64,000 bases of DNA from Thermoanaerobaculia bacterium. GTDB lineage: Bacteria > Acidobacteriota > Thermoanaerobaculia > Multivoradales > JAHEKO01. The stretch covers positions 18,070 to 82,069 of the forward strand of contig CAMYLC010000067.1 in assembly GCA_947259195.1 (NCBI GenBank). Direction: 5' to 3'. Positions 1 to 64,000 of this stretch are shown here, in pieces. Under the pieces are notes generated by a model that was given only the letters and a program-made list of their open reading frames with translations, did no database searches and was not told where the DNA came from. Positions within the stretch are counted from its first letter, which is position 1. Each line of letters begins with the position of its first letter. The translations under genes were made by a program, and so were the position numbers.

Positions 1-1
1 G

Positions 2-2227
2 CGCGATGTCTTCAACGCCCACCTCGAGAAGAAACTGGTGCAAGTCGCAGCGATGGAGGAGGGCTATCTGCCGCTGGTGGATCCACTGCGCGACGGGGGA
101 CAGCCTCTGCTGGGCAATCCCAATTCGGTGGCGCTTTATCCCGACAACCTGCTCTTCCTGGTGGCCTCCCCATTCTGGGCGCTCAATGCTCATTTCTGGG
201 TACACCTGCTGCTGGCCCCGTTCAGCGCTTACTGGCTGGCCAGAAGTTGGGGGTTTCGAAGGGAGGCGGCGTGGGCGGCAGGGGTGTGTTTTGCGGGTAG
301 CGGCTACTTCCTGTCGACATTGAACCTGTACAACCTGGTGGCTGGAGTGGCTCTGACGCCGGCCCTGACGGCGGCCATGATGGAGCTCTCGGGGCCGGTT
401 CTCCGATCCTCCAGGTTGGTTGCCGTGGCTGGCCTGTGGACGCTCCTGCTGCTCAGTGGAGATCCGATGACGGCGGCCGCGGCTCTGTTCCTGGCGCTCT
501 CGGCGGCGGTTTTTCGATGGGGTGTCCGTCAAGTCCGGTGGCCCCTGTCGGTTGCTGCCCTCGGGCTTGGGACTCTCATCGCGCTGCCGCAGCTGGTGGA
601 GTTCTTGAGGATCTTGCCGCTGACGTTCCGCGGCCACTGGGGCTTTACCCTGCAGCAGGCCACCGTGGCCAGTTGGGAGCCGGCGACCGTCGCCGAGCTC
701 TTGGTGCCTTTCTTCTTTGGGAAGCCCGATCTCACGTTCTGGGGAAAGAGCTTCTTCTCGGAGAATCTGCCTCTGTTTGTAACTCTCTATCCGGGCGTCT
801 TGGCTCTTGCGCTGATCGCGGTCAGTGGCAAGCCACGCAACCGGTCTGGCTGGTGGGCATGGACCATGGTGGCCCTGGGTCTGTTTCTGGTCCTCGGCAA
901 GTTCAATCCTCTCATCGGGCTGCTTTGGAAGCTCCCCGGGGCGTCGCTTCTCCGCTTGCCGGTGAAGTTCTGGCTCCTCATCGCGGTCGGCAGCTCCCTG
1001 CTGTGTGCCGCCGGATTCGAGCGGCTCTTCGCCTCAGAACGTCGGCAGCGTGATGGCTGGATCCTCACCGGGCTGACGCTCTTCTACTTCCTGACGTGGC
1101 TGGCTCTGACAGTGTTCTCTGGGCCCGTCGATGCATGGGCCAGGGGGCTGGTGCCCGACAGCTTCTCTGACCAGCTGGTCGACCACGAGCGGGTTCGCTG
1201 GGCCGGCCTTTGCCTGCTTTCCTTCGTCGCCTTGCTGATACTGGGTTTCCTTTGGCGCCTGGCAGGCAGGTGGCCGACTGTGGCTGGTGCCGCACTGCTG
1301 GCCTTCCACATGGTCTTCCAGTTCGTGGTTCTGAAGCCAGCCGTCGCCTTCGATGAGGTGGCGGAGTATCAGAAGCCATCCCCACTGTTGGATGTCGTGC
1401 CGGAAGGCGCAATTGTCATGCACGGCAAGGCCGGCGGATCTTTCGGCGATAGCGTCGTGCCGGTCTCGGAGTATCCAGACCCACGGATCCTCTGGCTTCA
1501 GAGGCAGACATTTCACGAGATCTATCCTGTTGCTGGAATCATGTACGGACGTCGCTACGAGTTCAGCGTCTCGCCGGAAGGTCTCGATTCCTTTCTGACG
1601 AGGGCTACGGGCTTTACCTTCCCCCACCAGTCGGATCTGGGCCGGGTGCGAATCCTTGCTGCCTCTGCCGTGGAGTATCTTCTTGTCGATCGCGAGCTGG
1701 ATCCAGAGACCGATCGAGAGGTGGTTCTCGTAAGAAGGGTGCCGAGCACCGGCGGTGAGATTCTCGTCTACCGGCTGGTCCACAGCGCCCCCGCCGTGCA
1801 GCTGGTCGGTCGTGTGCTACGGGCCCCACACCTGAACGCCGCACTGACCTGGATGACCTCGGACGATTTCGACCCGACCGGCATGACGGTGCTACCCGAA
1901 GGTGGCAGCGAGCTCGATGGTCCGAGTGGCTCCGTAATCGTCGAGTTGTCGGCGCCGGAAGAGCTCGAGATCTCAACCGAGTCGGTGGCGCCTGGTGCCC
2001 TGGTCGTGCAGCGAGCTTTTCTGCCTCTCTATCGTGCGACTGTGGATGGTCAGAAAGCGCCCATAGTGGCCGCCAATATCCATCGGCTCGGCATCGAGGT
2101 TCCGGCCGGCTCCCATCGCGTCAGGATCTGGATCGATCGGCGACCTCTGTGGGTGTCGAGCCTGGTGGCCCTGGCGGCCCTGGTGGCCCTGATCGGGCTG
2201 GCCTGGAGGCTGCGGGGGTCCTGCTAA
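2..2227 (+). CDS. YfhO-like polytopic membrane protein (5' partial, continues upstream of window)
   Basis: The frame is open from the window start, with no stop upstream of the Met at 38. There are many hydrophobic helices in the N-terminal ~430 aa, a large soluble C-terminal part and a final TM (LVALAALVALIGLAW). The family call rests on architecture only. Confidence 0.5.
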   Translation, partial: RDVFNAHLEKKLVQVAAMEEGYLPLVDPLRDGGQPLLGNPNSVALYPDNLLFLVASPFWALNAHFWVHLLLAPFSAYWLARSWGFRREAAWAAGVCFAGSGYFLSTLNLYNLVAGVALTPALTAAMMELSGPVLRSSRLVAVAGLWTLLLLSGDPMTAAAALFLALSAAVFRWGVRQVRWPLSVAALGLGTLIALPQLVEFLRILPLTFRGHWGFTLQQATVASWEPATVAELLVPFFFGKPDLTFWGKSFFSENLPLFVTLYPGVLALALIAVSGKPRNRSGWWAWTMVALGLFLVLGKFNPLIGLLWKLPGASLLRLPVKFWLLIAVGSSLLCAAGFERLFASERRQRDGWILTGLTLFYFLTWLALTVFSGPVDAWARGLVPDSFSDQLVDHERVRWAGLCLLSFVALLILGFLWRLAGRWPTVAGAALLAFHMVFQFVVLKPAVAFDEVAEYQKPSPLLDVVPEGAIVMHGKAGGSFGDSVVPVSEYPDPRILWLQRQTFHEIYPVAGIMYGRRYEFSVSPEGLDSFLTRATGFTFPHQSDLGRVRILAASAVEYLLVDRELDPETDREVVLVRRVPSTGGEILVYRLVHSAPAVQLVGRVLRAPHLNAALTWMTSDDFDPTGMTVLPEGGSELDGPSGSVIVELSAPEELEISTESVAPGALVVQRAFLPLYRATVDGQKAPIVAANIHRLGIEVPAGSHRVRIWIDRRPLWVSSLVALAALVALIGLAWRLRGSC

Positions 2228-2318
2228 GATGCGCCTGTCGGTCAACCGAGCTTCCATGTGACTTTGGACCGCAACGCTGCGATCGGTTTCCTCCATCCCC
2301 GAGCGTTGACTCCCAGGT

Positions 2319-3863
2319 ATGACGCAATCGACTCCAGCAAGGGAATTCAAGAAGGTCCTGGTGGCCAATCGCGGCGAGATAGCCGTGCGAGTCATCCGAG
2401 CGCTGCGTGATGAGGGCATCGGCAGCGCGGTGATCTACTCCGATCCCGACCGCCAGGGGCTTGCCGTTCTGCTGGCCGACGAGGCCTACCGGATCGGTCC
2501 GGCAGCGTCGCGGGACAGCTACCTGCAAGGTCCGGCGATTGTCGAGCTGGCACAGAGGATCGGTGCCGACGCGATTCATCCCGGCTATGGTTTTCTGGCG
2601 GAGAACGCTGAGTTCGCCGGACTCTGTCAGGCGGCAGGGGTGTGCTTCATCGGACCCTCTTCCGCTGCCATGGCGGCCATGGGGTCCAAGATCGAGAGCC
2701 GTCGCCTGATAACGGAGGCCGGGGTTCCGATCGTGCCTGGTGGCACCGATGTGCTCGGAACGATGGACGAGGCCGTGGCCTTTGCCAATGAGATCGGTTA
2801 TCCGGTCATGCTCAAGGCGTCGGCCGGCGGCGGCGGCAAAGGGATGCGGCTGGTGCTCGAGCCCGACGCGCTCGAGGGCGCCTATCGCGCTGCGCGTTCC
2901 GAAGCCGGTGCGAGCTTCGGCGACGACACGGTCTACATGGAGAAGTACATCGAGCAGCCGCGACATGTGGAGGTTCAGATTCTCGGCGACGAGCACGGCA
3001 AAGTCGTAGCTCTGGGCGAGCGAGAGTGCTCCCTGCAGCGCCGACATCAGAAGGTGGTGGAGGAGTCCCCGTCACCGGTGGTGACGCCCGAAATGCGGCA
3101 ACAGATGTGCACCGCGGCGGTGAAGGCGGCACAGGCGGTCGGGTACACCAATGCCGGGACGGTGGAGTTCCTTTTGGCAACTAGCGGTGAGTTCTACTTC
3201 CTGGAAATGAACACCCGGTTGCAGGTAGAGCATCCGGTAACCGAGATGGTTACCGGTCTCGACCTGGTTCGCGCTCAACTGGACATTGCCCAGGGCCGGC
3301 GTCTGGGGGAGGAGTTCGACGGGCTGCAGCCAAATGGCCATGCCATCGAGGTGCGACTCTATGCCGAGGATCCGTACCATGGCTTTGTCCCCTCGCCGGG
3401 CAGGATCGAGCGCTTGCGTTGGCCCGAAGGGCCCGGGATTCGCAACGACGCGGGGGTCTACGAGGGGGCCGAGGTGTCGATTCACTATGACCCCATGCTG
3501 GCGAAGTTGATCGTCTGGGGTAGCGATCGGTCGCAAGCGATGGATCGCCTGGCCAGGGCTCTGGCCGAGCTGCGAATCGAGGGTATCTGCACTACCGTGC
3601 CGCTCTTCAGGGCCCTGTTGAAAGACAAGGACTTCCGCGCCGGCAATCTCGACATCGGCATGCTCGATCGGAAACTGGCGGCCGGTGAGTTGGCTCCGGA
3701 ACGACACTCGGAATTCGAAGATCTCGCCGTGATCGCGGCCTCCCTCGAACACCTGGCCAAGCAGGCGCGGGTCTCCGGCTCCCCTGTTCAGCAGGGAGGG
3801 CTGAGAAGTCAGTGGCGCCAGACTGGGCGCCGGGAGTCTCTGCGGGGTGAGCCATGGAGTTGA
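2319..3863 (+). CDS. accC: Biotin carboxylase subunit (ATP-grasp) of an acyl-CoA/acetyl-CoA carboxylase
   Basis: 514-aa ORF. Hallmark motifs: KKVLVANRGEIAVRVIRA, MLKASAGGGGKGMR glycine loop, EMNTRLQVEHPVTE. Confidence 0.85.
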   Translation: MTQSTPAREFKKVLVANRGEIAVRVIRALRDEGIGSAVIYSDPDRQGLAVLLADEAYRIGPAASRDSYLQGPAIVELAQRIGADAIHPGYGFLAENAEFAGLCQAAGVCFIGPSSAAMAAMGSKIESRRLITEAGVPIVPGGTDVLGTMDEAVAFANEIGYPVMLKASAGGGGKGMRLVLEPDALEGAYRAARSEAGASFGDDTVYMEKYIEQPRHVEVQILGDEHGKVVALGERECSLQRRHQKVVEESPSPVVTPEMRQQMCTAAVKAAQAVGYTNAGTVEFLLATSGEFYFLEMNTRLQVEHPVTEMVTGLDLVRAQLDIAQGRRLGEEFDGLQPNGHAIEVRLYAEDPYHGFVPSPGRIERLRWPEGPGIRNDAGVYEGAEVSIHYDPMLAKLIVWGSDRSQAMDRLARALAELRIEGICTTVPLFRALLKDKDFRAGNLDIGMLDRKLAAGELAPERHSEFEDLAVIAASLEHLAKQARVSGSPVQQGGLRSQWRQTGRRESLRGEPWS

Positions 3864-4357
3864 TCGTTCTCAGCAATGGTCACGAGGCGAGAGTGGAATT
3901 GGAGCACCTGGGATCGGGGATCGAGGTCAAGATCGAGGACAGGAGATACCTCGTCGACACCGTTGCCACCAACGGTGCGGTCCGCAGCCTGATCATCGAG
4001 GGTCGGCAGTTCGAGGTCGCTGTTCGGAGTCGCGAGGAAAGCCGCTATCAGATCAGCTATCGTGGATCGATCGAAGAGGTGGAGGTCCTCGATCCCCTGA
4101 CCCATCTGGCCAGACAGGGCTTCGATAGTCGGAGCCAGGAGGGCCTGGGAAGGGTGACCGCCTACATGCCAGGGCGGGTCGTGGAGCTTCTCGTTCAGGA
4201 AGGCGACGAGGTCACGGTGGGCCAGGGCCTGGTCGTGCTCGAAGCCATGAAGATGGAGAACGAGATCCAGGCCGAACGGGCTGGTGTCGTCAAGAAGGTC
4301 TTCGTCTCTGCGGGTCAACCGGTCGAAGGGGGAGATCCCCTGTTTGAATTGGGTTGA
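3854..4357 (+). CDS. Biotin carboxyl carrier (biotinyl/lipoyl domain) protein
   Basis: 167-aa ORF overlapping the biotin carboxylase end by 10 nt. C-terminal biotinyl domain with VVLEAMKMENEI (AMKM biotinylation motif). Confidence 0.8.
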   Translation: MELIVLSNGHEARVELEHLGSGIEVKIEDRRYLVDTVATNGAVRSLIIEGRQFEVAVRSREESRYQISYRGSIEEVEVLDPLTHLARQGFDSRSQEGLGRVTAYMPGRVVELLVQEGDEVTVGQGLVVLEAMKMENEIQAERAGVVKKVFVSAGQPVEGGDPLFELG

Positions 4358-4525
4358 GGCGCCCAGCGCTATGCGCCGGGCGGTCTTTGAGGGCCTGGGG
4401 TTGAGAAGGCCGTCGTACCTCCGGCCTATCTTTGAGGGCTTGGGGTCATGGGACCTGGGGCCTCGGCAGATGACCACGATCTTGTGAGGTCAGCCCGAGG
4501 AGCAGGATCCCAGCGCCTCAACCCC
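4351..4525. repeat. Mosaic intergenic repeat cluster, locus 1 of 4 (convergent junction, BCCP gene -> <- heptosyltransferase)
   Basis: Contains CTTTGAGGGCCTGGGGTTGA (4385-4404) and CTTTGAGGGCTTGGGG (4430-4445). A ~60-nt module at 4455-4514 matches the reverse complement of 24803-24862 at roughly 54 of 60 positions by eye. Terminal GGGTTGAGG / CCTCAACCCC motifs are present. Confidence 0.8.
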
Positions 4526-5574
4526 TATTGCGAGCCTTCGAGGGAGTCGAGAAGGTGGGCGCTCGTCTCAACCACTCGATCGACGCTCAGATCCCGCATG
4601 CAGCGGTGGTGGATCAGGGGGCAACGTTTTCGGAAGCAGGGTGAGCACCAGCGGTCGGTGTAGAGCACCTGGTGCTCGGGGCCAACGGGTCGGGTGCGAG
4701 TAGGGTCGGTGGGACCGAAGAGCGCGACGCAGGCAACTCCCAGCCCTGCCGCCAAATGCATCGGTCCCGAGTCGTTCGTGACGAGCAGGTCGAGTTGGTC
4801 GAGTACCGCAGCCAGATCGGCCAGGTCCAGGTCGGGTCCAACCACGGGGTGGATCTTGCCGGTCTCCTCGTGGATTCTGACCGCCAGCCAGAGCTCCTTG
4901 GGACCGGCGATGAGAACGATTCGCACGTCAGGTCGGGTGCGTCGGAGATCGCGCGCCAGCGCCACGAAACGCCGCCACGGCCATCGCTTGCTGGGGCCGA
5001 ACTCAGCGCCGGTAAAGAGTCCAACGACGGGTGCCGGGCCTGGAGCTAGCCGTGCCCGAGCGAGCAGGTCCCGCCCGGCCGTCTGTGCCTCTTGGGAAAG
5101 GCTAAGGTGAGGCTGCCAAAGGTTCGGCACCGGGGCGTCCATCGCTTCCAGCAGTTCCTGGTAGTCGGCCGACTGATGACGACCAGAGACCTTGGGTCGC
5201 CTCACCGAGGGTTTCAGAAGTGGTGACCGGAAAGACCAGGAAGGGAATCGGCCGCCGTAGCCCCATCGCGTGGGTACTCTGGCCCGGAATGGCAGCCAAG
5301 CAGAGCGAAAGGAGTTCGGCAAGATCACGGCCTCGTCGAATCTCTGCGCGCGCATCGCTTCGACCGTTTGCTCGTCAGAGGTGCTACGAGTCAGCGAGTC
5401 GCTGACGCTGGGCATCAGACTCAGCAGTGATCGCAGGTGGGGTCGGGCCAGGACCTTCACTTTTCTGCCACTGGCGGCGAGGGCCTCGAAGACGGGCTGG
5501 GCAAGAACGGTGTCGCCCACCCAGTTGGGAGCGATGACCACGGTTTCCATGGTGGTAGAGGTCTCTCCGGGCAC
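4525..5574 (-). CDS. ADP-heptose:LPS heptosyltransferase (glycosyltransferase family 9, RfaF/WaaF-like)
   Basis: 349-aa ORF. N-terminal PNWVGDTVLAQPVFEAL and C-terminal VTNDSGPMHLAAGLGVACVALFGPTDP are typical of GT9 heptosyltransferases. It sits next to lpxK and waaA. Confidence 0.8.
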   Translation of the reverse strand: MPGETSTTMETVVIAPNWVGDTVLAQPVFEALAASGRKVKVLARPHLRSLLSLMPSVSDSLTRSTSDEQTVEAMRAQRFDEAVILPNSFRSAWLPFRARVPTRWGYGGRFPSWSFRSPLLKPSVRRPKVSGRHQSADYQELLEAMDAPVPNLWQPHLSLSQEAQTAGRDLLARARLAPGPAPVVGLFTGAEFGPSKRWPWRRFVALARDLRRTRPDVRIVLIAGPKELWLAVRIHEETGKIHPVVGPDLDLADLAAVLDQLDLLVTNDSGPMHLAAGLGVACVALFGPTDPTRTRPVGPEHQVLYTDRWCSPCFRKRCPLIHHRCMRDLSVDRVVETSAHLLDSLEGSQ

Positions 5575-5600
5575 CGCAGAATAGTACAGGAGGTCGAAAG

Positions 5601-6635
5601 TCAGCTCATGGCCGCTATCTGCTGATCGAGGCGCATGTCGAGCCAGGTCCAGAACTCCTCCTCTGGATCAGCCCGAACAGGCAGGCTGGCAAGAGGGCTA
5701 TCCAGACGCCCCAGGAGCTTGACCTCGTCTTTGGTAGTCGTCAGCACCGCCACCGCGCGAGAGTCTTCGAATGCCTCTTCGATGCTGCTCAGGCTGGAGG
5801 AGGGGTAGTCGTGGTGGTCCGGAAAGGTAAGAGTCTCTGCGACTTCGAGGTCGAACAGCCGGGCTGCCTCGAGAAAGCGCTGGGGTCGGGCGATCGCAGC
5901 GACCAACAGCACCCGCGATCCCTCCGGCAGCGCCCCTCCGGCTGCCAGTCGAGGTGCCTCGATACGAGTCGGTGAGCTGAATCCGGGGCCCTCGAAGCCG
6001 AAGTCCCGCAAAGCCGTCGCGATATCAGAGCCGGCCAGTTCGGTATCTCCAGTGAGGATAACCGCATCGGCTCTGCGGACTGCCGACAACGGTTCGCGCA
6101 GCCGTCCACCAGGAAGCAGTCGCCCGCCAGCAAACGGATCGTCAGAAGGAAAGGCCAGCAGATCGATATCTCTGAAGAGTCGTAGGTGAGAGAAGCCGTC
6201 GTCGAGAACGAAGACCTGCGGAGCGGGGTCCAGGCGTTCCAGTGCGTGCCGACCGACTTCGAAACGATCAGGGCCGACCAGTACCGATACGCCGGGCAGA
6301 GAGCCAGCCAGCAGCACGGGTTCATCTCCGGCAACCTTGGGGCCGAGCAACGGCCCGTCGCCAGCGCTGACGATCCGCACCCCTCTGCCTCGGCTCCGAT
6401 ATCCCCGCGAGAGAATCGCAGTACGCATTCCCCGATCCCTTAGATGGCCTGCAATGGCGGCCACCAACGGAGTCTTCCCGGTGCCTCCCCAGTGCAGATT
6501 GCCAACGCTTACCACCGGCCTCGGGAGCCGCTTCGAACGTCTCGCGAACCATCGCCAGCGAGCGGAGTGAGCGGCGCCATAGAGCAGCTGCCAGGGCGAT
6601 CGGGAGGGTATGGGTCGGGGCAGAACAGTACTCAT
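5601..6635 (-). CDS. lpxK: Tetraacyldisaccharide 4'-kinase
   Basis: 344-aa ORF with the LpxK P-loop VVSVGNLHWGGTGKTPLV. Adjacent to waaA. Confidence 0.85.
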   Translation of the reverse strand: MSTVLPRPIPSRSPWQLLYGAAHSARWRWFARRSKRLPRPVVSVGNLHWGGTGKTPLVAAIAGHLRDRGMRTAILSRGYRSRGRGVRIVSAGDGPLLGPKVAGDEPVLLAGSLPGVSVLVGPDRFEVGRHALERLDPAPQVFVLDDGFSHLRLFRDIDLLAFPSDDPFAGGRLLPGGRLREPLSAVRRADAVILTGDTELAGSDIATALRDFGFEGPGFSSPTRIEAPRLAAGGALPEGSRVLLVAAIARPQRFLEAARLFDLEVAETLTFPDHHDYPSSSLSSIEEAFEDSRAVAVLTTTKDEVKLLGRLDSPLASLPVRADPEEEFWTWLDMRLDQQIAAMS

Positions 6636-6650
6636 GGGGCCTACCAGCCT

Positions 6651-7910
6651 TCAATCCGTTTCTGCCTTGTCGAGCGCCAGGAGAGGCCGAAGAAAGGTCA
6701 ACGTGTTCTCCAATGCGCCCCTGTTTTCGGCGACGACCTCGGCACCTCGTCGGCCGATCCGACGTGCCGCCTCGGGGTCATCCAGCCATTGCTCCCAGAC
6801 TGTGGCCAGCTGCGCTGCATCTGCAGCTCTTTCCCACGCGGCAGCGCGATCGAAGATCTCCGCGATCTCTCGAAAATTCTCCATCGATGGACCGACGACG
6901 GTCGGTACTCCAAAGCGCGCCGCCTCCAGTGGGTTGTGACCCCCGGTCGGAACCAGTGTCCCACCGATGAAGGCAGCATCGGCCACCCGGTACAGAGCTG
7001 CCAGCTCACCGAGGCTGTCCAGTAGTACCACATCGGGTCGCTCACCTGAGGTCCACTGCGAACGGCGTAGCACCACCAGGTCCCTTCGCTGCAGAAGATC
7101 TTCAACTTCGTTGCATCTTTCTGGATGGCGCGGAGCCACAACCAGGAGGGCGCGTTTTCCACCGCCAAGCTGTCCAAAACTGTCCAGGACAAGGCCTTCT
7201 TCGCCGTGCATCGTAGAGCCAGCGATGAGAATCTGTCGCCCTGCGGCGAGCTCGGTGAGTCTGGATTCCAGTGAGGGCCGCGGCGCGACCTCGGAGGGTT
7301 CGAACTTCAAGTTGCCGGTGCGTCGTACGCGTTTGGCGGAGACCCCTAGCTCGATCAGGCGTCGCCGGTCCTCATCGGTCTGGACCGCGAAGCCGTCGAC
7401 CCGCCCCAGAAGAGGACCGAGCAGCGGTCGCAGGCGTTTCATCCGTCGGAAGCTGCGGTCGCTGATTCTGCCGTTCACCACAGCCACCGGTAGACGTCTT
7501 CTCTTTACCCGTGCCAGGAGCAGTGGCCAGAGATCTCCTTCGACCAGGATCAGAGACTGGGGTCTGAAGCGCCTCAGGAAGGGCTGAATGGCGAGATCGG
7601 TCTCGTAAGGCAGGTAGGAAATGGCGGCCCGGTCTCCGAGCAGGTCTTGTGCGCGCTCTTGGCCGGTGGGCGTTATTGTGGTCACGAGCAGCGGTTGTTC
7701 GGGGGGTAGCGCTTGGATCAGGGTGGCTGCCACCCCGACTTCTCCCACCGATACGGCGTGTAGCCAGAGAGGACTGTGCGGGACTGGGCCGCCGTAGAAG
7801 GCCAGACGCCCCGGTATGGTCCTCAGGTAGTGCCGACCGCGTTGTACCAGCAAGAAGGGTGCGGCGAGGATCATGGCCAACATGGCGACCAACTGATAGA
7901 CAATCCACAT
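6651..7910 (-). CDS. waaA: 3-deoxy-D-manno-octulosonic acid (Kdo) transferase
   Basis: 419-aa ORF with an N-terminal TM. Motifs WLHAVSVGEVGVAATLIQAL and the C-terminal GGTLVPTGGHNPLEAA are typical of KdtA/WaaA. Confidence 0.85.
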   Translation of the reverse strand: MWIVYQLVAMLAMILAAPFLLVQRGRHYLRTIPGRLAFYGGPVPHSPLWLHAVSVGEVGVAATLIQALPPEQPLLVTTITPTGQERAQDLLGDRAAISYLPYETDLAIQPFLRRFRPQSLILVEGDLWPLLLARVKRRRLPVAVVNGRISDRSFRRMKRLRPLLGPLLGRVDGFAVQTDEDRRRLIELGVSAKRVRRTGNLKFEPSEVAPRPSLESRLTELAAGRQILIAGSTMHGEEGLVLDSFGQLGGGKRALLVVAPRHPERCNEVEDLLQRRDLVVLRRSQWTSGERPDVVLLDSLGELAALYRVADAAFIGGTLVPTGGHNPLEAARFGVPTVVGPSMENFREIAEIFDRAAAWERAADAAQLATVWEQWLDDPEAARRIGRRGAEVVAENRGALENTLTFLRPLLALDKAETD

Positions 7911-8200
7911 GGCTACTTGTCGCTACGACCCTGGACGCGGCATCCAGTCCTATAATTCATCACTACCGGCGGCGGTGTCCGACATGCCTGCGAAACCCCA
8001 TAGTCACGAAATCAGAGGCCGTCGTGGCATCGGCATTCTAGCCCCATTCCCGCTAGGGCCCGCTGAGAACTCCGCGGATTTGGGAATGCAGCGGCAAATG
8101 GGGAGTGATCCACCGAACCATTGCGTCCTCCGGTGGGCAAAGTCTAGGCCGCGACTAGATGCTGACGGACTTCCGTTCGTAAGAGTATAGGGACCTGACC

Positions 8201-8842
8201 ATGCCTTCTCTCGTCCGTACTTCACCCGACAAGCGACCCTCCTGGCTGGAGGTTTCGGATCGGCACCTCATGAAAGCCCTCCAGCAGGATGAAGAGGGGG
8301 CTCTCGATGAGTTGATCGCTCGAAAATCACCCGGCCTAATGAGCGTGGCCGGCCGAATGCTGGGTGACGCGGAGGAGGCCAGGGACATCGTGCAGATCAC
8401 CTTTGTCAGGGTCTGGGAGCACCGACACGAGTTCCGGGATCGATGGAGCCCAAATACCTGGATCTACCGGATAGCCACCAACTTGACGATCGATCATCTG
8501 CGGGCCCGGCAACGACGAGAGCGAGCCTTGGGTCTGGCCGGTTTGTCACTGCGGGCAGTGGACAGCGAGAGGAGAAGCCTGGCTGAGCTCGAGCAGCGAG
8601 AGGTCGAGGAGATATTCCTCAAGCTCGTCGGCTGCCTCAGCAGTCGCCAACGAGTCGTATTCGTGTTGCGAGCGATTGAGGGCTTCGACACCAAGGAAGT
8701 TGCGGCCATGGTCGGCTGCAGAGCCTCGACTGTCCGCAATCACCTGTTCGTGGCCCGACGCAAGCTGAAGCGAGAGCTCGAGGCCTGTTTCCCCGAGTAC
8801 TCCCCGGGCTCGCCGATCGATTCGATGAGAGAGGACCCGTGA
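8201..8842 (+). CDS. ECF-type RNA polymerase sigma-70 family factor
   Basis: 213-aa ORF. Region 2 (DIVQITFVRVWEHRHEF...WIYRIATNLTIDHLR) and region 4 HTH (KEVAAMVGCRASTVRNHLFVARRKLK). A 4-nt overlap couples it to the downstream anti-sigma ORF. Confidence 0.85.
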   Translation: MPSLVRTSPDKRPSWLEVSDRHLMKALQQDEEGALDELIARKSPGLMSVAGRMLGDAEEARDIVQITFVRVWEHRHEFRDRWSPNTWIYRIATNLTIDHLRARQRRERALGLAGLSLRAVDSERRSLAELEQREVEEIFLKLVGCLSSRQRVVFVLRAIEGFDTKEVAAMVGCRASTVRNHLFVARRKLKRELEACFPEYSPGSPIDSMREDP

Positions 8843-9396
8843 AGAGTAGCTGCCAGCACCTGACCGACCGGGGGATCCTGGGGCTTTTTGCCGACAGCCT
8901 CGCCGACCTCGACCTCGATCTGCGACAAGAGGTTGTCGAGCACCTACGAGCTTGTTCGTCATGTCGGCGAGCCGCTGTCGAAGAGAATCCGACGGTCGTT
9001 TTCTCACTCCTCGAGACCGACTCGATCGGCGAAGCCGAGATCGCCGAGATTCAATCCGCTGTCAGGACTCTGCGCCGGTCGAGAGCCATCGAAACGGCTG
9101 AGAGAATCAGGCCCAAAGGTGGCAGGAAGACTGCCTCGGTGGCGGCGAGTCTGGTTTTCGCCCTTGCGCTGCTGCCGCTGGCTGGTGGGCGGCCGCTCGA
9201 GGATGGCGCGGAACCGCTGGTGGATGCGGTCTCCGAGCGCCAACCGGAAGCGCGGTCTGAATGGCAGTCGTGGGTCGATGACAGGTCGGTGCCGCCAGTC
9301 ATCGAAGAGTTGAACCGCCCCGAGGCAAGGGTGTATCAGCTCACCGAAGAGGACCTTGCCGTGGTAATGATCGTGGACGAGACCTTGGATCTCTAA
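8839..9396 (+). CDS. Putative anti-sigma factor (zf-HC2 type)
   Basis: 185-aa ORF translationally coupled to the ECF sigma gene. N-terminal H-x3-C-x2-C motif (HLRACSSCRRA) and one central TM (ASVAASLVFALALLPLA). Confidence 0.6.
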   Translation: MKSSCQHLTDRGILGLFADSLADLDLDLRQEVVEHLRACSSCRRAAVEENPTVVFSLLETDSIGEAEIAEIQSAVRTLRRSRAIETAERIRPKGGRKTASVAASLVFALALLPLAGGRPLEDGAEPLVDAVSERQPEARSEWQSWVDDRSVPPVIEELNRPEARVYQLTEEDLAVVMIVDETLDL

Positions 9397-9452
9397 AGGC
9401 GTCTCAGGTGTTCAAATCTGACATGGTCGTCGAAGGGAGGAAGAGACAGTGA

Positions 9453-10235
9453 GTGGTGGGTCCTCCAACCCCAAGCTCGCCGACGAACTTTCCAGTGACT
9501 TCGAAGTCTTCATGCAGGACTCTCGCCTTGGCGGTTTTCATGGCGACAATTCTGGTCTCGCCCGCGGTGGTGGCCAACGAATCGGGTCCGATAGTGACGG
9601 GTACCTTCACCCTGCAGCATCGGGCTGCATCGGAAGCCATCGATCTGATCCACCCCCTGCTCACAGCCCGAGGCGCCGTGGAGCTGCGCCCGGTAGACAA
9701 CACTCTGGTGATTCGAGACATATTCGAGACGGTCGACCGAGCCCTCGTGCTGCTCGCAGAGTTCGACCTTCCTGCGCCAACTCTCAGATTCGAGGTCCGC
9801 GTCGTTCGGGCGGGCCTGGACCGAACCGACAAGGCAAACCAGGTGGCCGAGGGCTTGCCGCCCCCACTCGTCGACCGGTTGCGGGAGTTGCTTCGCTACG
9901 AGAGTTTCGAGCTGCTTTCGGGAACCGACCTGGCGGCGCCCGAGAACCAGCAACTCGAAGCCTGGATCGGCGCCGATTTCCAGATCCGATTTCGAGTCGG
10001 CGTCGTGCAGGTCGACAGGCGGGTCAAACTGTATGGCTTCCAGGTGGCGCGTCGGGAACCGGACGGCGAGGTGGAAGTGTTGATTCACACTAATCTGAGC
10101 CTCTGGTTGGACAAACCGATGATCCTCGGCTTGGCGCGCACCGAATCGAGTGAACAAGCACTCATGGTCGTCATCCATTGCACCTATGAAAAGCCCCTGA
10201 ATAGGGCACGTGCGATGGCAGGCGACAGGGACTAG
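9453..10235 (+). CDS. Small secreted secretin-N (NolW-like) domain protein ('mini-secretin')
   Basis: 260-aa ORF with a GTG start and GGGAGG ~12 nt upstream. Signal-like segment LALAVFMATILVSPAVVA. The segment FTLQHRAASEAIDLIHPLLTARGAVELRPVDNTLVIRDIFETVDRALVLLAEFDLP matches the Secretin_N pattern. The C-terminal half is beta-rich. It lies directly upstream of gspF/gspE. Confidence 0.5.
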   Translation: MVGPPTPSSPTNFPVTSKSSCRTLALAVFMATILVSPAVVANESGPIVTGTFTLQHRAASEAIDLIHPLLTARGAVELRPVDNTLVIRDIFETVDRALVLLAEFDLPAPTLRFEVRVVRAGLDRTDKANQVAEGLPPPLVDRLRELLRYESFELLSGTDLAAPENQQLEAWIGADFQIRFRVGVVQVDRRVKLYGFQVARREPDGEVEVLIHTNLSLWLDKPMILGLARTESSEQALMVVIHCTYEKPLNRARAMAGDRD

Positions 10236-10253
10236 TAGGCGGCGAGGAAGAGA

Positions 10254-11468
10254 ATGCAGTTCCTTTGTAGAGTCGGCACATCGGACGGGCGCATCCTGGA
10301 GGACGTCTTCGAGGCGGCCGACGAGGCGACGCTGAGGCAGCAGCTTACCCAGCGTGGCTACCACCTGTTCGACCTACGCCGCCGTGGGGCTCTGGGCAAG
10401 CTGCGGCTGCCCGGCCGGAAGCGCACGGCAAGTCGGGTCAGCCCCAGGGCTTTGACCATCTTCAACCAGGAGCTGGCAGCCCTGCTGCGCTCGGGCCTGC
10501 CGATGATGCAAGCCCTGGATCTGGTGCTGGGGCGGCAGCGGGAACCGGTCTTCCAGGCCGCTTTACGTGACGTGCGGGACCGGGTGAAGGGCGGAGAGGA
10601 TCTATCCGCGGCCATCGGAGCCTTCGGCGACATGTTCCCTCCGCTCTACGCTGCAACGCTCCAAGCGGGCGAACGCAGCGGCGAGATGGAGCAGGTCATT
10701 CGCCGATTCATCCGGTATCAGCAACTGGTGACAGAGACTCGCAAGAGGATCGTCTCCGCCCTGGTCTATCCAGCTGCACTGGTTGGACTGTCGGTGGCCC
10801 TCATTGCAGTCATGATGATCTGGGTGATGCCCAGATTTACAGAGTTCTTTTCGAATCTACGGGTCGATCTGCCGCTGCTGACACGCCTGACCATGGGTCT
10901 CTCGCTCTTTGTCAAAGACAACTTCGGTTATCTGATCACCTTTCTGGTCGTGCTCGTCCTGGTCGGTGTCCGCATGAGCCGATCTCGATCCGGACGTGAT
11001 GCCATTTCGCGGCTGCAGCTGCGGATTCCGCTGCTCGGCCCTATCTTTCACCGTCTCGGACTGTCGGAGTTCTGTCGATCGTTGGCCACACTGCTGGCCG
11101 GCGGAATTCCAATCGTCGCGAGTCTCGAGGTGGCGGTTGGAGCGGTGAGCAATCCGTCCTTCAGACGGCGTCTGGAACCGGTGATCGACAATGTGCGTCA
11201 AGGCCAGTCCCTTTCCATCAGTCTGGATGAGGCCGGAGTCGGATCGGATATCGTCATCGACATGGTCGAGGTCGGGGAAGCCACTGGTTCGCTGGATTCC
11301 ATGCTGTCCGATGTGTCGGACTTCCTGGACGAGGAAGTGGAGACGAACCTGCAGCGCATACTGAGCCTGCTCGAGCCGGTGATGCTGGTGCTGATGGGGA
11401 TTATCGTGGCGACGCTGTTGATCTCGGTCTATCTGCCGCTGTTCAGTCTGCTCGGACAGGTGCAGTGA
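10254..11468 (+). CDS. gspF: Type II secretion / type IV pilus platform protein (GspF/PilC family)
   Basis: 404-aa ORF with a duplicated T2SF domain layout and three TM segments. Includes the conserved segment LATLLAGGIPIVASLE. Confidence 0.85.
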   Translation: MQFLCRVGTSDGRILEDVFEAADEATLRQQLTQRGYHLFDLRRRGALGKLRLPGRKRTASRVSPRALTIFNQELAALLRSGLPMMQALDLVLGRQREPVFQAALRDVRDRVKGGEDLSAAIGAFGDMFPPLYAATLQAGERSGEMEQVIRRFIRYQQLVTETRKRIVSALVYPAALVGLSVALIAVMMIWVMPRFTEFFSNLRVDLPLLTRLTMGLSLFVKDNFGYLITFLVVLVLVGVRMSRSRSGRDAISRLQLRIPLLGPIFHRLGLSEFCRSLATLLAGGIPIVASLEVAVGAVSNPSFRRRLEPVIDNVRQGQSLSISLDEAGVGSDIVIDMVEVGEATGSLDSMLSDVSDFLDEEVETNLQRILSLLEPVMLVLMGIIVATLLISVYLPLFSLLGQVQ

Positions 11469-11519
11469 TGCGGCCGCTGTGGGTGTATTGCATAGCAAGA
11501 GAAAGGTGAGAGTCGAGTC

Positions 11520-13166
11520 GTGAGCGCAGAGCGATCGGAAGAGGGCGCATCATTGGTGGAGCCGGCCGAAGGTCTGGGGACGAACCATCGCCGGGAGGAG
11601 CGTGAGGCGGTTGAGCTGGCCCGGAAGTACGGGCTGGAGCTGGTGGACATGGACCATTTCCGTATCGATAACGATCTTCTCCGGTCCATACCTTTCGACA
11701 CCATGCTGCGGTACAACTTCGTCCCCGAGGCCCAGCGGGATGGCCGTTTGATCATCGTGATGGTCGACCCCGTGGACATCACCAAGCTGGACGAGCTGGA
11801 GCTGCTGCTGGGCAAACCCATCGAGGCCAAGTTGGGTCGGCGCTCGGCGATCGAGGAGATCCTGAAGCGGTCCGAGGGTGCCCAACGCGTTCTCGATGAG
11901 GCATCCGAGGACTTCCGGCTGCAGCTGGTCCAGGAAGATGCGGCCGGTGACGAGGTCCTGTCCCTGGACAGCATTACGGCAGACGGCAGTCCCATCATCA
12001 AGCTGGTCGACTCGACGATCTTCAATGCCATCCAGCGTCGGGCGAGTGACATCCATATCGAGACTCGCGAGACCGAGGTGATCATCAAGTACCGCATCGA
12101 CGGGGTGCTCTACCAGGCTATGGAGCCCATCGACCGGCGGCACCATCAGACGATCATCAGCCGCGTCAAGGTGATGGCTGAGTTGGATATCGCCGAGAAG
12201 CGGATTCCGCAGGATGGTCGCTTCAAGCTACGTTTCGAAGGTCGAAATATCGACTTCCGCGTCTCTATCATGCCTTCGGTCCACGGCGAGGACGCAGTGA
12301 TCCGTATCCTCGACAAGGAGTCCATGAGCAAGGAGTTCCGGAGCCTGCGCCTCGACGTTCTGGGATTCGATCATGCGACGATCCACAAGATTCGGAAGTT
12401 CATTCGCGAGCCTTACGGCATGGTGTTGGTGACCGGGCCTACGGGCTCGGGAAAGACCACTACGCTGTACGCCTGCCTGTCGGAGATCCAGTCCTCGGAG
12501 GACAAGATCGTCACCATCGAGGATCCGGTGGAGTACCAGCTGCGTGGCGTGACTCAAATCCCGGTCAACGAGAAGAAGGGGCTGACCTTCGCTCGAGGCC
12601 TGCGCTCCATTCTGCGCCACGATCCCGACAAGATCATGGTGGGTGAGATCCGCGACGAGGAGACGGCCCAGATCGCTGTGCAGTCGGCCCTCACAGGGCA
12701 TCTGGTCTTCACTACCGTGCATGCCAACAACGTCGTGGACGTGCTGGGACGCTTCCTCAACATGAACGTCGATCTCTACAATTTCGTCTCGGCCCTCAAC
12801 TGCGTCTTGGCCCAGCGGCTGGTGCGCAACATTTGTCGGCATTGCAAGCGCGAGGTGCAGCCGTCGGAGGAGCTGCTCATGGAAAGTGGCCTCGACCCGG
12901 CGATCGTCAGCGATCTGACTTTCTTCGAGGGTGCAGGGTGCATCGAGTGCAGTGGGGCCGGTTTTCTGGGACGGACTGCCATCTCCGAGCTGTTGGATCT
13001 GTCTGATCATATTCGTGAGTTGATCCTGGAGCGGCGACCCGCGTCGGAGATCAAGCGGGCAGCCAAGGAAGAGGGCATGATCTTCTTGAGAGAGTCTGCC
13101 CTGCAGCGAGTTTTCGAGGGAGTGACCACACTGCGTGAGATCAACAAAGTTACCTTTGTGGAGTAG
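11520..13166 (+). CDS. gspE: Type II secretion / type IV pilus assembly ATPase (GspE/PilB family)
   Basis: 548-aa ORF. N-terminal T2SE_N-like domain, Walker A VTGPTGSGKTTTLYA, Walker B/Asp box IMVGEIRDEETA, tetracysteine motif CRHCK...CIECSGAGF. Confidence 0.9.
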   Translation: MSAERSEEGASLVEPAEGLGTNHRREEREAVELARKYGLELVDMDHFRIDNDLLRSIPFDTMLRYNFVPEAQRDGRLIIVMVDPVDITKLDELELLLGKPIEAKLGRRSAIEEILKRSEGAQRVLDEASEDFRLQLVQEDAAGDEVLSLDSITADGSPIIKLVDSTIFNAIQRRASDIHIETRETEVIIKYRIDGVLYQAMEPIDRRHHQTIISRVKVMAELDIAEKRIPQDGRFKLRFEGRNIDFRVSIMPSVHGEDAVIRILDKESMSKEFRSLRLDVLGFDHATIHKIRKFIREPYGMVLVTGPTGSGKTTTLYACLSEIQSSEDKIVTIEDPVEYQLRGVTQIPVNEKKGLTFARGLRSILRHDPDKIMVGEIRDEETAQIAVQSALTGHLVFTTVHANNVVDVLGRFLNMNVDLYNFVSALNCVLAQRLVRNICRHCKREVQPSEELLMESGLDPAIVSDLTFFEGAGCIECSGAGFLGRTAISELLDLSDHIRELILERRPASEIKRAAKEEGMIFLRESALQRVFEGVTTLREINKVTFVE

Positions 13167-13194
13167 AAGCCTCCTGGGCCTCGAGCCGGTGGCG

Positions 13195-14118
13195 ATGCCA
13201 CCGCATGTCTTCGCGCTGGATGGTGCGCGGCTCCGCTATGGTCGCTTTGTCGAAGGCGAGCAGAGCTGGAGCATGTCCGCCTACCGGCAGGTAGGGCTGG
13301 GTGAGGAGGCCTTCGTGCCGGGCCCTCTTGGCAGCAGCCTTCGTGATCCGGAGTGGTTTCGAGAGCCGCTGGCAGAGCTGCTGGGGACTCTGGACTCGCC
13401 GGTCATCGAAGCCTCCCTGGTGCTTCCAGATTCCTGGCTGCGGCTGGCCGTGGTCGAGATCGAGAAGCTGCCGAGGGGCGCCAAGGCGAGAGAGGAGATC
13501 TTGAGGTGGAAGCTGCAGCAGATCATCCCCTTCAAGGTGGAGGACCTGCGACTTCGCGAGATGGAGCTGGCCCAGTTGCAGAACCGTCAGGGTGCCAAGC
13601 GCGTCCTGATCGGCTTCGGGCTCGACCAGCCCCTGAGCCAAATCGAGGAGTTGTTCGCCGAGCAGGGAATCCGAATCGGCAATCTCGTAAACCAGAGTCT
13701 GGCCACGCTGAGTGCCGTGGGTCACAATCTGCGAAACGTGGAGCTCGGAGCCGTGGCCCTGCTGACCGACGATGGTTACAGCTTGTCGTTCACCTACCGC
13801 GGTGAGCCCCTGGTGCATCGCCACCGGCCGCTGGCCGGTCAGTCGATCGCCGAGCTGCCCGAGGCAATGGTGACCCGGGACCTCAACTTGACCCGGGTAT
13901 TTCTCGAGGAGCTGCTGGGCGATGTCGCGCTGGAGCGTGTCCTGCTCGTCGGTCCGGAAGAGTCCCTGGCGCCCTGGTCGAGTTGGTTGGAAGAGAGCTT
14001 CGGTTTCCCAGCCCTGCCCTTGGAAGCCCAACACCTGTCCCTCGCGGGAGACCTGTCCGGGGCTTTGATGCACGAATTGGCGCCGGTGCTCGGAGCCGCG
14101 GTCCAGAGGATCCCATGA
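13195..14118 (+). CDS. PilM/GspL-like inner-membrane assembly protein
   Basis: The ORF track gives 13135-14118. The ATG at 13195 avoids a 32-nt overlap with gspE. It sits directly before PilN/O/P-like genes, and the segment LVLPDSWLRLAVVEIEKLPRGAKAREEILRWKLQQIIPF resembles the PilM N-terminus. Assignment is mostly by position. Confidence 0.5.
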   Translation: MPPHVFALDGARLRYGRFVEGEQSWSMSAYRQVGLGEEAFVPGPLGSSLRDPEWFREPLAELLGTLDSPVIEASLVLPDSWLRLAVVEIEKLPRGAKAREEILRWKLQQIIPFKVEDLRLREMELAQLQNRQGAKRVLIGFGLDQPLSQIEELFAEQGIRIGNLVNQSLATLSAVGHNLRNVELGAVALLTDDGYSLSFTYRGEPLVHRHRPLAGQSIAELPEAMVTRDLNLTRVFLEELLGDVALERVLLVGPEESLAPWSSWLEESFGFPALPLEAQHLSLAGDLSGALMHELAPVLGAAVQRIP

Positions 14119-14807
14119 GGCCCACCAAGATGAATCTGGCCTCGAGGCCCTTCGTGAACGAGCAGCCGGTGATCCGCACGTCGGCGTTATTGTGGATCCT
14201 CGGCCTGGCCCTACTGGCGCTCAACGTCTCCTTGTACTACAGGCACATCGAAGGCACGGGCGAACAGCAGGAGTTGCTGCGGCAGGCGGACGAGCGCTTG
14301 ATCCAGGAGACCGACGCGATCGAGCAGCTGCGTGGCGAGTTGGCGCAGCTGAATCTCGCGGGGCAGAATGAGCAGGTGTCGTTTCTCAACACCCAGATCG
14401 CTCTGCGGACTTTCTCCTGGAGCTCCCTGTTCGATCGGTTGGCCGAGGTCGTGCCGGCGGCGATTCAGATGAAGGGAATCTCACCCAGAAGCGTGGCGGC
14501 CGGTTCCGCCGACCGTCGTAGCCGCTCGTCCGGGGCTGCCGAAGAGATGGTGAAGGTGGATCTACAGGGAACGAGCCGCAGCCCCGAGGCTATTCTGCAA
14601 TTGGTAGATGCCCTGTTCGCGCATCCCAGCTTCTTCGATCCGGATCTGACGCGGGAGTCTTTCGCCGAAGGGCAGGAAGGCAGTTTCGTCCTCTCCGTGC
14701 TGTACCTGCCGACTGTTGAAAACGAAGCCGAGCGTTTTGAGGTCGATGAAGAGGCTGGTCAGGCTCCGGTCGTAGAGAGCCTGGAGTCGATGGAGGGAGG
14801 CGAATGA
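14115..14807 (+). CDS. PilN-like bitopic assembly protein
   Basis: Internal ATG at 14115 forms an ATGA overlap with the upstream stop. N-terminus MNLASRPFVNEQ followed by one TM and then a coiled coil, which is the PilN/GspL-C layout. Confidence 0.55.
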   Translation: MRPTKMNLASRPFVNEQPVIRTSALLWILGLALLALNVSLYYRHIEGTGEQQELLRQADERLIQETDAIEQLRGELAQLNLAGQNEQVSFLNTQIALRTFSWSSLFDRLAEVVPAAIQMKGISPRSVAAGSADRRSRSSGAAEEMVKVDLQGTSRSPEAILQLVDALFAHPSFFDPDLTRESFAEGQEGSFVLSVLYLPTVENEAERFEVDEEAGQAPVVESLESMEGGE

Positions 14808-15406
14808 CCTCGTCGCAGGGTGCCTGGCGGGCGCGACTCAAGTTCTGGCTGCCGGCCCTGATTCTGGTTGGGCTGAACCTGGCGGTGCTCTCCACCTACC
14901 GCTTCCTGCTTGCCGGACAGGCACAAATCCAGGCCGGGAGGGTCGAGCGACGGCAGGCTCGGGTAGAGGAGCTCGAGGCGGATCGACTTGCCCTCGAAGA
15001 GATCTTGACCGAGGCCAAACGCAACCGGGAGCTCGTCGACCGGCTCTATAAGGAGTGGCTTGGTCCGGAGAGCCAGAGACTGACCGCGGTGATCGCGGAG
15101 GTGAAGAGACTGGCTCAGATGGCCGGTGTCGAGTACTCGAGCTTCAGCTATCCCGAAGAGCTGCTGGAGGATCGGGGACTGCTGAAGCGCTCACTCGTCT
15201 TTTCTGTGGAGGGCAGCTACCCCGAGCTGCGGAGTTTCATCAACCTCATCGAGGTCTCCGATCTGTTCCTCATCCTCGAATCGGTTCGGCTGAGCGGTGG
15301 GCCGCGCGATGGACCGTACATTCGGGTCTCGATGACGGTCTCGACTCTCTTCGTGCCGGATGAACGGGACGAGCTTGGGGGAGACCAGCCGGGAGTGTCG
15401 AGCTGA
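14804..15406 (+). CDS. PilO/GspM-like bitopic assembly protein
   Basis: 200-aa ORF with a 4-nt overlap to the upstream gene. Layout is one N-terminal TM, a coiled coil and a C-terminal alpha/beta domain. The call rests on position and architecture. Confidence 0.5.
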   Translation: MTSSQGAWRARLKFWLPALILVGLNLAVLSTYRFLLAGQAQIQAGRVERRQARVEELEADRLALEEILTEAKRNRELVDRLYKEWLGPESQRLTAVIAEVKRLAQMAGVEYSSFSYPEELLEDRGLLKRSLVFSVEGSYPELRSFINLIEVSDLFLILESVRLSGGPRDGPYIRVSMTVSTLFVPDERDELGGDQPGVSS

Positions 15407-16011
15407 TGAGCAAAGACCAGCGGCAGAAGCTGCTGTTGGGGGTGCTCCTGGTGCTCATGCTCGCCGCCGTATGGCGGCAATTCGGGCCGCGCATCACGGT
15501 AGGATCCGGATCGAGCGAGTCTGGCAATCGCGGTCAGGCTGCCGAGCGTGGGACGGTCCGATCGGTAGTCGAGTCGCCGGGAGTGGTCGAGTTGCGACTC
15601 GAGGACCTCGACAAGGTGGCGGGTCGATTCAGACCTGGCCGAGACCCTTTTCGATTCGGAGAATCCGGAGTGGCGGAAGCAGAACCTACCGAGGATGAGG
15701 ACGATGAGGCGGCGCGGGCGGCCGCAGCGCAGGAGGCTTTGCGGCGGGCCATGGAGGCGCAAAGACGTCAGGAGGCTGCCGTGTCCGGCAGGCCCGTGCT
15801 GCCGGATTTCGATTTGAAGTTCCTGGGCAGTTTCGGATCTCGACAGAAGCGCCTGGCGGTCTTCAGCGATGGGGTCGAGATTTTCAACGCTCTGGAGGGT
15901 GGGGTCTTGAAGGGTGATTTCGTGATCAGGCAGATCGGTTTGGAGTCCGTAGACGTCGGCTACCTCGACTATCCGGACGAACCCGCGATCCGTCTGGCGG
16001 CGGGAGGGTAG
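15406..16011 (+). CDS. PilP/GspC-like protein
   Basis: 201-aa ORF with an N-terminal TM, an RDPF motif, an acidic/Ala-rich linker and a C-terminal beta domain (LKFLGSFGSRQKRLAVFSDGVEIFNALEGGVL). It lies immediately upstream of the secretin. Confidence 0.4.
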   Translation: MSKDQRQKLLLGVLLVLMLAAVWRQFGPRITVGSGSSESGNRGQAAERGTVRSVVESPGVVELRLEDLDKVAGRFRPGRDPFRFGESGVAEAEPTEDEDDEAARAAAAQEALRRAMEAQRRQEAAVSGRPVLPDFDLKFLGSFGSRQKRLAVFSDGVEIFNALEGGVLKGDFVIRQIGLESVDVGYLDYPDEPAIRLAAGG

Positions 16012-16012
16012 T

Positions 16013-18586
16013 ATGCTGAAGGTGGTGAAGATGCCAAGCAACCATACTCGAAGACTCGCGGCTTTGGGTCTCGCGCTCTTGGTGGCGGCGTGCTCCGGCT
16101 ATCGAGACGCGCGGGATGCTCAGATAGCCGAGCAGAAGGGCGACTGGGATACGGCGGTGTTGCTATATCTCGAACTGGCGGACCAGCACCCCGGCAATGT
16201 CTCCTATCGAACGGGACTTCTGCGTGCCAAGATCAAGGCCTCCCAGATGCACTTCGAGCGCGGCAAGGATCTCTATGACGCGGGAGTGCTGGATCGGGCC
16301 ATTGAAGAGTACCGCCAGGCGGTTCAGCTCGATCCGAGCAATCAGTATGCACAAGTCGAGTTGGAAAAGGCCATCTACGCTCAGGCTAGAGCGCAAGAAG
16401 ACGGATCGCAGCCGGAAACCCTGGCCGAGATGAAGGAGAATATGCGGGGCAGCCGCGCCCAGCCGCCGGTGTTGAACCCTCGCTCCAACGAGCCGATCTC
16501 ACTAAGCTTTCCGAAACCGGTCAGCGTGACCAGTATCTACCGCGCTCTCGGCAGGGCCTTTGGCATCGATGTCCTGTTCGATCCCAAGATGAGGGAGCAA
16601 GAGATCAGCATCGAGTTGGAGGACGCTACGGCGCAGGAGGCCTTGGAAATCCTCATGCGGGCCTCCGGCCACTTCTACAAAGTCCTCAACGAGCAGTCGA
16701 TCATCGTCATCGAGGACAGTCCACAGAATCGGCGGGCCTATGAGGATCTCGTCATCCAGACGTTCTTCCTCTCCAATGCCGAGGTCAAAGACGTCATGAC
16801 AATGCTGCGCAGCCTGGTAGGGGCGAAGAGTGTCGCCGCCAACGACCAGCTCAACGCCATCGCGCTGCGCGACACGGCCGACAAGGTAAAGGTGGCCGAG
16901 AGCATCATCCGCACCAACGACAAGTCACGCGGCGAAGTTGTGGTAGACGTCGAGCTGCTTCAGATCAACACCAGCAAGCTGCAGGAGCTCGGGGTCCTGT
17001 TGACCGACTACACGATCACGCAATTTCTGGACCCGACGTTGCAGGTCGGGGACTCCGGAGCCTTCCGGGTGTCGGACCTGGAATTCATCAATCAGGGCGA
17101 CTGGCTGGTGACCATCCCGGGTTTCGTCTACGACTTCGTCAAGACCAGCACCGAGGCGCAGCTGCTGGCCAGTCCGCAGGTGCGAATCAGCGATGGCGAA
17201 CAGGCCACAGTCCACATCGGCGAACAGGTGCCCATACCGGTAACGACCTTCAATACTTCGGGCACCATCGGCGGCAACATCGTGCCGATCACCTCGTTTC
17301 AGTACCAGGACATCGGCATTCGTCTCGACATTCAGCCGCGCCTGCACCACAACAAGGAGATCACTCTCGAGCTCAAAGTCGAGGTGAGCAACATCTCCGG
17401 GTTCGTGACCGGCGTTGGAGATCAGCAGCAGCCGATCATCGGCACGCGCCGCGTCGAGTCCACGATCCGCCTGATGGACGGCGAGACCAACTTCCTCGCC
17501 GGGCTGATCCGCACCGACGAGACCGTGACCGACACCGGAATACCCGGACTGATGGACCTGCCACTGATCGGGCGGCTCTTCACGCACAAGAAGACCGACG
17601 CCAAACGCACCGACCTGATCCTGACATTGACCCCACACATCATCCGGACGCCGAATGTGGACGAGGAAGACTTGGCGCCAATCTGGGTCGGGACCGAGGC
17701 CAACATCACTTTCCGAGGCGGCAGTCCCCGGGTCGAGTCGGAGGTGGAGGGGCCCTTCGACGAAGGCGAGGACGAGGATGCCGAGCGGATCCGCGAAATG
17801 ATCCGCCGCCGCATACAGAATCTGCCGCGTGGCTTGCAGGATTCGGCAGGAGAAGGCGAGGATGGGGCCGAGGAGCCTTCCGAATCGATCGACTTGACGC
17901 CGTCCGCGGCTCCGGGCGACATCTTCGACGGCCCGTTGGACCGCGAGACCGGGGAGGGACCTCTGGGTGACGATCCACTTGACGAGCCACCGAACAACGA
18001 CCTGGCCTCGAGGTCCTCGCTGACGTGGCCCACGCCGACGATGCTGTCTGTGGCTCTTCAGGTCGAAGGAGACGGACAGGTCGAGGACGCCGAGAAGGGG
18101 CCTCCCAAGGTGGAGCTCGAGCTCCAGCCAACCCGACCGCTGGTGGCGCCGGGCGCGACGTTCGAAGTGCAGCTCGTAGCGAGCGCCAAGGTACCGGTCT
18201 CGCATCTGCCGGTGACCCTGGTCTTCGATCCACGGGTTCTGGAAGTGATCCACGTCCAACGGGGAGGTTTTCTGGGTGCCGCGGGTCAGGCGAAGTTCAT
18301 GGCTGACTCTTCCAGCCCGGGGCGCATCGTGCTGGGAGCCAGTCGCGTTGGGCAGCAACCCGGGGTCACCGGCAATGGCCTCGTCGCCAGCCTGCGGTTC
18401 CGGGCCCTGGAGGCAGGTCAGACCAGTCTGAGCTTCGAGAAGGGCCGGGCCCTGGACAAGCGACTGAAGCCGATCACCCCCATTGGCAGGGCCCAGGCCG
18501 TGATTCGGGTCTCGGGAACCGCCAAAAGGAGAGATCCTGCCGAGAGGCCGACCAGGCCAGACGACTCCTCAACGCCCCCCGGCTAG
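16013..18586 (+). CDS. Secretin (GspD/PilQ family) with N-terminal lipobox + TPR region and C-terminal cohesin-like domain
   Basis: 857-aa ORF. Lipobox LLVAAC, then TPR-like helices (aa ~30-130) and NolW-like N-domains. Secretin core includes LLASPQVRISDGEQATVHIGEQVPIP and GIPGLMDLPLIGRLFTHKKTDAKRTDLILTLTPHII. An acidic linker follows, then a ~140-aa C-terminal beta domain with a cohesin-like pattern. Confidence 0.85.
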   Translation: MLKVVKMPSNHTRRLAALGLALLVAACSGYRDARDAQIAEQKGDWDTAVLLYLELADQHPGNVSYRTGLLRAKIKASQMHFERGKDLYDAGVLDRAIEEYRQAVQLDPSNQYAQVELEKAIYAQARAQEDGSQPETLAEMKENMRGSRAQPPVLNPRSNEPISLSFPKPVSVTSIYRALGRAFGIDVLFDPKMREQEISIELEDATAQEALEILMRASGHFYKVLNEQSIIVIEDSPQNRRAYEDLVIQTFFLSNAEVKDVMTMLRSLVGAKSVAANDQLNAIALRDTADKVKVAESIIRTNDKSRGEVVVDVELLQINTSKLQELGVLLTDYTITQFLDPTLQVGDSGAFRVSDLEFINQGDWLVTIPGFVYDFVKTSTEAQLLASPQVRISDGEQATVHIGEQVPIPVTTFNTSGTIGGNIVPITSFQYQDIGIRLDIQPRLHHNKEITLELKVEVSNISGFVTGVGDQQQPIIGTRRVESTIRLMDGETNFLAGLIRTDETVTDTGIPGLMDLPLIGRLFTHKKTDAKRTDLILTLTPHIIRTPNVDEEDLAPIWVGTEANITFRGGSPRVESEVEGPFDEGEDEDAERIREMIRRRIQNLPRGLQDSAGEGEDGAEEPSESIDLTPSAAPGDIFDGPLDRETGEGPLGDDPLDEPPNNDLASRSSLTWPTPTMLSVALQVEGDGQVEDAEKGPPKVELELQPTRPLVAPGATFEVQLVASAKVPVSHLPVTLVFDPRVLEVIHVQRGGFLGAAGQAKFMADSSSPGRIVLGASRVGQQPGVTGNGLVASLRFRALEAGQTSLSFEKGRALDKRLKPITPIGRAQAVIRVSGTAKRRDPAERPTRPDDSSTPPG

Positions 18587-18597
18587 TCGGTTGGTGG

Positions 18598-19095
18598 ATG
18601 GAGCACCAAGAGATGTCCAGCGTCAGATCGCGGTTCGGCGTGCACTTGAGTCTTGGCTACACCATGGTCGAGCTGGTAGTCGTCTGCTCGGTATTGGTCA
18701 TCCTCGCCGCGGTCGCCCTGCCCACCGCCAAGCACTCCATCAAGCGCGGCAAGGAAATAGAGTTGCGCCAGGCTCTGCGCCAGATGCGCAACGCGATTGA
18801 CGAGTTCAAACGATACAGCGACGCGGGACTGATTGCCGTGGAGCTCACCACCGACGGCTACCCGGCAGAGTTGGAGCTCCTGGTGGAGGGTGTCGCGGTC
18901 GTGGGTCAGATCGACAAGTCGGTCAGATTTCTACGTCGCATACCGGTGGATCCCATGACCGGGGAGGCCGAATGGGGCCTGAGGAGCTATCAGGACGACT
19001 TCGATTCAGGTTCCTGGGGGGGCGAGAACGTATTCGACGTCTATTCGCTGAGCGAGGGGGTGGGCCTCGACGGAGTGCCCTATCAGGAGTGGTGA
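18598..19095 (+). CDS. Prepilin-type N-terminal cleavage/methylation pseudopilin
   Basis: 165-aa ORF. Class III signal G|YTMVE with Glu at +5, followed by a hydrophobic helix. Ends in PYQEW. Confidence 0.75.
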   Translation: MEHQEMSSVRSRFGVHLSLGYTMVELVVVCSVLVILAAVALPTAKHSIKRGKEIELRQALRQMRNAIDEFKRYSDAGLIAVELTTDGYPAELELLVEGVAVVGQIDKSVRFLRRIPVDPMTGEAEWGLRSYQDDFDSGSWGGENVFDVYSLSEGVGLDGVPYQEW

Positions 19096-19097
19096 AG

Positions 19098-19529
19098 ATG
19101 ACCTGTCGAACAAGAGTCTGCAGAGGCACCGGGTTTACCCTCCTCGAGCTGATCATCGTGGTCGCCATAGTCGGTATTCTCGCCACCATGGCCATGCCGG
19201 CGCTCAAGAACGTACCTCGGAAAGCCGCCGAGGCGGTTCTCAGGTCGGACTTGAGAACTTTTCGGGACGCCATCGATCAGTTTCATGCCGACCAGGGCTA
19301 CTATCCACCAACGCTGGAAGCCCTGGTTGAAGAGGGCTACTTTCGCGCCATTCCCGTAGATCCGATCACCAAACGGTCCGACACCTGGGTGGAGATCTAT
19401 GATGAGCCCGATCCAGACTTCATACCGGCCGAGACCGACCTGCCAGAGGATGGACAGCCTGGAATCGTGGATGTGCGATCGGGCTCCACGATACTGAGCG
19501 TGTCAGGAACTCCATACTACGAGTGGTGA
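19098..19529 (+). CDS. gspG: GspG-like major pseudopilin
   Basis: Internal ATG at 19098 (the ORF track starts at 18972). Signal G|FTLLELIIVVAIVGILATMAMP, then LRTFRDAIDQFHADQGYYPPTLEALV, typical of GspG. Ends in PYYEW. Confidence 0.8.
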   Translation: MTCRTRVCRGTGFTLLELIIVVAIVGILATMAMPALKNVPRKAAEAVLRSDLRTFRDAIDQFHADQGYYPPTLEALVEEGYFRAIPVDPITKRSDTWVEIYDEPDPDFIPAETDLPEDGQPGIVDVRSGSTILSVSGTPYYEW

Positions 19530-20344
19530 GAACTCGGCTCTTGAATCAGCAGCGAGGCAGAGGGTTCTCTTCGCGGTCAGGGCTCGCCGACCAGGGGCGG
19601 CGGGGCTTCACCCTGGTGGCTTTGGTCGTGATCACGACCGTCATGACGATCTTGGTGGCCGCCGCGATGCCCATGTGGAGTCAGGTCGTGCAGCGTGATC
19701 GGGAGGCGGAACTGGTGTTTCGGGGGCTCCAGTACGCCGAGGCGATCCGAGTCTTCCAGCTGCGGTTCGGGCGCCAGCCCGTCAGTCTCGAAGAGCTATT
19801 GAGCGCCAAGCCGCGCTGCCTGCGCCAGCTCTGGAAGGACCCCATGACCGATAGCGGGGAATGGGGTCTCGTCGTGGTGCAGGTGGGAAGGCCTGCCGGC
19901 AGGGGGCGCCGCGGTCGAGAAACTCGAGAAGATCGGAGAAGACGACTCAGGGAAGCTCAGGATCAGGCCCGCAAGACCGGCGGTCTCACAACAGGTCAAG
20001 CCCCAGGTGATCTCGCGGGAGGCGGCGCGCCTTCGGGGCGAGCCAGCTCGCGGCGCGGCAGACAGGCCATGGGCCCCATCCAGGGTGTCAAGAGCCGCAG
20101 CACCGAGGAGGGTGTCCGGACGTTCTTCGGTAGCGACAGGTACAGTGAATGGAGGTTCACCGTCAATGTCCTTCCGACTCCCGCGGTGGTGCCGGGGAGT
20201 TTGAACCTCCTGAGGGCGAACGCTGATCAGGTAGGCCGCGCATTTCCACCGGACTTGCAACCCCAGCAGGGTTCGGCACCTGGCTTAGGACAAGCGCCAG
20301 GCGGTAGCCGTCGCCAGAACCAGCAGAGGAGACCCGGTGGATGA
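19523..20344 (+). CDS. Atypical pseudopilin-like protein (Ala at +5, Arg-rich disordered insert)
   Basis: 273-aa ORF. GTG start overlaps the upstream stop. Signal RRG|[22 protein letters not shown] lacks Glu+5. It has a GspG-like helix, a long Arg/Gly-rich low-complexity region and an internal RYSEWRF motif. Confidence 0.6.
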
Positions 20345-20789
20345 GGTGACTCTCCACGTTCGACGCCTGCCGCACGCCTCCGGTCTACCTCTACCGGAGC
20401 AGGCCTCTCCCGGCAGCGCGGGCCTCGATCTTCGAGCGGCTGTTTCTGATGACCTGCTGCTCGATCCAGGGGAGCGGACCCTGGTCCCGACAGGACTAGT
20501 CCTCGAGCTGCCGGAGGGTTGGGAGGGTCAGGTCAGGCCACGCAGTGGCCTCGCCATCCGACACGGCATCAGTCTCCTCAATTCCCCAGGCACCATCGAC
20601 AGCGACTACCGGGGTGAGGTGATGGTGGTGCTGGCCAACCTCGGAGGTAAGCCCTTCGCTATTCGTCGTGGCGACCGCATTGCCCAACTCGTGGTATCGC
20701 CTGTTACCAGGGTGGTGGTGCGAGAGGTGTCGGAGTTGAGCGCTACCGACCGCGGCTCCGGGGGCTTCGGCTCCACCGGGGTCGACTGA
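20337..20789 (+). CDS. dut: dUTP diphosphatase
   Basis: 150-aa ORF. Motifs [39 protein letters not shown] and a C-terminal [10 protein letters not shown]. Confidence 0.9.
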
Positions 20790-21320
20790 CCCGGGCTGCT
20801 TGAGGACGGAAAACGGTCGTTTCGAAGCCGCATTTTCGCCCCGGGCGGGGCCTAAGTCCTGCGGGCTCAGGTCGTTGCGGAAATGTCCGAAATTCATCAG
20901 AAATCTGTGTCGAGAGGCGGCTCTCGTGTAGTAGACTGACAAGCACTCGAGAGACTTTTCCTCCCTCCGAAGAGCCTTCGAGAAGAGTGTCGGAGCCGAC
21001 GGATTCATGAGCAGTCAGCAGCAGCCTCGGCTCCTTGCGGTTCAGACACTCGAAGTTGTCTCGGGGACGGGTCACCGAGCTCGACGACCAGGCGTCAGGG
21101 AGGGCCGGCAGCAGACTCTGGATTGCTTCCGGCGGACAACCTCCAGGGTGGCAACTCCTGCCTGACGCCGTCATGCAGTTGTGGGAGTAGGGAGCGTGAC
21201 CAGAGTCGAGCAGTACCGAGTAGCACCCCTCTCAGTTCCTCCAGCCGTATTACGGCTCCCGACAGTGGAGCCTTCGAAGCCCATTTATTCTCACCTCGTC
21301 GAAGAAGAAGGAGGACACCG

Positions 21321-24300
21321 ATGAAGTATCCGACTAGAGCCTTGGTCTTTCTGGGCTTGGCGCTTTGTGCCGGCATGGTGTTTGGACAGGGTCTCACCAC
21401 AGGAGTCCTGTCCGGTGTGGTCACCGATGCCGACAACGCCGTCCTGCCTGGAGTCAGTGTAGAAGCTGTTCACACCGATACGGGAACTCGCTATTCAAGT
21501 CAGACTGGAGGGGATGGCCGCTTCAGCTTCCAGAATGTGCGGCCCGGCGGCTATAGCGTCACTGTGACACTCGAGGGTTTCCATCCTCAGGAAGTGACCG
21601 ACCCCGTGGTCTCCCTGGGTGAGCAGACCAGGCTCTCCTTTCGCTTGGAGCTGGAGACGGTCACCGAGACCGTGACGGTGGTAGGGGAGTCGAACCCTTT
21701 GATCACACCCTCGCGAACCGGTGCCTCCAGCAACATCTCCACGGGTCAGATCGAAAACCTGCCGAACATCGATCGAAACTTCAACGACTTTGCCCGCTTG
21801 AACCCATTCATGGTTCCGCAGGCTGAAAACGAAGACCCGGATGCCATCAGCGTAGCTGGGCGCAGCAGCCGTTACAACAACATCCAGATCGATGGCGCGG
21901 TGAACAACGACCTGTTCGGCCTGGCGGATTCGGGTACTCCGGGTGGTCAGACCGAGACCGCTCCCATCAGCATGGACGCCATCGCGGAGATGAAGCTGGT
22001 CGTTGCCGATTACGACGTTCGCAACGGTGGCTTCACCGGCGGCAGCATCAACGCCATCACCCGCAGTGGCACCAACGCCTACAAGGGGTCGGTCTTCTAC
22101 TACACTCTTGACGAGTCCCTGGTGGGCGACGGCAAGGAAGAGCTTGGCGAGCCGGGCATCTTCGATGAGGAGCAGTACGGCTTCCGCATCGGCGGACCCA
22201 TCAAGCAGGACAAGATCTTCTTCTTCGCCAACGGCGAGATCGGCAAGCGGAACACCGCCACCGGTTGGTCGCTCGACGGATCCAGCGGTCAGTGCTTCGG
22301 AGGTTGCGACCCCTTCGTTAAGGCACAGGCCGCCCGGTTCAAGGAGATCCTGCAAACCCGGTACGGTTTCGATCCGGGCGCGCTCAGCGAGCTGTCTCGT
22401 CCCACCGACTCCGACCGGTGGTTCCTCCGCTTCGACTTCAACGCCGGCACCCAGCACCAGGTAACGGCTCGGTGGAACTACGTCGATGCCACCAACCTCA
22501 TCAACCGACCGAGCTCCAGCACTTACGAGTGGGACAGCGAAGGCTACTTCATCAACAACAAGACCAACTCGCTGGTCGGTGCGGTCAACAGCACCTTCGG
22601 CTCGAACAAGTTCAACGAGGCCCGGATCACCTACCAGACGGTCGAGGATCGGCGGCCGGCGGTTTCGTTCTTTCCCTGGGTCGAGGTCGAGGACCTGGAT
22701 CCAGACAACGGCTTCTTCGAGGAATTCGAGGCCGGTGGCGAGCCCTTCTCGACCCGCAACGCCCTGGACCAGGATGTCATCGAGATCACCGACAACTTCA
22801 CGTGGTTGCTGGGCAATCACACCCTCACACTGGGGACCCACAACGAGTTCTTCTCCTTCGACAACCTGTTTGTCGAGCACGCCTGGGGTGGGTACGAGTT
22901 CGAAACTATGGTCGAATTCGAAACGGGAATCGCTCAGGACTACCGCTGGGCCTTCGTCAACCCGGGTCAGCCCGATTCCCAGAAGTTCGATGTCCAGCAA
23001 TGGGGATTCTACGGCGGCGATCAGTGGGCGGTGAAGTCCAACGTGACGCTCACCTATGGCCTGCGGGTCGACATCCCGTTCTTCCCCGACAAGCCGAGCT
23101 TCAATCCCCTGACCGTGGATCTGTACGGGCTTTCCACTTCCAATATGCCCGACGGAGAGATGCTCTGGCAGCCCCGCCTGGGATTCAACTGGGACATCGC
23201 CAACGACGGCCAGCAGCAGTTGCGCGGCGGCCTTGGCGTGTTTGCCGGCCGGGCGCCCTACGTCTGGATCTCCAACAACTATGCCCGCACCGGAATCGAG
23301 CAGACGATCATCGATGCCGGAGGGGCCTTCGTGTTCAATCCCGACCCCAATACACAGCCTCCAGATGGCGTTGCCGGAAACGTGGCCTCTGAAGAGTTCA
23401 ACCTGATCGACCCGAACTTCAAGTTCCCGCAGCTGCTGCGCTTCAACCTGGCTTACGATCGGCAGTTGCCCTGGTGGGACCTGGTGGGCTCGGCCGAGTT
23501 CATTTACTCGGACAGTATCGAGGAGGTCGATTACAAGAACGTCAACATCACGCCGACCGGTCCGCCGATTCCCTTCGACGGTCGGCCCACGTTCGAGCGC
23601 GTCTCCAATGACGTCTCTGGTGCCTTCTTCATCACCAACACCGACCGGGGCGACTCCACCAACTTCGCCCTGAAGCTGGAGAAGCCCTACCGAGGCGGAG
23701 TCTGGGGATTCGTGTCGTACGCTTACGGCGAGTCGAACGTGATCAACGACGGTACCTCCAGTCGAGCGATCTCGAACTGGCAGTATACGGAGGCGTTCAA
23801 CCCCAACGATGTCGGGCTGTCCAGATCCGACTACTCGGTGCTACACCGGTTCAACTTCTCGCTGGCCTACCGCTTCAACGACAACAGTCGGTGGCCGACC
23901 ACGGTGTCGACGTTCTACAACCTGCAGTCGGGACGGCCCTACAGCTACATCTACGACCGGCAGAACTTCCGGAGCATCAATCAGGACAACTTCTATGACA
24001 ACGACCTGATCTACGTTCCGACCGGGCCCGACGACGTGGAGATCACCAATGGCACCTGGGAGCAGCTGGATGCCTTCATTAGCTCGGAAGAGTGTCTGAA
24101 CAGCAGGCGCGGTGCCGTCGCCGTGCGCAATGACTGCGACGCACCTTGGTACCACACCCTGGACGTCCATATTGCCCAGGACATTCCGATCAAGAACACG
24201 AATCTGCAGGTGACCTTCGATATTCTCAACTTCATGAACCTGTTGGACAAGGAGTCCGGCTCGCTCAGCTATGCCAATTTCAATACCATCGACCCCATCG

Positions 24301-24443
24301 GCTACGGTGGGTTCAATGACGACGGCAAGCCGATCTACACTCTCGACCGGGTCATCACCCAACCGGACGACAACAACAAGTACGATTTCCACTCGCTCCA
24401 GTCTCGCTGGAGAATGAAGTGGGGAATCCGCTGGACGTTCTAG
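21321..24443 (+). CDS. TonB-dependent outer-membrane receptor with N-terminal carboxypeptidase-regulatory-like domain
   Basis: ATG at 21321 is preceded by GAAGGAGGA. Signal peptide MKYPTRALVFLGLALCAGMVFGQG. CarboxypepD_reg-like segment GVVTDADNAVLPGVSVEAVHTDTGTRYSSQTGGDGRFSFQNVRPGGYSVTV. Plug-like region, then a long beta-barrel ending in the aromatic terminal RWTF. Confidence 0.85.
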   Translation: MKYPTRALVFLGLALCAGMVFGQGLTTGVLSGVVTDADNAVLPGVSVEAVHTDTGTRYSSQTGGDGRFSFQNVRPGGYSVTVTLEGFHPQEVTDPVVSLGEQTRLSFRLELETVTETVTVVGESNPLITPSRTGASSNISTGQIENLPNIDRNFNDFARLNPFMVPQAENEDPDAISVAGRSSRYNNIQIDGAVNNDLFGLADSGTPGGQTETAPISMDAIAEMKLVVADYDVRNGGFTGGSINAITRSGTNAYKGSVFYYTLDESLVGDGKEELGEPGIFDEEQYGFRIGGPIKQDKIFFFANGEIGKRNTATGWSLDGSSGQCFGGCDPFVKAQAARFKEILQTRYGFDPGALSELSRPTDSDRWFLRFDFNAGTQHQVTARWNYVDATNLINRPSSSTYEWDSEGYFINNKTNSLVGAVNSTFGSNKFNEARITYQTVEDRRPAVSFFPWVEVEDLDPDNGFFEEFEAGGEPFSTRNALDQDVIEITDNFTWLLGNHTLTLGTHNEFFSFDNLFVEHAWGGYEFETMVEFETGIAQDYRWAFVNPGQPDSQKFDVQQWGFYGGDQWAVKSNVTLTYGLRVDIPFFPDKPSFNPLTVDLYGLSTSNMPDGEMLWQPRLGFNWDIANDGQQQLRGGLGVFAGRAPYVWISNNYARTGIEQTIIDAGGAFVFNPDPNTQPPDGVAGNVASEEFNLIDPNFKFPQLLRFNLAYDRQLPWWDLVGSAEFIYSDSIEEVDYKNVNITPTGPPIPFDGRPTFERVSNDVSGAFFITNTDRGDSTNFALKLEKPYRGGVWGFVSYAYGESNVINDGTSSRAISNWQYTEAFNPNDVGLSRSDYSVLHRFNFSLAYRFNDNSRWPTTVSTFYNLQSGRPYSYIYDRQNFRSINQDNFYDNDLIYVPTGPDDVEITNGTWEQLDAFISSEECLNSRRGAVAVRNDCDAPWYHTLDVHIAQDIPIKNTNLQVTFDILNFMNLLDKESGSLSYANFNTIDPIGYGGFNDDGKPIYTLDRVITQPDDNNKYDFHSLQSRWRMKWGIRWTF

Positions 24444-24468
24444 TCGATCGGCAGAGGATGAGAGTTTT

Positions 24469-24495
24469 CGGGGACCGCCTGGCGGTCCCCTTTTT
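24469..24495 (+). terminator. Rho-independent terminator downstream of the TonB-dependent receptor
   Basis: GGGGACCG (24469-24476), loop CCTGG, CGGTCCCC (24482-24489), followed by TTTTTT (24490-24495). Confidence 0.75.
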
Positions 24496-24504
24496 TCGTC
24501 CTCT

Positions 24505-24890
24505 CCTTTGGAGAGGCCTGAGGGCTTGAGGGTTGAGGCAGCCGGTGCTTTGCACCGGCTGGTCTTTGAGGGCTTGAGGTTGAAGCGTCCGGGCGTTCCT
24601 TCCGGCCGGTCTTTGAGGCATTGGGACAATGAAGGCAGTGAGGACTTAGGGGTGTAGGGATGAGTTCGAGACTCCCATCGTCCGGCGCGGGGACCTTCAG
24701 GGCGTTGTTGACGCAGAAGGGAGGAGCTCTCCGGGTACGTCCAAAAGGTCGGTCCGGGGGGCAGGATCCCAGGGGGTTCTTGCAGCGGAAGGGAGGATAG
24801 CCCCCTGGGATCCTGCCCCCCGGGCTGACCTCACAAGAGCGTTGTCATCTGTCGAGGACCCAGGACCCAGGACCCAAGCCCCAGGACGCA
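24505..24890. repeat. Mosaic intergenic repeat cluster, locus 2 of 4 (convergent junction, TBDR -> <- SDR)
   Basis: Contains CCTGAGGGCTTGAGGGTTGAGG (24516-24537) and TCTTTGAGGGCTTGAGGTTGAAGCGTCCGGGCGTTCCTTCCGGCCGGTCTTTGAGGC (24562-24618). Also a 21-bp perfect inverted repeat (24755-24775 / 24800-24820) and the CTGACCTCACAAGAGCGTTGTCATCTGTCGAGGACCCAGG module. All have counterparts at the other loci. Confidence 0.85.
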
Positions 24891-24904
24891 GATCTGCGTC
24901 CCGC

Positions 24905-25642
24905 CTAGCTCTGCCGATGCACTACCGTTGCCGTCGCCTGGTCGCGGGGGCGGACGACGATCTCGTCGATATTGACGTGCGGAGGCCTGGTCGCCGCCCA
25001 GGTGATGCAGTCGGCAACGTCCTCGGAGATCAAGGGAGTCATCCCTTTGTAGACGGCGGCGGCCTTCTCGGCGTCCTGGTTGAAGCGCACCATCGAGAAT
25101 TCCGTCTCGACCAAACCCGGGCAGATCTCCGTCACTCGGATCGGCTTGCCCACCAATTCGACTCGCAGGGTCTTGGTAAGCGCGCGAACGGCGTGCTTGG
25201 CCCCGGTGTAGCCGGCCCCACCGGGATAGGTCTCGAAACCGGCGATGGAGCCGACGTTGACGATGTGACCTTCCCCCGAGGCCAGAAGCGCAGGCAGGAG
25301 AGCCCGTGTCATGCGTGCCAGCCCCAGGAAGTTCACCTCCCACATGGTTCGCCAACGCTCGTCCGAGGCCGCCTCGATGCGATCCACTCCCAAGGCGCCA
25401 CCCGCGTTGTTGACCAGCAGGTCGAGTTTCTCGATCGGCTCCACGAAAGCCTCGACGCTGTCCGGATCCGTCACGTCGAGCTGCTGAAAGCGGGCGCCGA
25501 TCGGTTCGGCCACTGCCTGCAAACGCTCGAGCCTTCGGGCACCGAGCACCACCTCGAATCCGGCCTGGGCCAGGGCTGCGGCGGTGGCGGCACCGATGCC
25601 GGAGCTGGCGCCGGTGACCACTGCGAGCTTCTTGTCACTCAT
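24905..25642 (-). CDS. Short-chain dehydrogenase/reductase (SDR) family oxidoreductase
   Basis: 245-aa ORF. Cofactor motif VVTGASSGIGAATA, NNAG, and catalytic Y-x3-K (YTGAKHAV). Confidence 0.85.
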   Translation of the reverse strand: MSDKKLAVVTGASSGIGAATAAALAQAGFEVVLGARRLERLQAVAEPIGARFQQLDVTDPDSVEAFVEPIEKLDLLVNNAGGALGVDRIEAASDERWRTMWEVNFLGLARMTRALLPALLASGEGHIVNVGSIAGFETYPGGAGYTGAKHAVRALTKTLRVELVGKPIRVTEICPGLVETEFSMVRFNQDAEKAAAVYKGMTPLISEDVADCITWAATRPPHVNIDEIVVRPRDQATATVVHRQS

Positions 25643-25654
25643 CGAAAAGGGCTC

Positions 25655-26359
25655 CTATATCTCGGCCGAAGGGCAAAGGTCTACCAGCACGCAGTCGGCG
25701 CAGGCCGGCTTGCGGGCCTTGCAGACCTGGCGGCCGTGAAAGATCAGCAAGTGCGCCCAAAGCGTCCAGTCTTCCTGTGGAACCAACGCCATGAGATCGG
25801 ACTCGATCTTCACTGGGTTGCTCTCCTCGGAGAGGCCCAGGCGGTTGGAGAGCCGCCCCACATGGGTGTCTACGACGACGCCCTCGTCGATTCCGAAGGC
25901 ATTCCCCAGGACCACGTTCGCCGTCTTGCGACCGACACCCGGAAGCGAGGAGAGCTCAGCCATACTGGCAGGAACCTCTCCGTCGTGGTCGCTCTGCAGT
26001 GCTTGACCGAGGCCCTGCAGGGACTTCGCCTTGTTACGGTAGAAGCCTGTCGTGCGGATCATCTCTTCGAGCTCCGCCATGTCGGCTGCGGCGAAGGAGG
26101 CGGCGTCTGGATAGCGATCGAACAGTGCCGGGGTCACCATGTTGACGCGTTTGTCAGTGCACTGTGCCGAGAGGATGGTGGCCACCAGAAGCTGGAGCGG
26201 GGAGCGGTGCTCGAGAGCGCAGCAGGCGTCGGGGTACTCCTCCTTGAGTCGTTGGAGGATCTCTTCCGTCCGTTGTCTTTTCTTGGGCTTGGATTCGCGT
26301 CTCGCCTTGGCTGGAGTCAGGCGGCCTTGGCGGGCGGCTGTCGCCTTCTTGGACGTCAT
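25655..26359 (-). CDS. nth: Endonuclease III (DNA glycosylase/AP lyase)
   Basis: 234-aa ORF. HhH-GPD motif LPGVGRKTANVVL and C-terminal 4Fe-4S cysteines C-x6-C-x2-C-x5-C (CKARKPACADCVLVDLC). It also has a basic ~35-aa N-terminal extension. Confidence 0.9.
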   Translation of the reverse strand: MTSKKATAARQGRLTPAKARRESKPKKRQRTEEILQRLKEEYPDACCALEHRSPLQLLVATILSAQCTDKRVNMVTPALFDRYPDAASFAAADMAELEEMIRTTGFYRNKAKSLQGLGQALQSDHDGEVPASMAELSSLPGVGRKTANVVLGNAFGIDEGVVVDTHVGRLSNRLGLSEESNPVKIESDLMALVPQEDWTLWAHLLIFHGRQVCKARKPACADCVLVDLCPSAEI

Positions 26360-26372
26360 GATCGAGTAGCTC

Positions 26373-26717
26373 TCAATCGCTGGAGAGCGCGCGTATCACC
26401 CAGTTGAACAGCGCCATCACCAGACCGCCGAGGATCGCCGGAAAGCACCCGTCGATGGTCAGGCCGTTGAGGAGAAAGCTCGCCAGATACAACAGGGCAC
26501 CGTTGATGACCATGAAGAACAGGCCCAGAGTCAGGACGATGAAGGGTAACGAGAGGAGGACCACCAGGGGGCGTACCAGGAGATTGATGCCGCCGACCAC
26601 CAGGCCGGTGAGCAGCAGGTACCAGATGTCTCCCTGGTAGTGAATGCCGGGCACGACCTTGGCCACCAGCAGAATGGCGATCCCATTGAGCACGATTTGG
26701 ACTAGGGCTCTCAACAT
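26373..26717 (-). CDS. Small 4-TM membrane protein (phage holin family 4 / YvlD-like)
   Basis: 114-aa ORF, almost entirely hydrophobic with four predicted helices. The pattern NGIAILLVAKVVPGI...LVVGGINLLVRPLV resembles the holin-4/DUF360 family. No prophage context is present. Confidence 0.6.
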   Translation of the reverse strand: MLRALVQIVLNGIAILLVAKVVPGIHYQGDIWYLLLTGLVVGGINLLVRPLVVLLSLPFIVLTLGLFFMVINGALLYLASFLLNGLTIDGCFPAILGGLVMALFNWVIRALSSD

Positions 26718-26810
26718 TATCGAAACTCCTTTACTCGATCTCGGTCATCCGATCCGACATCTTTCCATCGCCGGATTGCTTCTCCGGCTTGAGGATTTGG
26801 CCTCTGCCAG

Positions 26811-27416
26811 TCAGTTGGAGGTCTCCTCGTCGTCGGGCATGGTCCAAGAAGGCAGGGAGGCCGGGTCCAGTCCGACCGATCGCAGTGCGGACTCCCAGAC
26901 TTCCTCGCTGTTCTCGGAAAAGAGGAGATCCTCCGATAGGGGAGCCGTGAGCCAATCGTTGCGAACGATCTCGTCCATCAGCTGTCCAGCTCCCCAGCCC
27001 GCATATCCTAGAAGGAGACGAAACTGGGCAGGTGGGTTCTGGGCCAGTCTGTCCAAGTCCTCCAACTGCTGGCCGATCCGGATGCCCGACTGGACTTCGG
27101 TAGAGGTGGCGGCGTACAGCTGGGCGTCAGCCAGATCTCGGTCTCGAAACAGGATCGTGCCCATCTGGGATTGGACGGGACCGCCGAAAAAGGCGGTGGC
27201 ATCATTCGCACCCTGCCAATGGATCTCCATACCGTCGAGGATGTCCTCGATGGGAAGTTCGGTCGGCCGGTTGATGATGAAGCCGACGCTACCTTCGTCG
27301 TCATGGTGTACCAGCAGCACCACGGCCTGGTGAAAGAACGGGTCCAGAACCTGAGGCATGGCCAGGAGCAGCACCGGGGTCTCGAGATCGGCGGCGGCCA
27401 CAGACATCACTTGCAT
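26811..27416 (-). CDS. yqgE: YqgE/AlgH family protein (UPF0301)
   Basis: 201-aa ORF. LLLAMPQVLDPFFHQAVVLLVHHDDEGSVGFIINRP and YAGWGAGQL are characteristic of the family. Confidence 0.8.
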   Translation of the reverse strand: MQVMSVAAADLETPVLLLAMPQVLDPFFHQAVVLLVHHDDEGSVGFIINRPTELPIEDILDGMEIHWQGANDATAFFGGPVQSQMGTILFRDRDLADAQLYAATSTEVQSGIRIGQQLEDLDRLAQNPPAQFRLLLGYAGWGAGQLMDEIVRNDWLTAPLSEDLLFSENSEEVWESALRSVGLDPASLPSWTMPDDEETSN

Positions 27417-27461
27417 CTTACCCCGACTGGAAGCCCTATCGATGGCCCCGAAAGGGCAAGA

Positions 27462-27494
27462 TGAAAAGAGAAAAGGCCGCGCTGTCGCGCGGCC
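27462..27494 (-). terminator. Rho-independent terminator downstream of tRNA-fMet (minus strand)
   Basis: Plus-strand GGCCGCGC (27475-27482), loop TGTC, GCGCGGCC (27487-27494). On the minus strand the hairpin is followed by TTTTCTCTTTTC. Confidence 0.6.
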
Positions 27495-27504
27495 TCGAGC
27501 TGGC

Positions 27505-29107
<1,603 letters not shown>

Positions 29108-29115
29108 TCCGTATC

Positions 29116-29457
29116 GTGACAACCGAGTCGCCAAGACCCTTTCCCCGATTGCTGGCTCTGGTAGTCGGCTCTTTGCTGTTGCTCCTGGGACTGGCAGCCT
29201 TGGGCAGCTATCGGGACTTGTCTGCGGCTCGAGAGCGAAGGCAGACCTTGCAGGGAGAGATTCGAGAGACCCGAGCCGAGAACGACGAATTGATTAGGCG
29301 AATCGAGCGACTGCGCAGCGATCCGGTGACCCTCGAGCGGCTGGCCCGGGAGCAGTACCGAATGATGCGCCCCGACGATCTCGTAATCGTAATCCCGGAG
29401 GATCCAGAAGAGGTCCCTCTGACGGACTCGGCCGTCGTGCCTCCAGCCGATCCTTGA
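29116..29457 (+). CDS. ftsB: Septum formation initiator (FtsB/DivIC family)
   Basis: 113-aa ORF with one N-terminal TM, a coiled coil (RQTLQGEIRETRAENDELIRRIERLRSDP) and VTLERLAREQYRMMRPDDLVIVI. The position after eno is common for ftsB. Confidence 0.7.
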   Translation: MTTESPRPFPRLLALVVGSLLLLLGLAALGSYRDLSAARERRQTLQGEIRETRAENDELIRRIERLRSDPVTLERLAREQYRMMRPDDLVIVIPEDPEEVPLTDSAVVPPADP

Positions 29458-29789
29458 GGGCTTGGGGGTTGAGACGACCGGCCACCCCCAGCCCCCAACC
29501 GTCCTGGGGCTTGGGTCCTGAGCAATGAACCGTGATCGTGTTGGGGTCCGCCGTGGGGCCCCCAGGGGGCTATCCTCCCTTCCGCTGCAAGAACCCCCAT
29601 GGAGGTCCCCACGCCGAACCCTCATCGAGTTGAGAGACCTCGGGCACCAATAGGGGCTTAGGGGCGTAAGGGCTTAGGGGAATGGGCGGGGGCCCCACTG
29701 CCTCAAAGGCCGCTCGGCGAGGTCGCCGGGCGCTTCAACCCCCAAGCCCTCAAAGATCGTCCGGAAGGAACGCCCGGAAGCCTCAACCC
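29452..29789. repeat. Mosaic intergenic repeat cluster, locus 3 of 4 (convergent junction, ftsB -> <- antiporter)
   Basis: CCTTGAGGGCTTGGGGGTTGAG (29452-29473). The 24-nt module at 29570-29593 is the exact reverse complement of 24776-24799. Also GGGGCTTAGGGGCGTAAGGGCTTAGGGG (29652-29679) and GCTTCAACCCCCAAGCCCTCAAAGATCGTCCGGAAGGAACGCCCGGAAGCCTCAACCC (29732-29789). Confidence 0.85.
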
Positions 29790-31171
29790 GCTTTCCTGCG
29801 TTCACCGCGGGCGAGGGTGATCTTGAGCACGGGGGGGGTCATCAGGGTGGTGACGATGACCATGATGACCACCGCGGAGAAGATGGCTGATGAGATGACC
29901 GGCTGGCCGTGGAGCACGAGGCTGGCGCCGATGCCAGCGAAGATCAGACCGACCTCACCTCGTGGCACCATTCCCACGGCGACCGAGATCCGGTCGAGCC
30001 CTTTCTCCAGCACACCGAGGGCGCAGAGCATCTTGCCGATGATCGCGGCCACCGAGAGCAGTGCCGCGAAGCCCAGGACTCCCTTCTCACCGAAGGTGGA
30101 TAGATCCACCTTGATTCCCATGAGGACGAAGAAGACCGGCACCAGGAAGATGGTGATGGGGTGGATGAGCTCTTCCAATTGGTGTTCGCCTCGGTTGAGA
30201 AAGTCCTTGTAGTGTGCATCTTCCAGGATCAGGCCCGCCGCGAAGGCACCCACGATCGGTGCCAGCTCGATGACATTTGCCAGATAGGCCAGAAAGAAGC
30301 AGAAGGAGAGCGAGACCGTCAGCAGCAGACCGCGAATTTGAAGCTTGCTGAAGAGCCTGAAGAGCCGTGGTGAGAGCCATCCGCCAATGAGAATGGCTCC
30401 GACGAGGAACCCCGCAGCCTTGAGGATGATCATCAGCACGTCCAGGCTGGCCAGGGTGCCGCCGGTGTTCGCAGCAGTGATGACCCCGGAGACGACCGCC
30501 AGAATCACCAATCCGAGTACGTCATCGATGACCGCTGCGCCGAGAATGATCTTCGACTCGCGGGTCGTCACCTTGCCGAGGTCGGTCAAGACCCTGGCGG
30601 TGATACCGACGCTGGTGGCACAAAGCGTTGCGCCGATGAAGAGATGTACCAGAATGTCCTCATCGGGTATAAACCAGGCCGAGACTCCCCAGCCCAGAAA
30701 GAACGGCGCCACGACCCCGAAGATGGCCACGAGGAGACTCGATGCACCGACGGAGAGCATTTCGCTGACGTTGGACTCGAGCCCGACCTCGAAAAGCAGC
30801 AGGATGACGCCGATTTCAGCCAGAATGGCAATGCCTTCGTTGGTGGCAAGGAAATCGAAGCTCGAGATGCCGATCAGGGCCAGGTTCCCGATGACGACTC
30901 CAGCCACGAGCTCGCCCAGGACTGCTGGCTGATGGAAGCGCTCGGCGAGCTCGCCGCCGATCTTGGCGGCGATGAGAATAATCACCAATCCCAGCAGCAC
31001 TGGCGTGACCGGGCTCGTGTGATCGACATGCGAGCCCTCGTCCGAGGCCTGGTGCTCGGCCTGTTCGTCCGTCGCGGACTCCTGATCACCGGTGGCCCAG
31101 AGCCCGGTGCTCGGACCGATTAGAACTCCAAAGACGGCAATGAGCAGAACAGCTGGAATCAGACGTCGCAT
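29783..31171 (-). CDS. Cation:proton antiporter (CPA2/Kef-type Na+/H+ exchanger family)
   Basis: 462-aa ORF with a signal-like N-terminus and a short acidic/His-rich segment. About 12 TM helices follow, with typical segments such as QPAVLGELVAGVVIG and SVGITARVLTDLG. Confidence 0.8.
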   Translation of the reverse strand: MRRLIPAVLLIAVFGVLIGPSTGLWATGDQESATDEQAEHQASDEGSHVDHTSPVTPVLLGLVIILIAAKIGGELAERFHQPAVLGELVAGVVIGNLALIGISSFDFLATNEGIAILAEIGVILLLFEVGLESNVSEMLSVGASSLLVAIFGVVAPFFLGWGVSAWFIPDEDILVHLFIGATLCATSVGITARVLTDLGKVTTRESKIILGAAVIDDVLGLVILAVVSGVITAANTGGTLASLDVLMIILKAAGFLVGAILIGGWLSPRLFRLFSKLQIRGLLLTVSLSFCFFLAYLANVIELAPIVGAFAAGLILEDAHYKDFLNRGEHQLEELIHPITIFLVPVFFVLMGIKVDLSTFGEKGVLGFAALLSVAAIIGKMLCALGVLEKGLDRISVAVGMVPRGEVGLIFAGIGASLVLHGQPVISSAIFSAVVIMVIVTTLMTPPVLKITLARGERRKAG

Positions 31172-31248
31172 CGACTTCTCCTGTTGGTCGGGATTCGCGA
31201 AACGCGATTCATCCTACCACTCGGCTAGAGGACATTCGGGCCGGTGCC

Positions 31249-34200
31249 GTGGCCGTGTCACGGCTGCCGCCGAGAAGGATAGACTTGACGCGGGTGGCGC
31301 TGAAAGAGGCCTTGTCCGGCCTGTCCCGACAGCTCCGCGACAGTGTGGAGTACCGCAAGCTCGAGCGCGAGCTCGGCAGGGCGGAGCGTCTGCCGTTGCC
31401 GGCCGCGGCCTGGGTCGGCGAGTTGCTGAGTCGAGACCTGGATCGGCCCCTGCTTGTCATCGTACCTCACGAGTCGGATGCCTTGGCCTGGACCGAGGCA
31501 AGTGAGCTTCTTTCCGGCTCGGCGGTCTATTTCTCGACTCCATCTCTGACGCCCTACCACGCAGCCGATGTCTCGCTGCAGGTTCGAGCGCTGGAGTCCG
31601 TGGCTCTCTGGCGCTCGCTGAGCGGTGCGGCTCGAGTTCTGGTCTGTACTCCGCGAGCCCTCTTTCGGCGGCTGCCTTCCAAGGAGGCTTTTCTGTCAGC
31701 GGTTCTCGAGCTCGAGACTGGTGAGGAGCAGCCCGTGGACCTGTTGGCAGGGCATCTGACACGCTATGGCTATCACCGCACCGACCTGGTCACCGAGGTG
31801 GGCGAGTTTGCGGTCCGCGGGGGTGTGTTCGATCTCTATTCCCCCGGTGAGGAGACTCCTGTTCGCCTCGACCTCTTCGGCGACACGATCGAGTCGATCC
31901 GTCGCTTCTCCGTCGAGGATCAACGCTCATCAGAGCCGCTGTCTTGCACGGCTATTCTGCCCCTGTCGTTGTATCCCGTCGGCGAGGAGACGGCAGAGCA
32001 CCTGGCTGAGATCCTGGTGGAGATGGCGGGAAGCGAGGCGGGTTACGACGTCGTCGAGAAGGTCGAAGCACTGCGAGCGCGCCAGGCTTTTACCGGGTGG
32101 GAGAACTACCTTCCCCTGGTGGCCACAGAGACCCAGGCGCTGAACGATTGGCTCGATCGACCTCTGGTCGTAGCCTATTCGCCCCAGGACTCTCGATCCG
32201 AGGTCGAGCGCTACAGCGCTCGATTGGAGGCCGACTTCGTGGCGCGATCGGAGCACCGGGAGTTGGCGGTGGAGGCGGTCTTTCTGGAGCAGCCACCGGA
32301 GGTCGTCGAGGGAATTCTGGACAGTGCAGAGCTCGAGTTCGGGCTCGATGTGTCGGGCCTTCGGCAGGACGTGGTCGATTTCAAAGGCAGCACTACCGAC
32401 CTCTTTCATGGCCAGCTGCCCCGGTTTCCCAGAGAGGTGGAGACTGCCAGGGAGCGGGGCGAGCGATTGCTGGTGGTGAGTCCTCGAGAGCATTGGCAAC
32501 GTCTGGAGCACTGGTGCCAGGCAGCCGGGATTCCTCTGGGAAGGGGTGGAGTGGAGCTGGTTGATGGGGAGCTTCGAAGGGGCTTTCGACTGCCGGCGGC
32601 TGCCGTGGTGACCTTCGGTGAGCACCAGATCTTTCCGCGCGTCGCACCCGAGCGACAACGCCGCAGGAATCGCTTCGGTCCCTTTGTGTCCAGCCTGCGG
32701 GACCTGCGCATCGGTGACCATGTCGTGCACCAGGATCACGGCATCGGCCAATTCGTCGCACTGCGCTCCGTGGGCACAGAAGAGCAGGACCTCGACCACC
32801 TGCCACCTGCCTTGTTGCCGCTGCTTGCTGGGGAGCAATCACTCGCATCGGAGGTCATGGAGATTGCCTACGAGAGTGGACGGCGCCTGCTGCTGCCGTT
32901 GAGCCGCCTGGACCAGATTCAGCGCTACAGCGGCATCGAGAGTATGCCTCCCCGCCTCGATCAACTGGGTGGCACGTCGTGGACTCGTACCAAGGACCGT
33001 GTCCGAAGGGGTATGCAGCGTCTGGCTGGTGACCTGGTGAAACTCTACGCGGAGCGCCAGCTCGCCAAGGCTCCAGCCCTTCCCGGGGACACCGACCTGA
33101 TGGCCCAGTTCGAAGCCGCCTTCGAGTTCGAGGAGACCGAGGATCAGCGGCAGGCCATCGACGCGATCAAGGAAGATCTGGAGCGGGAACGCCCCATGGA
33201 TCGCTTACTCTGCGGGGATGTGGGCTTCGGCAAGACAGAGGTGGCCATGCGGGCTGCCTTCAAGGCGGTCGAGGGTGGATATCAGGTAGCCGTTCTGGCG
33301 CCGACGACCATCCTCGCCGATCAGCACCTGGAGACCTTTCGCCGCAGATTCGACGGCTATCCCGTGCGCGTGGAGATGCTCTCGCGCCGCCGCACGGCTG
33401 CCGAGGTCAAGGAAATCCGCCGGGGGTTGACCAGTGGCGAGGTCGATATTCTCATCGGCACCCACCGCCTCTTGGGTCGAGACGTAGAGCTGCCGAAGCT
33501 GGGCCTGCTGATTGTGGATGAGGAGCAGCGTTTCGGAGTGGCCCAGAAGGAACGTCTGCGTGAGCTGAAGAAGAACGTCCATGTGCTGGCCATGTCGGCG
33601 ACTCCGGTCCCCCGGACTCTGCAACTGTCACTAGCGGGAGTGCGCGATCTTTCGGTGATCGAGACCCCACCAAGGGATCGGATGGCGGTCGAAACCGCCA
33701 TCATGCCCTTTTCACCCGAGTTGGTGCGTGAGGCCGTGGAATTCGAGCTCGAAAGGCGGGGTCAGGTCTACTATGTGTTCAATCGAGTCGAAGGCATCGA
33801 GCAGTTCGCCGCCTATTTGAGAGAGATCCTGCCCGCAGTGCGTATGACCATCGGCCACGGCCAGATGGAAGAAAACGAGCTGGCGCGAAGGATGCGCGCC
33901 TTCAAGAAGGGAGAGTATGATCTTTTGCTGGCGACGACCATTATCGAGAACGGAATCGACATTCCCAACGTCAATACCATTCTCGTACACCAGGCCGAGC
34001 GATTCGGGTTGGCACAGCTCTATCAGCTCCGCGGCCGTGTGGGTCGCAGCGATCAGCTGGCCTACTGCTATCTGCTGGTGCCGGGTGATCGGGTACTAAG
34101 AGGCGAGGCTCGCAAGCGCCTGCACGCCATTCGCGAGTTCACAGAGCTGGGAGCAGGCTTTCGGGTCGCCGCCAGGGATCTCGAGATTCGGGGCGCGGGC

Positions 34201-34737
34201 AATCTCCTGGGGGCGGAGCAGAGCGGTCATATAGCCGCGGTCGGCATCGAGACCTATCTCAAAATGCTGGAGGAAACGGTACGCGAGCTTCGAGGTGAGG
34301 CTGTCGAGGCGGTCCCCTCTGTGGCTCTGGATTTGCCGCTCAATGTCACCATCCCCAGCGACTATCTCTCGGATGCCAATCTCAGGATGGAGATCTACCA
34401 GAGAATAGCCTCCGGAGATGTGGATACTACGGACCTGCTGGATGAGCTGCAGGATCGCTTCGGTCCACCCCCACCTTCCGTCTATGGACTGCTTGCAGCG
34501 ACGTCGCTCAAACGCCTGGCGGAAGCTATGCGGGTTCAGTCGATCTCGCATCAGGGACAGAGGCTGCAGATTCGATTTCGCCGGGACTCGAGTGTCGACG
34601 TCGAGCGCCTGGTGAGAATGGTCTCCGAGAGACCCGGCCTGACGTTCAGTCCCAGTGGAATCCTCATTCTCGATCAGGTCGGCGGGGCTCAGGCCCTGGA
34701 GCGGTCCAGATGGCTGCTGGAAGAGCTCGGCAAGTGA
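31249..34737 (+). CDS. mfd: Transcription-repair coupling factor
   Basis: 1162-aa ORF. UvrB-homology N-terminus and a CarD/RID-like segment (GDHVVHQDHGIGQF). Superfamily-2 helicase motifs LLCGDVGFGKTEVAMRAAF, DEEQRFGV, SATPVPRTL, QLRGRVGR. TRCF C-terminal domain. Confidence 0.9.
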   Translation: MAVSRLPPRRIDLTRVALKEALSGLSRQLRDSVEYRKLERELGRAERLPLPAAAWVGELLSRDLDRPLLVIVPHESDALAWTEASELLSGSAVYFSTPSLTPYHAADVSLQVRALESVALWRSLSGAARVLVCTPRALFRRLPSKEAFLSAVLELETGEEQPVDLLAGHLTRYGYHRTDLVTEVGEFAVRGGVFDLYSPGEETPVRLDLFGDTIESIRRFSVEDQRSSEPLSCTAILPLSLYPVGEETAEHLAEILVEMAGSEAGYDVVEKVEALRARQAFTGWENYLPLVATETQALNDWLDRPLVVAYSPQDSRSEVERYSARLEADFVARSEHRELAVEAVFLEQPPEVVEGILDSAELEFGLDVSGLRQDVVDFKGSTTDLFHGQLPRFPREVETARERGERLLVVSPREHWQRLEHWCQAAGIPLGRGGVELVDGELRRGFRLPAAAVVTFGEHQIFPRVAPERQRRRNRFGPFVSSLRDLRIGDHVVHQDHGIGQFVALRSVGTEEQDLDHLPPALLPLLAGEQSLASEVMEIAYESGRRLLLPLSRLDQIQRYSGIESMPPRLDQLGGTSWTRTKDRVRRGMQRLAGDLVKLYAERQLAKAPALPGDTDLMAQFEAAFEFEETEDQRQAIDAIKEDLERERPMDRLLCGDVGFGKTEVAMRAAFKAVEGGYQVAVLAPTTILADQHLETFRRRFDGYPVRVEMLSRRRTAAEVKEIRRGLTSGEVDILIGTHRLLGRDVELPKLGLLIVDEEQRFGVAQKERLRELKKNVHVLAMSATPVPRTLQLSLAGVRDLSVIETPPRDRMAVETAIMPFSPELVREAVEFELERRGQVYYVFNRVEGIEQFAAYLREILPAVRMTIGHGQMEENELARRMRAFKKGEYDLLLATTIIENGIDIPNVNTILVHQAERFGLAQLYQLRGRVGRSDQLAYCYLLVPGDRVLRGEARKRLHAIREFTELGAGFRVAARDLEIRGAGNLLGAEQSGHIAAVGIETYLKMLEETVRELRGEAVEAVPSVALDLPLNVTIPSDYLSDANLRMEIYQRIASGDVDTTDLLDELQDRFGPPPPSVYGLLAATSLKRLAEAMRVQSISHQGQRLQIRFRRDSSVDVERLVRMVSERPGLTFSPSGILILDQVGGAQALERSRWLLEELGK

Positions 34738-35555
34738 GAGTCCTCCGACGCTCCTTGTGGCTAGGTTTGTGGTTGCTGATGGCAGCAGGAGGGTGTCGGG
34801 AGGCACCTCCGGCACCCTATGTGGTGGCTGAGATCAGCGAACAGGAGGTTCGCTTCGCCGAGTTCCAGAGCTATCTCGAGGCGAATGCGGGCGAGCCAGA
34901 GGGGGACCTGGAGGACCAGGTCTCGAGCGCGCTGTTCGATGGTCTTCTCGAGGAGTGCCTGATCGCGCGCTGGGCGGTGGACGAGGGGCTGGTTTCGGCC
35001 AACGCCGGCAGGCGGGCGGGGGTCGGTGCGGTCACCGCCGAGCTTGCGGCAGCGGAGGTGTCCAGCAGGGCGATCGCTTCCTACTATGACGAGCATCGCG
35101 ATCACTTTCATCGACCGGACAGAGTCCACCTCCAGCAGATTCTCCTCGGCAACCGGGCGGTGGCCGAGGAAGTGCGGGCCGAGTGGGACGCCGGGATGCC
35201 GTTCCTGAAGCTCGTCGACCTCTACTCACAGGAAGGCTTGCTGTTGGGTGCCGACGAGGGGGATCTGGCCCGAGAGGAGCTGCCGCTGATATTCGCGGAC
35301 GCCATCTTCGACCTGCAGCTGGGGCAGGTGAGCGAGGTCTTCGCCGCCGAATACGGATTTCATCTGTTCAAAGTTACCGATCGTCTGCCGGCAGGAGTGC
35401 CCTCACTGGAACGGGTGGAAGAGGCGGTGCGGCGGGAATTGCTGCGTCACGAGGTCGCCAGCGGTCTGCGAACCCTGGTGGAGAAGGCTCGGCAGCGCTA
35501 CAATGTGCGGGTTTTCGAGAGGAACCTGCCTTTCGAATACACCGGCGAGTACTGA
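34710..35555 (+). CDS. Peptidyl-prolyl cis-trans isomerase, PpiC/parvulin type (probable lipoprotein)
   Basis: 281-aa ORF. An alternative GTG at 34734 overlaps the mfd stop (GTGA). Signal plus lipobox LWLLMAAGGC. Parvulin-like segment HLQQILLGNRAVAEEVRAEWDAG...EYGFHLFKV. Confidence 0.7.
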   Translation: MAAGRARQVRVLRRSLWLGLWLLMAAGGCREAPPAPYVVAEISEQEVRFAEFQSYLEANAGEPEGDLEDQVSSALFDGLLEECLIARWAVDEGLVSANAGRRAGVGAVTAELAAAEVSSRAIASYYDEHRDHFHRPDRVHLQQILLGNRAVAEEVRAEWDAGMPFLKLVDLYSQEGLLLGADEGDLAREELPLIFADAIFDLQLGQVSEVFAAEYGFHLFKVTDRLPAGVPSLERVEEAVRRELLRHEVASGLRTLVEKARQRYNVRVFERNLPFEYTGEY

Positions 35556-35559
35556 TTCA

Positions 35560-36711
35560 ATGCGAAGTCGGCTCAACTCCAGGTTGGTTTGCGGTCTCCT
35601 GTTGGCGGGAGTCTCCCTCGGCTCGGCCGAGGTCAATGAAATCGTCCTGCGTGTCAACGACCGAATCGCGACGACCTACGACTACAACAGCGAGCGTTTA
35701 GAGCGTTTCCAGGCAATTCAGCAGGCGGAAAGCCTGACGGAAGAAAAAAGGCAGGAGCTCGTCGCCGTGCTGGGCGAGACGGTGATGAAGGACCTCTTCG
35801 AGCAGCTGCTGATGCTGTCGCGGGCCGATCAGCTGAAGATCCAGATCTCTCCGAGCGAAATCGATGAGGCAGTTGAGCGCACCAAGCAGAACTTCGGCAT
35901 CCAGAATCAGGCCGAGTTCAAGGCTGCCCTCGAGGCCTCCGGCATGACGGAGGAGAGACTTCGTCTAAGGTTGGAGAAGACACTGCTGACTCAAAAAGTG
36001 ATGGGGCAGGAGGTCTACTCCAGGGTTTCCGTCGACGAAGAGGATCTGCGACGCTACTACCAGTCGCATGTCGAGGACTTCCAGGTGCCTCAACGCCTGA
36101 GCCTGCGGGAAGTGGTTGTCCTGGAGTCGAGTGGTTTGAATGACGACGACCTGGCGCTTCTGGCCGAAGAGATCCGCCAACAACTCAGCACCGGGCGGGA
36201 TATCGAAGAGGTTGTGGCGCCCTACCTGGAGGAAGGTGTGTCGTCAGGCGTCATCGATCTTGGTTGGGTAGAGGTCGGAGACCTGAATCAGGATCTCGAG
36301 GAGGCCGTCTGGGGCCTCGAAGCCGGAGAAGTGAGCCCAGCGGTCGAAGCGCGCGGTGGTCTGCATATTCTCGTCGTAGCCGAGCGGGAGGAGGCGAGGC
36401 TACTCGAGTTCCTAGAGGTGCAGGATCAGATCCGTTCGATCGAGCAGGGCCGGCTGATGCAGGACGAGATGGCCAAGTACATCGAGGAGTTGAAGAAGAA
36501 CTCCTATGTCGTCGCCAACCCACCCCCCGAGGCAGCGGGCTTCAGGGCTTCTCTCGCCACTTCACTACCCAGCGAATTGGATGCGTTCCGGAAGGTAGAA
36601 CCGGGGCTCGGCGATTCGCTGCCACTGCAGATCCCCGCCGATACACCCAGTGAGGGCTCGGACGAGCCTCCCACGGAATCCACAGTCGATCCACCTCCAG
36701 AGGGCGGCTGA
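35560..36711 (+). CDS. SurA-like periplasmic chaperone / PpiC-type PPIase
   Basis: The ATG at 35560 gives the signal peptide MRSRLNSRLVCGLLLAGVSLGSAEV. It has a SurA_N-like helical region, one parvulin domain (LSLREVVV...GGLHILVV) and a C-terminal Pro/Glu-rich tail. Confidence 0.7.
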   Translation: MRSRLNSRLVCGLLLAGVSLGSAEVNEIVLRVNDRIATTYDYNSERLERFQAIQQAESLTEEKRQELVAVLGETVMKDLFEQLLMLSRADQLKIQISPSEIDEAVERTKQNFGIQNQAEFKAALEASGMTEERLRLRLEKTLLTQKVMGQEVYSRVSVDEEDLRRYYQSHVEDFQVPQRLSLREVVVLESSGLNDDDLALLAEEIRQQLSTGRDIEEVVAPYLEEGVSSGVIDLGWVEVGDLNQDLEEAVWGLEAGEVSPAVEARGGLHILVVAEREEARLLEFLEVQDQIRSIEQGRLMQDEMAKYIEELKKNSYVVANPPPEAAGFRASLATSLPSELDAFRKVEPGLGDSLPLQIPADTPSEGSDEPPTESTVDPPPEGG

Positions 36712-36837
36712 TTCCGCAACTCCCACGAGGGCCAGAAAGGGTTGATGAACGGAAGATCCTTGCCGAAATGAGGCACGGCTCGACCCTTCCTCGTACTCCT
36801 CGAACAGCCTGATTTTCCAAGGATTTTCACCTTTCGG

Positions 36838-36894
36838 GTGGATGGGCTCGCTCGGTGGAGAAAAATGGACAAAAGTGGACTGCGATGCTAGACT
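36838..36894 (+). promoter_or_regulatory. Putative dcw (Pmra) sigma-70 promoter overlapped by candidate MraZ operator repeats
   Basis: Direct repeats GTGGA (36838), GTGGA (36855), ATGGA (36865), GTGGA (36875); the last three have exact 10-bp periodicity. TGGACA (36866-36871), a 17-nt spacer, then TAGACT (36889-36894), located 35 nt upstream of the mraZ ATG. Confidence 0.5.
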
Positions 36895-36928
36895 GCGCAG
36901 CGATCTACTCCCTTAGGTGGACGGGTCT

Positions 36929-37369
36929 ATGTTTCGTGGAAGCGCGCCCACAAAGATCGACGAGAAAGGCCGGCTGAAGGTGCCGACCGGCTTCCGTCGG
37001 CACATGGAGGAGAGGTACGGCAAGGACGTCTTCATCACCTCCGTTTTGGGGGACTCCGTGCAGTTGTACCCACTCCAGGTATGGGAAGAGATCGAAGCTC
37101 GCCTGGCCGCGCTTCCGTCGACGGACAGGGCCAAGCAACGCTACCTGGAGAGGGTCAGTTACTACGGTCAGCAGGGGAGGCTCGATGGTCAGGGAAGAGT
37201 CGTGATCCCCCCGCTCCTGAGAGAAAGCGCTGCGATGACCGGCGAAGTGGTGGTCAGTGCCCGCTTGGATCACCTTGAAATCTGGAACCGTCAGCGGCTC
37301 CAGACCCGCTTCGCCGAGCAGCCCTTCGACGAAGAAGACTTCAACTATCTGAGCGAGAAAGGGATCTAG
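36929..37369 (+). CDS. mraZ: Transcriptional regulator MraZ
   Basis: The ATG at 36929 gives MFRGSAPTKIDEKGRLKVP. A second DxxxR-type repeat is LDGQGRVVIPPLLR. It is the first gene of the dcw cluster. Confidence 0.9.
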   Translation: MFRGSAPTKIDEKGRLKVPTGFRRHMEERYGKDVFITSVLGDSVQLYPLQVWEEIEARLAALPSTDRAKQRYLERVSYYGQQGRLDGQGRVVIPPLLRESAAMTGEVVVSARLDHLEIWNRQRLQTRFAEQPFDEEDFNYLSEKGI

Positions 37370-37418
37370 ATGCACGGATTGCTTCGTCGCTCGACGGCAG
37401 CTCATTGAATCGGCGAAC

Positions 37419-38342
37419 GTGCGGCACATACCCGTTCTGCTAGAGGAGACCACTGCTCTCCTGGCGCCTGAGCGGGGCGGCCTGTTCGTGGACTGCACGC
37501 TGGGTTTGGGCGGTCATACAGCAGCTTTGCTGGCGGCCAACCCGAGAGCCCGCGTCATCGGGATCGATCGCGACCCGGCAGCTCTACGGCTGGCCAAATC
37601 GCGGCTGCAACCGTTCGCCGAGAGGGTGCGCCTGTTGCCTGGGGAGTTTTCTCGTCTGGAGGAGCTGCTCGAGGCGGCGCGGGTCGACAAGGTCGACGGC
37701 ATCCTCGCGGATATTGGTGTTTCCTCGCTGCAGCTCGAGACGGCCGAGCGGGGATTCAGCTTCCGCTTGGAAGGACCGTTGGATATGCGGATGGGACCAG
37801 GCGAACTGACCGCCAGTGAGGTGGTCAACAGGTACAGGGAGGCCGACTTGGAGAGGATATTCAGGGACTTCGGTGAGGAGAGACAGGCGCGGCGAATAGC
37901 GCGAGCCATCGTTGCTCGGCGCGACGAGCAGGCCATCCAGAGCACTTCCGACCTGCGCCAGGTGGTTCACAGGGTACTCGGTCGCCAGCCGAGCCACAGA
38001 AAGCGGCGTATCGACCCGGCCACCCGTGTCTTTCAAGCCATTCGAATAGAGGTCAACAAGGAGCTCTCCGGACTCGAGAGCCTTCTCGATCAGGCCGTTC
38101 GCCTATTGCGCCGAGACGGACGGCTGGTGGTGATCTCGTACCACAGTCTCGAGGATCGCATCGTCAAGAACAAGCTGCGAGATCTGGCCAGGGGAGAGGT
38201 CGATCAGATTACCGGCCGGCCGAGGTCGGAGACCCAGGTCATCGAGGTATTGACCAAGCGCCCCGTCCGGCCCGGCGAGGCCGAGATCGCTGCCAATCCC
38301 CGGTCGAGATCGGCTCGGCTGCGGGCTGCCAGGAGGCTATGA
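37419..38342 (+). CDS. rsmH: 16S rRNA (cytosine1402-N4)-methyltransferase
   Basis: 307-aa ORF. HIPVLLEETTALL, DCTLGLGGHTAALL, DIGVSSLQLE, ISYHSLEDRIVK. Confidence 0.9.
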   Translation: MRHIPVLLEETTALLAPERGGLFVDCTLGLGGHTAALLAANPRARVIGIDRDPAALRLAKSRLQPFAERVRLLPGEFSRLEELLEAARVDKVDGILADIGVSSLQLETAERGFSFRLEGPLDMRMGPGELTASEVVNRYREADLERIFRDFGEERQARRIARAIVARRDEQAIQSTSDLRQVVHRVLGRQPSHRKRRIDPATRVFQAIRIEVNKELSGLESLLDQAVRLLRRDGRLVVISYHSLEDRIVKNKLRDLARGEVDQITGRPRSETQVIEVLTKRPVRPGEAEIAANPRSRSARLRAARRL

Positions 38343-38346
38343 CGGC

Positions 38347-38691
38347 TTGAGAAGTGCCTACGTTGTCCGCCGACCGGTTCTCAACAGCTATCTGGTTCGC
38401 CAGCGCGACCGAAAGCGTCGGAAGGAGCTCGGCCTCGTCCTGGTGGTCATTCTGCCATTGGCGATCGGTCTCCTGGGATACGTGTGGCTGAACCTGGAGC
38501 TCATCGACCTCGGTTACGAGGTGCATGACCTCGAGCGGACACTGAAGCAGCAAGAGCAGCAACAACGCGAGTTGTTCGTGGAATCGGCCTATCTGTCGAG
38601 CCCGGCGCAGGTTCAATCGCGAGCCTCGGCGGAGCTGGGAATGGTGCCGGCGACTCTCGACAAAGTCGTCTTCCTCGAGGAGATCCCGTGA
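38347..38691 (+). CDS. ftsL: Cell division protein FtsL-like
   Basis: 114-aa bitopic ORF with a TTG start: a basic N-terminus, one TM and a coiled coil. It occupies the conserved position between rsmH and ftsI. Confidence 0.65.
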   Translation: MRSAYVVRRPVLNSYLVRQRDRKRRKELGLVLVVILPLAIGLLGYVWLNLELIDLGYEVHDLERTLKQQEQQQRELFVESAYLSSPAQVQSRASAELGMVPATLDKVVFLEEIP

Positions 38692-40679
38692 AGGCTCGCC
38701 TGTTCTTGAGCCTGGTGATCCTGGCGCTGTGGACCGGTGGCATCGTCTATCGTCTGGTGCAGCTGCAGATACGGGATCACGAACACTACAGCCAGAGGGC
38801 CGAGGGCCAGCATCACCGGAAAGTCGAGCTGCTGGCCCCCCGCGGGACGATTTTCGATACCCGTGGTCGCGAGTTGGCCGTCTCGGTCGAAGTGGACTCC
38901 GTATGGGTCGACCCCTCGAGAGTCGAGGATACGGCGGCCATGGCGAGCCAGCTCGCAGCAGTGCTGAAGGTCGATCGCCAGGCTCTTGCCCGAAGCATGG
39001 ACGGCGCGCGCGAGTTCGCCTGGGTAGCCCGTCTTCTCGACCCGCCTCAGGCAGCGGCCGTTCGCGACCTGCGGTTGCCTGGAGTCAGCTACCTCAAAGA
39101 GAGCAAACGCTACTACCCGATGCGGCAGGTGGCCTCTCAGGTGGTCGGCTTCGCCGGCGTGGACAACCGTGGACTCGAGGGCATCGAGGGCGCCTACAAC
39201 AATCTGGTAGCGGGCAAGGCAGCGCGACGTGGAGTCCTGCGGGACGCGCGTCGAGGAACGGTGCTGCTGCCGAGTCTATCGTTTCGGGATCCACAGCCGG
39301 GTAGCGACCTCTATCTCACCATCGACGTGTGGATTCAGTATCTGCTGGAAAAGGAACTGTCTGCTGCGGTGCAAAGAACCGAGGCCAAGAGTGGCACGGC
39401 TCTCATCCTCGACCCCACCAGCGGAGCCATTCTGGCCATGGCCTCCGTACCGACCTTCGATCCGAATCACTTTGGCGAGTACGGCCGAGACCAGTGGAGG
39501 AATCGGGCGGTAACGGATTCTCTCGAGCCTGGTTCCACGTTCAAGATGGTCACCGCCGCCGCTGCTCTGGAGGCGAATCTCGTCGATCCCACGGATGTTT
39601 TCGACTGTGAGAGAGGCAGTATCGTGGTCAAGGGGAGGCGAATTCATGACCACCACTCCTTCGACCAATTGACCTTCCGAGAGGTCATTGCCAAGTCCAG
39701 CAACGTGGGAGCGATCAAGGTGGGGCTGCTCGCGGGCGAATCCGCCCTCTACGAACAGATCCGAAAGTTCGGATTCGGGCGGCTGACGGGAGTCGACCTG
39801 CCCGGCGAAAGTGCCGGCCTCCTGCAGCCCGTCGAGCGATGGCACAAGCGAGCGGTGGCCTACATCTCTTTCGGGCAGGGTCTGTCGGTGACAGCGGTAC
39901 AGCTGGCCTCGGCCTTTGCGGCTGTCGCCAATGGCGGACAGCTGTACCGACCCTACGTGGTGCAAGCAGTGAGCAGAGCTGGTGTCCGACAGCCCGTGGA
40001 GGGCAAGCCGGAGATAGTGGGACGGGCAGTGAGCGCCAGCACGGCTCGTACGCTGGAGAGGCTACTCGAGGCGGTCGTCGAAGAGGGAACAGGTAGGAAA
40101 GCCGCTATCGATGGGTACCGGGTAGCCGGCAAGACCGGCACTGCTCAGAAGGCGGCGGCGAGTGGTGGATACGCCCAGGGACGGTATGTTGCCAGTTTTG
40201 TCGGGTTTGCTCCGGCTCGACGGCCGAGGCTGGTTGGACTGGTGGCACTCGATGAGCCCAACCCCAAACGTGGCTATCACGGTGGCGATGTGGCGGCCCC
40301 CGTCTTCGCGGCAATAGTCGGTCCCGCACTGCTCTACCTCGGCGTCCCTCCGGAGCGTGAGCCCATGGAGGTCTGGCCGGGTCAGAGGGATCCCTCCGAG
40401 CAGCCGGTATTGACGGCTGCGAGTCCGCGCGGTCAACGGCCAACCGACGCTGAGACCAGCCAGGAGCTGTTGGCCTCTACAGGCCACGGCGAAGGCTCGC
40501 TGCCCGACTTTACCGGGCTGACAGCCAGGCAAGCGGTGGTGAGGACCGCGACGCTCGGTTTGAGGGCAGATCTCCACGGGCGGGGTCTGGTGAGTCGCCA
40601 GGTTCCATCTCCCGGCTCAGCGGTCGAAACGGCCGAGGGCAGGGTCGAGCTGTGGTTGGCAGGGGATTCGGGCCGATGA
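38688..40679 (+). CDS. ftsI: Class B penicillin-binding protein (FtsI/PBP3-like transpeptidase) with C-terminal PASTA domain
   Basis: 663-aa ORF with an N-terminal TM and a dimerisation domain. Transpeptidase motifs STFK (GSTFKMVTAAA), SSN (KSSNVG) and KTGTA. The C-terminal 59 aa show a PASTA-like pattern. Confidence 0.85.
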   Translation: MKARLFLSLVILALWTGGIVYRLVQLQIRDHEHYSQRAEGQHHRKVELLAPRGTIFDTRGRELAVSVEVDSVWVDPSRVEDTAAMASQLAAVLKVDRQALARSMDGAREFAWVARLLDPPQAAAVRDLRLPGVSYLKESKRYYPMRQVASQVVGFAGVDNRGLEGIEGAYNNLVAGKAARRGVLRDARRGTVLLPSLSFRDPQPGSDLYLTIDVWIQYLLEKELSAAVQRTEAKSGTALILDPTSGAILAMASVPTFDPNHFGEYGRDQWRNRAVTDSLEPGSTFKMVTAAAALEANLVDPTDVFDCERGSIVVKGRRIHDHHSFDQLTFREVIAKSSNVGAIKVGLLAGESALYEQIRKFGFGRLTGVDLPGESAGLLQPVERWHKRAVAYISFGQGLSVTAVQLASAFAAVANGGQLYRPYVVQAVSRAGVRQPVEGKPEIVGRAVSASTARTLERLLEAVVEEGTGRKAAIDGYRVAGKTGTAQKAAASGGYAQGRYVASFVGFAPARRPRLVGLVALDEPNPKRGYHGGDVAAPVFAAIVGPALLYLGVPPEREPMEVWPGQRDPSEQPVLTAASPRGQRPTDAETSQELLASTGHGEGSLPDFTGLTARQAVVRTATLGLRADLHGRGLVSRQVPSPGSAVETAEGRVELWLAGDSGR

Positions 40680-42142
40680 GAGTCGCCGAGATCATCGCAG
40701 GCATGGCCGTCCGACGGTCATCGGAGGCCGACCCGGAAGTTAGCGGAATTACCTTCAATTCGAGGCAGGTCAGGCCTGGTGATCTCTTTGTCGCCTTGAC
40801 GGGCCAGCGTTTCGATGGCCGGGCCTTCGTGCCCGACGCCCTCGGGCGTGGAGCCGTAGCGGTCCTGGCCGCGGGAGATCCGCCGGAGGAGTTTCAGGGG
40901 TTGTGGCTGACAACGGCCGAGCCGAGATGGTTGATGGGCCCCATTGCCGCCAGAATCTTCGGCCATCCAGAGCGAGACCTGCTGATCGCCGGAGTGACCG
41001 GGACCAACGGCAAGTCCACGTTGGTGCATATCCTGGAAGCTATTCTGAATGCGGCTGACATCCCGAGTGGTTGCATGGGGACGCTGGGGTACCGGTTCAA
41101 GGACGAGGTCTACCCGGGAGAGCGAACAACCCCCGAGTCGGCGGATCTCTACAGGACCCTCCGGAAGATGCGGGACGCGGGTGCCGAAGCGGTCTGCATG
41201 GAGGTTTCCTCGCATGGGCTGGAGCAGGGGAGGGTAGAGGGGCTGAGCTTCGACCTGGCCATCTTTACCAACCTTTCTCGGGACCACTTCGATTTCCATC
41301 ACGGTTTCGAGGACTACTTCGCCGCCAAGCGAAAGCTGTTCGAAAGACTGAAATCCGATGGCTGGGCCGTGGTCAACCTCGACGACCCCTACGGCAGGCG
41401 CATGGCCGCAGGGCTGCCTCAGGTGGTCACTTTCGGCAAGGAAGGCGACGTCCGAGTTCTCCGAGCCGAGCTGGACTCGCAAGGCATTCGGGCGGACCTG
41501 GCGACGCCTCGAGGCTCCTTGTCCATCCAATCGCCGCTGCTGGGAGGCTACAACCTCGAGAATCTCCTGGCGGCGGTGGCAGGGGGCGAAGCCTTGGGGT
41601 TGCCCGAGGAGGCCCTGATCCAGGGGATCGCCGATCGTCCCCCGCTGTCGGGTCGCATGGAGCCGATCGAGTGTGGTCAGCCTTTCCCTGTGCTTCTCGA
41701 CTATGCCCATACCGACGCCGCTCTCGAGGCAGCTCTGCGATCCCTCAAGGGGTTCTCGAAGTGCAAGGTCCTAGTGGTCTTCGGATGCGGGGGCGATCGA
41801 GATACCGGGAAGCGTGTGCTGATGGGGAGGGTGGCCGGTGAGCTGGCCGATTTCTCCATCATCACTTCGGACAATCCCCGCCGGGAAGATCCACTAGCGA
41901 TCATCGCGAGTATCGAAGAGGGTCTCAAGGAGAGCGGTGCCAGCGACTATCGGATCCTGCCGGATCGTCGGGAGGCGATCCGCAGAGCCGTAGGTCAAGC
42001 GGAGGCCGGCTGGGCGATCCTGCTCGCCGGCAAGGGGCACGAAGAGGTTCAGATCCTGGGGGACCAGGAGCTACCCTTTTCCGACCGCAAAGAGATGCGT
42101 CGAGTGTTGGAGGAGCGGTTTGGTTCAAGGCCGACTGGGTGA
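40676..42142 (+). CDS. murE: UDP-N-acetylmuramoyl-L-alanyl-D-glutamate--2,6-diaminopimelate ligase
   Basis: The ATG at 40676 overlaps the ftsI stop. GVTGTNGKSTLVHIL; the DNPR motif (TSDNPRRED) indicates meso-DAP specificity. Confidence 0.9.
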   Translation: MRVAEIIAGMAVRRSSEADPEVSGITFNSRQVRPGDLFVALTGQRFDGRAFVPDALGRGAVAVLAAGDPPEEFQGLWLTTAEPRWLMGPIAARIFGHPERDLLIAGVTGTNGKSTLVHILEAILNAADIPSGCMGTLGYRFKDEVYPGERTTPESADLYRTLRKMRDAGAEAVCMEVSSHGLEQGRVEGLSFDLAIFTNLSRDHFDFHHGFEDYFAAKRKLFERLKSDGWAVVNLDDPYGRRMAAGLPQVVTFGKEGDVRVLRAELDSQGIRADLATPRGSLSIQSPLLGGYNLENLLAAVAGGEALGLPEEALIQGIADRPPLSGRMEPIECGQPFPVLLDYAHTDAALEAALRSLKGFSKCKVLVVFGCGGDRDTGKRVLMGRVAGELADFSIITSDNPRREDPLAIIASIEEGLKESGASDYRILPDRREAIRRAVGQAEAGWAILLAGKGHEEVQILGDQELPFSDRKEMRRVLEERFGSRPTG

Positions 42143-43508
42143 GGCAGCCACGATCATGGGAGGAGAGATGATCTCCGGCTCTGCGGCCGCCATGTGGCGG
42201 GGCGCCACGCTCGACTCGCGCCAGGTCAACGGTGGAGAGCTGTTCTTTGCGCTTGCCGGTGAACGCACCGACGGGCATCGATTTGTTGGGCAGGCTCTCG
42301 AGAGAGGCGCGGCTGCGGCGATCGTTCAGCGTGAGATGGAGATTCCCGCCGACGGTGGAGCCATTCGGGTCCCCGACACCCTCGAAGCCCTCCATAGCTT
42401 GACCCGAGAAGTTCGGACCCGCGAGCCGCGCCAGCTGGTGGGGATAACCGGGTCGGCTGGCAAGACCACGACAAAAGAGATGCTGGCCGCCATGCTCGCC
42501 CGGCGGTTCCGGGTAGCCCGCAACCCGGGCAGCTTGAACAATACCCTGGGGTTTCCGGTCGCTCTGCTGGGAATCCCGGAGGGAACCGAATGGATGGTGG
42601 CCGAGATGGGGATGTCCACCCCGGGAGAGCTCAGCCAGGTGAGCCGGTTGGGCAAGCCCGACGTAGCGGTGTTCCTCAATGTCCGCCCGGTGCACCTGGA
42701 AGCCTTCGGAACCCTGGAGGCTATTCGGGAGGCCAAGGCGGAGCTACTCGACGGACTCGCCGAGGACGGTCTGGTCGTGGCGAATCAGGACGACAGGCAA
42801 GTCGTGGAGATCGCGCATCGGCAGGCCGGCAGGGTGATCTGGTTCGGGCGGCAGACGACCGCGGACTATCGGGTCGAGGTTGTCGAGAGTCTTGCTGATG
42901 GAAGGGTCGGTAGTCGGTTCAAGCTGGTGACCAGCGAGGATGTCGTCGAGGTCGAGCTGCCGATGCATGGCCTCTACAACGTCGACAACTTCCTGGCCGC
43001 GGCGGCCTGCGCCAACACCCTCGGTGTTCCCCTGCTCGAGATCGCCCAGGCCGTGCAGGCCGTGATGCCACAGCCCATGCGGGGAGTGGTTCACCGACTC
43101 GCCAACGGCTCGATCGTTGTGGACGACTGTTACAACTCCAATCCGGCCGCGCTGACCGAGGCCCTGCAAAGCGCGCTCGAGATTCCGGGGGAGCGTCACT
43201 GGGCGATCCTGGGTGACATGTTGGAGCTCGGCGAGGCAGCTGAGGAATTTCACCTTCAGGCCGGAAGAACAGCCGCCGGAATGGGATTCTCGCCGGTGGT
43301 GGGTGTCGGTCCGCTGGCCCGAAAGCTGGTCGAGGGTGCCCGGCAGGCGGGGGCCGAGGGCCACTGGTACGAGGATGCCGAGGCAGCGGCTGTCATGGCC
43401 GATCACCTTCAGGCGGGTGACACGCTGCTGGTCAAGGGCTCGCGAGGAGTGGGCCTGGAGGCCGTGGTGGGAGCAATGCTGGCAGCGGCGGCCGAGGTGG
43501 TGAGCTGA
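42120..43508 (+). CDS. murF: UDP-N-acetylmuramoyl-tripeptide--D-alanyl-D-alanine ligase
   Basis: 462-aa ORF with a TTG start. TLDSRQVNGGELFFALAGERTDGHRFV, GITGSAGKTTTKEML. Position between murE and mraY. Confidence 0.85.
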   Translation: MVQGRLGEAATIMGGEMISGSAAAMWRGATLDSRQVNGGELFFALAGERTDGHRFVGQALERGAAAAIVQREMEIPADGGAIRVPDTLEALHSLTREVRTREPRQLVGITGSAGKTTTKEMLAAMLARRFRVARNPGSLNNTLGFPVALLGIPEGTEWMVAEMGMSTPGELSQVSRLGKPDVAVFLNVRPVHLEAFGTLEAIREAKAELLDGLAEDGLVVANQDDRQVVEIAHRQAGRVIWFGRQTTADYRVEVVESLADGRVGSRFKLVTSEDVVEVELPMHGLYNVDNFLAAAACANTLGVPLLEIAQAVQAVMPQPMRGVVHRLANGSIVVDDCYNSNPAALTEALQSALEIPGERHWAILGDMLELGEAAEEFHLQAGRTAAGMGFSPVVGVGPLARKLVEGARQAGAEGHWYEDAEAAAVMADHLQAGDTLLVKGSRGVGLEAVVGAMLAAAAEVVS

Positions 43509-44596
43509 TGCTGTTCCATCTGCTCTTTCCCCTTGCCGAGCAGTACCCGGTGTTCAATGTCTTTCGGTACATCACCTTTCGGGCGGCGGGTGCGGTCGTG
43601 ACCGCTGTCTTGCTGACGCTCTGGATGGGACCCTGGTTCATTCGCGGGCTGCGCCGACTGTCGATCGGTCAGAACATTCGCGACGTCGGACCCGAGCGAC
43701 ATCAGGTCAAGGCTGGTACGCCGACCATGGGTGGCCTGTTGATCCTCTTCTCGGTGCTGCTGCCGACGCTCCTGTGGGCCAATCTCAACAACCCCTTCGT
43801 CTGGTTGGCCGTCGGGGTCATGACAGGCTTCGGTGCCATTGGCTTTCTGGACGACTACTTGAAGATCCGGCGGCGACAGAACGAAGGTCTTTCGGTGCGA
43901 CTGAAGCTGACACTGCAGATTCTGGTCGGTGTGTTGGCGGGGGTTGCGGTGTTGTCCCTTCCAGAGGCTTTCGGTTTCGAGAGCACGATCGCGTTCCCGT
44001 TCTTCAAGCGAGCCGTCTACAACCTGGGAGTCTTCTACGTGCCTTTCGTGGCGGTCGTCCTGGTCAGTTCCTCCAATGCGGTCAACCTCACCGATGGTCT
44101 CGACGGCCTGGCCATCGGCGCCACGCTCATCGCCGCCGCGACCTATGTGATCTTCACTTACGTGGCCGGTAACTCGGTCCTCGCCGGCTATCTGCAGGTG
44201 CCCTACGTGAGAGGCGTCGGCGAGGTGGCCGTTTTCTGTGGCGCCCTGGTGGGATCCAGCCTCGGGTTTCTGTGGTTCAACTCCCATCCGGCAGAGGTCT
44301 TCATGGGAGATGTGGGCTCCTTGGCCATAGGCGGTGCCATCGGCATGGTGGCTGTGCTCTCGAAGCAGGAGGTGGTCCTGCTGCTGGTCGGAGGGTTGTT
44401 CGTCATGGAGGCCATGTCGGTGATCATCCAGGTCGGGTTCTTCAAAGCGAGCGGCGGGCGGCGAGTATTCCGCATGGCACCGTTGCATCACCACTTCGAG
44501 TTGAGTGGCTGGGCAGAGCCGAAGATCATCGTGCGCTTCTGGATCCTATCGATCCTGTTCGCACTGATCGGACTGTCGACCTTGAAGTTGAGATAG
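43508..44596 (+). CDS. mraY: Phospho-N-acetylmuramoyl-pentapeptide transferase
   Basis: 362-aa polytopic ORF. KAGTPTMGGLLIL, NAVNLTDGLDGLA, FMGDVGSLAIGG, APLHHHFEL. Confidence 0.95.
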   Translation: MLFHLLFPLAEQYPVFNVFRYITFRAAGAVVTAVLLTLWMGPWFIRGLRRLSIGQNIRDVGPERHQVKAGTPTMGGLLILFSVLLPTLLWANLNNPFVWLAVGVMTGFGAIGFLDDYLKIRRRQNEGLSVRLKLTLQILVGVLAGVAVLSLPEAFGFESTIAFPFFKRAVYNLGVFYVPFVAVVLVSSSNAVNLTDGLDGLAIGATLIAAATYVIFTYVAGNSVLAGYLQVPYVRGVGEVAVFCGALVGSSLGFLWFNSHPAEVFMGDVGSLAIGGAIGMVAVLSKQEVVLLLVGGLFVMEAMSVIIQVGFFKASGGRRVFRMAPLHHHFELSGWAEPKIIVRFWILSILFALIGLSTLKLR

Positions 44597-44598
44597 AG

Positions 44599-45954
44599 GT
44601 GAGCTTGAAAGCTGAACATTGGAAGCGTGCTCTGGTCTACGGCCTCGGAATCTCCGGCAAGGCCGCGGCACGGCTGTTGCGGTCGAGAGCAGTCGAGGTC
44701 GTGGGCATGGATCGGCGCGCGGCCGAGGATCTGGAGCTCGGCGATCTGGCGAGCGATCCAGGGGTCGAGTTGCATCTCGGCGAGGAGCCCGAGTTGCTTC
44801 CCGCAGGCGTCGATGGGCTGGTGATCAGCCCCGGTGTCCCGCCTGGCCAGCCGTTGCTGCAGGCAGCGCGGCAAGCGGGTCTACCCATCGTGGCGGAGGT
44901 GGAGTTGGCCTCGTGGTATCTCAGTGGCCCTATCGTCGGTATTACGGGTAGCAACGGCAAGAGCACCACGACCGCCCTGACCGGTGAGCTCCTTCGCGCC
45001 TCGGGCTTTGATGTCGAGGTGTGCGGCAACATCGGGCTGCCCCTGAGTGCGTGTGTGGAGGGTGAGGCAGGGCGGATCTTCGTGACCGAGCTCTCCAGCT
45101 TCCAATTAGAGGGCATCGATAGTCTTCGACCGAAGGCTGCGGGTCTTCTCAATCTGGCCGCTGATCACCTCGACTGGCATGGCGGCGAGGATGCCTACCT
45201 CGCGGCCAAGAAAGCGATCTTCCGGAACCAGACTGCGGACGACTCCGCTGTCCTCAATGCCGACGATTCACGGGTAGCAGCCATCGAGACAGAAGCGCAT
45301 CGACGAGCGTTCTCTCGCACGGCGCCGGTACAGGACGGCTGCTATGTGGAGGGAGACATCGTGGTCGAGGTGGCTCCGGGTGAGGCGCCCAGGGCACTGT
45401 TCAGCTGCGACGACCTGGCCCTCGAAGGCGAGCACAATCTGGAGAACGCGATGGCAGCCGCATTGCTGTCGCGGGCCATGGGGGCCGACGGGTCGGCATT
45501 CCCCGCCGCCCTGGCTCTGTTTCGAGGCTTGCCGCATCGGGTCGAGCAGGTCGGGGACCGGCTGGGGGTGCAGTGGATCGACGATTCCAAGGCGACCAAC
45601 TTTGCGGCCACGCTCCGGTCGTTGGACGCCTTTCCAGACCACAGTGTGCACCTGATCCTCGGTGGCCGGAACAAGGGCGGCGACGCTGCCCTGCTGGCAG
45701 AGGTCGCGGGTCGCAAGGTAAAGAGAATCTACTTGGTGGGCGAAGCCGCTGAGGACTTCCGCTCAGCGTTGGCTGGCGTCGTGCCGTGTGAGATGGCCGT
45801 TCATCTGCCACAAGCCGTGGACTCGGCGGCGCGAAGGGCCGTCGAGGGGGATGTGGTGCTGCTATCACCAGCCTGCGCCAGCTTCGACCAGTATCGGAAC
45901 TTCAATGAGCGTGGAGACCACTTCCAACAGCTGGTGGGGGCCCTGAATGGCTAA
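44599..45954 (+). CDS. murD: UDP-N-acetylmuramoylalanine--D-glutamate ligase
   Basis: GTG at 44599, immediately after the mraY stop; the ORF-track start at 44272 lies inside mraY. ALVYGLGISGKAAARLL, GITGSNGKSTTTAL. Confidence 0.9.
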   Translation: MSLKAEHWKRALVYGLGISGKAAARLLRSRAVEVVGMDRRAAEDLELGDLASDPGVELHLGEEPELLPAGVDGLVISPGVPPGQPLLQAARQAGLPIVAEVELASWYLSGPIVGITGSNGKSTTTALTGELLRASGFDVEVCGNIGLPLSACVEGEAGRIFVTELSSFQLEGIDSLRPKAAGLLNLAADHLDWHGGEDAYLAAKKAIFRNQTADDSAVLNADDSRVAAIETEAHRRAFSRTAPVQDGCYVEGDIVVEVAPGEAPRALFSCDDLALEGEHNLENAMAAALLSRAMGADGSAFPAALALFRGLPHRVEQVGDRLGVQWIDDSKATNFAATLRSLDAFPDHSVHLILGGRNKGGDAALLAEVAGRKVKRIYLVGEAAEDFRSALAGVVPCEMAVHLPQAVDSAARRAVEGDVVLLSPACASFDQYRNFNERGDHFQQLVGALNG

Positions 45955-47029
45955 GAAGCTCGCCTTCGACAAGGTGCTCTTCACCACCATCATCCTGCTG
46001 GTGGGTCTGGGTCTGATCTCGGTCTTCTCTGCCAGCGCGGCCTTTGCCCGGGACCAGGGTACCGGACTGAACATGTTCCTGGCCAAACAGAGTGTCGCCG
46101 CCGTGATCGGCCTGGTCGCTATGTGGATCCTGATGCACATCGACTATCGCCACTACCGGCGGCCGCAGGTGCTGTATCCCATCATCGTCGGCTCGCTCGT
46201 ACTTCTGGTGGCCAGCCTCTTCGGCCCGGAGCTCAACAACACTCGTCGTTGGCTGTTTGTCGGGGGGCTCTCGATCCAACCGTCCGAGCTGGCCAAGCTG
46301 GCGATCATCGCCTTCGTCGCCTTTCAGATCGAACGCAATGAGGACCGCGGGAGTCGCGATCTGGTCTTGCCGGTGTGCCTCCTTTTGGGACTGATGGCCA
46401 GTCTGACCCTGATGCAGCCCGATCTCGGAACAGCTGTGCTCCTGTGCGGAGCCACGATCTTCATGCTGTTCCTGGCGGGTGTGGGCTGGCGCTACTTCCT
46501 CGGGGGAGCCCTGGCTCTTCTCCCGGCGCTATGGCTGGCGGTCTACTCGGTGCCCTATCGTCGGCAGAGGTTCATGTCCTTTCTGAACCCCGATCTGGAA
46601 CCCCTGCGCTCCGGCTATCAGGCGCGCCAGTCACTCATCGCAGTTGGTTCCGGGGGCCTGCTTGGGCGCGGTCTGGGCGAAAGCCTACAGAAGCTCTACT
46701 TCTTGCCCTATCCGCATTCGGACTTCATCTACTCGATCATCTCCGAAGAGCTCGGGCTGATCGGTGCGGTTGGCGTATTGCTGTTGTTCGCCGTCTTGTT
46801 TTGGCGTGGTATTCGCGCCGGTGTGAAGGCACCGGACACTTTCGGGCGCTATCTGGCCTGGGGCATCGCGGGCCTCATCACAATGCAGGCTTTGATCCAT
46901 ATCAGCGTTGCCCTGGCTCTGGTGCCGACGAAGGGTATCCCGCTGCCGTTTATCTCTTACGGCGGCTCCTCCCTGGCCGTGTGTCTCGCCGGTTCTGGGG
47001 TGCTGCTGAATGTGTCGCAACATGCGTGA
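45947..47029 (+). CDS. ftsW: SEDS-family peptidoglycan glycosyltransferase / cell division protein FtsW
   Basis: 360-aa ORF with 10 TM helices. RWLFVGGLSIQPSELAKLA, HSDFIYSIISEELGLIG, KGIPLPFISYGGSS. Confidence 0.9.
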   Translation: MAKKLAFDKVLFTTIILLVGLGLISVFSASAAFARDQGTGLNMFLAKQSVAAVIGLVAMWILMHIDYRHYRRPQVLYPIIVGSLVLLVASLFGPELNNTRRWLFVGGLSIQPSELAKLAIIAFVAFQIERNEDRGSRDLVLPVCLLLGLMASLTLMQPDLGTAVLLCGATIFMLFLAGVGWRYFLGGALALLPALWLAVYSVPYRRQRFMSFLNPDLEPLRSGYQARQSLIAVGSGGLLGRGLGESLQKLYFLPYPHSDFIYSIISEELGLIGAVGVLLLFAVLFWRGIRAGVKAPDTFGRYLAWGIAGLITMQALIHISVALALVPTKGIPLPFISYGGSSLAVCLAGSGVLLNVSQHA

Positions 47030-47089
47030 GAAGCGAGTGCTTGGGAAGACGGTGAATCGTGAAGCTGGTCTACGAATGGCACGGAAACG

Positions 47090-48175
47090 ATGGCGAATGA
47101 GCATGCACTCCTGGCCGGAGGCGGTAGTGGCGGACACGTGTTTCCCGCTCTGGCGGTGGCTGATGAACTGCGTCAACGGGGCTGGCAGGTGAGCTGGATG
47201 GGACGAATTTCGGGAATGGAGAGAGAGCTCGTGGAGGCCCGCGGACTGCCGTACCAGGGTCTATCGGCGAAGGCCGTCGTGGGCCGCAGACCGTTCCAGA
47301 AAGTCGCAGCGCTCGGCACCCTTGCAGCCTCGTCGTGGCGAGCCAGACAGATGATCCGCGACTCCCAAGCCGACGTGGTCCTGGGAACTGGCGGGTACGT
47401 TTCCGTACCAGGGGTTCTCGGCGCGGCGCTGAGCAAGCGGCCGGTTGTCCTGCTCGAGCCCAACGCCGAGGCCGGCTCGGCGAATCGGTGGCTATCCCGG
47501 TGGGCATCGTCGGCAGCGGTTGCTCTGCCGGGGATGGAGGGGCAGTTACGTTGCCCTTCGCGGGTAACGGGAGTGCCGGTTCGACGGGAGTTCTTCGCAG
47601 CTCGGGATACCCGGCCGACCAGCGGAGCCCTTCGCCTGCTGGTTCTGGGTGGAAGTCAGGGGGCCCGGCAGCTGAATCAACTGGTGCCGGCAGCCCTCCA
47701 ACAGCTCGGGGACCGGCTTGCCGGTCTCGAAGTCGTGCATCAGGTGGGAGAAGCGCTACAAGAAGAGGCGGAGAGCACCTACCGGAAGAGCAACTCGAGG
47801 GGGCATCAGGTCAGGGTCGTACCCTTTTTGGATGACGTCGCCGCCGAAATGGCCGCGGCCGATCTAGTGATCTCGAGAGCCGGAGCCATCACGGTAGCCG
47901 AAATCTGCGCCGCCGGACGGGCCGCTTTGCTCGTGCCGCTGGCGCTGGCGGGTGGGCACCAGGTTGCCAACGCCCAGCGATTGGCAGCCAGTGGTGGAGC
48001 GGCTGTTCTAACGCCTGAGACGGCTGATGCAGCGAGTCTCGTGACTTTGCTCGAATCGCTGCTCGACGATCGACAGCGGCTACGGTCCATGGGCGAGACA
48101 CTCCGTGGGCTCGCTTGGCCGCAGGCTGCCGAATCGGTTGCCGACCTCTTGCGCGAAGCAGTGGAGGCCGCCTGA
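47090..48175 (+). CDS. murG: UDP-N-acetylglucosamine--N-acetylmuramyl-(pentapeptide) pyrophosphoryl-undecaprenol GlcNAc transferase
   Basis: 361-aa ORF. LLAGGGSGGHVFPALAVA, ISRAGAITVAEICAAGRAALLVP, GHQVANA. Confidence 0.9.
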   Translation: MANEHALLAGGGSGGHVFPALAVADELRQRGWQVSWMGRISGMERELVEARGLPYQGLSAKAVVGRRPFQKVAALGTLAASSWRARQMIRDSQADVVLGTGGYVSVPGVLGAALSKRPVVLLEPNAEAGSANRWLSRWASSAAVALPGMEGQLRCPSRVTGVPVRREFFAARDTRPTSGALRLLVLGGSQGARQLNQLVPAALQQLGDRLAGLEVVHQVGEALQEEAESTYRKSNSRGHQVRVVPFLDDVAAEMAAADLVISRAGAITVAEICAAGRAALLVPLALAGGHQVANAQRLAASGGAAVLTPETADAASLVTLLESLLDDRQRLRSMGETLRGLAWPQAAESVADLLREAVEAA

Positions 48176-49566
48176 TGTTTCGGCGCTTCACCAACCTGGC
48201 GGCAGTTCACTTCATCGGCATTGGTGGGGCCGGTATGAGTGGCATCGCCGAGGTATTGCTGGACTACAACCTGGAAGTGAGCGGCTGTGATCAGTCCATG
48301 AGCGAGACGACAGAGCGACTTGCGAAACTCGGTGTGACTGTCTATCAGGGACATTCTGCCGCGCATGTCGAGACGGCCGATCTGGTCGTGATCTCCTCGG
48401 CGGTATCGAGAGACAACCCGGAAGTGGTAGCCGCCCACCAGAACAATATTACCGTGGTGCGCAGAGCCGAGATGCTGGGCGAGCTCATGCGCTTGAAGTA
48501 TGGCGTCGCCGTGGCGGGAACCCATGGCAAGACGACGACGACCTCGTTGATCGGGACTGTGCTGACGGAAGCGGGACTGGATCCGACGGTCATCGTGGGC
48601 GGTCGCCTGAGGGTCTCGGGCACCGGCGCTCGGCTGGGTAAGAGCGAATACCTGGTCGCCGAGGCCGATGAGTACGACCGCAGCTTTCTCAGGCTGCAGC
48701 CCATCCTGGCGGTGGTCACTTCGATCGACGAGGACCACTTGGACACCTACGCGAATCTGGACGAGATCCGTAAAGCCTTCGTGACTTTTGCTGGCAAAGT
48801 GCCGTTCTTCGGCCAGGCCATTCTCTGCCTGGACGACACCAATATCCAGGAGCTCCTGCCTCAGTTGAAGCAAGAGCACCGGGTCGTGACCTATGGACTG
48901 TCGCCGCAAGCCGATCTGAGAGCGACGGAGTTCGAGAGCACGCCCGCTGGATCTCGGTTCCAGGTCGTCGATTCACGTCAGGGCGAAATGGGGACGATCG
49001 AGCTGCCGATGCCGGGCCTGCATAATGTGCGCAACTCCCTGGCCGCGATAGCCGTGGGACAGGCGATGGGCGTTCCCTTCGTCAGCATCGCTCGGGCACT
49101 GGCGGGTTTCTCGGGTGTACATCGAAGGTTCGAGACCCGCGGTGTGTGGCGGGGCGCCAAAGTCATCGACGACTACGCCCATCATCCGACCGAGGTGACG
49201 GCAACTCTCGAAGCCGCTCGACAGGCCTTCCCGGGAGCCGTGATTCACGCCATCTTTCAACCGCATCTTTTCTCGCGGACTCGCCATCTGGCTCTCGAGT
49301 TCGGGCGTTCGCTGTTGGGGGCCGACAAGGCCGTGGTGACGGACATCTACCCGTCGCGGGAGCAGCCTGAGCCGGGAGTGACCTCCGATCTCGTGGTCGA
49401 GGCTGCCAGGCAAAGCGGTCACCGCGATGTCCGTTCCTGTGCCGACTGGCGGGAGGTCCCTCCAATGCTGGCGGCAGATGTCCAAGAAGGGGATGTGATC
49501 TTGACCCTCGGAGCCGGCGATATCTACCGCTTGGCGGAGCTGCTCGTTGCGGAGGGTGCGAGATGA
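48175..49566 (+). CDS. murC: UDP-N-acetylmuramate--L-alanine ligase
   Basis: The ATG at 48175 overlaps the murG stop. VHFIGIGGAGMSGIAEVL, VAVAGTHGKTTTTSLI, DDYAHHPTEV. Confidence 0.9.
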   Translation: MFRRFTNLAAVHFIGIGGAGMSGIAEVLLDYNLEVSGCDQSMSETTERLAKLGVTVYQGHSAAHVETADLVVISSAVSRDNPEVVAAHQNNITVVRRAEMLGELMRLKYGVAVAGTHGKTTTTSLIGTVLTEAGLDPTVIVGGRLRVSGTGARLGKSEYLVAEADEYDRSFLRLQPILAVVTSIDEDHLDTYANLDEIRKAFVTFAGKVPFFGQAILCLDDTNIQELLPQLKQEHRVVTYGLSPQADLRATEFESTPAGSRFQVVDSRQGEMGTIELPMPGLHNVRNSLAAIAVGQAMGVPFVSIARALAGFSGVHRRFETRGVWRGAKVIDDYAHHPTEVTATLEAARQAFPGAVIHAIFQPHLFSRTRHLALEFGRSLLGADKAVVTDIYPSREQPEPGVTSDLVVEAARQSGHRDVRSCADWREVPPMLAADVQEGDVILTLGAGDIYRLAELLVAEGAR

Positions 49567-50369
49567 AACCGCTAGATCTCCAGGTGTCGAGCCCGAGCCC
49601 GTTTCGGCGACGGCGATTCGTCGCGCCGCATCGGCGTCGCAGCCAAGTGCTGATGTTGGCACGACCCTTTCTGACTGCGCTACTGCTCGTCGGTCTGCCG
49701 GTAGCTGGAGGAGCCTGGGTCCTCACATCGCCCCGCTTCCTGCTCGACAACATCGTGATCAGTGGCACGAGTCGAGTTCGACCTTCCGAGGTCGCCGAGG
49801 CCCTGCGATCGCTGCGGGGAAAGCACCTTCTATTGGTCTCGCTTGCTGACGTGGAGAGTCGACTCTCCCAGAACCGATGGATCGAAGGGGCCAACCTGCG
49901 CAAGAAGATGCCCAACAGCCTCGTAGTAGAGGTCAAGGAGAGGCAACCGGTCATCCTGTTGAGGCGTGACGAAGGTCTTTTCTATGTCGATCGGAGTGGC
50001 ACCGTGATCGATCTCTATGATCCGGCGCGAGAGGCGGACCTGCTTTTGCTGAGTGTTGCCCCGGGTGTCGAATTGGAGGTTTGGCCAGCGCTCGCCATCG
50101 CAGCAGAGCTGGAACTGGTGGCGCCGGACTGGGCGTCGGGCCTGTCGGAGGTCGAGGTTTTGGGAGGAGATGATTTTCGACTCTTTACGGCGGCCCTGCC
50201 GTTTCCGGTACTGGTAAGTCTCGGCGGAGTCGGAAGACAGGTCAGGAAGTTCAGGCTAGTGATGCCCGAAATCGCCCGTCGGTACGACCGGGTCTCCGCG
50301 GTCGACCTTCGTTTCTCACGTCAAATCGTTGTTCAACCCGCGGTGGACCCGCGTAGTCAGGAGGGGTGA
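49563..50369 (+). CDS. ftsQ: Cell division protein FtsQ (POTRA domain)
   Basis: 268-aa bitopic ORF with a basic N-terminus, one TM and a POTRA-like segment (IVISGTSRVRPSEVAEAL...NLRKKMPNSLVVEVKERQP). Positioned between murC and ftsA. Confidence 0.75.
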   Translation: MKPLDLQVSSPSPFRRRRFVAPHRRRSQVLMLARPFLTALLLVGLPVAGGAWVLTSPRFLLDNIVISGTSRVRPSEVAEALRSLRGKHLLLVSLADVESRLSQNRWIEGANLRKKMPNSLVVEVKERQPVILLRRDEGLFYVDRSGTVIDLYDPAREADLLLLSVAPGVELEVWPALAIAAELELVAPDWASGLSEVEVLGGDDFRLFTAALPFPVLVSLGGVGRQVRKFRLVMPEIARRYDRVSAVDLRFSRQIVVQPAVDPRSQEG

Positions 50370-51616
50370 GGCTTATGCCCAAGGCGGACTCATACATCGT
50401 TGCCATCGACATCGGATCTTCGAAGGTCGGAGTGTTGATCGGGCAACGGGACGAGCGACAAGCTCTCGAAGTAGTTGGCAAAGGCGTCGCCCTCAACCGA
50501 GGGTCCCGTAAAGGGAACATCGTCAATGTCGAGGCGACGGTCGATGCTCTCAAGCAGGCCACCGAAGAGGCAGAGGTCATGGCCGGCATCGAGGTGTCGA
50601 GGGCCTTTGTCGGCGTGGCCGGAACCGATATCCGCAGTATCAACTCCCGCGGCATGGTCTCGGTGGCCAAGAAGGACCAGGACCGGGAGATCACGCGACA
50701 GGACATCAGTCGCGTCCTCGAGGCAGCGCAGTCTGCGGCGCTGCCCTCGGATCGCGAGATCCTCCACGCCATCCCGCAGGACTTCATCGTCGACGAGCAG
50801 GGTGGAATCTCCGATCCCATGGGGATGCTGGGAAGTCGCCTCGAGGTCGCAGTGCATCTGGTGACCGGCAACATCACTCGCCGCAAGACGCTGCTGACCT
50901 GCATCAATCGGGCTGGCATCGAAGTCATCGAGCTGGTATTCGAGCCCCTCGCCACGGCCGAGGCGGTCCTCACCCACGATGAGCGGGAGCTCGGGGCCCT
51001 GCTGCTCGATATCGGCAGCGGGACTACCGAGTACGCGGTCTTTGGTGATGGAGAGGTGCAGCACAGTGCGGTCCTGCCGGTAGGTGCCGGGCACTTCACC
51101 AACGACCTCGCCATGGTTCTGCGCACCCCTTTTGCGGAGGCCGAACAGATCAAAGTCAAGCACGGTTGCTGTCTCGGCGGCATGGTCGGCGAAGAAGAAG
51201 GCATATCGGTGCCGACGGTAGCGGGCGGGCCGCCGAGGGTCGTTCCCAAGCGGGAGCTCTGCGGCATCCTGCAGCCGCGGGCCGAGGAGATGTTGACTCT
51301 GGTGAGAGAGGACCTCTCCAAGTACGGCTTGGACGAGACTCTGCGCGGTGGTCTGGTGCTGACAGGAGGCGGCGCGCAGCTCGACGGCTACCTCGAATTG
51401 GCCGAGCAGGTATTCAACTGCACGGTCCGCTACGGCCTGCCTCAGCACCTGGCCGGCCTGGTGGACGTGATCAGCTCCCCGACCTGGACAGCGGCCTCGG
51501 GCCTGCTGCTCTACGGTCGAGGCGCGGAAGACCGACAACGTAGGACTATAAACACAGGTTTCAGCGTGCGTGGAGTGGTGACCAGTCTCCGCGGCATGTT
51601 CTCGGATTTACTGTAG
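50366..51616 (+). CDS. ftsA: Cell division protein FtsA
   Basis: 416-aa ORF; the start is either GTG 50366 or ATG 50375. Actin-fold motifs [44 protein letters not shown]-terminal amphipathic tail is present. Confidence 0.9.
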
Positions 51617-51648
51617 GAAGTAGAACCACCCGGAAGGAGAACAAGACA

Positions 51649-52896
51649 ATGATTCTATTTGACGATCACGAGATGGTAGGCAGTCTCCCCATCACCTTGG
51701 AAGAGGCGGAAGGCACGGCGGCCAAGATTACCGTCGTCGGCGTCGGTGGCGGTGGGGGAAACGCGGTGAACCGGATGATCGACTGCCAGATGCGAGGCAT
51801 CGAGTTTATCGCCGGCAATACCGACATGCAGGCGCTGCGGAAGTGTAGCGCGCCTGTGAAGCTCCAATTGGGCCCAACCCTGACCAGGGGTTTGGGCGCC
51901 GGCGGCGATCCGGAGGTAGGTCGCAAGGCGGCCCTCGAGGACACTGAGCGAATTCTGGAGCTTCTGGACGGTTCCGACATGGTGTTTCTCACGGCTGGAA
52001 TGGGTGGCGGGACCGGTACCGGAGCCATCCCGATCGTCGCGTCTCTGGCCGCTGAGCTGGGAGCTCTGACGGTAGCTGTCGTGACCAAACCCTTCACCTT
52101 CGAAGGCCGTCGACGCATGGAGATGGCGGAACGTGGAATCGAAGAGCTGCGGGGTGCGGTCGACACCCTGATCACCATTCCCAACGAGAGATTGCTCAAC
52201 TTCGTGGAGCGTGGAACGCCGCTCAACGAGGCCTTCCGCATTGCCGACGATGTCCTTCGCCAGGCGGTGCAAGGTATCTCCGATCTGATTACCGTGCCTG
52301 GCGAGGTCAACGTGGACTTCGCCGACGTGAAGACCATCATGACCGGTATGGGCATGGCACTGATGGGCACCGGCGTGGCCAAGGGCGAGAGCCGGGCCAT
52401 CGAGGCCGCCCAGCGCGCCATCTCGTCGCCCCTGCTGGAGGAGACCTCAGTCGAGGGCGCGAAGGGGGTGCTCATCAATATCTCCGGTGGCTCCGATCTG
52501 ACTCTTCACGAGGTGGATGAGGCGGCCAAGGTCATCGCTGAGGCAGTGGATTCGGCGGCCAATATCATCTCCGGTCTCGTCATCGACGAGTCGATGGAGG
52601 AAGAGATGAAGGTCACCGTGATCGCCACTGGCTTCCAGGTAGCAAATGCACCCATCTATAGCCAACCGTTCCTGCCCGCGGCCGAGAGTGACGAACCGGT
52701 CTATCCGCCAGAGCCGGTCGGGCCCGAGATGCAGGCAGAGCCAGAGCCGGTAGCCGAGGAGAAGGAGGAGGACATTCCGTTCTATCGCAAGGTAATCGCG
52801 CAGACCCAGCAGGACGACCCCAATGGTTACGGGCCGAACTGGTCGAACGTCGACGACTTCGACATTCCGACGGTGCTGCGGAAACAGATGGACTAG
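51649..52896 (+). CDS. ftsZ: Cell division GTPase FtsZ
   Basis: 415-aa ORF. Tubulin signature [17 protein letters not shown], and the conserved C-terminal peptide [12 protein letters not shown]. Confidence 0.95.
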
Positions 52897-53008
52897 AGGG
52901 GAAGACAGGGAGCACTAGGCGTATCGAGAGCAGCAGGCAGCAAGGCTGAGAATTCGAGTTGTCACTCTCGACGACTCCAGACTTCCGGGTGGATCGTCTC
53001 CAGGTGAA

Positions 53009-53605
53009 ATGGGCTTCACCTCCGCACGTGAACGACGACTGTGGATCTTGGCTGGCAGCTGCCTGCTGCTCATTTATTCTTCACTCTACATCGCCAGGCC
53101 CGTCACCAACTGGCTGCGGGACGCCAACTTGTTGCGCTTGGCAGTCGCAGGGGCCTTCCTCCTGGCAGCAGCAGGGGTTGGCCTCGGGCTTCTTCGGAGT
53201 CGCCCCGGGTGGCGTGTCTGGGTGGCGCTGGCAGGCATTGTCGCGGGCTACGTGGTTCTACTCTCTCGATTCGACCTACCCGAAGAGCGGCTTCACTTTC
53301 TAGAGTACGGACTGGTCGGCGGCCTGTTGTTCACGGCTCTTCTGGAGCGGCAGAAGAACACCAGGGGAGAATCCGGAGAGCTGTCGAGTCGCCGCGCCTT
53401 CCTTTGGCCGGCGGTTGGAGCCTTCGTCATGACGGGCCTTGCGGGGTGGATCGATGAGTGGATCCAGGCGGTCTTGCCCAACCGGTTCTACGATCTCAGG
53501 GACGTCGCCATGAACGCGGCGGGCGGGGCCCTTGCCGTGCTCTCGATCTGGGGTCTCGACCGCCTTCGCCAGATAGGTGAAAGGCCTCGGACCCGAGGTT
53601 TGTAG
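53009..53605 (+). CDS. VanZ-like membrane protein
   Basis: 198-aa ORF with ~5 TM helices. HFLEYGLVGGLL and DEWIQAVLPNRFYDLRDVAMNAAGGALAV match the VanZ family pattern. Confidence 0.6.
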   Translation: MGFTSARERRLWILAGSCLLLIYSSLYIARPVTNWLRDANLLRLAVAGAFLLAAAGVGLGLLRSRPGWRVWVALAGIVAGYVVLLSRFDLPEERLHFLEYGLVGGLLFTALLERQKNTRGESGELSSRRAFLWPAVGAFVMTGLAGWIDEWIQAVLPNRFYDLRDVAMNAAGGALAVLSIWGLDRLRQIGERPRTRGL

Positions 53606-53709
53606 ACAGGGTCGGCCGATCAGGTAAAGGATCCCTGCAGTCCGGTCAGGTTCCGAATCTTCCTCTGGTAGACTTCGGGCGAATTTCCACCCTGTTTGGA
53701 GGGTTCTTC

Positions 53710-54237
53710 ATGGAACAAGGTTTCGACGAGGCAAAGGCCCAACGCAATTGGTTGGAGCGATTGGGAGAGAAGATTCCCGGTTTCCGAGGCTTCCAGGATC
53801 GGGAGCTTCGAAGAGATGTCGACAAGTTGCAGCGCGAGTATCTCTCAGGCCAGGTGACGAAGGCCAAATCCACCCTTCGCAAGATTGCCGAGCGCTATAC
53901 GGATGCCGGCAAGATTGGAGTCCTGCATCTGTTCGACCGGCTCGACAAGCGATTGGATGGTCTGGCCCGGGCCATTCAGTTCAGCGATTATGGTGCGTCG
54001 GGCTTCTTCGATGTGATCAAGGTCGATGAGGCGGCTCTCGAGGAGCTTTATCGGTTCGATCTCGCTCTATTGGAGGAACTGTCGGGACTGGCTGACGACG
54101 CCGCAGCCATCCCAGCGCCCGCCGCCGGCGACCCAACGGAGGCTCTGGAGGTAACTCTAGATCGCCTCCAGCGACTGGAAGACAGGTGGGCGTTGCGGGA
54201 GAGCGCCGTCAACAAAGTCGTGCAAACAACAGGCTGA
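53710..54237 (+). CDS. Hypothetical soluble all-helical protein (first gene of the 53.7-60.8 kb cluster)
   Basis: 175-aa ORF with GGAGGG upstream of the ATG. There is no TM or signal peptide, and it has charged heptad-like helices (RELRRDVDKLQREYL, LDRLQRLEDRWALRE). I recognise no family. Confidence 0.5.
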   Translation: MEQGFDEAKAQRNWLERLGEKIPGFRGFQDRELRRDVDKLQREYLSGQVTKAKSTLRKIAERYTDAGKIGVLHLFDRLDKRLDGLARAIQFSDYGASGFFDVIKVDEAALEELYRFDLALLEELSGLADDAAAIPAPAAGDPTEALEVTLDRLQRLEDRWALRESAVNKVVQTTG

Positions 54238-54265
54238 TAGAGCCCTTGAGTCCTTAGGAGGACCG

Positions 54266-55306
54266 GTGATGAAGGTCATTCAATATGTAGACAGTACAGG
54301 CCAGACGATGGTAGCCAGGGTTCCCCGGCAGGGCACCGAGGCAATCAAGCTGGGTAGCCAGTTGATTGTCGAAGAGAGCCAGGAAGCGGTTTTCTACCGC
54401 GATGGCAAGGCTCTCGACACTTTTCGACCCGGTCGCCACACGCTCGCCACACAGAACTTGCCTCTGCTGGCAGGCCTGCTGGGGGTACCCTTCGAGGGAA
54501 AGTCGCCCTTCCAGGCGGCGGTCGTCTTCGTCTCGACGAAGACCTTTCTGGATCTCAAGTGGGGCACCAAGGAGCCGGTCGTCTATCGGGACAATGAGCT
54601 GGCGATGGTGCGGCTACGGGCGTTCGGCAAATTCGCCGTTCGCATCACCAACTCGCAGGTCTTCGTCAACGGGGTCGTCGGCACCATGGGGGTGTACACG
54701 ACCGATGGCGTGGAGTCCTACTTCAAAGACGTCATCGTTGCTCGCCTGACCGATGTGCTGGGTGAGAATCTGCAGTCGATTTTCGATCTGCCGAAGGTCT
54801 ACGACGAGCTGGCGATGGCACTGAAGGCCCGCGTCGCTGACGACTTCTCGAAGTACGGCATCGAACTGGTGGATCTCTACCTCGGCGCCATTACACCGCC
54901 GACCGATGTCCAGAAGCTCATTGACGAACGTGCCGGAATGGCCGCCGTGGGCGACATGAACGCCTACCTGAAATTCAAGGCTGCTCAGGCCATGGGCGAT
55001 GCAGCTCAGCAGTCGGGTGGAGAAACGGGAAGTGGGGTCGGAGCCGGCCTCGGAGTTGGCATGGGGGCGGGGATGGGCATGATGCTGCCGCAGATGATGA
55101 AGGAGGCGATGACCGATTCCGGTGGCGGCCAGGCTGCACCAAGTGAGCCAGCGACGGAGGGCCAGTCTCAACCCACGGGAGACGCCGCGGCTCCCGCAGC
55201 AGCGGGGACCGCTGCAGCGGCAGCCGCCTTCTGCCATTCCTGCGGTGGCAAGCTACCTACAGGTTCCCGGTACTGCCCCAGCTGCGGTACCAAGGTCGCC
55301 GAGTGA
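54266..55306 (+). CDS. SPFH/Band-7 family protein of the YdjI ('virion core protein'-like, Band_7_1) type with C-terminal zinc ribbon
   Basis: 346-aa ORF with AGGAGGA upstream. LIVEESQEAVFYRDGKALDTFRPGRHTL, KWGTKEPVVYRDNELAMVRLRAFGKFAVRI and GIELVDLYLGAITPP match my recollection of B. subtilis YdjI-type SPFH proteins. It has a Gly/Ala-rich linker and a terminal CHSCGGKLPTGSRYCPSCG. Confidence 0.8.
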   Translation: MMKVIQYVDSTGQTMVARVPRQGTEAIKLGSQLIVEESQEAVFYRDGKALDTFRPGRHTLATQNLPLLAGLLGVPFEGKSPFQAAVVFVSTKTFLDLKWGTKEPVVYRDNELAMVRLRAFGKFAVRITNSQVFVNGVVGTMGVYTTDGVESYFKDVIVARLTDVLGENLQSIFDLPKVYDELAMALKARVADDFSKYGIELVDLYLGAITPPTDVQKLIDERAGMAAVGDMNAYLKFKAAQAMGDAAQQSGGETGSGVGAGLGVGMGAGMGMMLPQMMKEAMTDSGGGQAAPSEPATEGQSQPTGDAAAPAAAGTAAAAAAFCHSCGGKLPTGSRYCPSCGTKVAE

Positions 55307-55370
55307 CCGGCGGACTCTCGCGGCTTGAGATCTTGACCGACCAGGCTGGACCGATCCGAGACCGTGGTCT

Positions 55371-56135
55371 ATGGCGACGGAGTTGAAAGACAGGGGTTTC
55401 GTCTGCACACAGTGCGGTGGAGAAGGCGACCTGGAGTCGGGCCAGCGCTTCTTGACCTGCCGGTTTTGTGACGCGACACTGTTCGTCGATCGATCGGGCG
55501 TGGTCAGCCACTACCGTCTGCCCCGTCTGTTGGGAGCAGATGAAGCCGAGGCGGCCTTGCGGCGGTGGATGGCTGGCAACGACACGGTCAAGGACCTCGA
55601 CAGCAAGAGCGGAATCGAAGCTGTCGAGGCGATCTCGTTTCCAGTGTGGCTCTTTCGGGTTCAGGCTGCCGGTGGAGAAGAGGTCTTCATCGAGCCGGCC
55701 GCTCCCACGACAATCCCGCAGTTGGCCGACTTCAAGCTGCCGGCCGGCAAGCTCGAGCCCTATCAAGCTGAAGAAGAAGTTGTCGAAGCGACCCCGGAGA
55801 CGATCCCTTTGGAAACCGCTCGGGGTTGGCTGGAACAGCGCGAGCTGGGTCGAGCGACCGAGACGGCTTTGGTACAGCTACCGCTCTGGAGATGTCGCTA
55901 TAGCTTCGAGAACCAGTCCTACCTGGCTCTGGTTGATGCCTCCACCGGCGCGGTGATGGCGGCCGTCTTCCCGGAGAAGGCCGAGAGCCCCTACTTCCTG
56001 GTCGCAGCTCTCGGGATCCTCCTCTTCACGATCGAGGGGTTGGCGATCTCCAACCCGGCCGCGAAGTTCGTGACCTACCTGGTTACCGCGATACCCCTTC
56101 TTCTACTAGCCTACTGGGTGGCCCGCAAGATATGA
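55371..56135 (+). CDS. Zn-ribbon membrane protein, paralogue 1 (CxxC-x14-CxxC, two C-terminal TMs)
   Basis: 254-aa ORF. CTQCGGEGDLESGQRFLTCRFC, then FPVWLFRV and LPLWRCRYSFENQSYLALVDASTG. The C-terminus has two hydrophobic helices. Confidence 0.6.
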   Translation: MATELKDRGFVCTQCGGEGDLESGQRFLTCRFCDATLFVDRSGVVSHYRLPRLLGADEAEAALRRWMAGNDTVKDLDSKSGIEAVEAISFPVWLFRVQAAGGEEVFIEPAAPTTIPQLADFKLPAGKLEPYQAEEEVVEATPETIPLETARGWLEQRELGRATETALVQLPLWRCRYSFENQSYLALVDASTGAVMAAVFPEKAESPYFLVAALGILLFTIEGLAISNPAAKFVTYLVTAIPLLLLAYWVARKI

Positions 56136-57256
56136 CCGAAGCCGTAGATTCTCCGGACACCGCACAGGTGCCCGATCGGGAGACCGAGGCCACGTTCGCG
56201 GGACGGGTCGAGGGCCTGAGCTGTCCGAGCTGCGGCGGAGCCCTCGACGTGGTGACAGGTCTGCGGGTAGTCACCTGTCCCTATTGTGAGAAGTCGCTCC
56301 TCGCCACTCCGGAGGTGGGCGTACGACGCTGGGTAGTCAAGCCGAGGCTCGGTGTCGACAAAGCTCGTGAGCTCGCCAAGCGTTGGCTATCGCAAGGCTG
56401 GAGCAAGGACGCGCGATTGCGACGCGAGGCCGAGACGGGCGAAGCCATCCTCTGCTTCCTGCCGTTCTATCGAGTGGAGGCCGACTGCATCGGTTTCGCT
56501 CTCGGTACCGAAGAGCGCCGTCGGACGGAAGGCTCGGGAAGCCATCGACGGCAAGTGGTCGAGGAGGTCGATGTGGAGCGGTCATTGGCCAGGAGCTTCG
56601 ACCGTACCTATCCGGCCCTCAACGTGGCGGAGTGGGGAATCCAGAGAATCGACCTGATGGGAGACGAGATCGTACCCTACGACGGGGTAGTTCTCGAGGG
56701 ACACGGCATGGTCTTCCCACCGACGGGCTCCGAAGTAGCGGTCAAGAAAGCCGCCATCGAGCAATTCAAGCTGCAGTCGGATCCGGCCAGAGGTCTCAAG
56801 CGGGTGCGCTTCCGTCATCTCGAGACTCTGCGAGAGCGTCTCAGTGTCGTCTACTACCCGCTCTGGGTCGTGCGCTATCGCTTCAGGAACCGTTCTTATC
56901 AACTCCTCATGGACGCCGAGGATGGATCGCTGGCTTATGGCAAGTCTCCCGGCAACGACTTGTTCCGAGCCGTCATGCTCGTCGGGTCGCAGGCTGTGGC
57001 CTTGTTCTTGGGGACAACGGCTTTGCAGCTGCTGGGCGGTAGCCCCGCGGGTCTTCTCATCATCGGTGGCGCCGTGGTCCTGGCCTTGACCTGGGGCTGG
57101 CGGCGCTTTCGCCACGGTGGAGTGGTGATCGAGGGTACAGGAGTCGATCCGGAGTTGGATCTGGGGGAGGCCTGGAGCACCCTGACGGATCGTGACGCCC
57201 AGGAGCAGATCCTACGTGACCTCATGCAGGGGCGCCTGCCGGAGATCGGTCGATGA
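56132..57256 (+). CDS. Zn-ribbon membrane protein, paralogue 2 (CxxC-x14-CxxC, two TMs, cytosolic tail)
   Basis: 374-aa ORF with an ATGA overlap to the upstream gene. CPSCGGALDVVTGLRVVTCPYC, FLPFYRVEA and YPLWVVRYRFRNRSYQLLMDAEDG are clearly alignable to paralogue 1. It has two TMs near aa 280-330. Confidence 0.6.
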   Translation: MTEAVDSPDTAQVPDRETEATFAGRVEGLSCPSCGGALDVVTGLRVVTCPYCEKSLLATPEVGVRRWVVKPRLGVDKARELAKRWLSQGWSKDARLRREAETGEAILCFLPFYRVEADCIGFALGTEERRRTEGSGSHRRQVVEEVDVERSLARSFDRTYPALNVAEWGIQRIDLMGDEIVPYDGVVLEGHGMVFPPTGSEVAVKKAAIEQFKLQSDPARGLKRVRFRHLETLRERLSVVYYPLWVVRYRFRNRSYQLLMDAEDGSLAYGKSPGNDLFRAVMLVGSQAVALFLGTTALQLLGGSPAGLLIIGGAVVLALTWGWRRFRHGGVVIEGTGVDPELDLGEAWSTLTDRDAQEQILRDLMQGRLPEIGR

Positions 57257-57879
57257 CCGTCGGCATCGAGTTCGCTCTCATTCCGCTGGACTGCCCGACC
57301 TGTGGAGCGGGAATCGACGCTCAGGGAGAAGATGTCGTTTACTACTGCACGGCCTGCCGCAACGGCTATCTCCTAGATGAGTCGGACTGGTCTCTGCGAC
57401 TCATCGACGCCTCCTTCGTCGCAGCAGCCCACCTCCAGGCAGAGGAATACAAGCCGTTCTGGCTCCTGCCGGCCAAGGTCGACATCGTTGACCGTCAGGC
57501 GAGCGGTGGAGGTTTCTCCGGTATCCTGCGCACGTTTTTCGGCAAGGACCGGACCCTCGACGAAGCCGGCAAGGGGGTCTTCGCAGTGCCGGCATTTCAC
57601 GCATCGCTCGAGTCGGTGACCCGCCTGGTACGCAGCTATACCGAAGCGCTTCCCGAGCTGAAGGAGAAGCTGGGCGAGCGTCTGCTGGGAGGGTGCTATG
57701 GGCGGCAGGATGCCGAGAAACTGGCTCACTATGCCCTGATTGCCACGGAGGTGGAAAAGCCCGACAAGCTGCTGGAGCTGAAATACGAAATCGAATTTGG
57801 TGAGCCCCGCCTTCTCGGAGTTCCTTTTTACAAGAAGGGTGATACCACTTTGGACGCCATCTTCGACATCGAGGTTTGA
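57253..57879 (+). CDS. Zn-ribbon protein, paralogue 3 (CxxC-x14-CxxC, soluble)
   Basis: 208-aa ORF with a 4-nt overlap to the upstream gene. CPTCGAGIDAQGEDVVYYCTAC, then KPFWLLPAKV. No TM segment. Confidence 0.55.
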   Translation: MTVGIEFALIPLDCPTCGAGIDAQGEDVVYYCTACRNGYLLDESDWSLRLIDASFVAAAHLQAEEYKPFWLLPAKVDIVDRQASGGGFSGILRTFFGKDRTLDEAGKGVFAVPAFHASLESVTRLVRSYTEALPELKEKLGERLLGGCYGRQDAEKLAHYALIATEVEKPDKLLELKYEIEFGEPRLLGVPFYKKGDTTLDAIFDIEV

Positions 57880-57982
57880 TCTTCGAGCCCTTGGCTACAG
57901 AGGGGCTCCGAACCTCCAGGTCTCTTGTTCAACGTGAGCGACGCTCGAGGATACGGTACTCTGAGAAGGTCGGGCTAGCTTA

Positions 57983-58819
57983 GTGAAGGAAACGACAGGC
58001 ATGATTATCGATGGCGTCGAGCTCTTTCTGAGCACTCCGGTAGAACAGGTTCCGCCCTGGGTCGGACAGCGTGAGGTCCTGATGCAGTTGCTCGCCGCCT
58101 GGTCGCGGGTGGAATCCGCAGATTTCCCCCTGAACCCGCGCCTCCTGGGGAAACCCGGTGTGGGGAAGACCACCCTCGCTTGTGCTGCTGCTCGAGAGCT
58201 GGGTCTGGATATCTACATTGCCCAGGCCACCATGGATACGCGCCCCGAGGACCTCATCGTCTCGCCGGTCCTGGCGAAGGAAGGTGGGGTTCGATACATG
58301 GCTTCGCCCTTGGTCAGCGCCATGGTTCGGGGCGGAGCCATGATTCTCGACGAAGGGAACCGAATGAGCGAGAAGTCGTGGGCATCCCTGGCTCCCCTGC
58401 TCGATCACCGGCGCTACGTGGAAAGCCTGGTGGCCGGAGTTCGTATCCCGGCGCATGACGACTTCCGCTTCGTGACCACCATGAACGAGGATGCCTCGAC
58501 CTATGAGCTGCCCGGTTACATCCACTCCCGACTGATGCCACAGATCTACATCGACTTCCCCGAGGAGGACGAAGAACGGGAGATTCTGCGTGCCCAGGTG
58601 CCGTTCGCCGACACTGAGGTCGTGGAGTACGTCTTGTCGTTCCTCCGGGCGGCACACGATCGCGACCTACGCTATACGGTTCGCGACGGCATCAATCTCG
58701 TGCGCTATGCCATGAAGCTTCTCAAGCGGGGTGAAGCTGAGAACGCACCCGATGCGGTCGATGCGGCCCTGAGACTGTCCGTGGGCGACGAGCAGATGGA
58801 GGAGTTCGAAATCTCGTGA
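57983..58819 (+). CDS. MoxR/NorQ/CbbQ-like AAA+ ATPase (AAA_5 type)
   Basis: 278-aa ORF with a GTG start (alternative ATG at 58001). Walker A LLGKPGVGKTTLA, Walker B AMILDEGNR, sensor-like FRFVTTMN and a helical lid. The size matches NorQ/CbbQ-type MoxR ATPases. Confidence 0.8.
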   Translation: MKETTGMIIDGVELFLSTPVEQVPPWVGQREVLMQLLAAWSRVESADFPLNPRLLGKPGVGKTTLACAAARELGLDIYIAQATMDTRPEDLIVSPVLAKEGGVRYMASPLVSAMVRGGAMILDEGNRMSEKSWASLAPLLDHRRYVESLVAGVRIPAHDDFRFVTTMNEDASTYELPGYIHSRLMPQIYIDFPEEDEEREILRAQVPFADTEVVEYVLSFLRAAHDRDLRYTVRDGINLVRYAMKLLKRGEAENAPDAVDAALRLSVGDEQMEEFEIS

Positions 58820-60822
58820 GCCAGCCGAGCGGCGCTGGCGTCGATCTGGATCGACTGGCCCCCGAAGTGGGTGAGGGCATTCGCCTGCTGCCGGTGGTTC
58901 ACGAACGCGTCGAGTTGGCCAGCGTCGCCCGGGCGGTACTCGAGGCCGTAGATCCGGCGGCGGTGGCCGTCGAGCTGCCGACAACCCTGAGGGAAGCGGC
59001 GGTCAGGGCCGTCGGGCGGCTTCCCCGGATCTCGCTGGTGATCTCGGAAGAACCGGGGTACCAAGCCCTGGTGTGGGTCGTGGCACCCGGTGACCCCCTG
59101 GTCGAGGCCATCCGCTGGGCGCTCGATCGTGACAGAGCCCTTTTCTGCGTCGATCCAGATCTCCCATATGAGGAGAGGCACCTAGACCGCGTTCCCGACC
59201 CCTATGCCCTCTTTCAGATGGGCGCGAGCGACTATCTCGAGAGCCTGCAACTCGGTCTGGAAGAAGGGGGCAAGTCCGAGGCCGATGATCGTCGAGAGTC
59301 GGGGATGGCCTTCCATCTTCAGCAGGCTCGCGACGAGATCTCTGGCCCCATTGTGGCATTCGTCGGAGCGGCCCACGTAGAGGGTGTCCGCTCCCGGGTG
59401 GGGGCACCCCTGGCGCATCCCTTTGCTCGTACGCGGCGCAATCGGGTTCTGGTGCGACACTTGGCTCCCAACAGTCTCACAGCACTGCTTCCGGATGCGC
59501 CGTTGGCACACGCCGTCTGGGAGCGAGTTCGGGAGGGTGAGGTTCCGGCTGAGACGGATCTGGGATCGACTCTCTCGCGTCGCCAATCCGTGATGCGCTT
59601 CGGCCTGCGAGTGATCCAAGGAGAGCGGGGGAGCGACGACGCCAACCGCGGAGAGAAACTCGTGGACTATGCCAGCTGCCTGGGAACTCGAGAGGCCCTT
59701 GGCGGCCGGTTGGCTCCCGATCGGGCACGCCTTGGCGGGGTCGTCTGGCGCATCGCAGCCGGCTCGTACACTGAGCAGACCGGCGAGTCGGCGGCCGCTT
59801 GGCAACGGAGAATGTTCTTCGACTACTCTCGGCGCTGTGCCAGGGTGCAGGGCAATCTGATACCGGGACTCTATGAATGGGTGATCGCGGCGCGCGGCGT
59901 CGGCGATGACAATCTCGCCTGGGAGGTCTTCGACGCATCCCGGACGTATCCCTGGCAGAAGGACCACGCAGAGATCGAGACCGCTTCCGTCGATGGGGAC
60001 GAACTGGATCTCGGCACGCGCTCGATCCGTTTTCGGCGTCGATTCTTTCGCGTCAAGCAGCGGCCGATCGCCGTCCCTGTGCGGCAGCACCCGCAAGCCG
60101 AAAGTCCGGAGGACTGGCTGCGGGCGTTCGATTCGTCAGGCCTGTGCTCCTACCCGCCGGAGGACCTTGTTGTCGAGGATTACGGGTGCTTTCTACAGAA
60201 GAAGGCCCTCTCGGTGCTGTCAGCGGAGCGCAAAAGGACCGAGCCATTCACCAGCAGCTTGCTGGACGGGATCGACGTTCGGGAGACGCTTCGCAACGTC
60301 CATGAAGACCGGATCTATGTGGAAGAGAAGGGACAAGTGCCGGGTGATGCAGGATCGGTGGTGGTCGTCTTCGATCGAGACTTGGACAACGAGCGGTACC
60401 CCTTTGCCATGACCTGGTTGGGAGAGCACGATCAGGAATCGGATATGGCGTTCTATGCGACGAATCCGGCGGACCAGGTGGTGGGTCCCGGAATGATGCG
60501 GGCGACCTACGGCGGTTTCGTGTTGACGCAGCCGAGGGGCAGGCTGTTCGATGTCTGGTCGGATGATGACTATCGACTCGCTCGTGGCAAGGCGGAGGTT
60601 CTGCTGATGGCCGCCGTCGACTACAGCCTCGAGAAGATCGTGGTGCATCTGGCGGCGGAGGCTCCCGCTGAGAGATTGCGCCGCTATGCCGCTGCTCAGG
60701 GCAAGCAGATCCTCCACATCCCGCTCGCCTCTCTCTCTCCCCTGAGCCTGAAAAAGATCCGTGTCATGCATATTCTTGCCGGCCGCGACAAGCGTGCTAT
60801 CGCGAAAGACTACATTTGGTGA
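58816..60822 (+). CDS. Large uncharacterised protein, N-terminus TraB/GumN-like, overall reminiscent of DUF5682
   Basis: 668-aa ORF with a GTGA overlap to the AAA+ gene. LLPVVHERVELASVARAVLEAVDPAAVAVELP, PLVEAIRWALDRDRALFCVDPDLP and IVAFVGAAHVEG resemble TraB/DUF5682 N-terminal patterns from memory. No TM and no clear MIDAS (DxSxS) motif. Confidence 0.55.
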   Translation: MSQPSGAGVDLDRLAPEVGEGIRLLPVVHERVELASVARAVLEAVDPAAVAVELPTTLREAAVRAVGRLPRISLVISEEPGYQALVWVVAPGDPLVEAIRWALDRDRALFCVDPDLPYEERHLDRVPDPYALFQMGASDYLESLQLGLEEGGKSEADDRRESGMAFHLQQARDEISGPIVAFVGAAHVEGVRSRVGAPLAHPFARTRRNRVLVRHLAPNSLTALLPDAPLAHAVWERVREGEVPAETDLGSTLSRRQSVMRFGLRVIQGERGSDDANRGEKLVDYASCLGTREALGGRLAPDRARLGGVVWRIAAGSYTEQTGESAAAWQRRMFFDYSRRCARVQGNLIPGLYEWVIAARGVGDDNLAWEVFDASRTYPWQKDHAEIETASVDGDELDLGTRSIRFRRRFFRVKQRPIAVPVRQHPQAESPEDWLRAFDSSGLCSYPPEDLVVEDYGCFLQKKALSVLSAERKRTEPFTSSLLDGIDVRETLRNVHEDRIYVEEKGQVPGDAGSVVVVFDRDLDNERYPFAMTWLGEHDQESDMAFYATNPADQVVGPGMMRATYGGFVLTQPRGRLFDVWSDDDYRLARGKAEVLLMAAVDYSLEKIVVHLAAEAPAERLRRYAAAQGKQILHIPLASLSPLSLKKIRVMHILAGRDKRAIAKDYIW

Positions 60823-60827
60823 TTGCA

Positions 60828-61177
60828 CGCCTGGGGCCTGGGTCCTGGGCAGATGACCCTCTTCTCGTAGAGGCCCGTCCGGGTGGTCCGCAGGCGGACG
60901 GCGACGGCTACTCAGACTACGACGGGCGGGCCGTCCCCTCGTCTCGTCATCGCGCCTCATCTGTTGTGCCCTTTGATGGCCCTGGCGCCGCGCTCGACTC
61001 GGCGCCCCCTGTCGAACCACCCGGACGGACCCCCCCAACCAAGGTCAACTGCGTAGGACCCAAGCCTCAGGACCTCAGTGCCTCAAGCCCTCAAAGGTCG
61101 GTCGGAGCAAGCGACGGACGATTCAACCCCCAAGCCTTCCAAGGCCGGCTGGAAGGTACGCCCGACCGCTTCAACCC
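60828..61177. repeat. Mosaic intergenic repeat cluster, locus 4 of 4 (convergent junction, 668-aa protein gene -> <- methyltransferase)
   Basis: CCTGGGGCCTGGGTCCTGGGCAGATGACC (60830-60858) and CCTCAAGCCCTCAAAGGTCGG...ATTCAACCCCCAAGCCTTCCAAGGCCGGCTGGAAGGTACGCCCGACCGCTTCAACCC (61081-61177). The latter parallels 29701-29789. Confidence 0.8.
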
Positions 61178-61932
61178 ATCTGGCCGTAGTACACCTGGGT
61201 GTCGTACTCGATGCTGACGTGATCGTCGATCTCGTGGGCCTCGAAAATCTCGCGTAGGGCCCGAAGCATGTCGGTGTGGCGGGGATGGTCCGGACCAGGG
61301 GTGTAGGAGGACGACAGGAGACGGGCCTTCAAGCCTTCGAAGCGGAAGCTCTGGTGGTTGTCGAAGGTGGCGGTGCCGATCGGCGCGCTGCCGTAGAAGG
61401 ACTGGATCTCCTTGGGCCCGATCCGAGTATGGTCAACCTCCTGGTAGTCCGTACCGTAGGCGAGCAGTAGTTCTTCGTAGGCTTGCAGAAATGGGCTGCT
61501 CTGCTTCCTGCGGTCGTTCCAGAGCAGGACCACCCAGCCTCGCGGCCGCAGTATCCTGGCGAATTCGCGTCGCGCCGCCCTGGCCTCGAACCAGTGAAAA
61601 GCCTGGCCGGCCGCCACCAGATCGACACAAGCACCAGGCAGTCCGGTGTCCTCGGCACTTGCGGCGAGGCTGGTGAAGAGGCGGTAGGTCGCCAGCAACG
61701 CCTCACCTGCTCTTCTCATCTGGGCATTGGGCTCGACGCCGTAGACTCGACAGCCACTTTCCAGGAAGAGACGGCTCAGAAAGCCGGTGCCGGAACCGAT
61801 GTCTGCCACCGCCCAGCCGGGTGAGAGACCACATTCAGCCTCCAGGAGCTCGACCACCGCCTGCGGGTAGGAGGGCCGGGAGCGGACGTAGCTTTCCACA
61901 CGACGGCCGAATCGTTCCGTAGGTTTCTTCAT
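61171..61932 (-). CDS. Class I SAM-dependent methyltransferase
   Basis: The start at 61932 (MKKPTERFGRRVESY) avoids overlapping the PilZ gene. SAM motif I VADIGSGTGFLS and Methyltransf_11-like VDLVAAGQAFHWF. Confidence 0.8.
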   Translation of the reverse strand: MKKPTERFGRRVESYVRSRPSYPQAVVELLEAECGLSPGWAVADIGSGTGFLSRLFLESGCRVYGVEPNAQMRRAGEALLATYRLFTSLAASAEDTGLPGACVDLVAAGQAFHWFEARAARREFARILRPRGWVVLLWNDRRKQSSPFLQAYEELLLAYGTDYQEVDHTRIGPKEIQSFYGSAPIGTATFDNHQSFRFEGLKARLLSSSYTPGPDHPRHTDMLRALREIFEAHEIDDHVSIEYDTQVYYGQMG

Positions 61933-62011
61933 GGTACTCGCTGTGGATATGCCGCCAGTGACACCCCGCGAATCGTTGGTGTGCAGCGGCCGTCCTGCAC
62001 CTGGCTCGGCT

Positions 62012-62359
62012 CTACGGTTCCGGGCTGTCCAGCACGGCCTCAAGGGCCTCGATGTCTTCGGGTGTCAAGTCTAGAAACTGGAGCCCGACGTCGAAGGATG
62101 CCGGTGCGTCTGCCGGTAGCTCCTGGAGCCAGACTACTTCGGTGAGGAAGGTCAGTTTCGACTCGTCCGGGAGCCTGAGCTCGACCTCGAGTCTGTGCCC
62201 GGGTTCCATTGGGGCATCGCTGTAGACGCGAACACCCCCCAGGCCCACATCGACGAGAAGACCTCCCCGCCCGGCCGAAGGACCCACTGGTCGGCAGTAG
62301 ATCGGCGCCTGCAGCCGTGGATAGCGCCTTCTCTCCTCGCGATCCGTGTGATCAGTCAA
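62012..62359 (-). CDS. PilZ domain protein (putative c-di-GMP receptor)
   Basis: 115-aa ORF. RRxxxR-type motif (EERRRYPRL) and D/NxSxxG-like LLVDVGLGGVRV. Confidence 0.7.
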   Translation of the reverse strand: MTDHTDREERRRYPRLQAPIYCRPVGPSAGRGGLLVDVGLGGVRVYSDAPMEPGHRLEVELRLPDESKLTFLTEVVWLQELPADAPASFDVGLQFLDLTPEDIEALEAVLDSPEP

Positions 62360-62441
62360 TGCCTCTCTGTTTCCCTCTTCCTTCAGTCAGAGCTTACCAC
62401 TTGCTCAGGAATGTAGAGCCGTTCCTCGGCAGGTCGCCGAT

Positions 62442-64000
62442 CTACATCCGGTCCGGCAGGGGTAGCCCCAGGAGGTCGCTGAGCACGGTCAGGCCCTGGA
62501 CAAACACCTGCATCGTTGCCAGTCGGGCATGGCGTTGCCTTGAGTCCTGCTCCTGCAGGATGGGGTGACGATGGTAGATAGCGTGGAATTTCTGCGCCAG
62601 CTCCAATGCGTGCCGGGCCAGGAGGGAGAGCTCCAGGGAGTCCGCGGCTGCCTCTGCCTTTTGTGGGATCAGCGAGACGGCCAGGATCAGGTCCCAGAGG
62701 TCGTCATCCCAGACTTCTGTTGGAAGAGCGGTTGCCTCTGCTGGTGAGACCTCGGTAGGGAGGCCGACCTCTCCGAGCCGGCGGCTTATATTGAGCGCTC
62801 TGACAGCTGAATACTGCAGGTAGGGTCCGGAGTCACCCTCGAAGCTCAAGGCCTCGTCGAGGTCGAAGGCGATGATCCGATTCGTCGTCGCCTTGACCAT
62901 GAAGAAGCGAAGAGCCGCGATCGCAATCTGGCGTGCCAAGATGTCGAGGGCCTCGGAGCTCAGCTCGCGATTCCTGGCGCTGATCTCCTCACGACTCTTG
63001 GCTTCCAGCCGGTCGATCAGGTCGTCGGCCTTGACTCCGATTCCCTTGCGCCCAGACATCTCGAGGCTACCTGAGGCCTCCTCGGTGTCGTCTTCGAGGA
63101 ATCCGAACTGACGCGCTGTCGACGGCGAGAGGGTTACCATTTCATAGGCGAAGTGGATCGACCGCCTGGCCTGCTCGTGGTAGCCGAGCGCGTCGAGCCC
63201 GGCACGGACGATCTTCTGCAGGTAGCCCTGGCGGATGTCGATCACGTTGATCACGCGGTCTGCCTTGCCAAAGCTCGGGTGCTCGGGCACGCCGTCTACA
63301 GTGGTCTCCCAGACGTCCTCCGCCCGCCAGAAGCGATACTGGAAGTCCTTGTCGAGAAGGCCGAACTTCCACAGCTGGTAGGCGATGTCCTTGCCGACAT
63401 AGGTCACGGTACCGTCGGAGCGCACGATCACCTTGTCGGGATCCTCGAGGCCGGCAAACTCCTCGCTTTCCGACAGTGGCATGACCCAGCAACCTACGTT
63501 CTTGCCGGCGTCTTCAAAACGGACGGCATCTGTGGATTTGAGTTGCTCGAAGGCGTCGGAAAAGAAGTCGAGGCCCAGCACCGCTCCCTCGTGGGTCAGT
63601 AGATCGTAGGCGATGTCCAGTCGTCGCATCGTCGCCAGATGACGGCTGACGACGCGGCGTGAAACGAGCCGTGCCATCTCGGCACGAGGTCCGCTGCCGT
63701 GCTCGAGCTCCTGCAGGGTCAGGCGGCGGAGCTCCTGGTTCTCAGGGTCTTCCCCGTACCACCTACCGACTTCGCTGTAGAGATCCCAGCAGTAGTAGTC
63801 GAAGGGCTCGGGTAGGGCGGCGACCTCCTCGAGAGTCATCTGCCGCAGGTCCATGAAGCCGACGACGACGTCGGCCAGCTGCACACCCGTGTCGTCGATG
63901 TAGTTCTCTACCTCGACGGTATGTCCCAGGGCACGTAGGACCTTGCTCAACACATCCCCGAGGACCGCATTGCGAAGATGACCGATGTGCGCTGCCTTGT
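62442..64000 (-). CDS. argS: Arginine--tRNA ligase (N-terminus beyond window end)
   Basis: The frame is open to the window end. The reverse complement of the last bases encodes KAAHIGHLRN (class I HIGH motif). It also has an MSGRKG motif and a C-terminal DALR anticodon-binding helical domain. Confidence 0.9.
   Translation of the reverse strand, partial: KAAHIGHLRNAVLGDVLSKVLRALGHTVEVENYIDDTGVQLADVVVGFMDLRQMTLEEVAALPEPFDYYCWDLYSEVGRWYGEDPENQELRRLTLQELEHGSGPRAEMARLVSRRVVSRHLATMRRLDIAYDLLTHEGAVLGLDFFSDAFEQLKSTDAVRFEDAGKNVGCWVMPLSESEEFAGLEDPDKVIVRSDGTVTYVGKDIAYQLWKFGLLDKDFQYRFWRAEDVWETTVDGVPEHPSFGKADRVINVIDIRQGYLQKIVRAGLDALGYHEQARRSIHFAYEMVTLSPSTARQFGFLEDDTEEASGSLEMSGRKGIGVKADDLIDRLEAKSREEISARNRELSSEALDILARQIAIAALRFFMVKATTNRIIAFDLDEALSFEGDSGPYLQYSAVRALNISRRLGEVGLPTEVSPAEATALPTEVWDDDLWDLILAVSLIPQKAEAAADSLELSLLARHALELAQKFHAIYHRHPILQEQDSRQRHARLATMQVFVQGLTVLSDLLGLPLPDRM

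Follow-up and report, generated by a model that had tools for sequence, protein, structure and literature searches.

A TPR-bearing secretin with a C-terminal cohesin domain is widespread in Acidobacteriota

How type II secretion systems (T2SS) recognise folded cargo has long been an unsolved question, and to our knowledge neither a general secretion signal nor a general receptor has been described. Cohesins, for their part, have only one well-understood function elsewhere, namely tight and specific protein docking. Among secretins, BfpB is a lipoprotein. Another such case is HxcQ of Pseudomonas aeruginosa, a 'liposecretin' (Viarre et al. 2009, as cited in PMC12475490) that carries its own N-terminal lipid-anchor signal and is thought to need no separate pilotin. 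Here we describe, from an uncultured acidobacterium, a secretin that brings a putative lipid anchor, a TPR module and a cohesin together in one chain, a TPR-secretin-cohesin layout of which we found no published description in the literature on secretins, T2SS, cohesin and dockerin, or Acidobacteria.

The original prediction of a secretin at 16013-18586 of the window (the whole stretch of DNA analysed here, 64,000 nucleotides long) coincides exactly with an 857-aa open reading frame, P0001, whose ATG lies one base past the stop of the preceding ORF. As the secretin of a divergent T2SS/T4P-like machine typical of Acidobacteriota, its product forms the outer-membrane pore; the chain begins with a lipobox and a short TPR module and continues through an N0-like and a single Secretin_N domain into the secretin core, after which come a post-core segment, an acidic tether and a type-I-like cohesin (Table 1). 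Pfam profiles for TPR, Secretin_N, Secretin and Cohesin (PF00963) all match above their cut-offs, and the anticipated combination of lipobox, TPR and cohesin on a single secretin is real at the level of sequence features. As expected when a secretin is modelled as a monomer, the full-length AF2 model is poor overall (pLDDT 51.5) and, because only its TPR and cohesin parts are usable, uninformative on contacts between domains.

The secretin shares its operon with T2SSE, T2SSF and N_methyl ORFs, which are companions of the T2SS/T4P type. The 260-aa Secretin_N mini-protein gives weak matches to GspD/PilQ N-domains and is conserved in synteny, as are all four platform ORFs, of which the 327-aa one matches no family and is PilM-like by position only, the 274-aa one has a sub-threshold PilN match, the 200-aa one a weak GspM match, and the 201-aa one no match in the family search. 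The N_methyl prepilin motif is found in two of the three pseudopilins, once above and once just below the Pfam cut-off, and weak GspG-like matches likewise occur in two of the three genes.

Table 1. Positions in the window of the secretin gene, its domains and the neighbouring genes of the cluster.
Feature	Position	Strand	Basis or remark
ECF sigma factor	8201-8842	+	Profile; head of cluster, syntenic across order
zf-HC2 anti-sigma factor	8839-9396	+	Profile; head of cluster, syntenic across order
260-aa protein, one Secretin_N-like domain	9453-10235	+	Pfam 20.8 bits, below cut-off
GspF/PilC-type platform protein	10254-11468	+	Profile match
GspE/PilB-type ATPase with MshEN N-domain	11520-13166	+	Profile match
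Four assembly-platform ORFs (327, 274, 200, 201 aa)	13135-16011	+	At most weak PilN/GspM similarity
Secretin gene P0001, 857 aa	16013-18586	+	ORF listing, Pfam/NCBIfam profiles
Signal peptide with lipobox LLVAAC	16013-16093	+	Pattern match, conservation in orthologs
TPR module, residues ~30-130, five helices, 2-3 repeats	16100-16402	+	Pfam, AF2, phmmer
N0/STN-like alpha/beta domain, residues ~160-235	16490-16717	+	AF2 secondary structure; weak
Secretin_N (N1/N3-type), residues 249-306	16757-16930	+	Pfam PF03958
Secretin core (outer-membrane barrel and gate), residues 376-545	17138-17647	+	Pfam PF00263
Strongly conserved post-core segment, residues 546-602	17648-17818	+	Invariant alignment columns of orthologs
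Acidic Pro/Gly-rich disordered tether, residues 603-696 (94 aa)	17819-18100	+	Composition, AF2
Cohesin module, residues 697-835	18101-18517	+	Pfam, ortholog profile, AF2, Foldseek
Basic Pro-rich C-terminal tail	18518-18583	+	Conserved among close relatives only
Three pseudopilin genes	18598-20344	+	N_methyl and GspG-like matches

At the N-terminus, LLVAAC matches the PROSITE-type lipobox pattern and marks Cys27 (16091-16093), with Ser at the +2 position, as the residue predicted to be lipidated and to start the mature secretin. All full-length orthologs examined keep this cysteine, as do most homologs across the phylum, and it is from the pattern and its conservation that we infer lipidation, in keeping with the lipoprotein signal originally proposed. 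The TPR-like helices expected behind it score above their gathering thresholds within residues 36-117 (TPR_11, 28.0 bits against a cut-off of 26.8; TPR_14, 25.6 bits against 23.5), with TPR_2 also matched; the AF2 model agrees, featuring helical hairpins at a pLDDT of ~80 (helices within residues 11-129), and a phmmer search with the module against the PDB matches consensus TPR proteins. The module is a short generic stretch of ~100 aa whose weak NCBIfam matches (TraC, E 5.6e-6; AlgK, GltE, Tgl and PilW) all fall far below cut-off, and because the scores for PilW (TIGR02521, 10.9 against 154) and Tgl (NF033762, 11.4 against 225) lie so far under their thresholds, it is not a member of these pilotin families. 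The term 'pilotin-like' is accordingly a fair reading of an N-terminus with its own lipid anchor and TPR, but does not extend to kinship with the PilW and Tgl models. By analogy with HxcQ, the lipid anchor may, probably with help from the TPR module, take the secretin to the outer membrane without a separate pilotin.

The N0/STN-like domain is weakly evidenced in the AF2 model (pLDDT 60-69), and the equivalent stretch of phylum homologs matches Pfam STN or FecR_C. Secretin_N and the core are well above their gathering scores (PF03958, 35.1 bits against 28.2; PF00263, 139.9 against 27.5), and the core aligns to the solved structures of GspD (5wln, 5wq8), RcpA (8odn) and PilQ (6ve2). Assignment as a GspD equivalog (TIGR02517, 162.6 against a cut-off of 351.35) or as PilQ (TIGR02515, 104.7 against 284.35) was rejected. 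The post-core segment that follows carries the motif PIWVGTExNIxFRGGSPRVES..EGPF, followed by a single helix; in sequence it does not resemble the S-domain of GspD, and the alignments to solved GspD, RcpA and PilQ end at residue ~546, the last barrel strand. In solved secretins, the C-terminus and S-domain are located at the periplasmic face of the outer membrane, and because their chain exits the barrel on that side, the most likely place of the cohesin is the periplasm. Of the two exposures first envisaged, the periplasmic one thus agrees with homology to solved secretins and the surface one is unlikely. An arrangement in which the cohesin would be displayed at the pore mouth and anchor secreted dockerin enzymes, as a minimal cellulosome-style scaffold, could draw on the length of the tether (~94 aa), on the extracellular function of classical cohesins, and on the signal peptide of the only dockerin protein in the genome, which belongs to the GDSL enzyme class that includes known T2SS substrates. 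We nevertheless consider such display improbable, given that homology ends at the last barrel strand of proteins with a periplasmic C-terminus, that the acidic linker shows no transmembrane or translocation element, and that a separate lipoprotein cohesin, described below, could itself be the surface anchor.

The long acidic linker foreseen ahead of the C-terminal domain is borne out by a tether with 23 D/E as opposed to 4 K/R, together with 11 P and 12 G, which is disordered in the full-length AF2 model (pLDDT below 50) and variable in sequence between orthologs. Beyond it, sequence profiles and structure modelling identify the C-terminal domain as a genuine cohesin, the predicted span of 18101-18520 matching residues 697-835. 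The Pfam model is matched at residues 707-810 with 26.3 bits (cut-off 24.1), and a profile of 10 orthologs, gathered by a search restricted to the C-terminal region of the secretin, matches 1g1k, a solved cohesin of CipC, over its full length (E 1.9e-4) and cohesin 2vn5 as well; the ortholog profile was needed for this, as phmmer with the single C-domain sequence returned no match in the PDB. Modelled on its own, the domain reaches a pLDDT of 94.5 and a pTM of 0.88, and a Foldseek search of the PDB with this model returned cohesins for all of the best 50 matches (top TM 0.82, E 5e-11), consistent with the nine-strand jelly-roll cohesin fold.

The fusion is not a peculiarity of this gene but common to Acidobacteriota: the cohesin profile matches 158 of 301 genomes and 106 of 185 genera of the phylum, mostly in frames of 700-1100 aa. 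Of 13 loci tested outside the class, 8 have a secretin core ahead of the cohesin in one and the same frame, and all nine genes fetched from other families encode TPR, Secretin_N, Secretin and Cohesin, the last at 32-53 bits in Pfam. The TPR-secretin-cohesin layout is ancestral and widespread in the phylum, and represents the standard secretin of the Acidobacteriota machine. One family of the same class (f17) has a divergent C-terminal domain and no SGNH-dockerin protein. Within the host order, the operon is identical and fully syntenic in cohesin-bearing and cohesin-less genomes. Searches for an operon-encoded partner lost together with the cohesin found none, and an origin of the cohesin-less secretins in frameshifts or assembly artefacts was rejected, no cohesin remnant being found in any frame at E up to 10. 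Because these secretins sit in complete syntenic operons without remnants, the cohesin appears to be an accessory whose partner is encoded elsewhere. Its clean loss on several occasions, with the operon unchanged, would also suit a functionless evolutionary leftover of the secretin tail; retention by over half of the genomes sampled from the phylum, at 32-53 bits and with many invariant residues, makes that explanation very improbable.

A genome search for dockerin-bearing proteins identified exactly one in the host, P0163, an exported SGNH esterase with a signal peptide, an Ig-like spacer and the Pfam domains Lipase_GDSL_2 and Dockerin_1, whose dockerin (residues ~335-396) matches the solved dockerin 2y3n_B (E 7.6e-9). 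At the Pfam threshold the secretin's cohesin is the only one in the genome; it is not the sole one by profile search, which finds a small lipoprotein cohesin as well. Across 49 genomes of the host order, the secretin cohesin and the SGNH-dockerin esterase occur together in 41 and are jointly absent from five, with two genomes having the cohesin only and one the esterase only (41/2/1/5, Fisher p 6e-5, uncorrected for phylogeny). In the same 49 genomes the small lipoprotein cohesin gives 42/0/1/6 (p 5e-7, likewise uncorrected), being present in 42 of 42 esterase genomes and absent from six of the seven without esterase, and is the better correlate of the esterase. The order has lost the secretin cohesin independently about four times, with three of these events coinciding with loss of the esterase; among the six cohesin-less secretins, five belong to genomes that also lack the esterase, four of them lacking the lipoprotein cohesin too. 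This joint absence is seen in at least three lineages and includes a contrast within one genus, where G045 has both secretin cohesin and esterase and G141 has neither. Confinement of the esterase to genomes with a secretin cohesin is contradicted by G125, which keeps the esterase and the lipoprotein cohesin and whose secretin ends before any cohesin; conversely, G149 and G197 keep the secretin cohesin and lack the esterase. The genes of the proposed set are unlinked, lying about 350-530 kb apart in complete genomes.

Overall, we favour, at a probability of roughly 0.45, a model where a TPR liposecretin with a periplasmic cohesin crown is one member of a three-part set, and where the dockerin of the esterase can plug into the secretin cohesins. 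The 12-15 cohesins of each pore would hang on their tethers below the outer membrane and form a crown of docking modules; in the host order, the set would consist of the secretin cohesin, one lipoprotein cohesin and one dockerin esterase, so that plugging would leave the esterase captured or parked at the pore, with the lipoprotein cohesin as its obligate and final anchor. In the many dockerin-free lineages, the ancestral ligand of the secretin cohesin would be something other than a dockerin. A stronger version, where the cohesin ring would act as a built-in periplasmic receptor for T2SS-like cargo that captures the Sec-exported esterase, feeds it to the pore and hands it to the lipoprotein cohesin, seems to us unlikely. 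The favoured model has to contend with the usually very tight binding between cohesins and dockerins, which suits a stable anchor better than transient cargo capture.

The phylum-wide distribution leads to a different alternative. No general coupling of cohesins and dockerins is seen across the 301 genomes (61/97/52/91, odds ratio 1.1, p 0.72): Dockerin_1 occurs in 43 of the 49 genomes with two or more cohesin matches, in 52 of the 143 without a cohesin match, and in 18 of the 109 with a single cohesin, which, where frames are listed, is mostly the secretin's. Dockerins across the phylum follow the extra cohesins and not that of the secretin, which is therefore not generally dependent on dockerins. 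In other lineages, G389 (contig C38) and G469 (contig C104) among them, small cohesins adjoin dockerin genes, which suggests that dockerins usually pair with cohesins of this small kind. The secretin cohesin may then be unrelated to dockerins, serving instead a phylum-conserved non-dockerin ligand (for instance a signal in the cargo, a protein of the envelope, peptidoglycan or a different region of the secretin itself) or a structural or assembly role like that of the S-domain, with the esterase binding the lipoprotein cohesin only. We regard this as a serious if somewhat less probable possibility, which accounts for the 91 of 109 single-cohesin genomes without Dockerin_1, for cohesin scores in the dockerin-free lineages G365 (45.6 bits), G228 (52.8) and G383 (44.7) that are as high as in dockerin-bearing ones, for the near-perfect co-occurrence of lipoprotein cohesin and esterase, and for the uncoupling in G125, G149 and G197. 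It fits less well with the recurrent joint absence of secretin cohesin and esterase in the host order and with the end-to-end match of the domain to bona fide dockerin-binding cohesins; moreover, no operon gene is lost along with the cohesin, so no alternative partner is in sight. The dockerin-docking idea of the original prediction thus retains the single genomic dockerin protein and the order-level association in its favour, and is weakened by G125, by the tighter association of the lipoprotein cohesin and by the scarcity of dockerins in single-cohesin genomes.

The acidobacterial pore itself bears a module of docking type, which touches the question of T2SS cargo recognition, and one order offers a small and clean three-protein system of secretin cohesin, lipoprotein cohesin and dockerin esterase. 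Were the cargo-receptor version true, T2SS substrate selection would gain its first defined pair of address tag and receptor, and a cohesin-dockerin system would for the first time be seen at work within the Gram-negative envelope; if the ligand is not a dockerin, as the phylum-wide data hint, it would represent a new ligand class for the cohesin fold. These results also carry cohesin biology beyond Gram-positive and archaeal surfaces into the envelope of a soil phylum that is abundant and poorly studied, and add to the secretins a type to which a lipid-anchor and TPR module is fused.

Compared with HxcQ, for which we know of neither a TPR module nor a C-terminal cohesin, the acidobacterial secretin has both, and its lipid anchor is predicted from sequence. 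The order of lipobox and TPR helices recalls PilF, PilW and Tgl of T4P systems, as well as AlgK, GltE and TraC, but here the TPR part is restricted to ~100 aa with 2-3 repeats and forms one chain with the secretin instead of having a gene of its own. GspD, XcpQ and PulD (5wln, 5wq8, 6hcg) are the best sequence matches among solved structures, over Secretin_N and the core, and T2SS with GspD share GspE, GspF and GspG-like pseudopilins with the acidobacterial operon; relative to these secretins, the acidobacterial one has fewer N-domains and no recognisable S-domain, with an extra lipobox and TPR module at its N-terminus and an extra tether and cohesin at its C-terminus. Unlike the type I cohesins of the cellulosomal scaffoldins CipC, CipA and CohA2, its cohesin belongs to a Gram-negative outer-membrane secretin, is probably periplasmic, and occurs as one copy per chain without a scaffoldin, most of its host genomes being free of any dockerin. 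Nonetheless, it passes the Pfam cohesin cut-off and is related by sequence profile to CipC-type cohesins, and its modelled fold is the same over the whole domain (TM 0.72-0.82) as that of CipC (1g1k, 2vn5), CipA (1aoh, 1ohz), CohA2 of C. acetobutylicum (6kgf) and the non-cellulosomal archaeal cohesin 2xdh.

Pfam matches to TPR, Secretin_N, Secretin and Cohesin bear out the domain layout first proposed for the secretin, with TPR_11 (28.0 bits, cut-off 26.8), TPR_14 (25.6 bits, cut-off 23.5) and Cohesin passing their cut-offs. A single-sequence PDB search with the C-terminal domain returned no match; a profile from ten orthologous C-terminal domains (alignment A1) matches the C. cellulolyticum CipC cohesin (1g1k/2vn5) end to end in the PDB at E 1.9e-4, and its weaker matches are nearly all cohesins. 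AlphaFold2 on the same alignment models the domain with a pLDDT of 94.5 and a pTM of 0.88, and the best 50 Foldseek matches of this model against the PDB are all cohesins (top match TM 0.82, rmsd 2.0-2.1 Å, E 5e-11). What the original prediction called cohesin-like is a real cohesin. The long acidic linker is there as well: this tether spans 94 aa, among them 23 D/E and 4 K/R, and is predicted to be disordered in a full-length AlphaFold2 model that is poor overall (pLDDT 51.5) and usable only for the TPR (~80) and cohesin (~85) parts. The N-terminus fits the lipobox pattern (MLKVVKMPSNHTRRLAALGLALLVAAC|SGY), and the predicted lipidated Cys is conserved in all full-length orthologs. The lipobox and TPR of the supposed pilotin-like N-terminus are thus real, but NCBIfam scores rule out the TPR module as a member of the PilF/PilW/Tgl family. 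NCBIfam ranks the secretin itself closest to GspD (162.6 bits) and then PilQ (104.7 bits), both far under the equivalog cut-offs, and we rejected either assignment.

Features of the secretion cluster, and of dockerin and cohesin genes elsewhere in the source genome (G000; C, contig; L, locus)
Feature	Position	Strand	Remarks
ECF sigma factor and zf-HC2 anti-sigma factor	8201-9396	+	head of secretion cluster
260-aa protein, single Secretin_N-like domain	9453-10235	+	ahead of gspF; synteny kept in four other genomes
GspE/PilB-type ATPase with MshEN N-domain	11520-13166	+	MshEN 65 bits
Secretin ORF	16013-18586	+	857 aa; ATG one base past upstream ORF's stop
TPR region	residues 36-117		several Pfam models match
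Secretin_N domain	residues 249-306		Pfam 35.1 bits
Secretin domain	residues 376-545		Pfam 139.9 bits
Post-core segment	17648-17818	+	57 aa between secretin core and tether; near-invariant, PIWVGTExNIxFRGGSPRVES..EGPF and basic helix
Cohesin PF00963	residues 707-810		Pfam 26.3 bits (cut-off 24.1)
dut (dUTPase)	20337-20789	+	directly after third pseudopilin
P0163 esterase	C111:44024-45211 = L080:8022-9212	-	396 aa; genome's only dockerin, C-terminal
Exported protein, weak BNR/sialidase-like match	L080:9194-10258	-	354 aa; overlaps P0163 start by 19 nt
Second cohesin	C29:8187-8507 = L081:3131-3661	-	lipoprotein in relatives

The architecture extends far beyond this gene. Close secretin homologs come from Thermoanaerobaculia/Acidobacteriota MAGs, one of them bearing the NCBI name 'cohesin domain-containing protein', and a C-domain search with an E-value limit of 0.001 retrieved 2140 representative proteins, the best 150 of which include at least 26 secretin-cohesin fusions (many of them fragments), the remainder being mostly short single-domain pieces or multi-cohesin proteins. 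The top-scoring relatives in the 1.8-billion-protein library (proteins P0013-P0019, P0025, P0042 and others) are scaffoldin-like, with 4-8 tandem cohesin repeats in 538-2276 aa. Of 301 genomes sampled across the phylum, 158 (in 106 of 185 genera) give a cohesin profile match, mostly in frames of 700-1100 aa. Of 13 loci tested outside the class, 8 encode a secretin core in the same frame, immediately ahead of the cohesin. All nine complete genes from nine other families encode TPR, Secretin_N, Secretin and Cohesin (cohesin 32-53 bits), most of them opening with a lipobox and a 'WD..A' TPR start and two with an ordinary signal peptide instead. TPR-secretin-cohesin is therefore the standard secretin of a phylum-wide Acidobacteriota machine rather than a peculiarity of this gene. 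We found no publication on the fusion, although databases label it automatically. In one complete genome the ortholog is split (G025:C1:2782858-2785178), its N-terminal 160 aa lying in a separate frame with an in-frame TGA, which could reflect gene decay or a sequencing error.

The surrounding cluster runs entirely on the forward strand, in the order ECF sigma, anti-sigma, 260-aa Secretin_N-like protein, GspF, GspE/PilB ATPase, four platform ORFs (one sub-threshold PilN match, one weak GspM match, two without family match), secretin, three pseudopilins and dut. The sigma/anti-sigma pair keeps its place at the cluster head across the order, which suggests control of the operon by an envelope signal, and since MshEN domains bind c-di-GMP in other systems, the machine may also be under c-di-GMP control. 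The 260-aa protein may connect to the secretin N-domains in the manner of GspC/PilP. A dut gene adjoins the third pseudopilin in 4/4 other genomes examined, a stable though odd neighbour for a secretion operon.

Within the window's order (49 genomes), a TPR-secretin ortholog was found in 29/29 tested genomes, and the secretin carries the cohesin in 43/49. In the other six (G117, G137, G165, G141, G181 and G125) the frames are shorter, the G125 stop falling inside the tether, and no cohesin remnant was found in any frame. The operon is complete and collinear with or without the cohesin, which is hence an accessory module with its partner encoded outside the operon. The source genome (4.28 Mb assembly, 88% complete) holds one Pfam-level cohesin, the secretin's, and one Dockerin_1 match, in the exported esterase P0163, which features a Sec-type signal, a GDSL/SGNH hydrolase domain similar to TesA-like esterases, a ~100-aa spacer and a two-repeat dockerin matching solved dockerin 2y3n_B (E 7.6e-9). 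Its pairing with the upstream 354-aa gene is kept in families f1, f5, f7 and f10, with none seen in genus g7. Full-length SGNH-dockerin orthologs, usually the genome's sole dockerin, are present in 42/49 genomes and co-occur with the secretin cohesin (both/cohesin only/esterase only/neither 41/2/1/5, Fisher p 6e-5, in counts that ignore phylogeny); by our estimate, 3 of ~4 independent losses of the secretin cohesin coincide with esterase absence, and within one genus G045 has both and G141 neither.

The esterase is tracked better still by a small lipoprotein of ~150-200 aa, in which a Gly/Pro-rich linker joins the lipobox to a single cohesin. At the sensitivity of our profile, each genome of the order with the esterase shows exactly one additional cohesin; this lipoprotein occurs in 42/42 esterase genomes and is absent from 6/7 esterase-less ones, with a weak match in G181 (p 5e-7). 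G125 has it together with the esterase but lacks the secretin cohesin; in G149 and G197 the secretin cohesin is present and the other two are missing. The esterase's obligate partner is thus most likely the lipoprotein cohesin, and the secretin cohesin is only loosely tied to this pair. In the source genome, neither a start codon nor a lipobox precedes the Gly-rich linker in the 176-aa open frame of the lipoprotein cohesin; this copy may carry a frameshift or an assembly error.

Across the phylum, any cohesin match and Dockerin_1 are not associated (61/97/52/91, odds ratio 1.1). By number of cohesin matches, Dockerin_1 occurs in 43/49 genomes with at least two cohesin matches, in 18/109 with a single one (in the listed frames mostly the secretin's) and in 52/143 with none. 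Small cohesins adjoin dockerin genes in some lineages (e.g. G389 contig C38, G469 contig C104), and the secretin cohesin scores equally high in dockerin-free lineages. In most lineages it is therefore kept without any recognisable dockerin, and the docking of dockerin cargo that had been envisaged is at best a lineage-specific use and probably not its ancestral role. The main alternative to our preferred mechanism (below), and only a little less probable, is that the cohesin binds something other than a dockerin or plays a structural part; the co-occurrence with the esterase within the order speaks against it.

As for exposure, homology to solved GspD (5wln, 5wq8, 6hcg), RcpA (8odn) and PilQ (6ve2) stops at about residue 546, the barrel end, and in solved secretins the chain emerges from the barrel into the periplasm, the side of the S-domain and the pilotin. 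Of the two placements first offered, this favours the periplasm: a crown beneath the outer membrane, made of 12-15 cohesins each on its acidic tether, is more likely than surface display. Our preferred mechanism, at a probability of roughly 0.45, is that this periplasmic crown would act in docking and, in this order, share the single dockerin-tagged esterase with the lipoprotein cohesin. In sequence, the 57-aa post-core segment shows no resemblance to the S-domain of solved GspD proteins; it may represent that domain's lineage-specific counterpart. HxcQ (Viarre et al. 2009, as cited in PMC12475490) offers an analogy that makes a secretin with a lipid anchor of its own plausible, the anchor being a predicted one here.

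Follow-up and report, generated by a model that had tools for sequence, protein, structure and literature searches.

Seven consecutive genes of a Thermoanaerobaculia bacterium, which an earlier note on this DNA had put forward as a candidate for one undescribed system, comprise a YdjG/YdjI-like SPFH module and a MoxR/DUF5682-like gene pair rather than a single seven-gene system. The stretch that was analyzed, referred to below as the window, is 64,000 nt long (GCA_947259195.1 CAMYLC010000067.1:18070-82069), and the cluster lies at positions 53710-60822. We label its ORFs p1 to p7 from 5' to 3', with p1-p5 constituting module A (53710-57879) and p6-p7 constituting module B (57983-60822), both on the plus strand. 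The two modules are probably functionally independent units, module A a proposed membrane SPFH assembly and module B an ATPase with its putative hydrolase, which are adjacent by synteny rather than by function in one Thermoanaerobaculia lineage.

Cluster layout and linkage of the two modules

The ORF listing agrees exactly with the arrangement first reported for the cluster, namely seven plus-strand genes separated by gaps of 28, 64, -4, -4, 103 and -4 nt. No recognizable terminator-like site occurs in the 103-nt gap between p5 and p6. The setting is a housekeeping one, with ftsQ, ftsA, ftsZ, vanZ, PilZ and argS as neighbors of the cluster in the window; the VanZ gene upstream was recovered right at the Pfam threshold (30.2 bits, cut-off 30.1). 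The downstream junction had been called repeat-filled, which is overstated: its tandem repeats number two, both tiny (scores 30-35), and its one inverted repeat spans 33 nt with 76% complementarity. The view that most members are uncharacterized was borne out, with no above-threshold Pfam, NCBIfam or PDB sequence match for p1, p3, p4, p5 or p7, and the sets to which the genes belong are indeed strongly conserved.

The seven genes are not co-conserved, an outcome that the earlier note had itself named as grounds for giving up a single system, and the phyletic patterns of the two modules are independent. Among 49 fully flanked loci (genome loci anchored on p7 whose upstream flank is 9 kb or longer), p1-p5 were found within 10 kb of module B in 5, and p6-p7 occurred without p1-p5 in the other 44, which span several phyla. 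Such stand-alone pairs are present in Geobacter, Geomonas, Pelotalea, Desulfobacterales and Myxococcota. Module A, in turn, occurs without p6-p7 in at least 11 p4-anchored metagenome loci that have 3.8-10 kb of downstream flank, as well as at all distant loci, which represent the deeper branches.

The internal organization of module A is stable. The p4-anchored metagenome loci carry p3-p5, plus p1-p2 as far as the contig extends, in constant order, and this order is kept, where contigs permit, down to 36% identity and beyond. At the distant loci, where the neighbors are ruvX, yceG, rlmN, xseAB, dxs and adk, the SPFH gene accompanies the p3-p4-p5 triad with no AAA+ gene at L135, L139, L140 and L144, and the triad occurs alone, with the SPFH gene absent, at L137 and L141.

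Could all seven genes nevertheless form a single system in this lineage, co-transcribed and with p6 and p7 acting on the SPFH/Zn-ribbon complex, for instance as remodeler and protease? The shared strand and the terminator-free 103-nt gap would fit such a reading, as would the loci in which module B lies downstream of module A on the same strand, an arrangement seen about 12 times among p4-anchored metagenome loci (L083-L099, L119) and at 6 of the genome loci (L003, L004, L006, L008, L027, L039). However, all of these loci come from one clade and therefore are not independent observations. Moreover, the modules are spaced by 0.1, 0.4, 2, 3 and 4 kb, and by 10.7 kb on one contig, and where they are spaced the genes between them are an E1 dehydrogenase gene and other unrelated ones, some on the opposite strand. 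With module B alone in 44 of the 49 fully flanked loci, other phyla included, and module A alone in every deeper branch, we regard a single system as distinctly unlikely and favor two independent units. Since the adjacency extends through a subclade in which p7 identity ranges from 58 to 97%, with a common strand and no terminator in the gap, co-transcription and a lineage-specific functional link between the two units are possible.

An anti-phage function had also been suggested, and it could belong to the seven genes as a unit or to either module, as SPFH, AAA+ and protease-like domains are known from some defense systems. PADLOC matched p6 weakly to IetA and TRIP13 (E 1.6e-4 to 3e-3). However, these PADLOC-DB 2.0 matches are confined to the generic P-loop, the remaining six proteins had none, PADLOC found no defense system, and PHROGs returned only generic ATPase and Zn-ribbon matches. 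Furthermore, the flanks are housekeeping genes both in the window and at distant loci, and the position and order of the genes are stable and vertically inherited, whereas defense islands typically have a patchy distribution. We thus found no evidence for an anti-phage role among these data and consider it highly improbable.

The p6 ATPase and its partner p7

The first gene of module B, p6 (278 aa; 57983-58819), encodes a MoxR-class AAA+ ATPase, as originally proposed. It matches the Pfam models AAA_5 (9.9e-16, 58.4 bits, cut-off 22) and AAA_3 (2.3e-7, 31.2 bits, cut-off 27), and both Walker motifs are intact, with conservation of at least 97% across 67 orthologs at Walker A (G56-T63, GKPGVGKT), at Walker B (D123-E124) and at N168. 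The closest PDB sequences are the midasin AAA modules, CbbQ and NorQ. The p7 gene (668 aa; 58816-60822) overlaps p6 by 4 nt, and p6 immediately precedes p7 in 68 of 80 species-level genome loci, Geobacteraceae, Desulfobacterales and Myxococcota included; in 7 of the 12 exceptional loci the contig ends before p6 could appear. Relatives of p7 occur at no fewer than 566 genome loci.

The p7 protein has an N-terminal TIKI/TraB/DUF5682-like domain (residues ~20-200), then helices in its middle part, and at the C-terminus an alpha/beta domain that carries a second invariant set of acidic and His residues. Its labeling as TraB/DUF5682-like holds at the level of weak signals only. Compared with DUF5682 (PF18934, 727 positions), p7 scores 12 bits over 45 residues (E 0.065) and does not reach the gathering score of 26; among 69 p7 homologs, DUF5682 matches were obtained for 23, all of them weak (best 3.4e-6), TraB matches for 3, and a sub-threshold ChaN match for 1. 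Aligning p7 28-198 with E. coli YehM 9-211 by hhalign gave E 0.003 with a probability of only 10.7% and covered the N-terminal domain alone, and within this weak alignment the H, E, RE, H set of p7 aligns with that of YehM. Judged by its sequence, p7 is a distant relative of DUF5682 and not a member of it.

Across 75 orthologs of 40-97% identity, the p7 residues H29, E53, R160, E161 and H187 show conservation of 97% or more, providing a conserved set of 2His/2Glu plus a basic residue. A catalytic 2His/2Glu and Arg set characterizes the TIKI enzymes, whose superfamily includes Tiki, TraB/PrgY, RRSP, erythromycin esterases and ChaN (PMC6254334). The fold of this superfamily has helices on either side of a core formed by a parallel beta-sheet. 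In p7, the His, Glu, Arg-Glu and His occur in matching order and at approximately matching spacing within a predicted alpha/beta domain, and in the AlphaFold2 model (pLDDT 77) strands and helices alternate in residues 17-216. Unlike members of this superfamily, p7 has ~470 further residues, its sequence matches are all sub-threshold, and a whole-chain Foldseek search gave no significant match, with ChaN 2g5g at rank 11 (E 1.0). To our knowledge, TraB and Tiki proteins have not been described as coupled to an AAA+ ATPase.

The parallel drawn earlier to MoxR genes that neighbor DUF5682 genes applies weakly to p6 and p7. In E. coli, yehL-yehM-yehP-yehQ encode a MoxR AAA+ ATPase, a DUF5682 protein, a VWA protein and a SWIM protein. 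Both yehL-yehM and p6-p7 place a MoxR-class AAA+ gene immediately before one for a large protein whose N-terminal ~200 residues carry TIKI/TraB-like H...E...RE..M...G..H motifs. In contrast to yehLMPQ, however, pairwise similarity is not detectable, p6 has 278 aa versus 362 aa in YehL, and the pair has neither VWA or SWIM partner genes nor any third conserved gene, as no family is common to more than 17 of the 80 loci.

A second comparison is offered by CbbQ-CbbO and NorQ-NorD, in which a MoxR AAA+ ATPase and a VWA-domain adaptor activate Rubisco or nitric oxide reductase. CbbQ and NorQ are of the same size as p6 and nearest to it in sequence among stand-alone solved structures, and p6 is likewise paired, in a unit of two genes, with a large protein. 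The partner differs: p7 has a TIKI-like domain instead, Pfam detected neither a VWA domain nor a MIDAS motif in p7 and no VWA match among 69 homologs, and no Rubisco or NOR genes lie nearby. Across the 80 loci we found no nearby VWA partner of the kind present in the MoxR-VWA systems (RavA-ViaA, CbbQO, NorQD, YehL-YehP). MoxR ATPases remodel or activate their partner proteins, and p6, which is translationally coupled to p7, would most likely remodel or activate p7 as a putative hydrolase or protease.

The SPFH protein and Zn-ribbon triad of module A

Module A begins with p1 (175 aa; 53710-54237), a helical protein with no TM segment, no Pfam match and no match to any PDB sequence, which weakly resembles the NCBIfam model LIMLP_15305_fam (5.7e-11, 42.6 bits, cut-off 210). 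It has 1,060 homologs and is encoded directly upstream of the SPFH gene at every module-A locus with an SPFH gene and sufficient contig. It is not related to PspA: an hhalign comparison of its family with the E. coli protein gave a probability of 1.2%.

The SPFH gene itself, p2 (346 aa; 54266-55306), encodes a Band_7_1 protein (PF13421; 3.1e-58, 197.3 bits, cut-off 24; residues 18-226, 208 of 211 profile positions) that had been recognized as YdjI-type, correctly with respect to its architecture. The Band_7_1 domain is followed by a low-complexity linker rich in Gly, Ala and Met (residues 240-320) and by a C-terminal Zn-ribbon of the form CxxC-x10-CxxC (Pfam Zn_Ribbon_1 at residues 322-344). 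The protein has no PDB sequence match and no hydrophobic segment, and is predicted to be soluble. B. subtilis YdjI is likewise reported to lack a TM segment and to carry both a low-complexity linker and a zinc finger at its C-terminus (PMC8581546, PMC11237479).

The next three genes, p3 (254 aa; 55371-56135), p4 (374 aa; 56132-57256) and p5 (208 aa; 57253-57879), overlap successively by 4 nt. All three proteins contain CxxC-x14-CxxC, and p3 and p4 alone have paired C-terminal hydrophobic segments, both as first noted; the description of the three as mutually alignable is overstated and applies fully to p3 and p4 alone. The p3 and p4 proteins align broadly (BLASTP 3e-12; hhalign 2.3e-28 over 252 columns), p3 being a short paralog of p4, and p5 shares only the Zn-ribbon with them (hhalign 3.6e-7 and 1.1e-8, 35-41 columns), rising to at most 64 aligned columns against a distant p3 ortholog. 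In p3, an N-terminal Zn-ribbon (CxxC at residues 12 and 30) is followed by an alpha/beta domain and then, at the C-terminus, by a two-TM hairpin (hydrophobic residues 209-227 and 233-251). The p4 protein, the signature protein of module A, consists of an N-terminal Zn-ribbon, a helix, a very long-stranded beta sheet, a two-TM hairpin (about 277-318) and a helical C-terminal tail. The third member, p5, lacks a TM segment and combines its Zn-ribbon (CxxC at 14 and 32) with an alpha/beta domain of about 165 aa. Orthologs of p3 were recovered at distant loci (E 1e-44), where members of the p5 family also come after p4 (hhalign E 6e-10 to 3e-43).

Much of this recalls the pspA-ydjG-ydjH-ydjI operon of Bacillus subtilis, a member of the sigma-W regulon (PMC8581546, PMC11237479), in which YdjI localization requires the membrane proteins YdjG and YdjH (PMC8581546), and YdjG is described as combining a pair of Zn-ribbons with an NTF2-like domain related to YpeB and with a TM segment (PMC11237479). 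The resemblance noted earlier stands at the level of architecture for p2 and is tentative for p3 and p4: both sets encode a soluble Band_7_1 SPFH protein with a linker and terminal Zn-ribbon alongside membrane proteins with N-terminal Zn-ribbons and a beta-rich domain, which in p3 and p4 is putatively YpeB/PepSY-like, and the expected logic in both is that membrane anchors recruit the SPFH scaffold. Module A might then be a plain ortholog of the studied ydjGHI genes and nothing new, with p2 as YdjI and p3/p4 as YdjG, an equivalence that the Zn-ribbon, beta-rich domain and TM segments of p3 and p4 would fit; PepSY/YPEB matches were obtained for 9 of 105 diverse p4-family members, all below threshold (best 0.004). 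The p4-family lengths of 320-380 aa are also near that of YdjG, which has about 340 aa.

Several differences, however, render direct orthology unlikely. No PspA_IM30 match was found among the seven proteins, and no TPM_phosphatase (YdjH-like) match in these proteins or at other module-A loci, which leaves the analogy with Bacillus incomplete. There are three Zn-ribbon paralogs, two with TM hairpins and one soluble, instead of the single YdjG, and, against the two Zn-ribbons and one TM segment published for YdjG, p3 and p4 each show a single ribbon and a pair of TM helices. Module A adds the conserved helical p1, which has no counterpart in the Bacillus operon; its SPFH gene comes first, ahead of the triad, and not last; and the triad can occur with no SPFH gene. 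Furthermore, none of 10 p4-family clusters sampled is named YdjG, and the YdjG N- or C-terminus, as inferred from published primers, was found in 0 of the 150 best p4-family representatives.

Under the favored two-module reading, p3 and p4 would be held in the inner membrane by their C-terminal two-helix hairpins, would present a cytoplasmic Zn-ribbon and a beta-rich domain that is probably PepSY/YpeB-like, and would anchor the soluble p2, itself bearing a C-terminal Zn-ribbon, with the TM-less paralog p5 and the helical p1 serving as soluble adaptors or subunits. If YdjG/YdjH/YdjI of B. subtilis are a guide, such a complex may keep regions of the membrane organized or protected when the envelope is under stress. 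Its ancient core would be the triad, with the p1-p2 pair a frequent add-on. We tentatively suggest, as a conjecture somewhat short of even odds, that p3-p4-p5 form the core of a membrane complex that is widespread and hitherto undescribed, with two hairpin-anchored subunits bearing the long-stranded beta domain and a soluble paralog, and that this core is an ancestral, PspA-independent docking platform for anchorless Band_7_1 SPFH scaffolds.

A dedicated membrane partner for an SPFH scaffold is also a feature of SPFH-NfeD operons such as QmcA-YbbJ and the archaeal stomatin-STOPP pairs. Module A shares this pairing; unlike those operons, it has no NfeD domain, and p2 lacks a membrane anchor of its own. 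At the distant locus L139, a separate NfeD and Band_7 pair adjoins module A, indicating that the two are distinct systems.

The p4 family is large, comprising 2,280 clusters at 50% identity in a profile search, and has no Pfam or NCBIfam model; names in the 10 clusters sampled were all 'hypothetical' or generic Zn-finger. The p4 fold, modeled with AlphaFold2 (pLDDT 79.6), gave no significant match to PDB structures, and the sole structural look-alikes of the family are two giant-virus proteins.

Separate conservation of two gene modules

The seven forward-strand ORFs that the earlier note had put forward as a candidate system were located exactly as claimed, at 53710-54237 (p1), 54266-55306 (p2), 55371-56135 (p3), 56132-57256 (p4), 57253-57879 (p5), 57983-58819 (p6) and 58816-60822 (p7), with intergenic gaps of 28, 64, -4, -4, 103 and -4 nt. 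G+C is uniform across the region (about 0.60-0.65), and among genomes the best match came from a MAG of Thermoanaerobaculia (Acidobacteriota; L003), with 97% identity in p7. Pfam assigned p2 to the Band_7_1 SPFH proteins (E 3e-58), here with a C-terminal Zn-ribbon, and p6 to the AAA_5/AAA_3 ATPases; p1, p3, p4, p5 and p7 had no above-threshold match in Pfam or NCBIfam. A CxxC-x14-CxxC motif stands at the start of p3, p4 and p5, and two terminal hydrophobic segments occur only in p3 and p4 among this triad. The three had been described as mutually alignable, which holds for p3 and p4 as full-length paralogues (BLASTP 3e-12; hhalign 2.3e-28 over 252 columns), while the similarity of p5 is limited to the N-terminal Zn-ribbon and a brief stretch after it.

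Relatives of p7 are encoded at 566 or more loci (at least) in a survey of one genome per GTDB species, and we ran all seven proteins by tblastn against the 80 of these loci that were kept. The MoxR-type gene p6 lay directly 5' of p7 in 68/80 loci, and in 7 of the remaining 12 the contig ended too early. This pair, module B, was found in Thermoanaerobaculia, Myxococcota, Geobacteraceae (Geobacter, Geomonas, Pelotalea) and Desulfobacterales. Clustering all ORFs of the same loci against one another revealed no third conserved gene around p6 and p7, with no further family present in more than 17 of the 80. The five upstream genes p1-p5, module A, lay within 10 kb of p7 in only 5/49 loci with a full upstream flank.

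A second survey, anchored on p4 in metagenome contigs (51 loci), found p3, p4 and p5 always together and in constant order, down to 36% identity, with p1 and p2 preceding the triad wherever the contig was long enough. The p6-p7 pair followed module A in about 12 of these loci, all from one clade, and was absent from at least 11 in which the contig continues for 3.8-10 kb downstream. Where both modules occur, they lie 0.1 kb apart in the window, 0.4, 2, 3 and 4 kb apart elsewhere, and 10.7 kb apart on one 232-kb contig, separated there by several genes that include those for a histidine kinase and a dehydrogenase. The seven genes are therefore not co-conserved, the modules occurring apart and at varying spacing, and the proposed seven-gene system is not a unit. 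The combination is a product of synteny specific to the lineage, and the analysis brought up no evidence of a new mechanism; genes packed tightly on one strand, with stop codons overlapping start codons, do not by that alone make up a system.

Since spacing varies and other genes can lie between the modules, the tight junction in the window looks like the result of secondary loss of genes once located there. In 10 loci (for example L001 7046-9139, L006 6772-8847 and L142 8778-10931), a gene for a fused E1 2-oxoacid dehydrogenase (E1_dh + Transket_pyr + Transketolase_C, 684-717 aa) stands between the modules or immediately 5' of p6; it is missing from the junction in the window, suggesting that a deletion made the junction tight.

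Genomic surroundings and the defence reading

Directly 5' of module A and a vanZ-like gene lie ftsQ (POTRA_1), ftsA and ftsZ (49563-52896, +), placing the cluster at the end of a cell-division (dcw) gene cluster, a neighbourhood not kept at other module-A loci. Downstream of p7, on the reverse strand, follow genes for a class I SAM methyltransferase (61171-62043) and a PilZ-domain protein (62012-62359), then argS (62442-63953), which probably runs past the window because its profile matched only from position 138 and its ORF begins 47 nt before the window ends. The convergent junction between p7 and these genes (60829-61093) had been called repeat-filled, an overstatement for two very short tandem repeats (the 7-nt GCCTGGG in 3 copies and an 8-nt unit in 3.6 copies) and one imperfect 33-nt inverted repeat (60872-60904 and 60999-61031, 76% complementary). 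No terminator-like site was called at this junction, and a promoter and terminator scan was uninformative in this 62% G+C genome, as its counts did not exceed those in shuffled sequence. At two of the relative loci, a 551-552-aa gene that lacks any Pfam domain is convergent with and directly 3' of p7 (L001 12178-13833, L002 12197-13855, both on the reverse strand); its ORF cluster recurs in about 12/80 loci and is absent from the window.

An anti-phage role had also been suggested for the cluster. PADLOC returned no match for six of the seven proteins and only P-loop-level matches for p6, and a PHROGs search with all seven found no phage family, so we reject the defence reading. There is no sign of a defence island or of mobility, with cell-division and vanZ-like genes upstream, the methyltransferase, PilZ and argS genes downstream, and ruvX, yceG, rlmN, xseAB, dxs and adk around distant module-A loci.

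Module A as a candidate SPFH-anchoring module

SPFH proteins form large membrane cages whose anchoring and function in bacteria are poorly understood, and to our knowledge work on Band_7_1 proteins without an anchor, YdjI among them, has been confined to Bacillus. In the pspA-ydjGHI operon of B. subtilis, YdjG is described as having Zn-ribbons together with a TM segment and a YpeB-related domain (PMC11237479), and membrane recruitment of YdjI, and of PspA through YdjI, requires YdjG and YdjH (PMC8581546). In its predicted architecture the p4 family fits this published account of YdjG (PMC11237479); Pfam searches of 105 diverse family members found Zn-ribbon families and, in 9, sub-threshold PepSY/YPEB matches and nothing else, and the YdjG termini, inferred from published primers, were not found among the 150 best family representatives. 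Module A differs from the Bacillus operon in lacking PspA and the TPM protein, in having three Zn-ribbon paralogues in place of one, in anchors that each carry one Zn-ribbon and two TM helices, in an extra helical protein and in gene order.

By analogy, module A would be a variant of the YdjG/YdjI-type theme, in which p3 and p4 would anchor p2 at the cytoplasmic membrane face and p5 and p1 would be soluble subunits. Such a conserved five-gene module would offer a second, more widespread model for anchoring SPFH scaffolds to the membrane, and would show that such scaffolds need not be linked to PspA.

A p3/p4-family profile searched against 1.84 billion representative proteins recovered 2,280 clusters at E ≤0.001 and 546 at ≤1e-10, and all ten clusters sampled bore 'hypothetical' or generic Zn-finger names; the Zn-ribbon triad is a large family without a database model. 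The full module recurs at distant loci (L135, L139 and L140, and L144, truncated where its contig begins), and two others (L137, L141) carry the triad without p1 and the SPFH gene, their flanking genes belonging to the p3 and p5 families by hhalign. Because both forms exist, the triad is the core and p1-p2 a frequent addition. Module A as a whole is robust, widespread and uncharacterised. Plasmid searches gave no match with p4 and only generic Band_7_1 proteins of about 35% identity with p2. At L139, a classical NfeD and Band_7 (PF01145) pair lies immediately 3' of the module (9704-11302), so that two different SPFH systems are adjacent there.

The AlphaFold2 model of p4 (pLDDT 79.6) starts with the Zn-ribbon and a helix, continues with a sheet whose strands are unusually long and with two TM helices, and ends in a helical tail. 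Whole-chain Foldseek against PDB found nothing at E ≤0.001, and matches to beta-pore-forming toxins (TM 0.05-0.11) were dismissed as artefacts of the long hairpins. The only significant structural matches were two giant-virus proteins in BFVD (TM 0.27-0.33), from Yasminevirus (A0A5K0UBJ7, E 1.1e-8) and Edafosvirus (A0A3G4ZSZ8, E 6.6e-7), both annotated 'DnaJ-like subfamily C member 3'; judging from these model comparisons, the fold may extend to Klosneuvirinae or their hosts.

As a homologous substitute for PspA/ESCRT-III, p1 was rejected (hhalign against E. coli PspA, probability 1.2%), and its profile met only coiled-coil noise in PDB; an analogy in function, as distinct from homology, may still hold. 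The protein has a sub-threshold match (5.7e-11) to the NCBIfam model LIMLP_15305_fam, which covers Leptospira hypothetical proteins of equal length, with residues 30-159 on positions 34-165 of the 175-position model, so the p1 family, and perhaps the whole module, may reach Spirochaetes. No function for LIMLP_15305 was found in the literature, the only paper with the locus tag giving none.

Module B as a MoxR and TIKI-like pair

The nearest relatives of p6 among PDB sequences are midasin AAA modules, CbbQ and NorQ, and its Walker A, Walker B and sensor residues are kept in 67 orthologues. The p7 model (AlphaFold2, pLDDT 77) comprises an N-terminal alpha/beta domain, a helical middle and a C-terminal alpha/beta domain; whole-chain Foldseek against PDB gave nothing at E ≤0.001, with ChaN at rank 11 (E 1.0). 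The label 'DUF5682-like' in the earlier note went too far for p7 itself, which scores 12 bits against a cut-off of 26. Among 69 homologues, 23 matched DUF5682, 3 TraB/PrgY/GumN and 1 ChaN, and the sequence comparisons point, weakly and consistently, to a TIKI/DUF5682-type relationship.

Residues 28-198 of p7 aligned by hhalign with 9-211 of E. coli YehM (E 0.003, probability 10.7%), pairing VVHE/IRHH, AVELP/LIEGP, RESGMA/REAFMA and GAAH/GGWH, a weak, profile-level link confined to the N-terminal domain. Within it, conservation is 97% or more at H29, E53, R160, E161 and H187 across 75 orthologues of 40-97% identity. Active TIKI-superfamily enzymes are defined by a catalytic set of 2His/2Glu plus Arg (PMC6254334), which the p7 residues resemble in order and spacing.

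Close kinship of p6 and p7 with E. coli yehL and yehM was rejected, BLASTP finding nothing beyond the P-loop, as was a role for p7 as a VWA-containing CbbO/NorD-like adaptor, with no VWA match in the 69 homologues. Whereas E. coli yehLMPQ, CbbQO and NorQD include a VWA or SWIM partner, module B has neither. It is a robust two-gene MoxR and TIKI-like pair, distantly related to yehL/yehM. The literature on DUF5682 and yehL/yehM held nothing bearing on function, and our best reading, by inference, is that of a MoxR chaperone acting on a TIKI-type hydrolase, in which p6 would remodel or activate p7, the putative hydrolase. Cultured carriers of the pair include Geobacter hydrogenophilus, Geomonas edaphica and Pelotalea chapellei, and module B would lend itself to study as an example of a MoxR ATPase with a non-VWA client.

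The C-terminal half of p7 (residues about 360-545; 59900-60600) has invariant acidic and histidine clusters of its own in the 75 orthologues (D364-D365-N366; C444-S445...E449-D450...E454; E537-H538-x-Q540-E541-S542-D543), a pattern that may reflect a further catalytic or metal-binding site with no relation to the TIKI-like domain.

Follow-up and report, generated by a model that had tools for sequence, protein, structure and literature searches.

A trio of zinc-ribbon proteins encoded behind an SPFH gene in Thermoanaerobaculia: a variant of the YdjG-containing membrane-stress module of Bacillus subtilis

The window analysed here, a 64,000-nucleotide stretch of a Thermoanaerobaculia contig (CAMYLC010000067.1), carries on its forward strand a gene cassette that opens with a gene we call g1 (53710-54237), coding for a 175-aa soluble protein. 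The next gene (54266-55306) encodes a soluble SPFH protein of the YdjI/SamI type, in which a low-complexity linker connects a Band_7_1 domain to a C-terminal zinc ribbon, CHSC-x10-CPSC. It matches Pfam PF13421 (E=3.1e-58) and Zn_Ribbon_1 and aligns with B. subtilis-type YdjI along its whole length, C-terminal ribbon included (BLASTP E=5e-22). A hydropathy scan found no membrane helix in either protein. Three further genes follow on the same strand, A (55371-56135, 254 aa), B (56132-57256, 374 aa) and C (57253-57879, 208 aa), with coordinates and lengths confirmed from the list of open reading frames. A sequence-only reading of this DNA had described the three as joined by 4-nt overlaps of the type ATGA, and both are indeed present in the sequence, one combining the stop of A with the start of B (56132-56135) and one the stop of B with the start of C (57253-57256). 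A scan of the cassette for promoters and terminators returned matches at a frequency no higher than in shuffled sequence. An AAA+ ATPase gene with a 668-aa partner lies 3' of the cassette within the window.

The three proteins share an N-terminal zinc ribbon with identical CxxC-x14-CxxC spacing, as can be read directly from their translations and as had been proposed before. The ribbon of A (55404-55469, forward strand) spans residues 12-33 with the motif CTQC-x14-CRFC (C12-TQ-C15, C30-RF-C33), that of B (56222-56287, forward strand) residues 31-52 with CPSC-x14-CPYC (C31-PS-C34, C49-PY-C52), and that of C (57292-57357, forward strand) residues 14-35 with CPTC-x14-CTAC (C14-PT-C17, C32-TA-C35). 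The cysteines are invariant in two A-type alignments and in the alignments of B and C. The x14 spacing is retained in 116/120 database homologs of A, 118/120 of B and 119/120 of C, and is therefore not due to chance; it is not unique to the trio, since both ribbons of B. subtilis YdjG have it too. The N-terminal 25-30 residues of A, B and C weakly match rubredoxin-type zinc ribbons (RpoP/Rpo12, L37ae, TFIIB-type), with E=0.0015 for the A-type profile against the RpoP chain 4qiw_P, and this likeness stops at the ribbon. When A, B and C were scanned against Pfam, NCBIfam, PADLOC and PHROGs, generic ribbons were the sole matches and stayed below threshold, sequence and profile searches of the PDB returned generic ribbons only (RpoP, L37ae), and no entry in Pfam, NCBIfam, PADLOC or the PDB covers the domains that follow the ribbons.

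Beyond the ribbon, A is a short YdjG-like protein, in which a cytoplasmic alpha/beta domain is followed at the C-terminus by a two-helix membrane hairpin (55995-56123, forward strand; residues 209-251), whose helices were placed at 209-227 and 233-251 by hydropathy and at 202-225 and 229-253 in an AF2 model with a pLDDT of 85.7. B, a longer YdjG-like paralog, has this architecture too, extended by a basic insert (GFALGTEERRRT...EVDVER) and, past the hairpin, by a conserved cytoplasmic tail. The hairpin of B (56960-57094, forward strand; about residues 277-321, with hydropathy helices at ~277-299 and 300-318) is aligned to that of A by hhalign. The hydropathy scan thus agrees with the paired C-terminal helices assigned earlier to A and B and with the soluble nature of C, and the AF2 model agrees for A. 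The aromatic blocks and the second block common to A and B, also noted before, are present as well, and both BLASTP and hhalign align the two proteins there. Based on these profile comparisons, which reach 99.8% by hhalign and still 98.7% after removal of the ribbon, A and B can be regarded as true paralogs along their full length, membrane hairpin included.

The relation of C to this pair is more limited. C combines a ribbon of the A/B type with an aromatic hairpin, 'YxPFWLLPA', and its C-terminal half has no relatives that we could detect outside its own family. The sequence-only reading took all three proteins for paralogs that arose by local tandem duplication and divergence, C having lost the membrane anchor. 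The hhalign scores of C with full profiles (94.9% against A, 94.5% against B) would fit this idea, as would the C-family HMM, which aligns to several A/B-type proteins over the ribbon and, after a gap of 21-30 residues, over a 'YLPFW' aromatic block. The AF2 models of A and C (pLDDT 69.8 for the latter) also show a similar order of elements, i.e. ribbon, two strands, long hairpin, strand, helices and a three-stranded sheet. However, narrower profiles reduce the scores of C against A or B to 35-54%, with alignments confined to or dominated by the ribbon, and without the ribbon the comparison drops to 0.6-3.5%, at which no similarity is detectable. Moreover, other phyla and archaea contain both the A-type and the B-type subfamily, at 23-45% identity and invariably as a pair. 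The same three families already form a trio in distant phyla, so that the A/B duplication, on the evidence of these sequences, is ancient and neither local nor recent, and this part of the earlier claim falls. Three-fold paralogy by local duplication is hence a doubtful account of the trio. What stands of it is the paralogy of A and B and, for C, the ribbon, which by alignment is common to A/B, together with the aromatic hairpin behind it, which probably is; a whole-length relationship of C is not supported by the profiles.

Foldseek searches of the A and C models against the PDB gave nothing at E<=1e-3; YpeB and YycI appear only near E ~1 (for A, YpeB, 5boi, at rank 30 with E=1.0 and TM 0.12), and the YpeB, PepSY and NTF2 folds were not recovered at a useful score with the A model. 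Against BFVD, A gave a borderline match to a Yasminevirus 'DnaJ-like' protein (E 8.7e-3, prob 0.99). The residues kept across phyla are chiefly cysteines, glycines, prolines and aromatics, among which we recognised no catalytic motif, and this pattern suggests a scaffold rather than an enzyme.

The closest relative with experimental background is YdjG of B. subtilis, a component of the membrane-stress module PspA-YdjGHI, now renamed PspA-SamGHI. The sequence-only reading had pointed to YdjG and YdjH for comparison. With B. subtilis-type YdjG, hhalign gave 97.1-97.4% (E 7e-11) for the A-type profile and 97.7% (E 2e-12) for the B-type profile, with 84% and 95.9%, respectively, remaining after removal of the ribbon; on this profile evidence, A and B are YdjG/SamG homologs. 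The comparison with YdjH did not hold, and A, B, C and g1 can each be ruled out as its equivalent (hhalign <=1.2% each). The homology of A/B to YdjG covers the alpha/beta domain behind the ribbon, with the blocks 'IPFWMF' and 'LLPVWMVSYDY...NGQTGKV' in YdjG, and it is the second YdjG ribbon, residues 55-78, directly before this conserved domain, that aligns with residues 12-33 of A and 31-52 of B. A and B align to a region (residues about 50-337) that is uncharacterised in the description of YdjG in the part of Ravi et al. that was available to us; in the same part we found no mention of the A-B-C trio or of its PspA-free distribution. YdjG and A/B are both anchored at the C-terminus, YdjG by one membrane helix, into which the B-type alignment extends, and A/B by a two-helix hairpin. 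YdjG carries an extra N-terminal TFIIB-type ribbon (PF08271, E=1.4e-11), whereas neither A nor B matches PF08271 or has more than one ribbon.

At the level of the operon, both systems include a gene for a soluble Band_7_1 SPFH protein that has its zinc ribbon at the C-terminus, though this gene comes last in B. subtilis and ahead of A-B-C here. The B. subtilis operon includes a PspA gene and a TPM-domain YdjH/SamH (Pfam TPM_phosphatase match), whereas none of the genes of the present cassette matches PspA_IM30 or TPM. A PspA analogue in the form of g1 can be ruled out by sequence (hhalign 0.3%); g1 has a sub-threshold match to NCBIfam LIMLP_15305 (E=5.7e-11; 42.6 bits, where the cutoff is 210), for which we found no functional information in the literature. 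The single YdjG of SamGHI is opposed here to an ancient A/B paralog pair and a third, soluble ribbon protein C, and the SamGHI module is found in Firmicutes, whereas the trio occurs in Acidobacteriota, Ignavibacteria, Chloroflexota and archaeal MAGs. The cassette is therefore best described as a variant of a partly studied B. subtilis membrane-stress module, in which the arrangement of the A/B/C trio is new. It places the poorly characterised YdjG/SamG in a large family without a curated model, for which we counted about 4,900 clusters (50% identity) matching at E<=1e-3.

Is the three-gene unit a common form of this family? To describe it, we used 82 related loci retrieved by the A-type motif RWM[ANG][GS][NS]xTV[KE], a sample whose contexts are biased towards systems containing A-type genes. 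In these loci, A-B-C is the commonest conserved form of the YdjG-like family, and the order A-B-C holds in essentially all of them, across Acidobacteriota (Thermoanaerobaculia), Chloroflexota, Ignavibacteria and ANME/Methanoperedens MAGs. The 4-nt overlap was found between A and B in 38/74 and between B and C in 49/76 related loci. Natural B::C fusions, in which C is joined to the C-terminus of B, form three 50%-identity clusters. The SPFH gene lies directly 5' of the trio in 39 loci, and a g1 homolog lies directly 5' of the SPFH gene in 36, two of them ANME/Methanoperedens. The C-terminus of the SPFH partner differs by lineage: where the present protein has a zinc ribbon, that of Ignavibacteria has SHOCT and that of the archaea a double ribbon. 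In ~40 Chloroflexota loci with A-B-C, no SPFH gene was found within 7 kb, and there is therefore no obligatory linkage in cis between trio and SPFH gene. An apparent SPFH::A-type fusion (P0444) was discarded as a frameshift-ridden translation on a 3.6-kb contig, and an Hsp20 gene 5' of the trio was seen in one Chloroflexota locus and is not conserved.

The strict gene order, the conserved start/stop overlaps and the natural B::C fusions make a hetero-oligomeric membrane complex of A, B and C plausible. The ribbons are expected to lie in the cytoplasm, and a hairpin of two helices would then bring the C-terminus of B back to this side, a prediction that fits the attachment of C at this end in the fusions. 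A and B would each expose a zinc ribbon and an alpha/beta domain on the cytoplasmic face of the membrane, anchored by the C-terminal hairpin, and C would join them in a single complex as a soluble third partner with the same type of ribbon. In B. subtilis, the soluble YdjI requires YdjG and YdjH for its membrane localisation (PMC8581546; bioRxiv 10.64898/2026.02.06.704340), and the membrane proteins interact physically with the SPFH protein and recruit it to the membrane (PMC8581546). By analogy with the tethering of YdjI by YdjG and YdjH, we consider it somewhat probable that the A-B-C complex docks and/or regulates the YdjI/SamI-type SPFH protein encoded upstream, with g1 as a possible further, uncharacterised partner. 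The cassette would then work without PspA and without a TPM-domain YdjH, and we infer for it a role in membrane or envelope stress.

Several observations speak against docking. Two-hybrid data from B. subtilis show YdjH, not YdjG, as the main hub for both YdjI and PspA (PMC8581546), and YdjH is absent here; neither A nor B carries the additional TFIIB-type ribbon of YdjG, and both have a pair of membrane helices where YdjG has a single one; and in the ~40 Chloroflexota trio loci the SPFH gene is missing from the 7 kb around the trio. An autonomous membrane-associated zinc-ribbon complex, active e.g. in membrane sensing or regulation, with the SPFH linkage as an optional add-on, would account for the fact that A-B-C alone is conserved as a unit in every lineage, for the Chloroflexota loci, in which g1 is likewise missing within 7 kb and the neighbours are variable, with an MFS transporter directly 3' in 16 of them, and for the variable SPFH C-terminus. 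Yet YdjG, the sole experimentally studied relative, acts with an SPFH protein (PMC8581546), the SPFH gene is found immediately 5' on the same strand in three of the four lineages, namely Acidobacteriota, Ignavibacteria and the archaea, and an SPFH partner of the Chloroflexota trios may be encoded elsewhere in the genome. We therefore regard an autonomous trio as rather unlikely and retain the docking of the SPFH protein as the preferred reading.

A mobile anti-phage or toxin-antitoxin-like island, or a membrane-tethered transcription regulator of the anti-sigma type or with a TFIIB-type DNA-binding ribbon, seems very improbable. Anti-sigma factors can combine a zinc ribbon with a membrane helix, DNA binding by the YdjG ribbon has been raised as a possibility in one paper (PMC9239133), and the AAA+ gene in the window might be taken as a sign of a defence island. 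But most related loci lack this gene and its 668-aa partner, none of the five proteins (g1, SPFH, A, B, C) has a PADLOC match, many Thermoanaerobaculia loci carry the cassette at a fixed chromosomal site after ftsQ-ftsA-ftsZ-vanZ, and no sigma factor or regulator gene is conserved in the neighbourhood.

Bacterial SPFH/flotillin-like membrane recruitment and its targets are known mainly from one B. subtilis operon. The A-B-C unit, seen in at least three bacterial phyla as well as in MAGs of methane-oxidising archaea, can occur without PspA and, in some loci, without the SPFH gene too. It offers a means of separating the role of SPFH docking from the effector role of PspA. Going further, we tentatively speculate that A-B-C is a very old, stand-alone sub-membrane complex, in which two YdjG-like paralogs with hairpin anchors are joined by a soluble ribbon subunit (in some cases as a fusion with B), and that it would serve in bacteria and archaea alike as the general docking and sensing platform for Band_7_1 SPFH scaffolds, independent of PspA/ESCRT-III; the YdjG arrangement of B. 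subtilis would then be a reduced derivative. A, B and C together with the SPFH protein are a candidate hetero-complex for testing, for which the natural B::C fusions can guide structural work. On a single contig, two tandem A-type gene copies are followed by such a B::C fusion.

Seven consecutive ORFs lie on the forward strand of the window (GC content about 62%), downstream of ftsQ-ftsA-ftsZ and a VanZ-family gene. They encode an uncharacterised 175-aa protein (g1, 53710-54237), a 346-aa SPFH protein (54266-55306; Band_7_1, E=3e-58) with a C-terminal zinc ribbon and without a membrane helix, the three zinc-ribbon proteins A (254 aa, 55371-56135), B (374 aa, 56132-57256) and C (208 aa, 57253-57879), a MoxR-like AAA_5 ATPase (278 aa, 57983-58819) and a 668-aa protein with a weak DUF5682 match (58816-60822; E=0.065), the last two genes sharing a 4-nt overlap. 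The initial observation on the trio A-B-C is real and non-trivial: the features that the sequence-only reading had described are present, i.e. the CxxC-x14-CxxC ribbon in all three ORFs, the aromatic blocks and a second block common to A and B, two hydrophobic C-terminal helices each in A and B and none in the soluble C, and ATGA overlaps from A to B and from B to C. Among 120 database homologs per protein, 116-119 share the x14 spacing, which is thus a conserved feature; since both ribbons of B. subtilis YdjG have it as well, it is by itself no proof of paralogy.

Judged by their sequences, A and B are paralogous, as had been proposed. BLASTP aligned them over the full length (E=3e-12), profile-profile comparison gave a probability of 98.7%, and profiles built from 46-47 diverse sequences reached 99.8% (E=1e-28) over 248 columns, the membrane hairpin among them. 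Deleting the ribbon columns still left a value of 98.7%. The accompanying idea of a local duplication was not borne out. A joint A+B profile, searched with HMMER against 1.84 billion cluster representatives, found 4,924 clusters at E<=1e-3 (1,524 at E<=1e-10), and among the best 150 of the 4,924 both an A-type (~250 aa) and a B-type (~330-380 aa) subfamily were recognisable, whose members share 23-57% identity with their counterpart in the window but only ~20-25% with the other protein. Because the two subfamilies are distinct among these best 150 relatives, the duplication long predates the lineage of the window.

The proposal that C is a third paralog held for its N-terminal part. Pairwise BLASTP of C against A and B aligned the ribbon only, and profile comparison gave 35-54% with narrow and ~95% with diverse profiles, falling to 0.6% (A) and 3.5% (B) once the ribbon columns were removed. 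The C-family HMM aligned to several A/B-type proteins of other organisms through the ribbon, a 21-30-residue gap at the position of the 'RRWMAGN' helix of A and B, and a 'YLPFW' aromatic block, which supports the suggested equivalence of FPVWLF, FLPFYRV and KPFWLL. In the AF2 models, A (pLDDT 85.7) and C (pLDDT 69.8) also have their secondary-structure elements in a similar order. The N-terminal third of C, comprising the ribbon and the aromatic hairpin, is therefore probably homologous to A and B; the remainder is not demonstrably so.

YdjG and YdjH, members of the B. subtilis PspA-YdjGHI membrane-stress module, had both been named for comparison. Here, we used a B. subtilis-type pspA-ydjG-ydjH-ydjI locus from a metagenome, retrieved via a published ydjG primer sequence. 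YdjG carries two x14 ribbons, and the blocks after the second one are the same as in A and B ('IPFWMF', 'LLPVWMVSYDY...NGQTGKVVGKPP'). With hhalign, the A-type profile matched YdjG at 97.1% and the B-type profile at 97.7%, the latter over 265 columns that run on into the membrane helix of YdjG; when the ribbons were left out, 84% and 95.9% remained. The Pfam coverage of YdjG is confined to its first ribbon, and the region homologous to A and B has no curated model. The SPFH protein matched YdjI along its whole length (E=5e-22). None of A, B, C and g1 resembled the TPM-domain protein YdjH, and g1 is not PspA-like. A and B are thus YdjG-family proteins in which a ribbon is combined with a soluble domain and a membrane hairpin, and we hold the homology assignments as a whole with high confidence. 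In the description by Ravi et al. 2024, YdjG has two ribbons, a membrane segment and an NTF2-like domain related to YpeB; this YpeB/NTF2 similarity was not reproduced by Foldseek at a useful score.

Is the A-B-C arrangement peculiar to the window? Each protein has several hundred close homologs (55-65% identity), all in Thermoanaerobaculia-like MAGs. The window is nearly identical to one Thermoanaerobaculia (Acidobacteriota) MAG, whose locus L003 shows a 98% match to protein A. Scanning a single genome for each species yielded 80 loci, which were annotated with family HMMs together with two loci fetched earlier. The scan used the A-type motif RWM[ANG][GS][NS]xTV[KE], so that the sample is biased to A-type systems and the conservation of this motif in derived alignments is partly by construction. 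The order A-B-C on a single strand was found in about 35 loci of Thermoanaerobaculia/Acidobacteriota, about 40 of Chloroflexota/Anaerolineae, four of Ignavibacteria and three of MAGs binned as ANME-2, Methanoperedens and 'Methanobacteriota', the sole exceptions being loci cut by a contig end. The 4-nt overlap is present between A and B in 38 of 74 loci and between B and C in 49 of 76, and most remaining junctions span <=12 nt. As a unit, the trio is both old and widely conserved. Full-text literature searches, of incomplete coverage, returned no description of the trio, of fusions between B and C or of the archaeal occurrences.

C, a soluble protein with a ribbon, is genetically locked to B. 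A search of the representatives of the best 150 of the 4,924 clusters with the C-family HMM (domain E down to 4e-49) found three proteins, P0432 (604 aa), P0447 (565 aa) and P0499 (510 aa), in which a complete B-type protein is followed by a complete C domain. The contig encoding P0432 contains two tandem copies of an A-type gene followed by such a fusion (604 and 606 aa), which makes a one-off sequencing artefact unlikely. Such fusions are a classical sign of joint action of B and C. In them, C comes after B's membrane hairpin; if the ribbons are cytoplasmic, as expected for zinc ribbons, C would lie on that side as well. The tandem copies (L085:797-8847, MAG assembly GCA_016926595.1) are each followed by a different extra gene, one encoding a membrane-rich protein of 320 aa, the other a protein of 389 aa with a zinc ribbon at its start and a weak DUF3592 match. 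An apparent SPFH::A fusion, P0444 (559 aa, 'Band_7_1 + A-type', L086:1086-2765), is an artefact and was discarded: on a 3.6-kb contig, neighbouring SPFH and A genes had been translated through many frameshifts.

Cross-phylum conservation falls mostly on Cys, Gly, Pro, Trp and Tyr residues; no catalytic motif was recognised among them, which fits a scaffold. In B, the putatively cytoplasmic tail right behind the hairpin (57092-57145, residues 321-338) is strongly conserved as WGWRxFRxGGVVIEGTGV, with the positions equivalent to F326, R327 and G329 conserved at least 91% in a diverse cross-phylum B-type set; this motif might serve C or the SPFH protein as a docking site. B also carries a basic, highly conserved insert (56450-56590, residues ~107-153; FLPFYRVEADCIGFALGTEERRRT.GSG..RR....EVDVER) that is absent from A and might touch a partner protein or the surface of the membrane.

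Hetero-oligomers are the usual outcome for pairs of ancient paralogs that always occur together and are coupled in translation, and on this basis we infer that A, B and C assemble as a single complex beneath the membrane. This complex would tether and/or regulate the oligomeric SPFH scaffold, with g1 as a possible additional partner. In B. subtilis, YdjI is soluble and its membrane foci need both YdjG and YdjH, interactions were reported for YdjG-YdjH, YdjH-YdjI and YdjH-PspA, and loss of ydjG or ydjH leads to shape defects under alkaline shock (PMC8581546). A 2026 preprint (bioRxiv 10.64898/2026.02.06.704340) introduces the names SamGHI and puts forward a model in which a sensor complex of SamG and SamH is restrained by SamI. 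The A-B-C complex may take over the role split there between YdjG and YdjH; by this analogy, we give an SPFH-docking function about even chances. In 39 loci, namely every Acidobacteriota locus and those of Ignavibacteria and the archaeal MAGs, the gene immediately upstream of A encodes a Band_7_1 SPFH protein, and g1 is upstream in 36 loci from Acidobacteriota and two archaeal MAGs. The main competing explanation, an autonomous trio for which the SPFH link is optional, draws on the Chloroflexota loci, where neither an SPFH nor a g1 gene was found within 7 kb of the trio and the sole recurrent neighbour is an MFS_1 transporter gene downstream of C (16 loci among L038-L073, e.g. L047:9489-10754; median 10 nt after the end of C). 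From these neighbour patterns, the conserved core is A-B-C, in most cases enlarged to (g1)-SPFH-A-B-C. At its C-terminus, the SPFH protein has an exchangeable ribbon, since SHOCT replaces it in an Ignavibacteriota locus (L076:5901-6911) and a double zinc ribbon in a Methanoperedens locus (L082:1422-2663). The AAA_5 gene and its 668-aa partner are not core: they adjoin the cassette only in some Thermoanaerobaculia (L003-L005, L012, L015), lie farther off in L009, L014, L016 and L032, and give way to an E1 dehydrogenase gene in L001 and L002.

A role of the cassette as a defence island or in transcription control is unlikely, given the lack of PADLOC matches, the fixed chromosomal position beside division genes and the lack of a conserved regulator nearby. 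The system is not new in kind, being a PspA-free, YdjH-free form of the YdjG/YdjI (SamG/SamI) module with a duplicated anchor, and no surprising mechanism is demonstrated; this variant is far more widespread than the Firmicutes prototype, and it offers researchers on SPFH proteins and Psp systems a directly testable complex.

In many Thermoanaerobaculia, and restricted to this class, the cassette directly follows ftsQ-ftsA-ftsZ and the VanZ-family gene (49563-53605 in the window; L001, L002 and many of L003-L034), a synteny of interest in view of the mislocalised cell-wall synthesis that B. subtilis mutants in ydjG and ydjH show under stress. For g1, a match to NCBIfam NF047596 (LIMLP_15305 family, Leptospira; 42.6 bits, far under the cutoff of 210) suggests a wider family of similar proteins in spirochaetes; the single paper mentioning the LIMLP_15305 locus tag gives no function. 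Finally, the best viral match of the A model in BFVD was Yasminevirus A0A5K0UBJ7, annotated 'DnaJ-like subfamily C member 3' (Foldseek prob 0.99, E=8.7e-3, 327 columns, TM 0.38), which may represent a relative of the YdjG-like fold in giant viruses.
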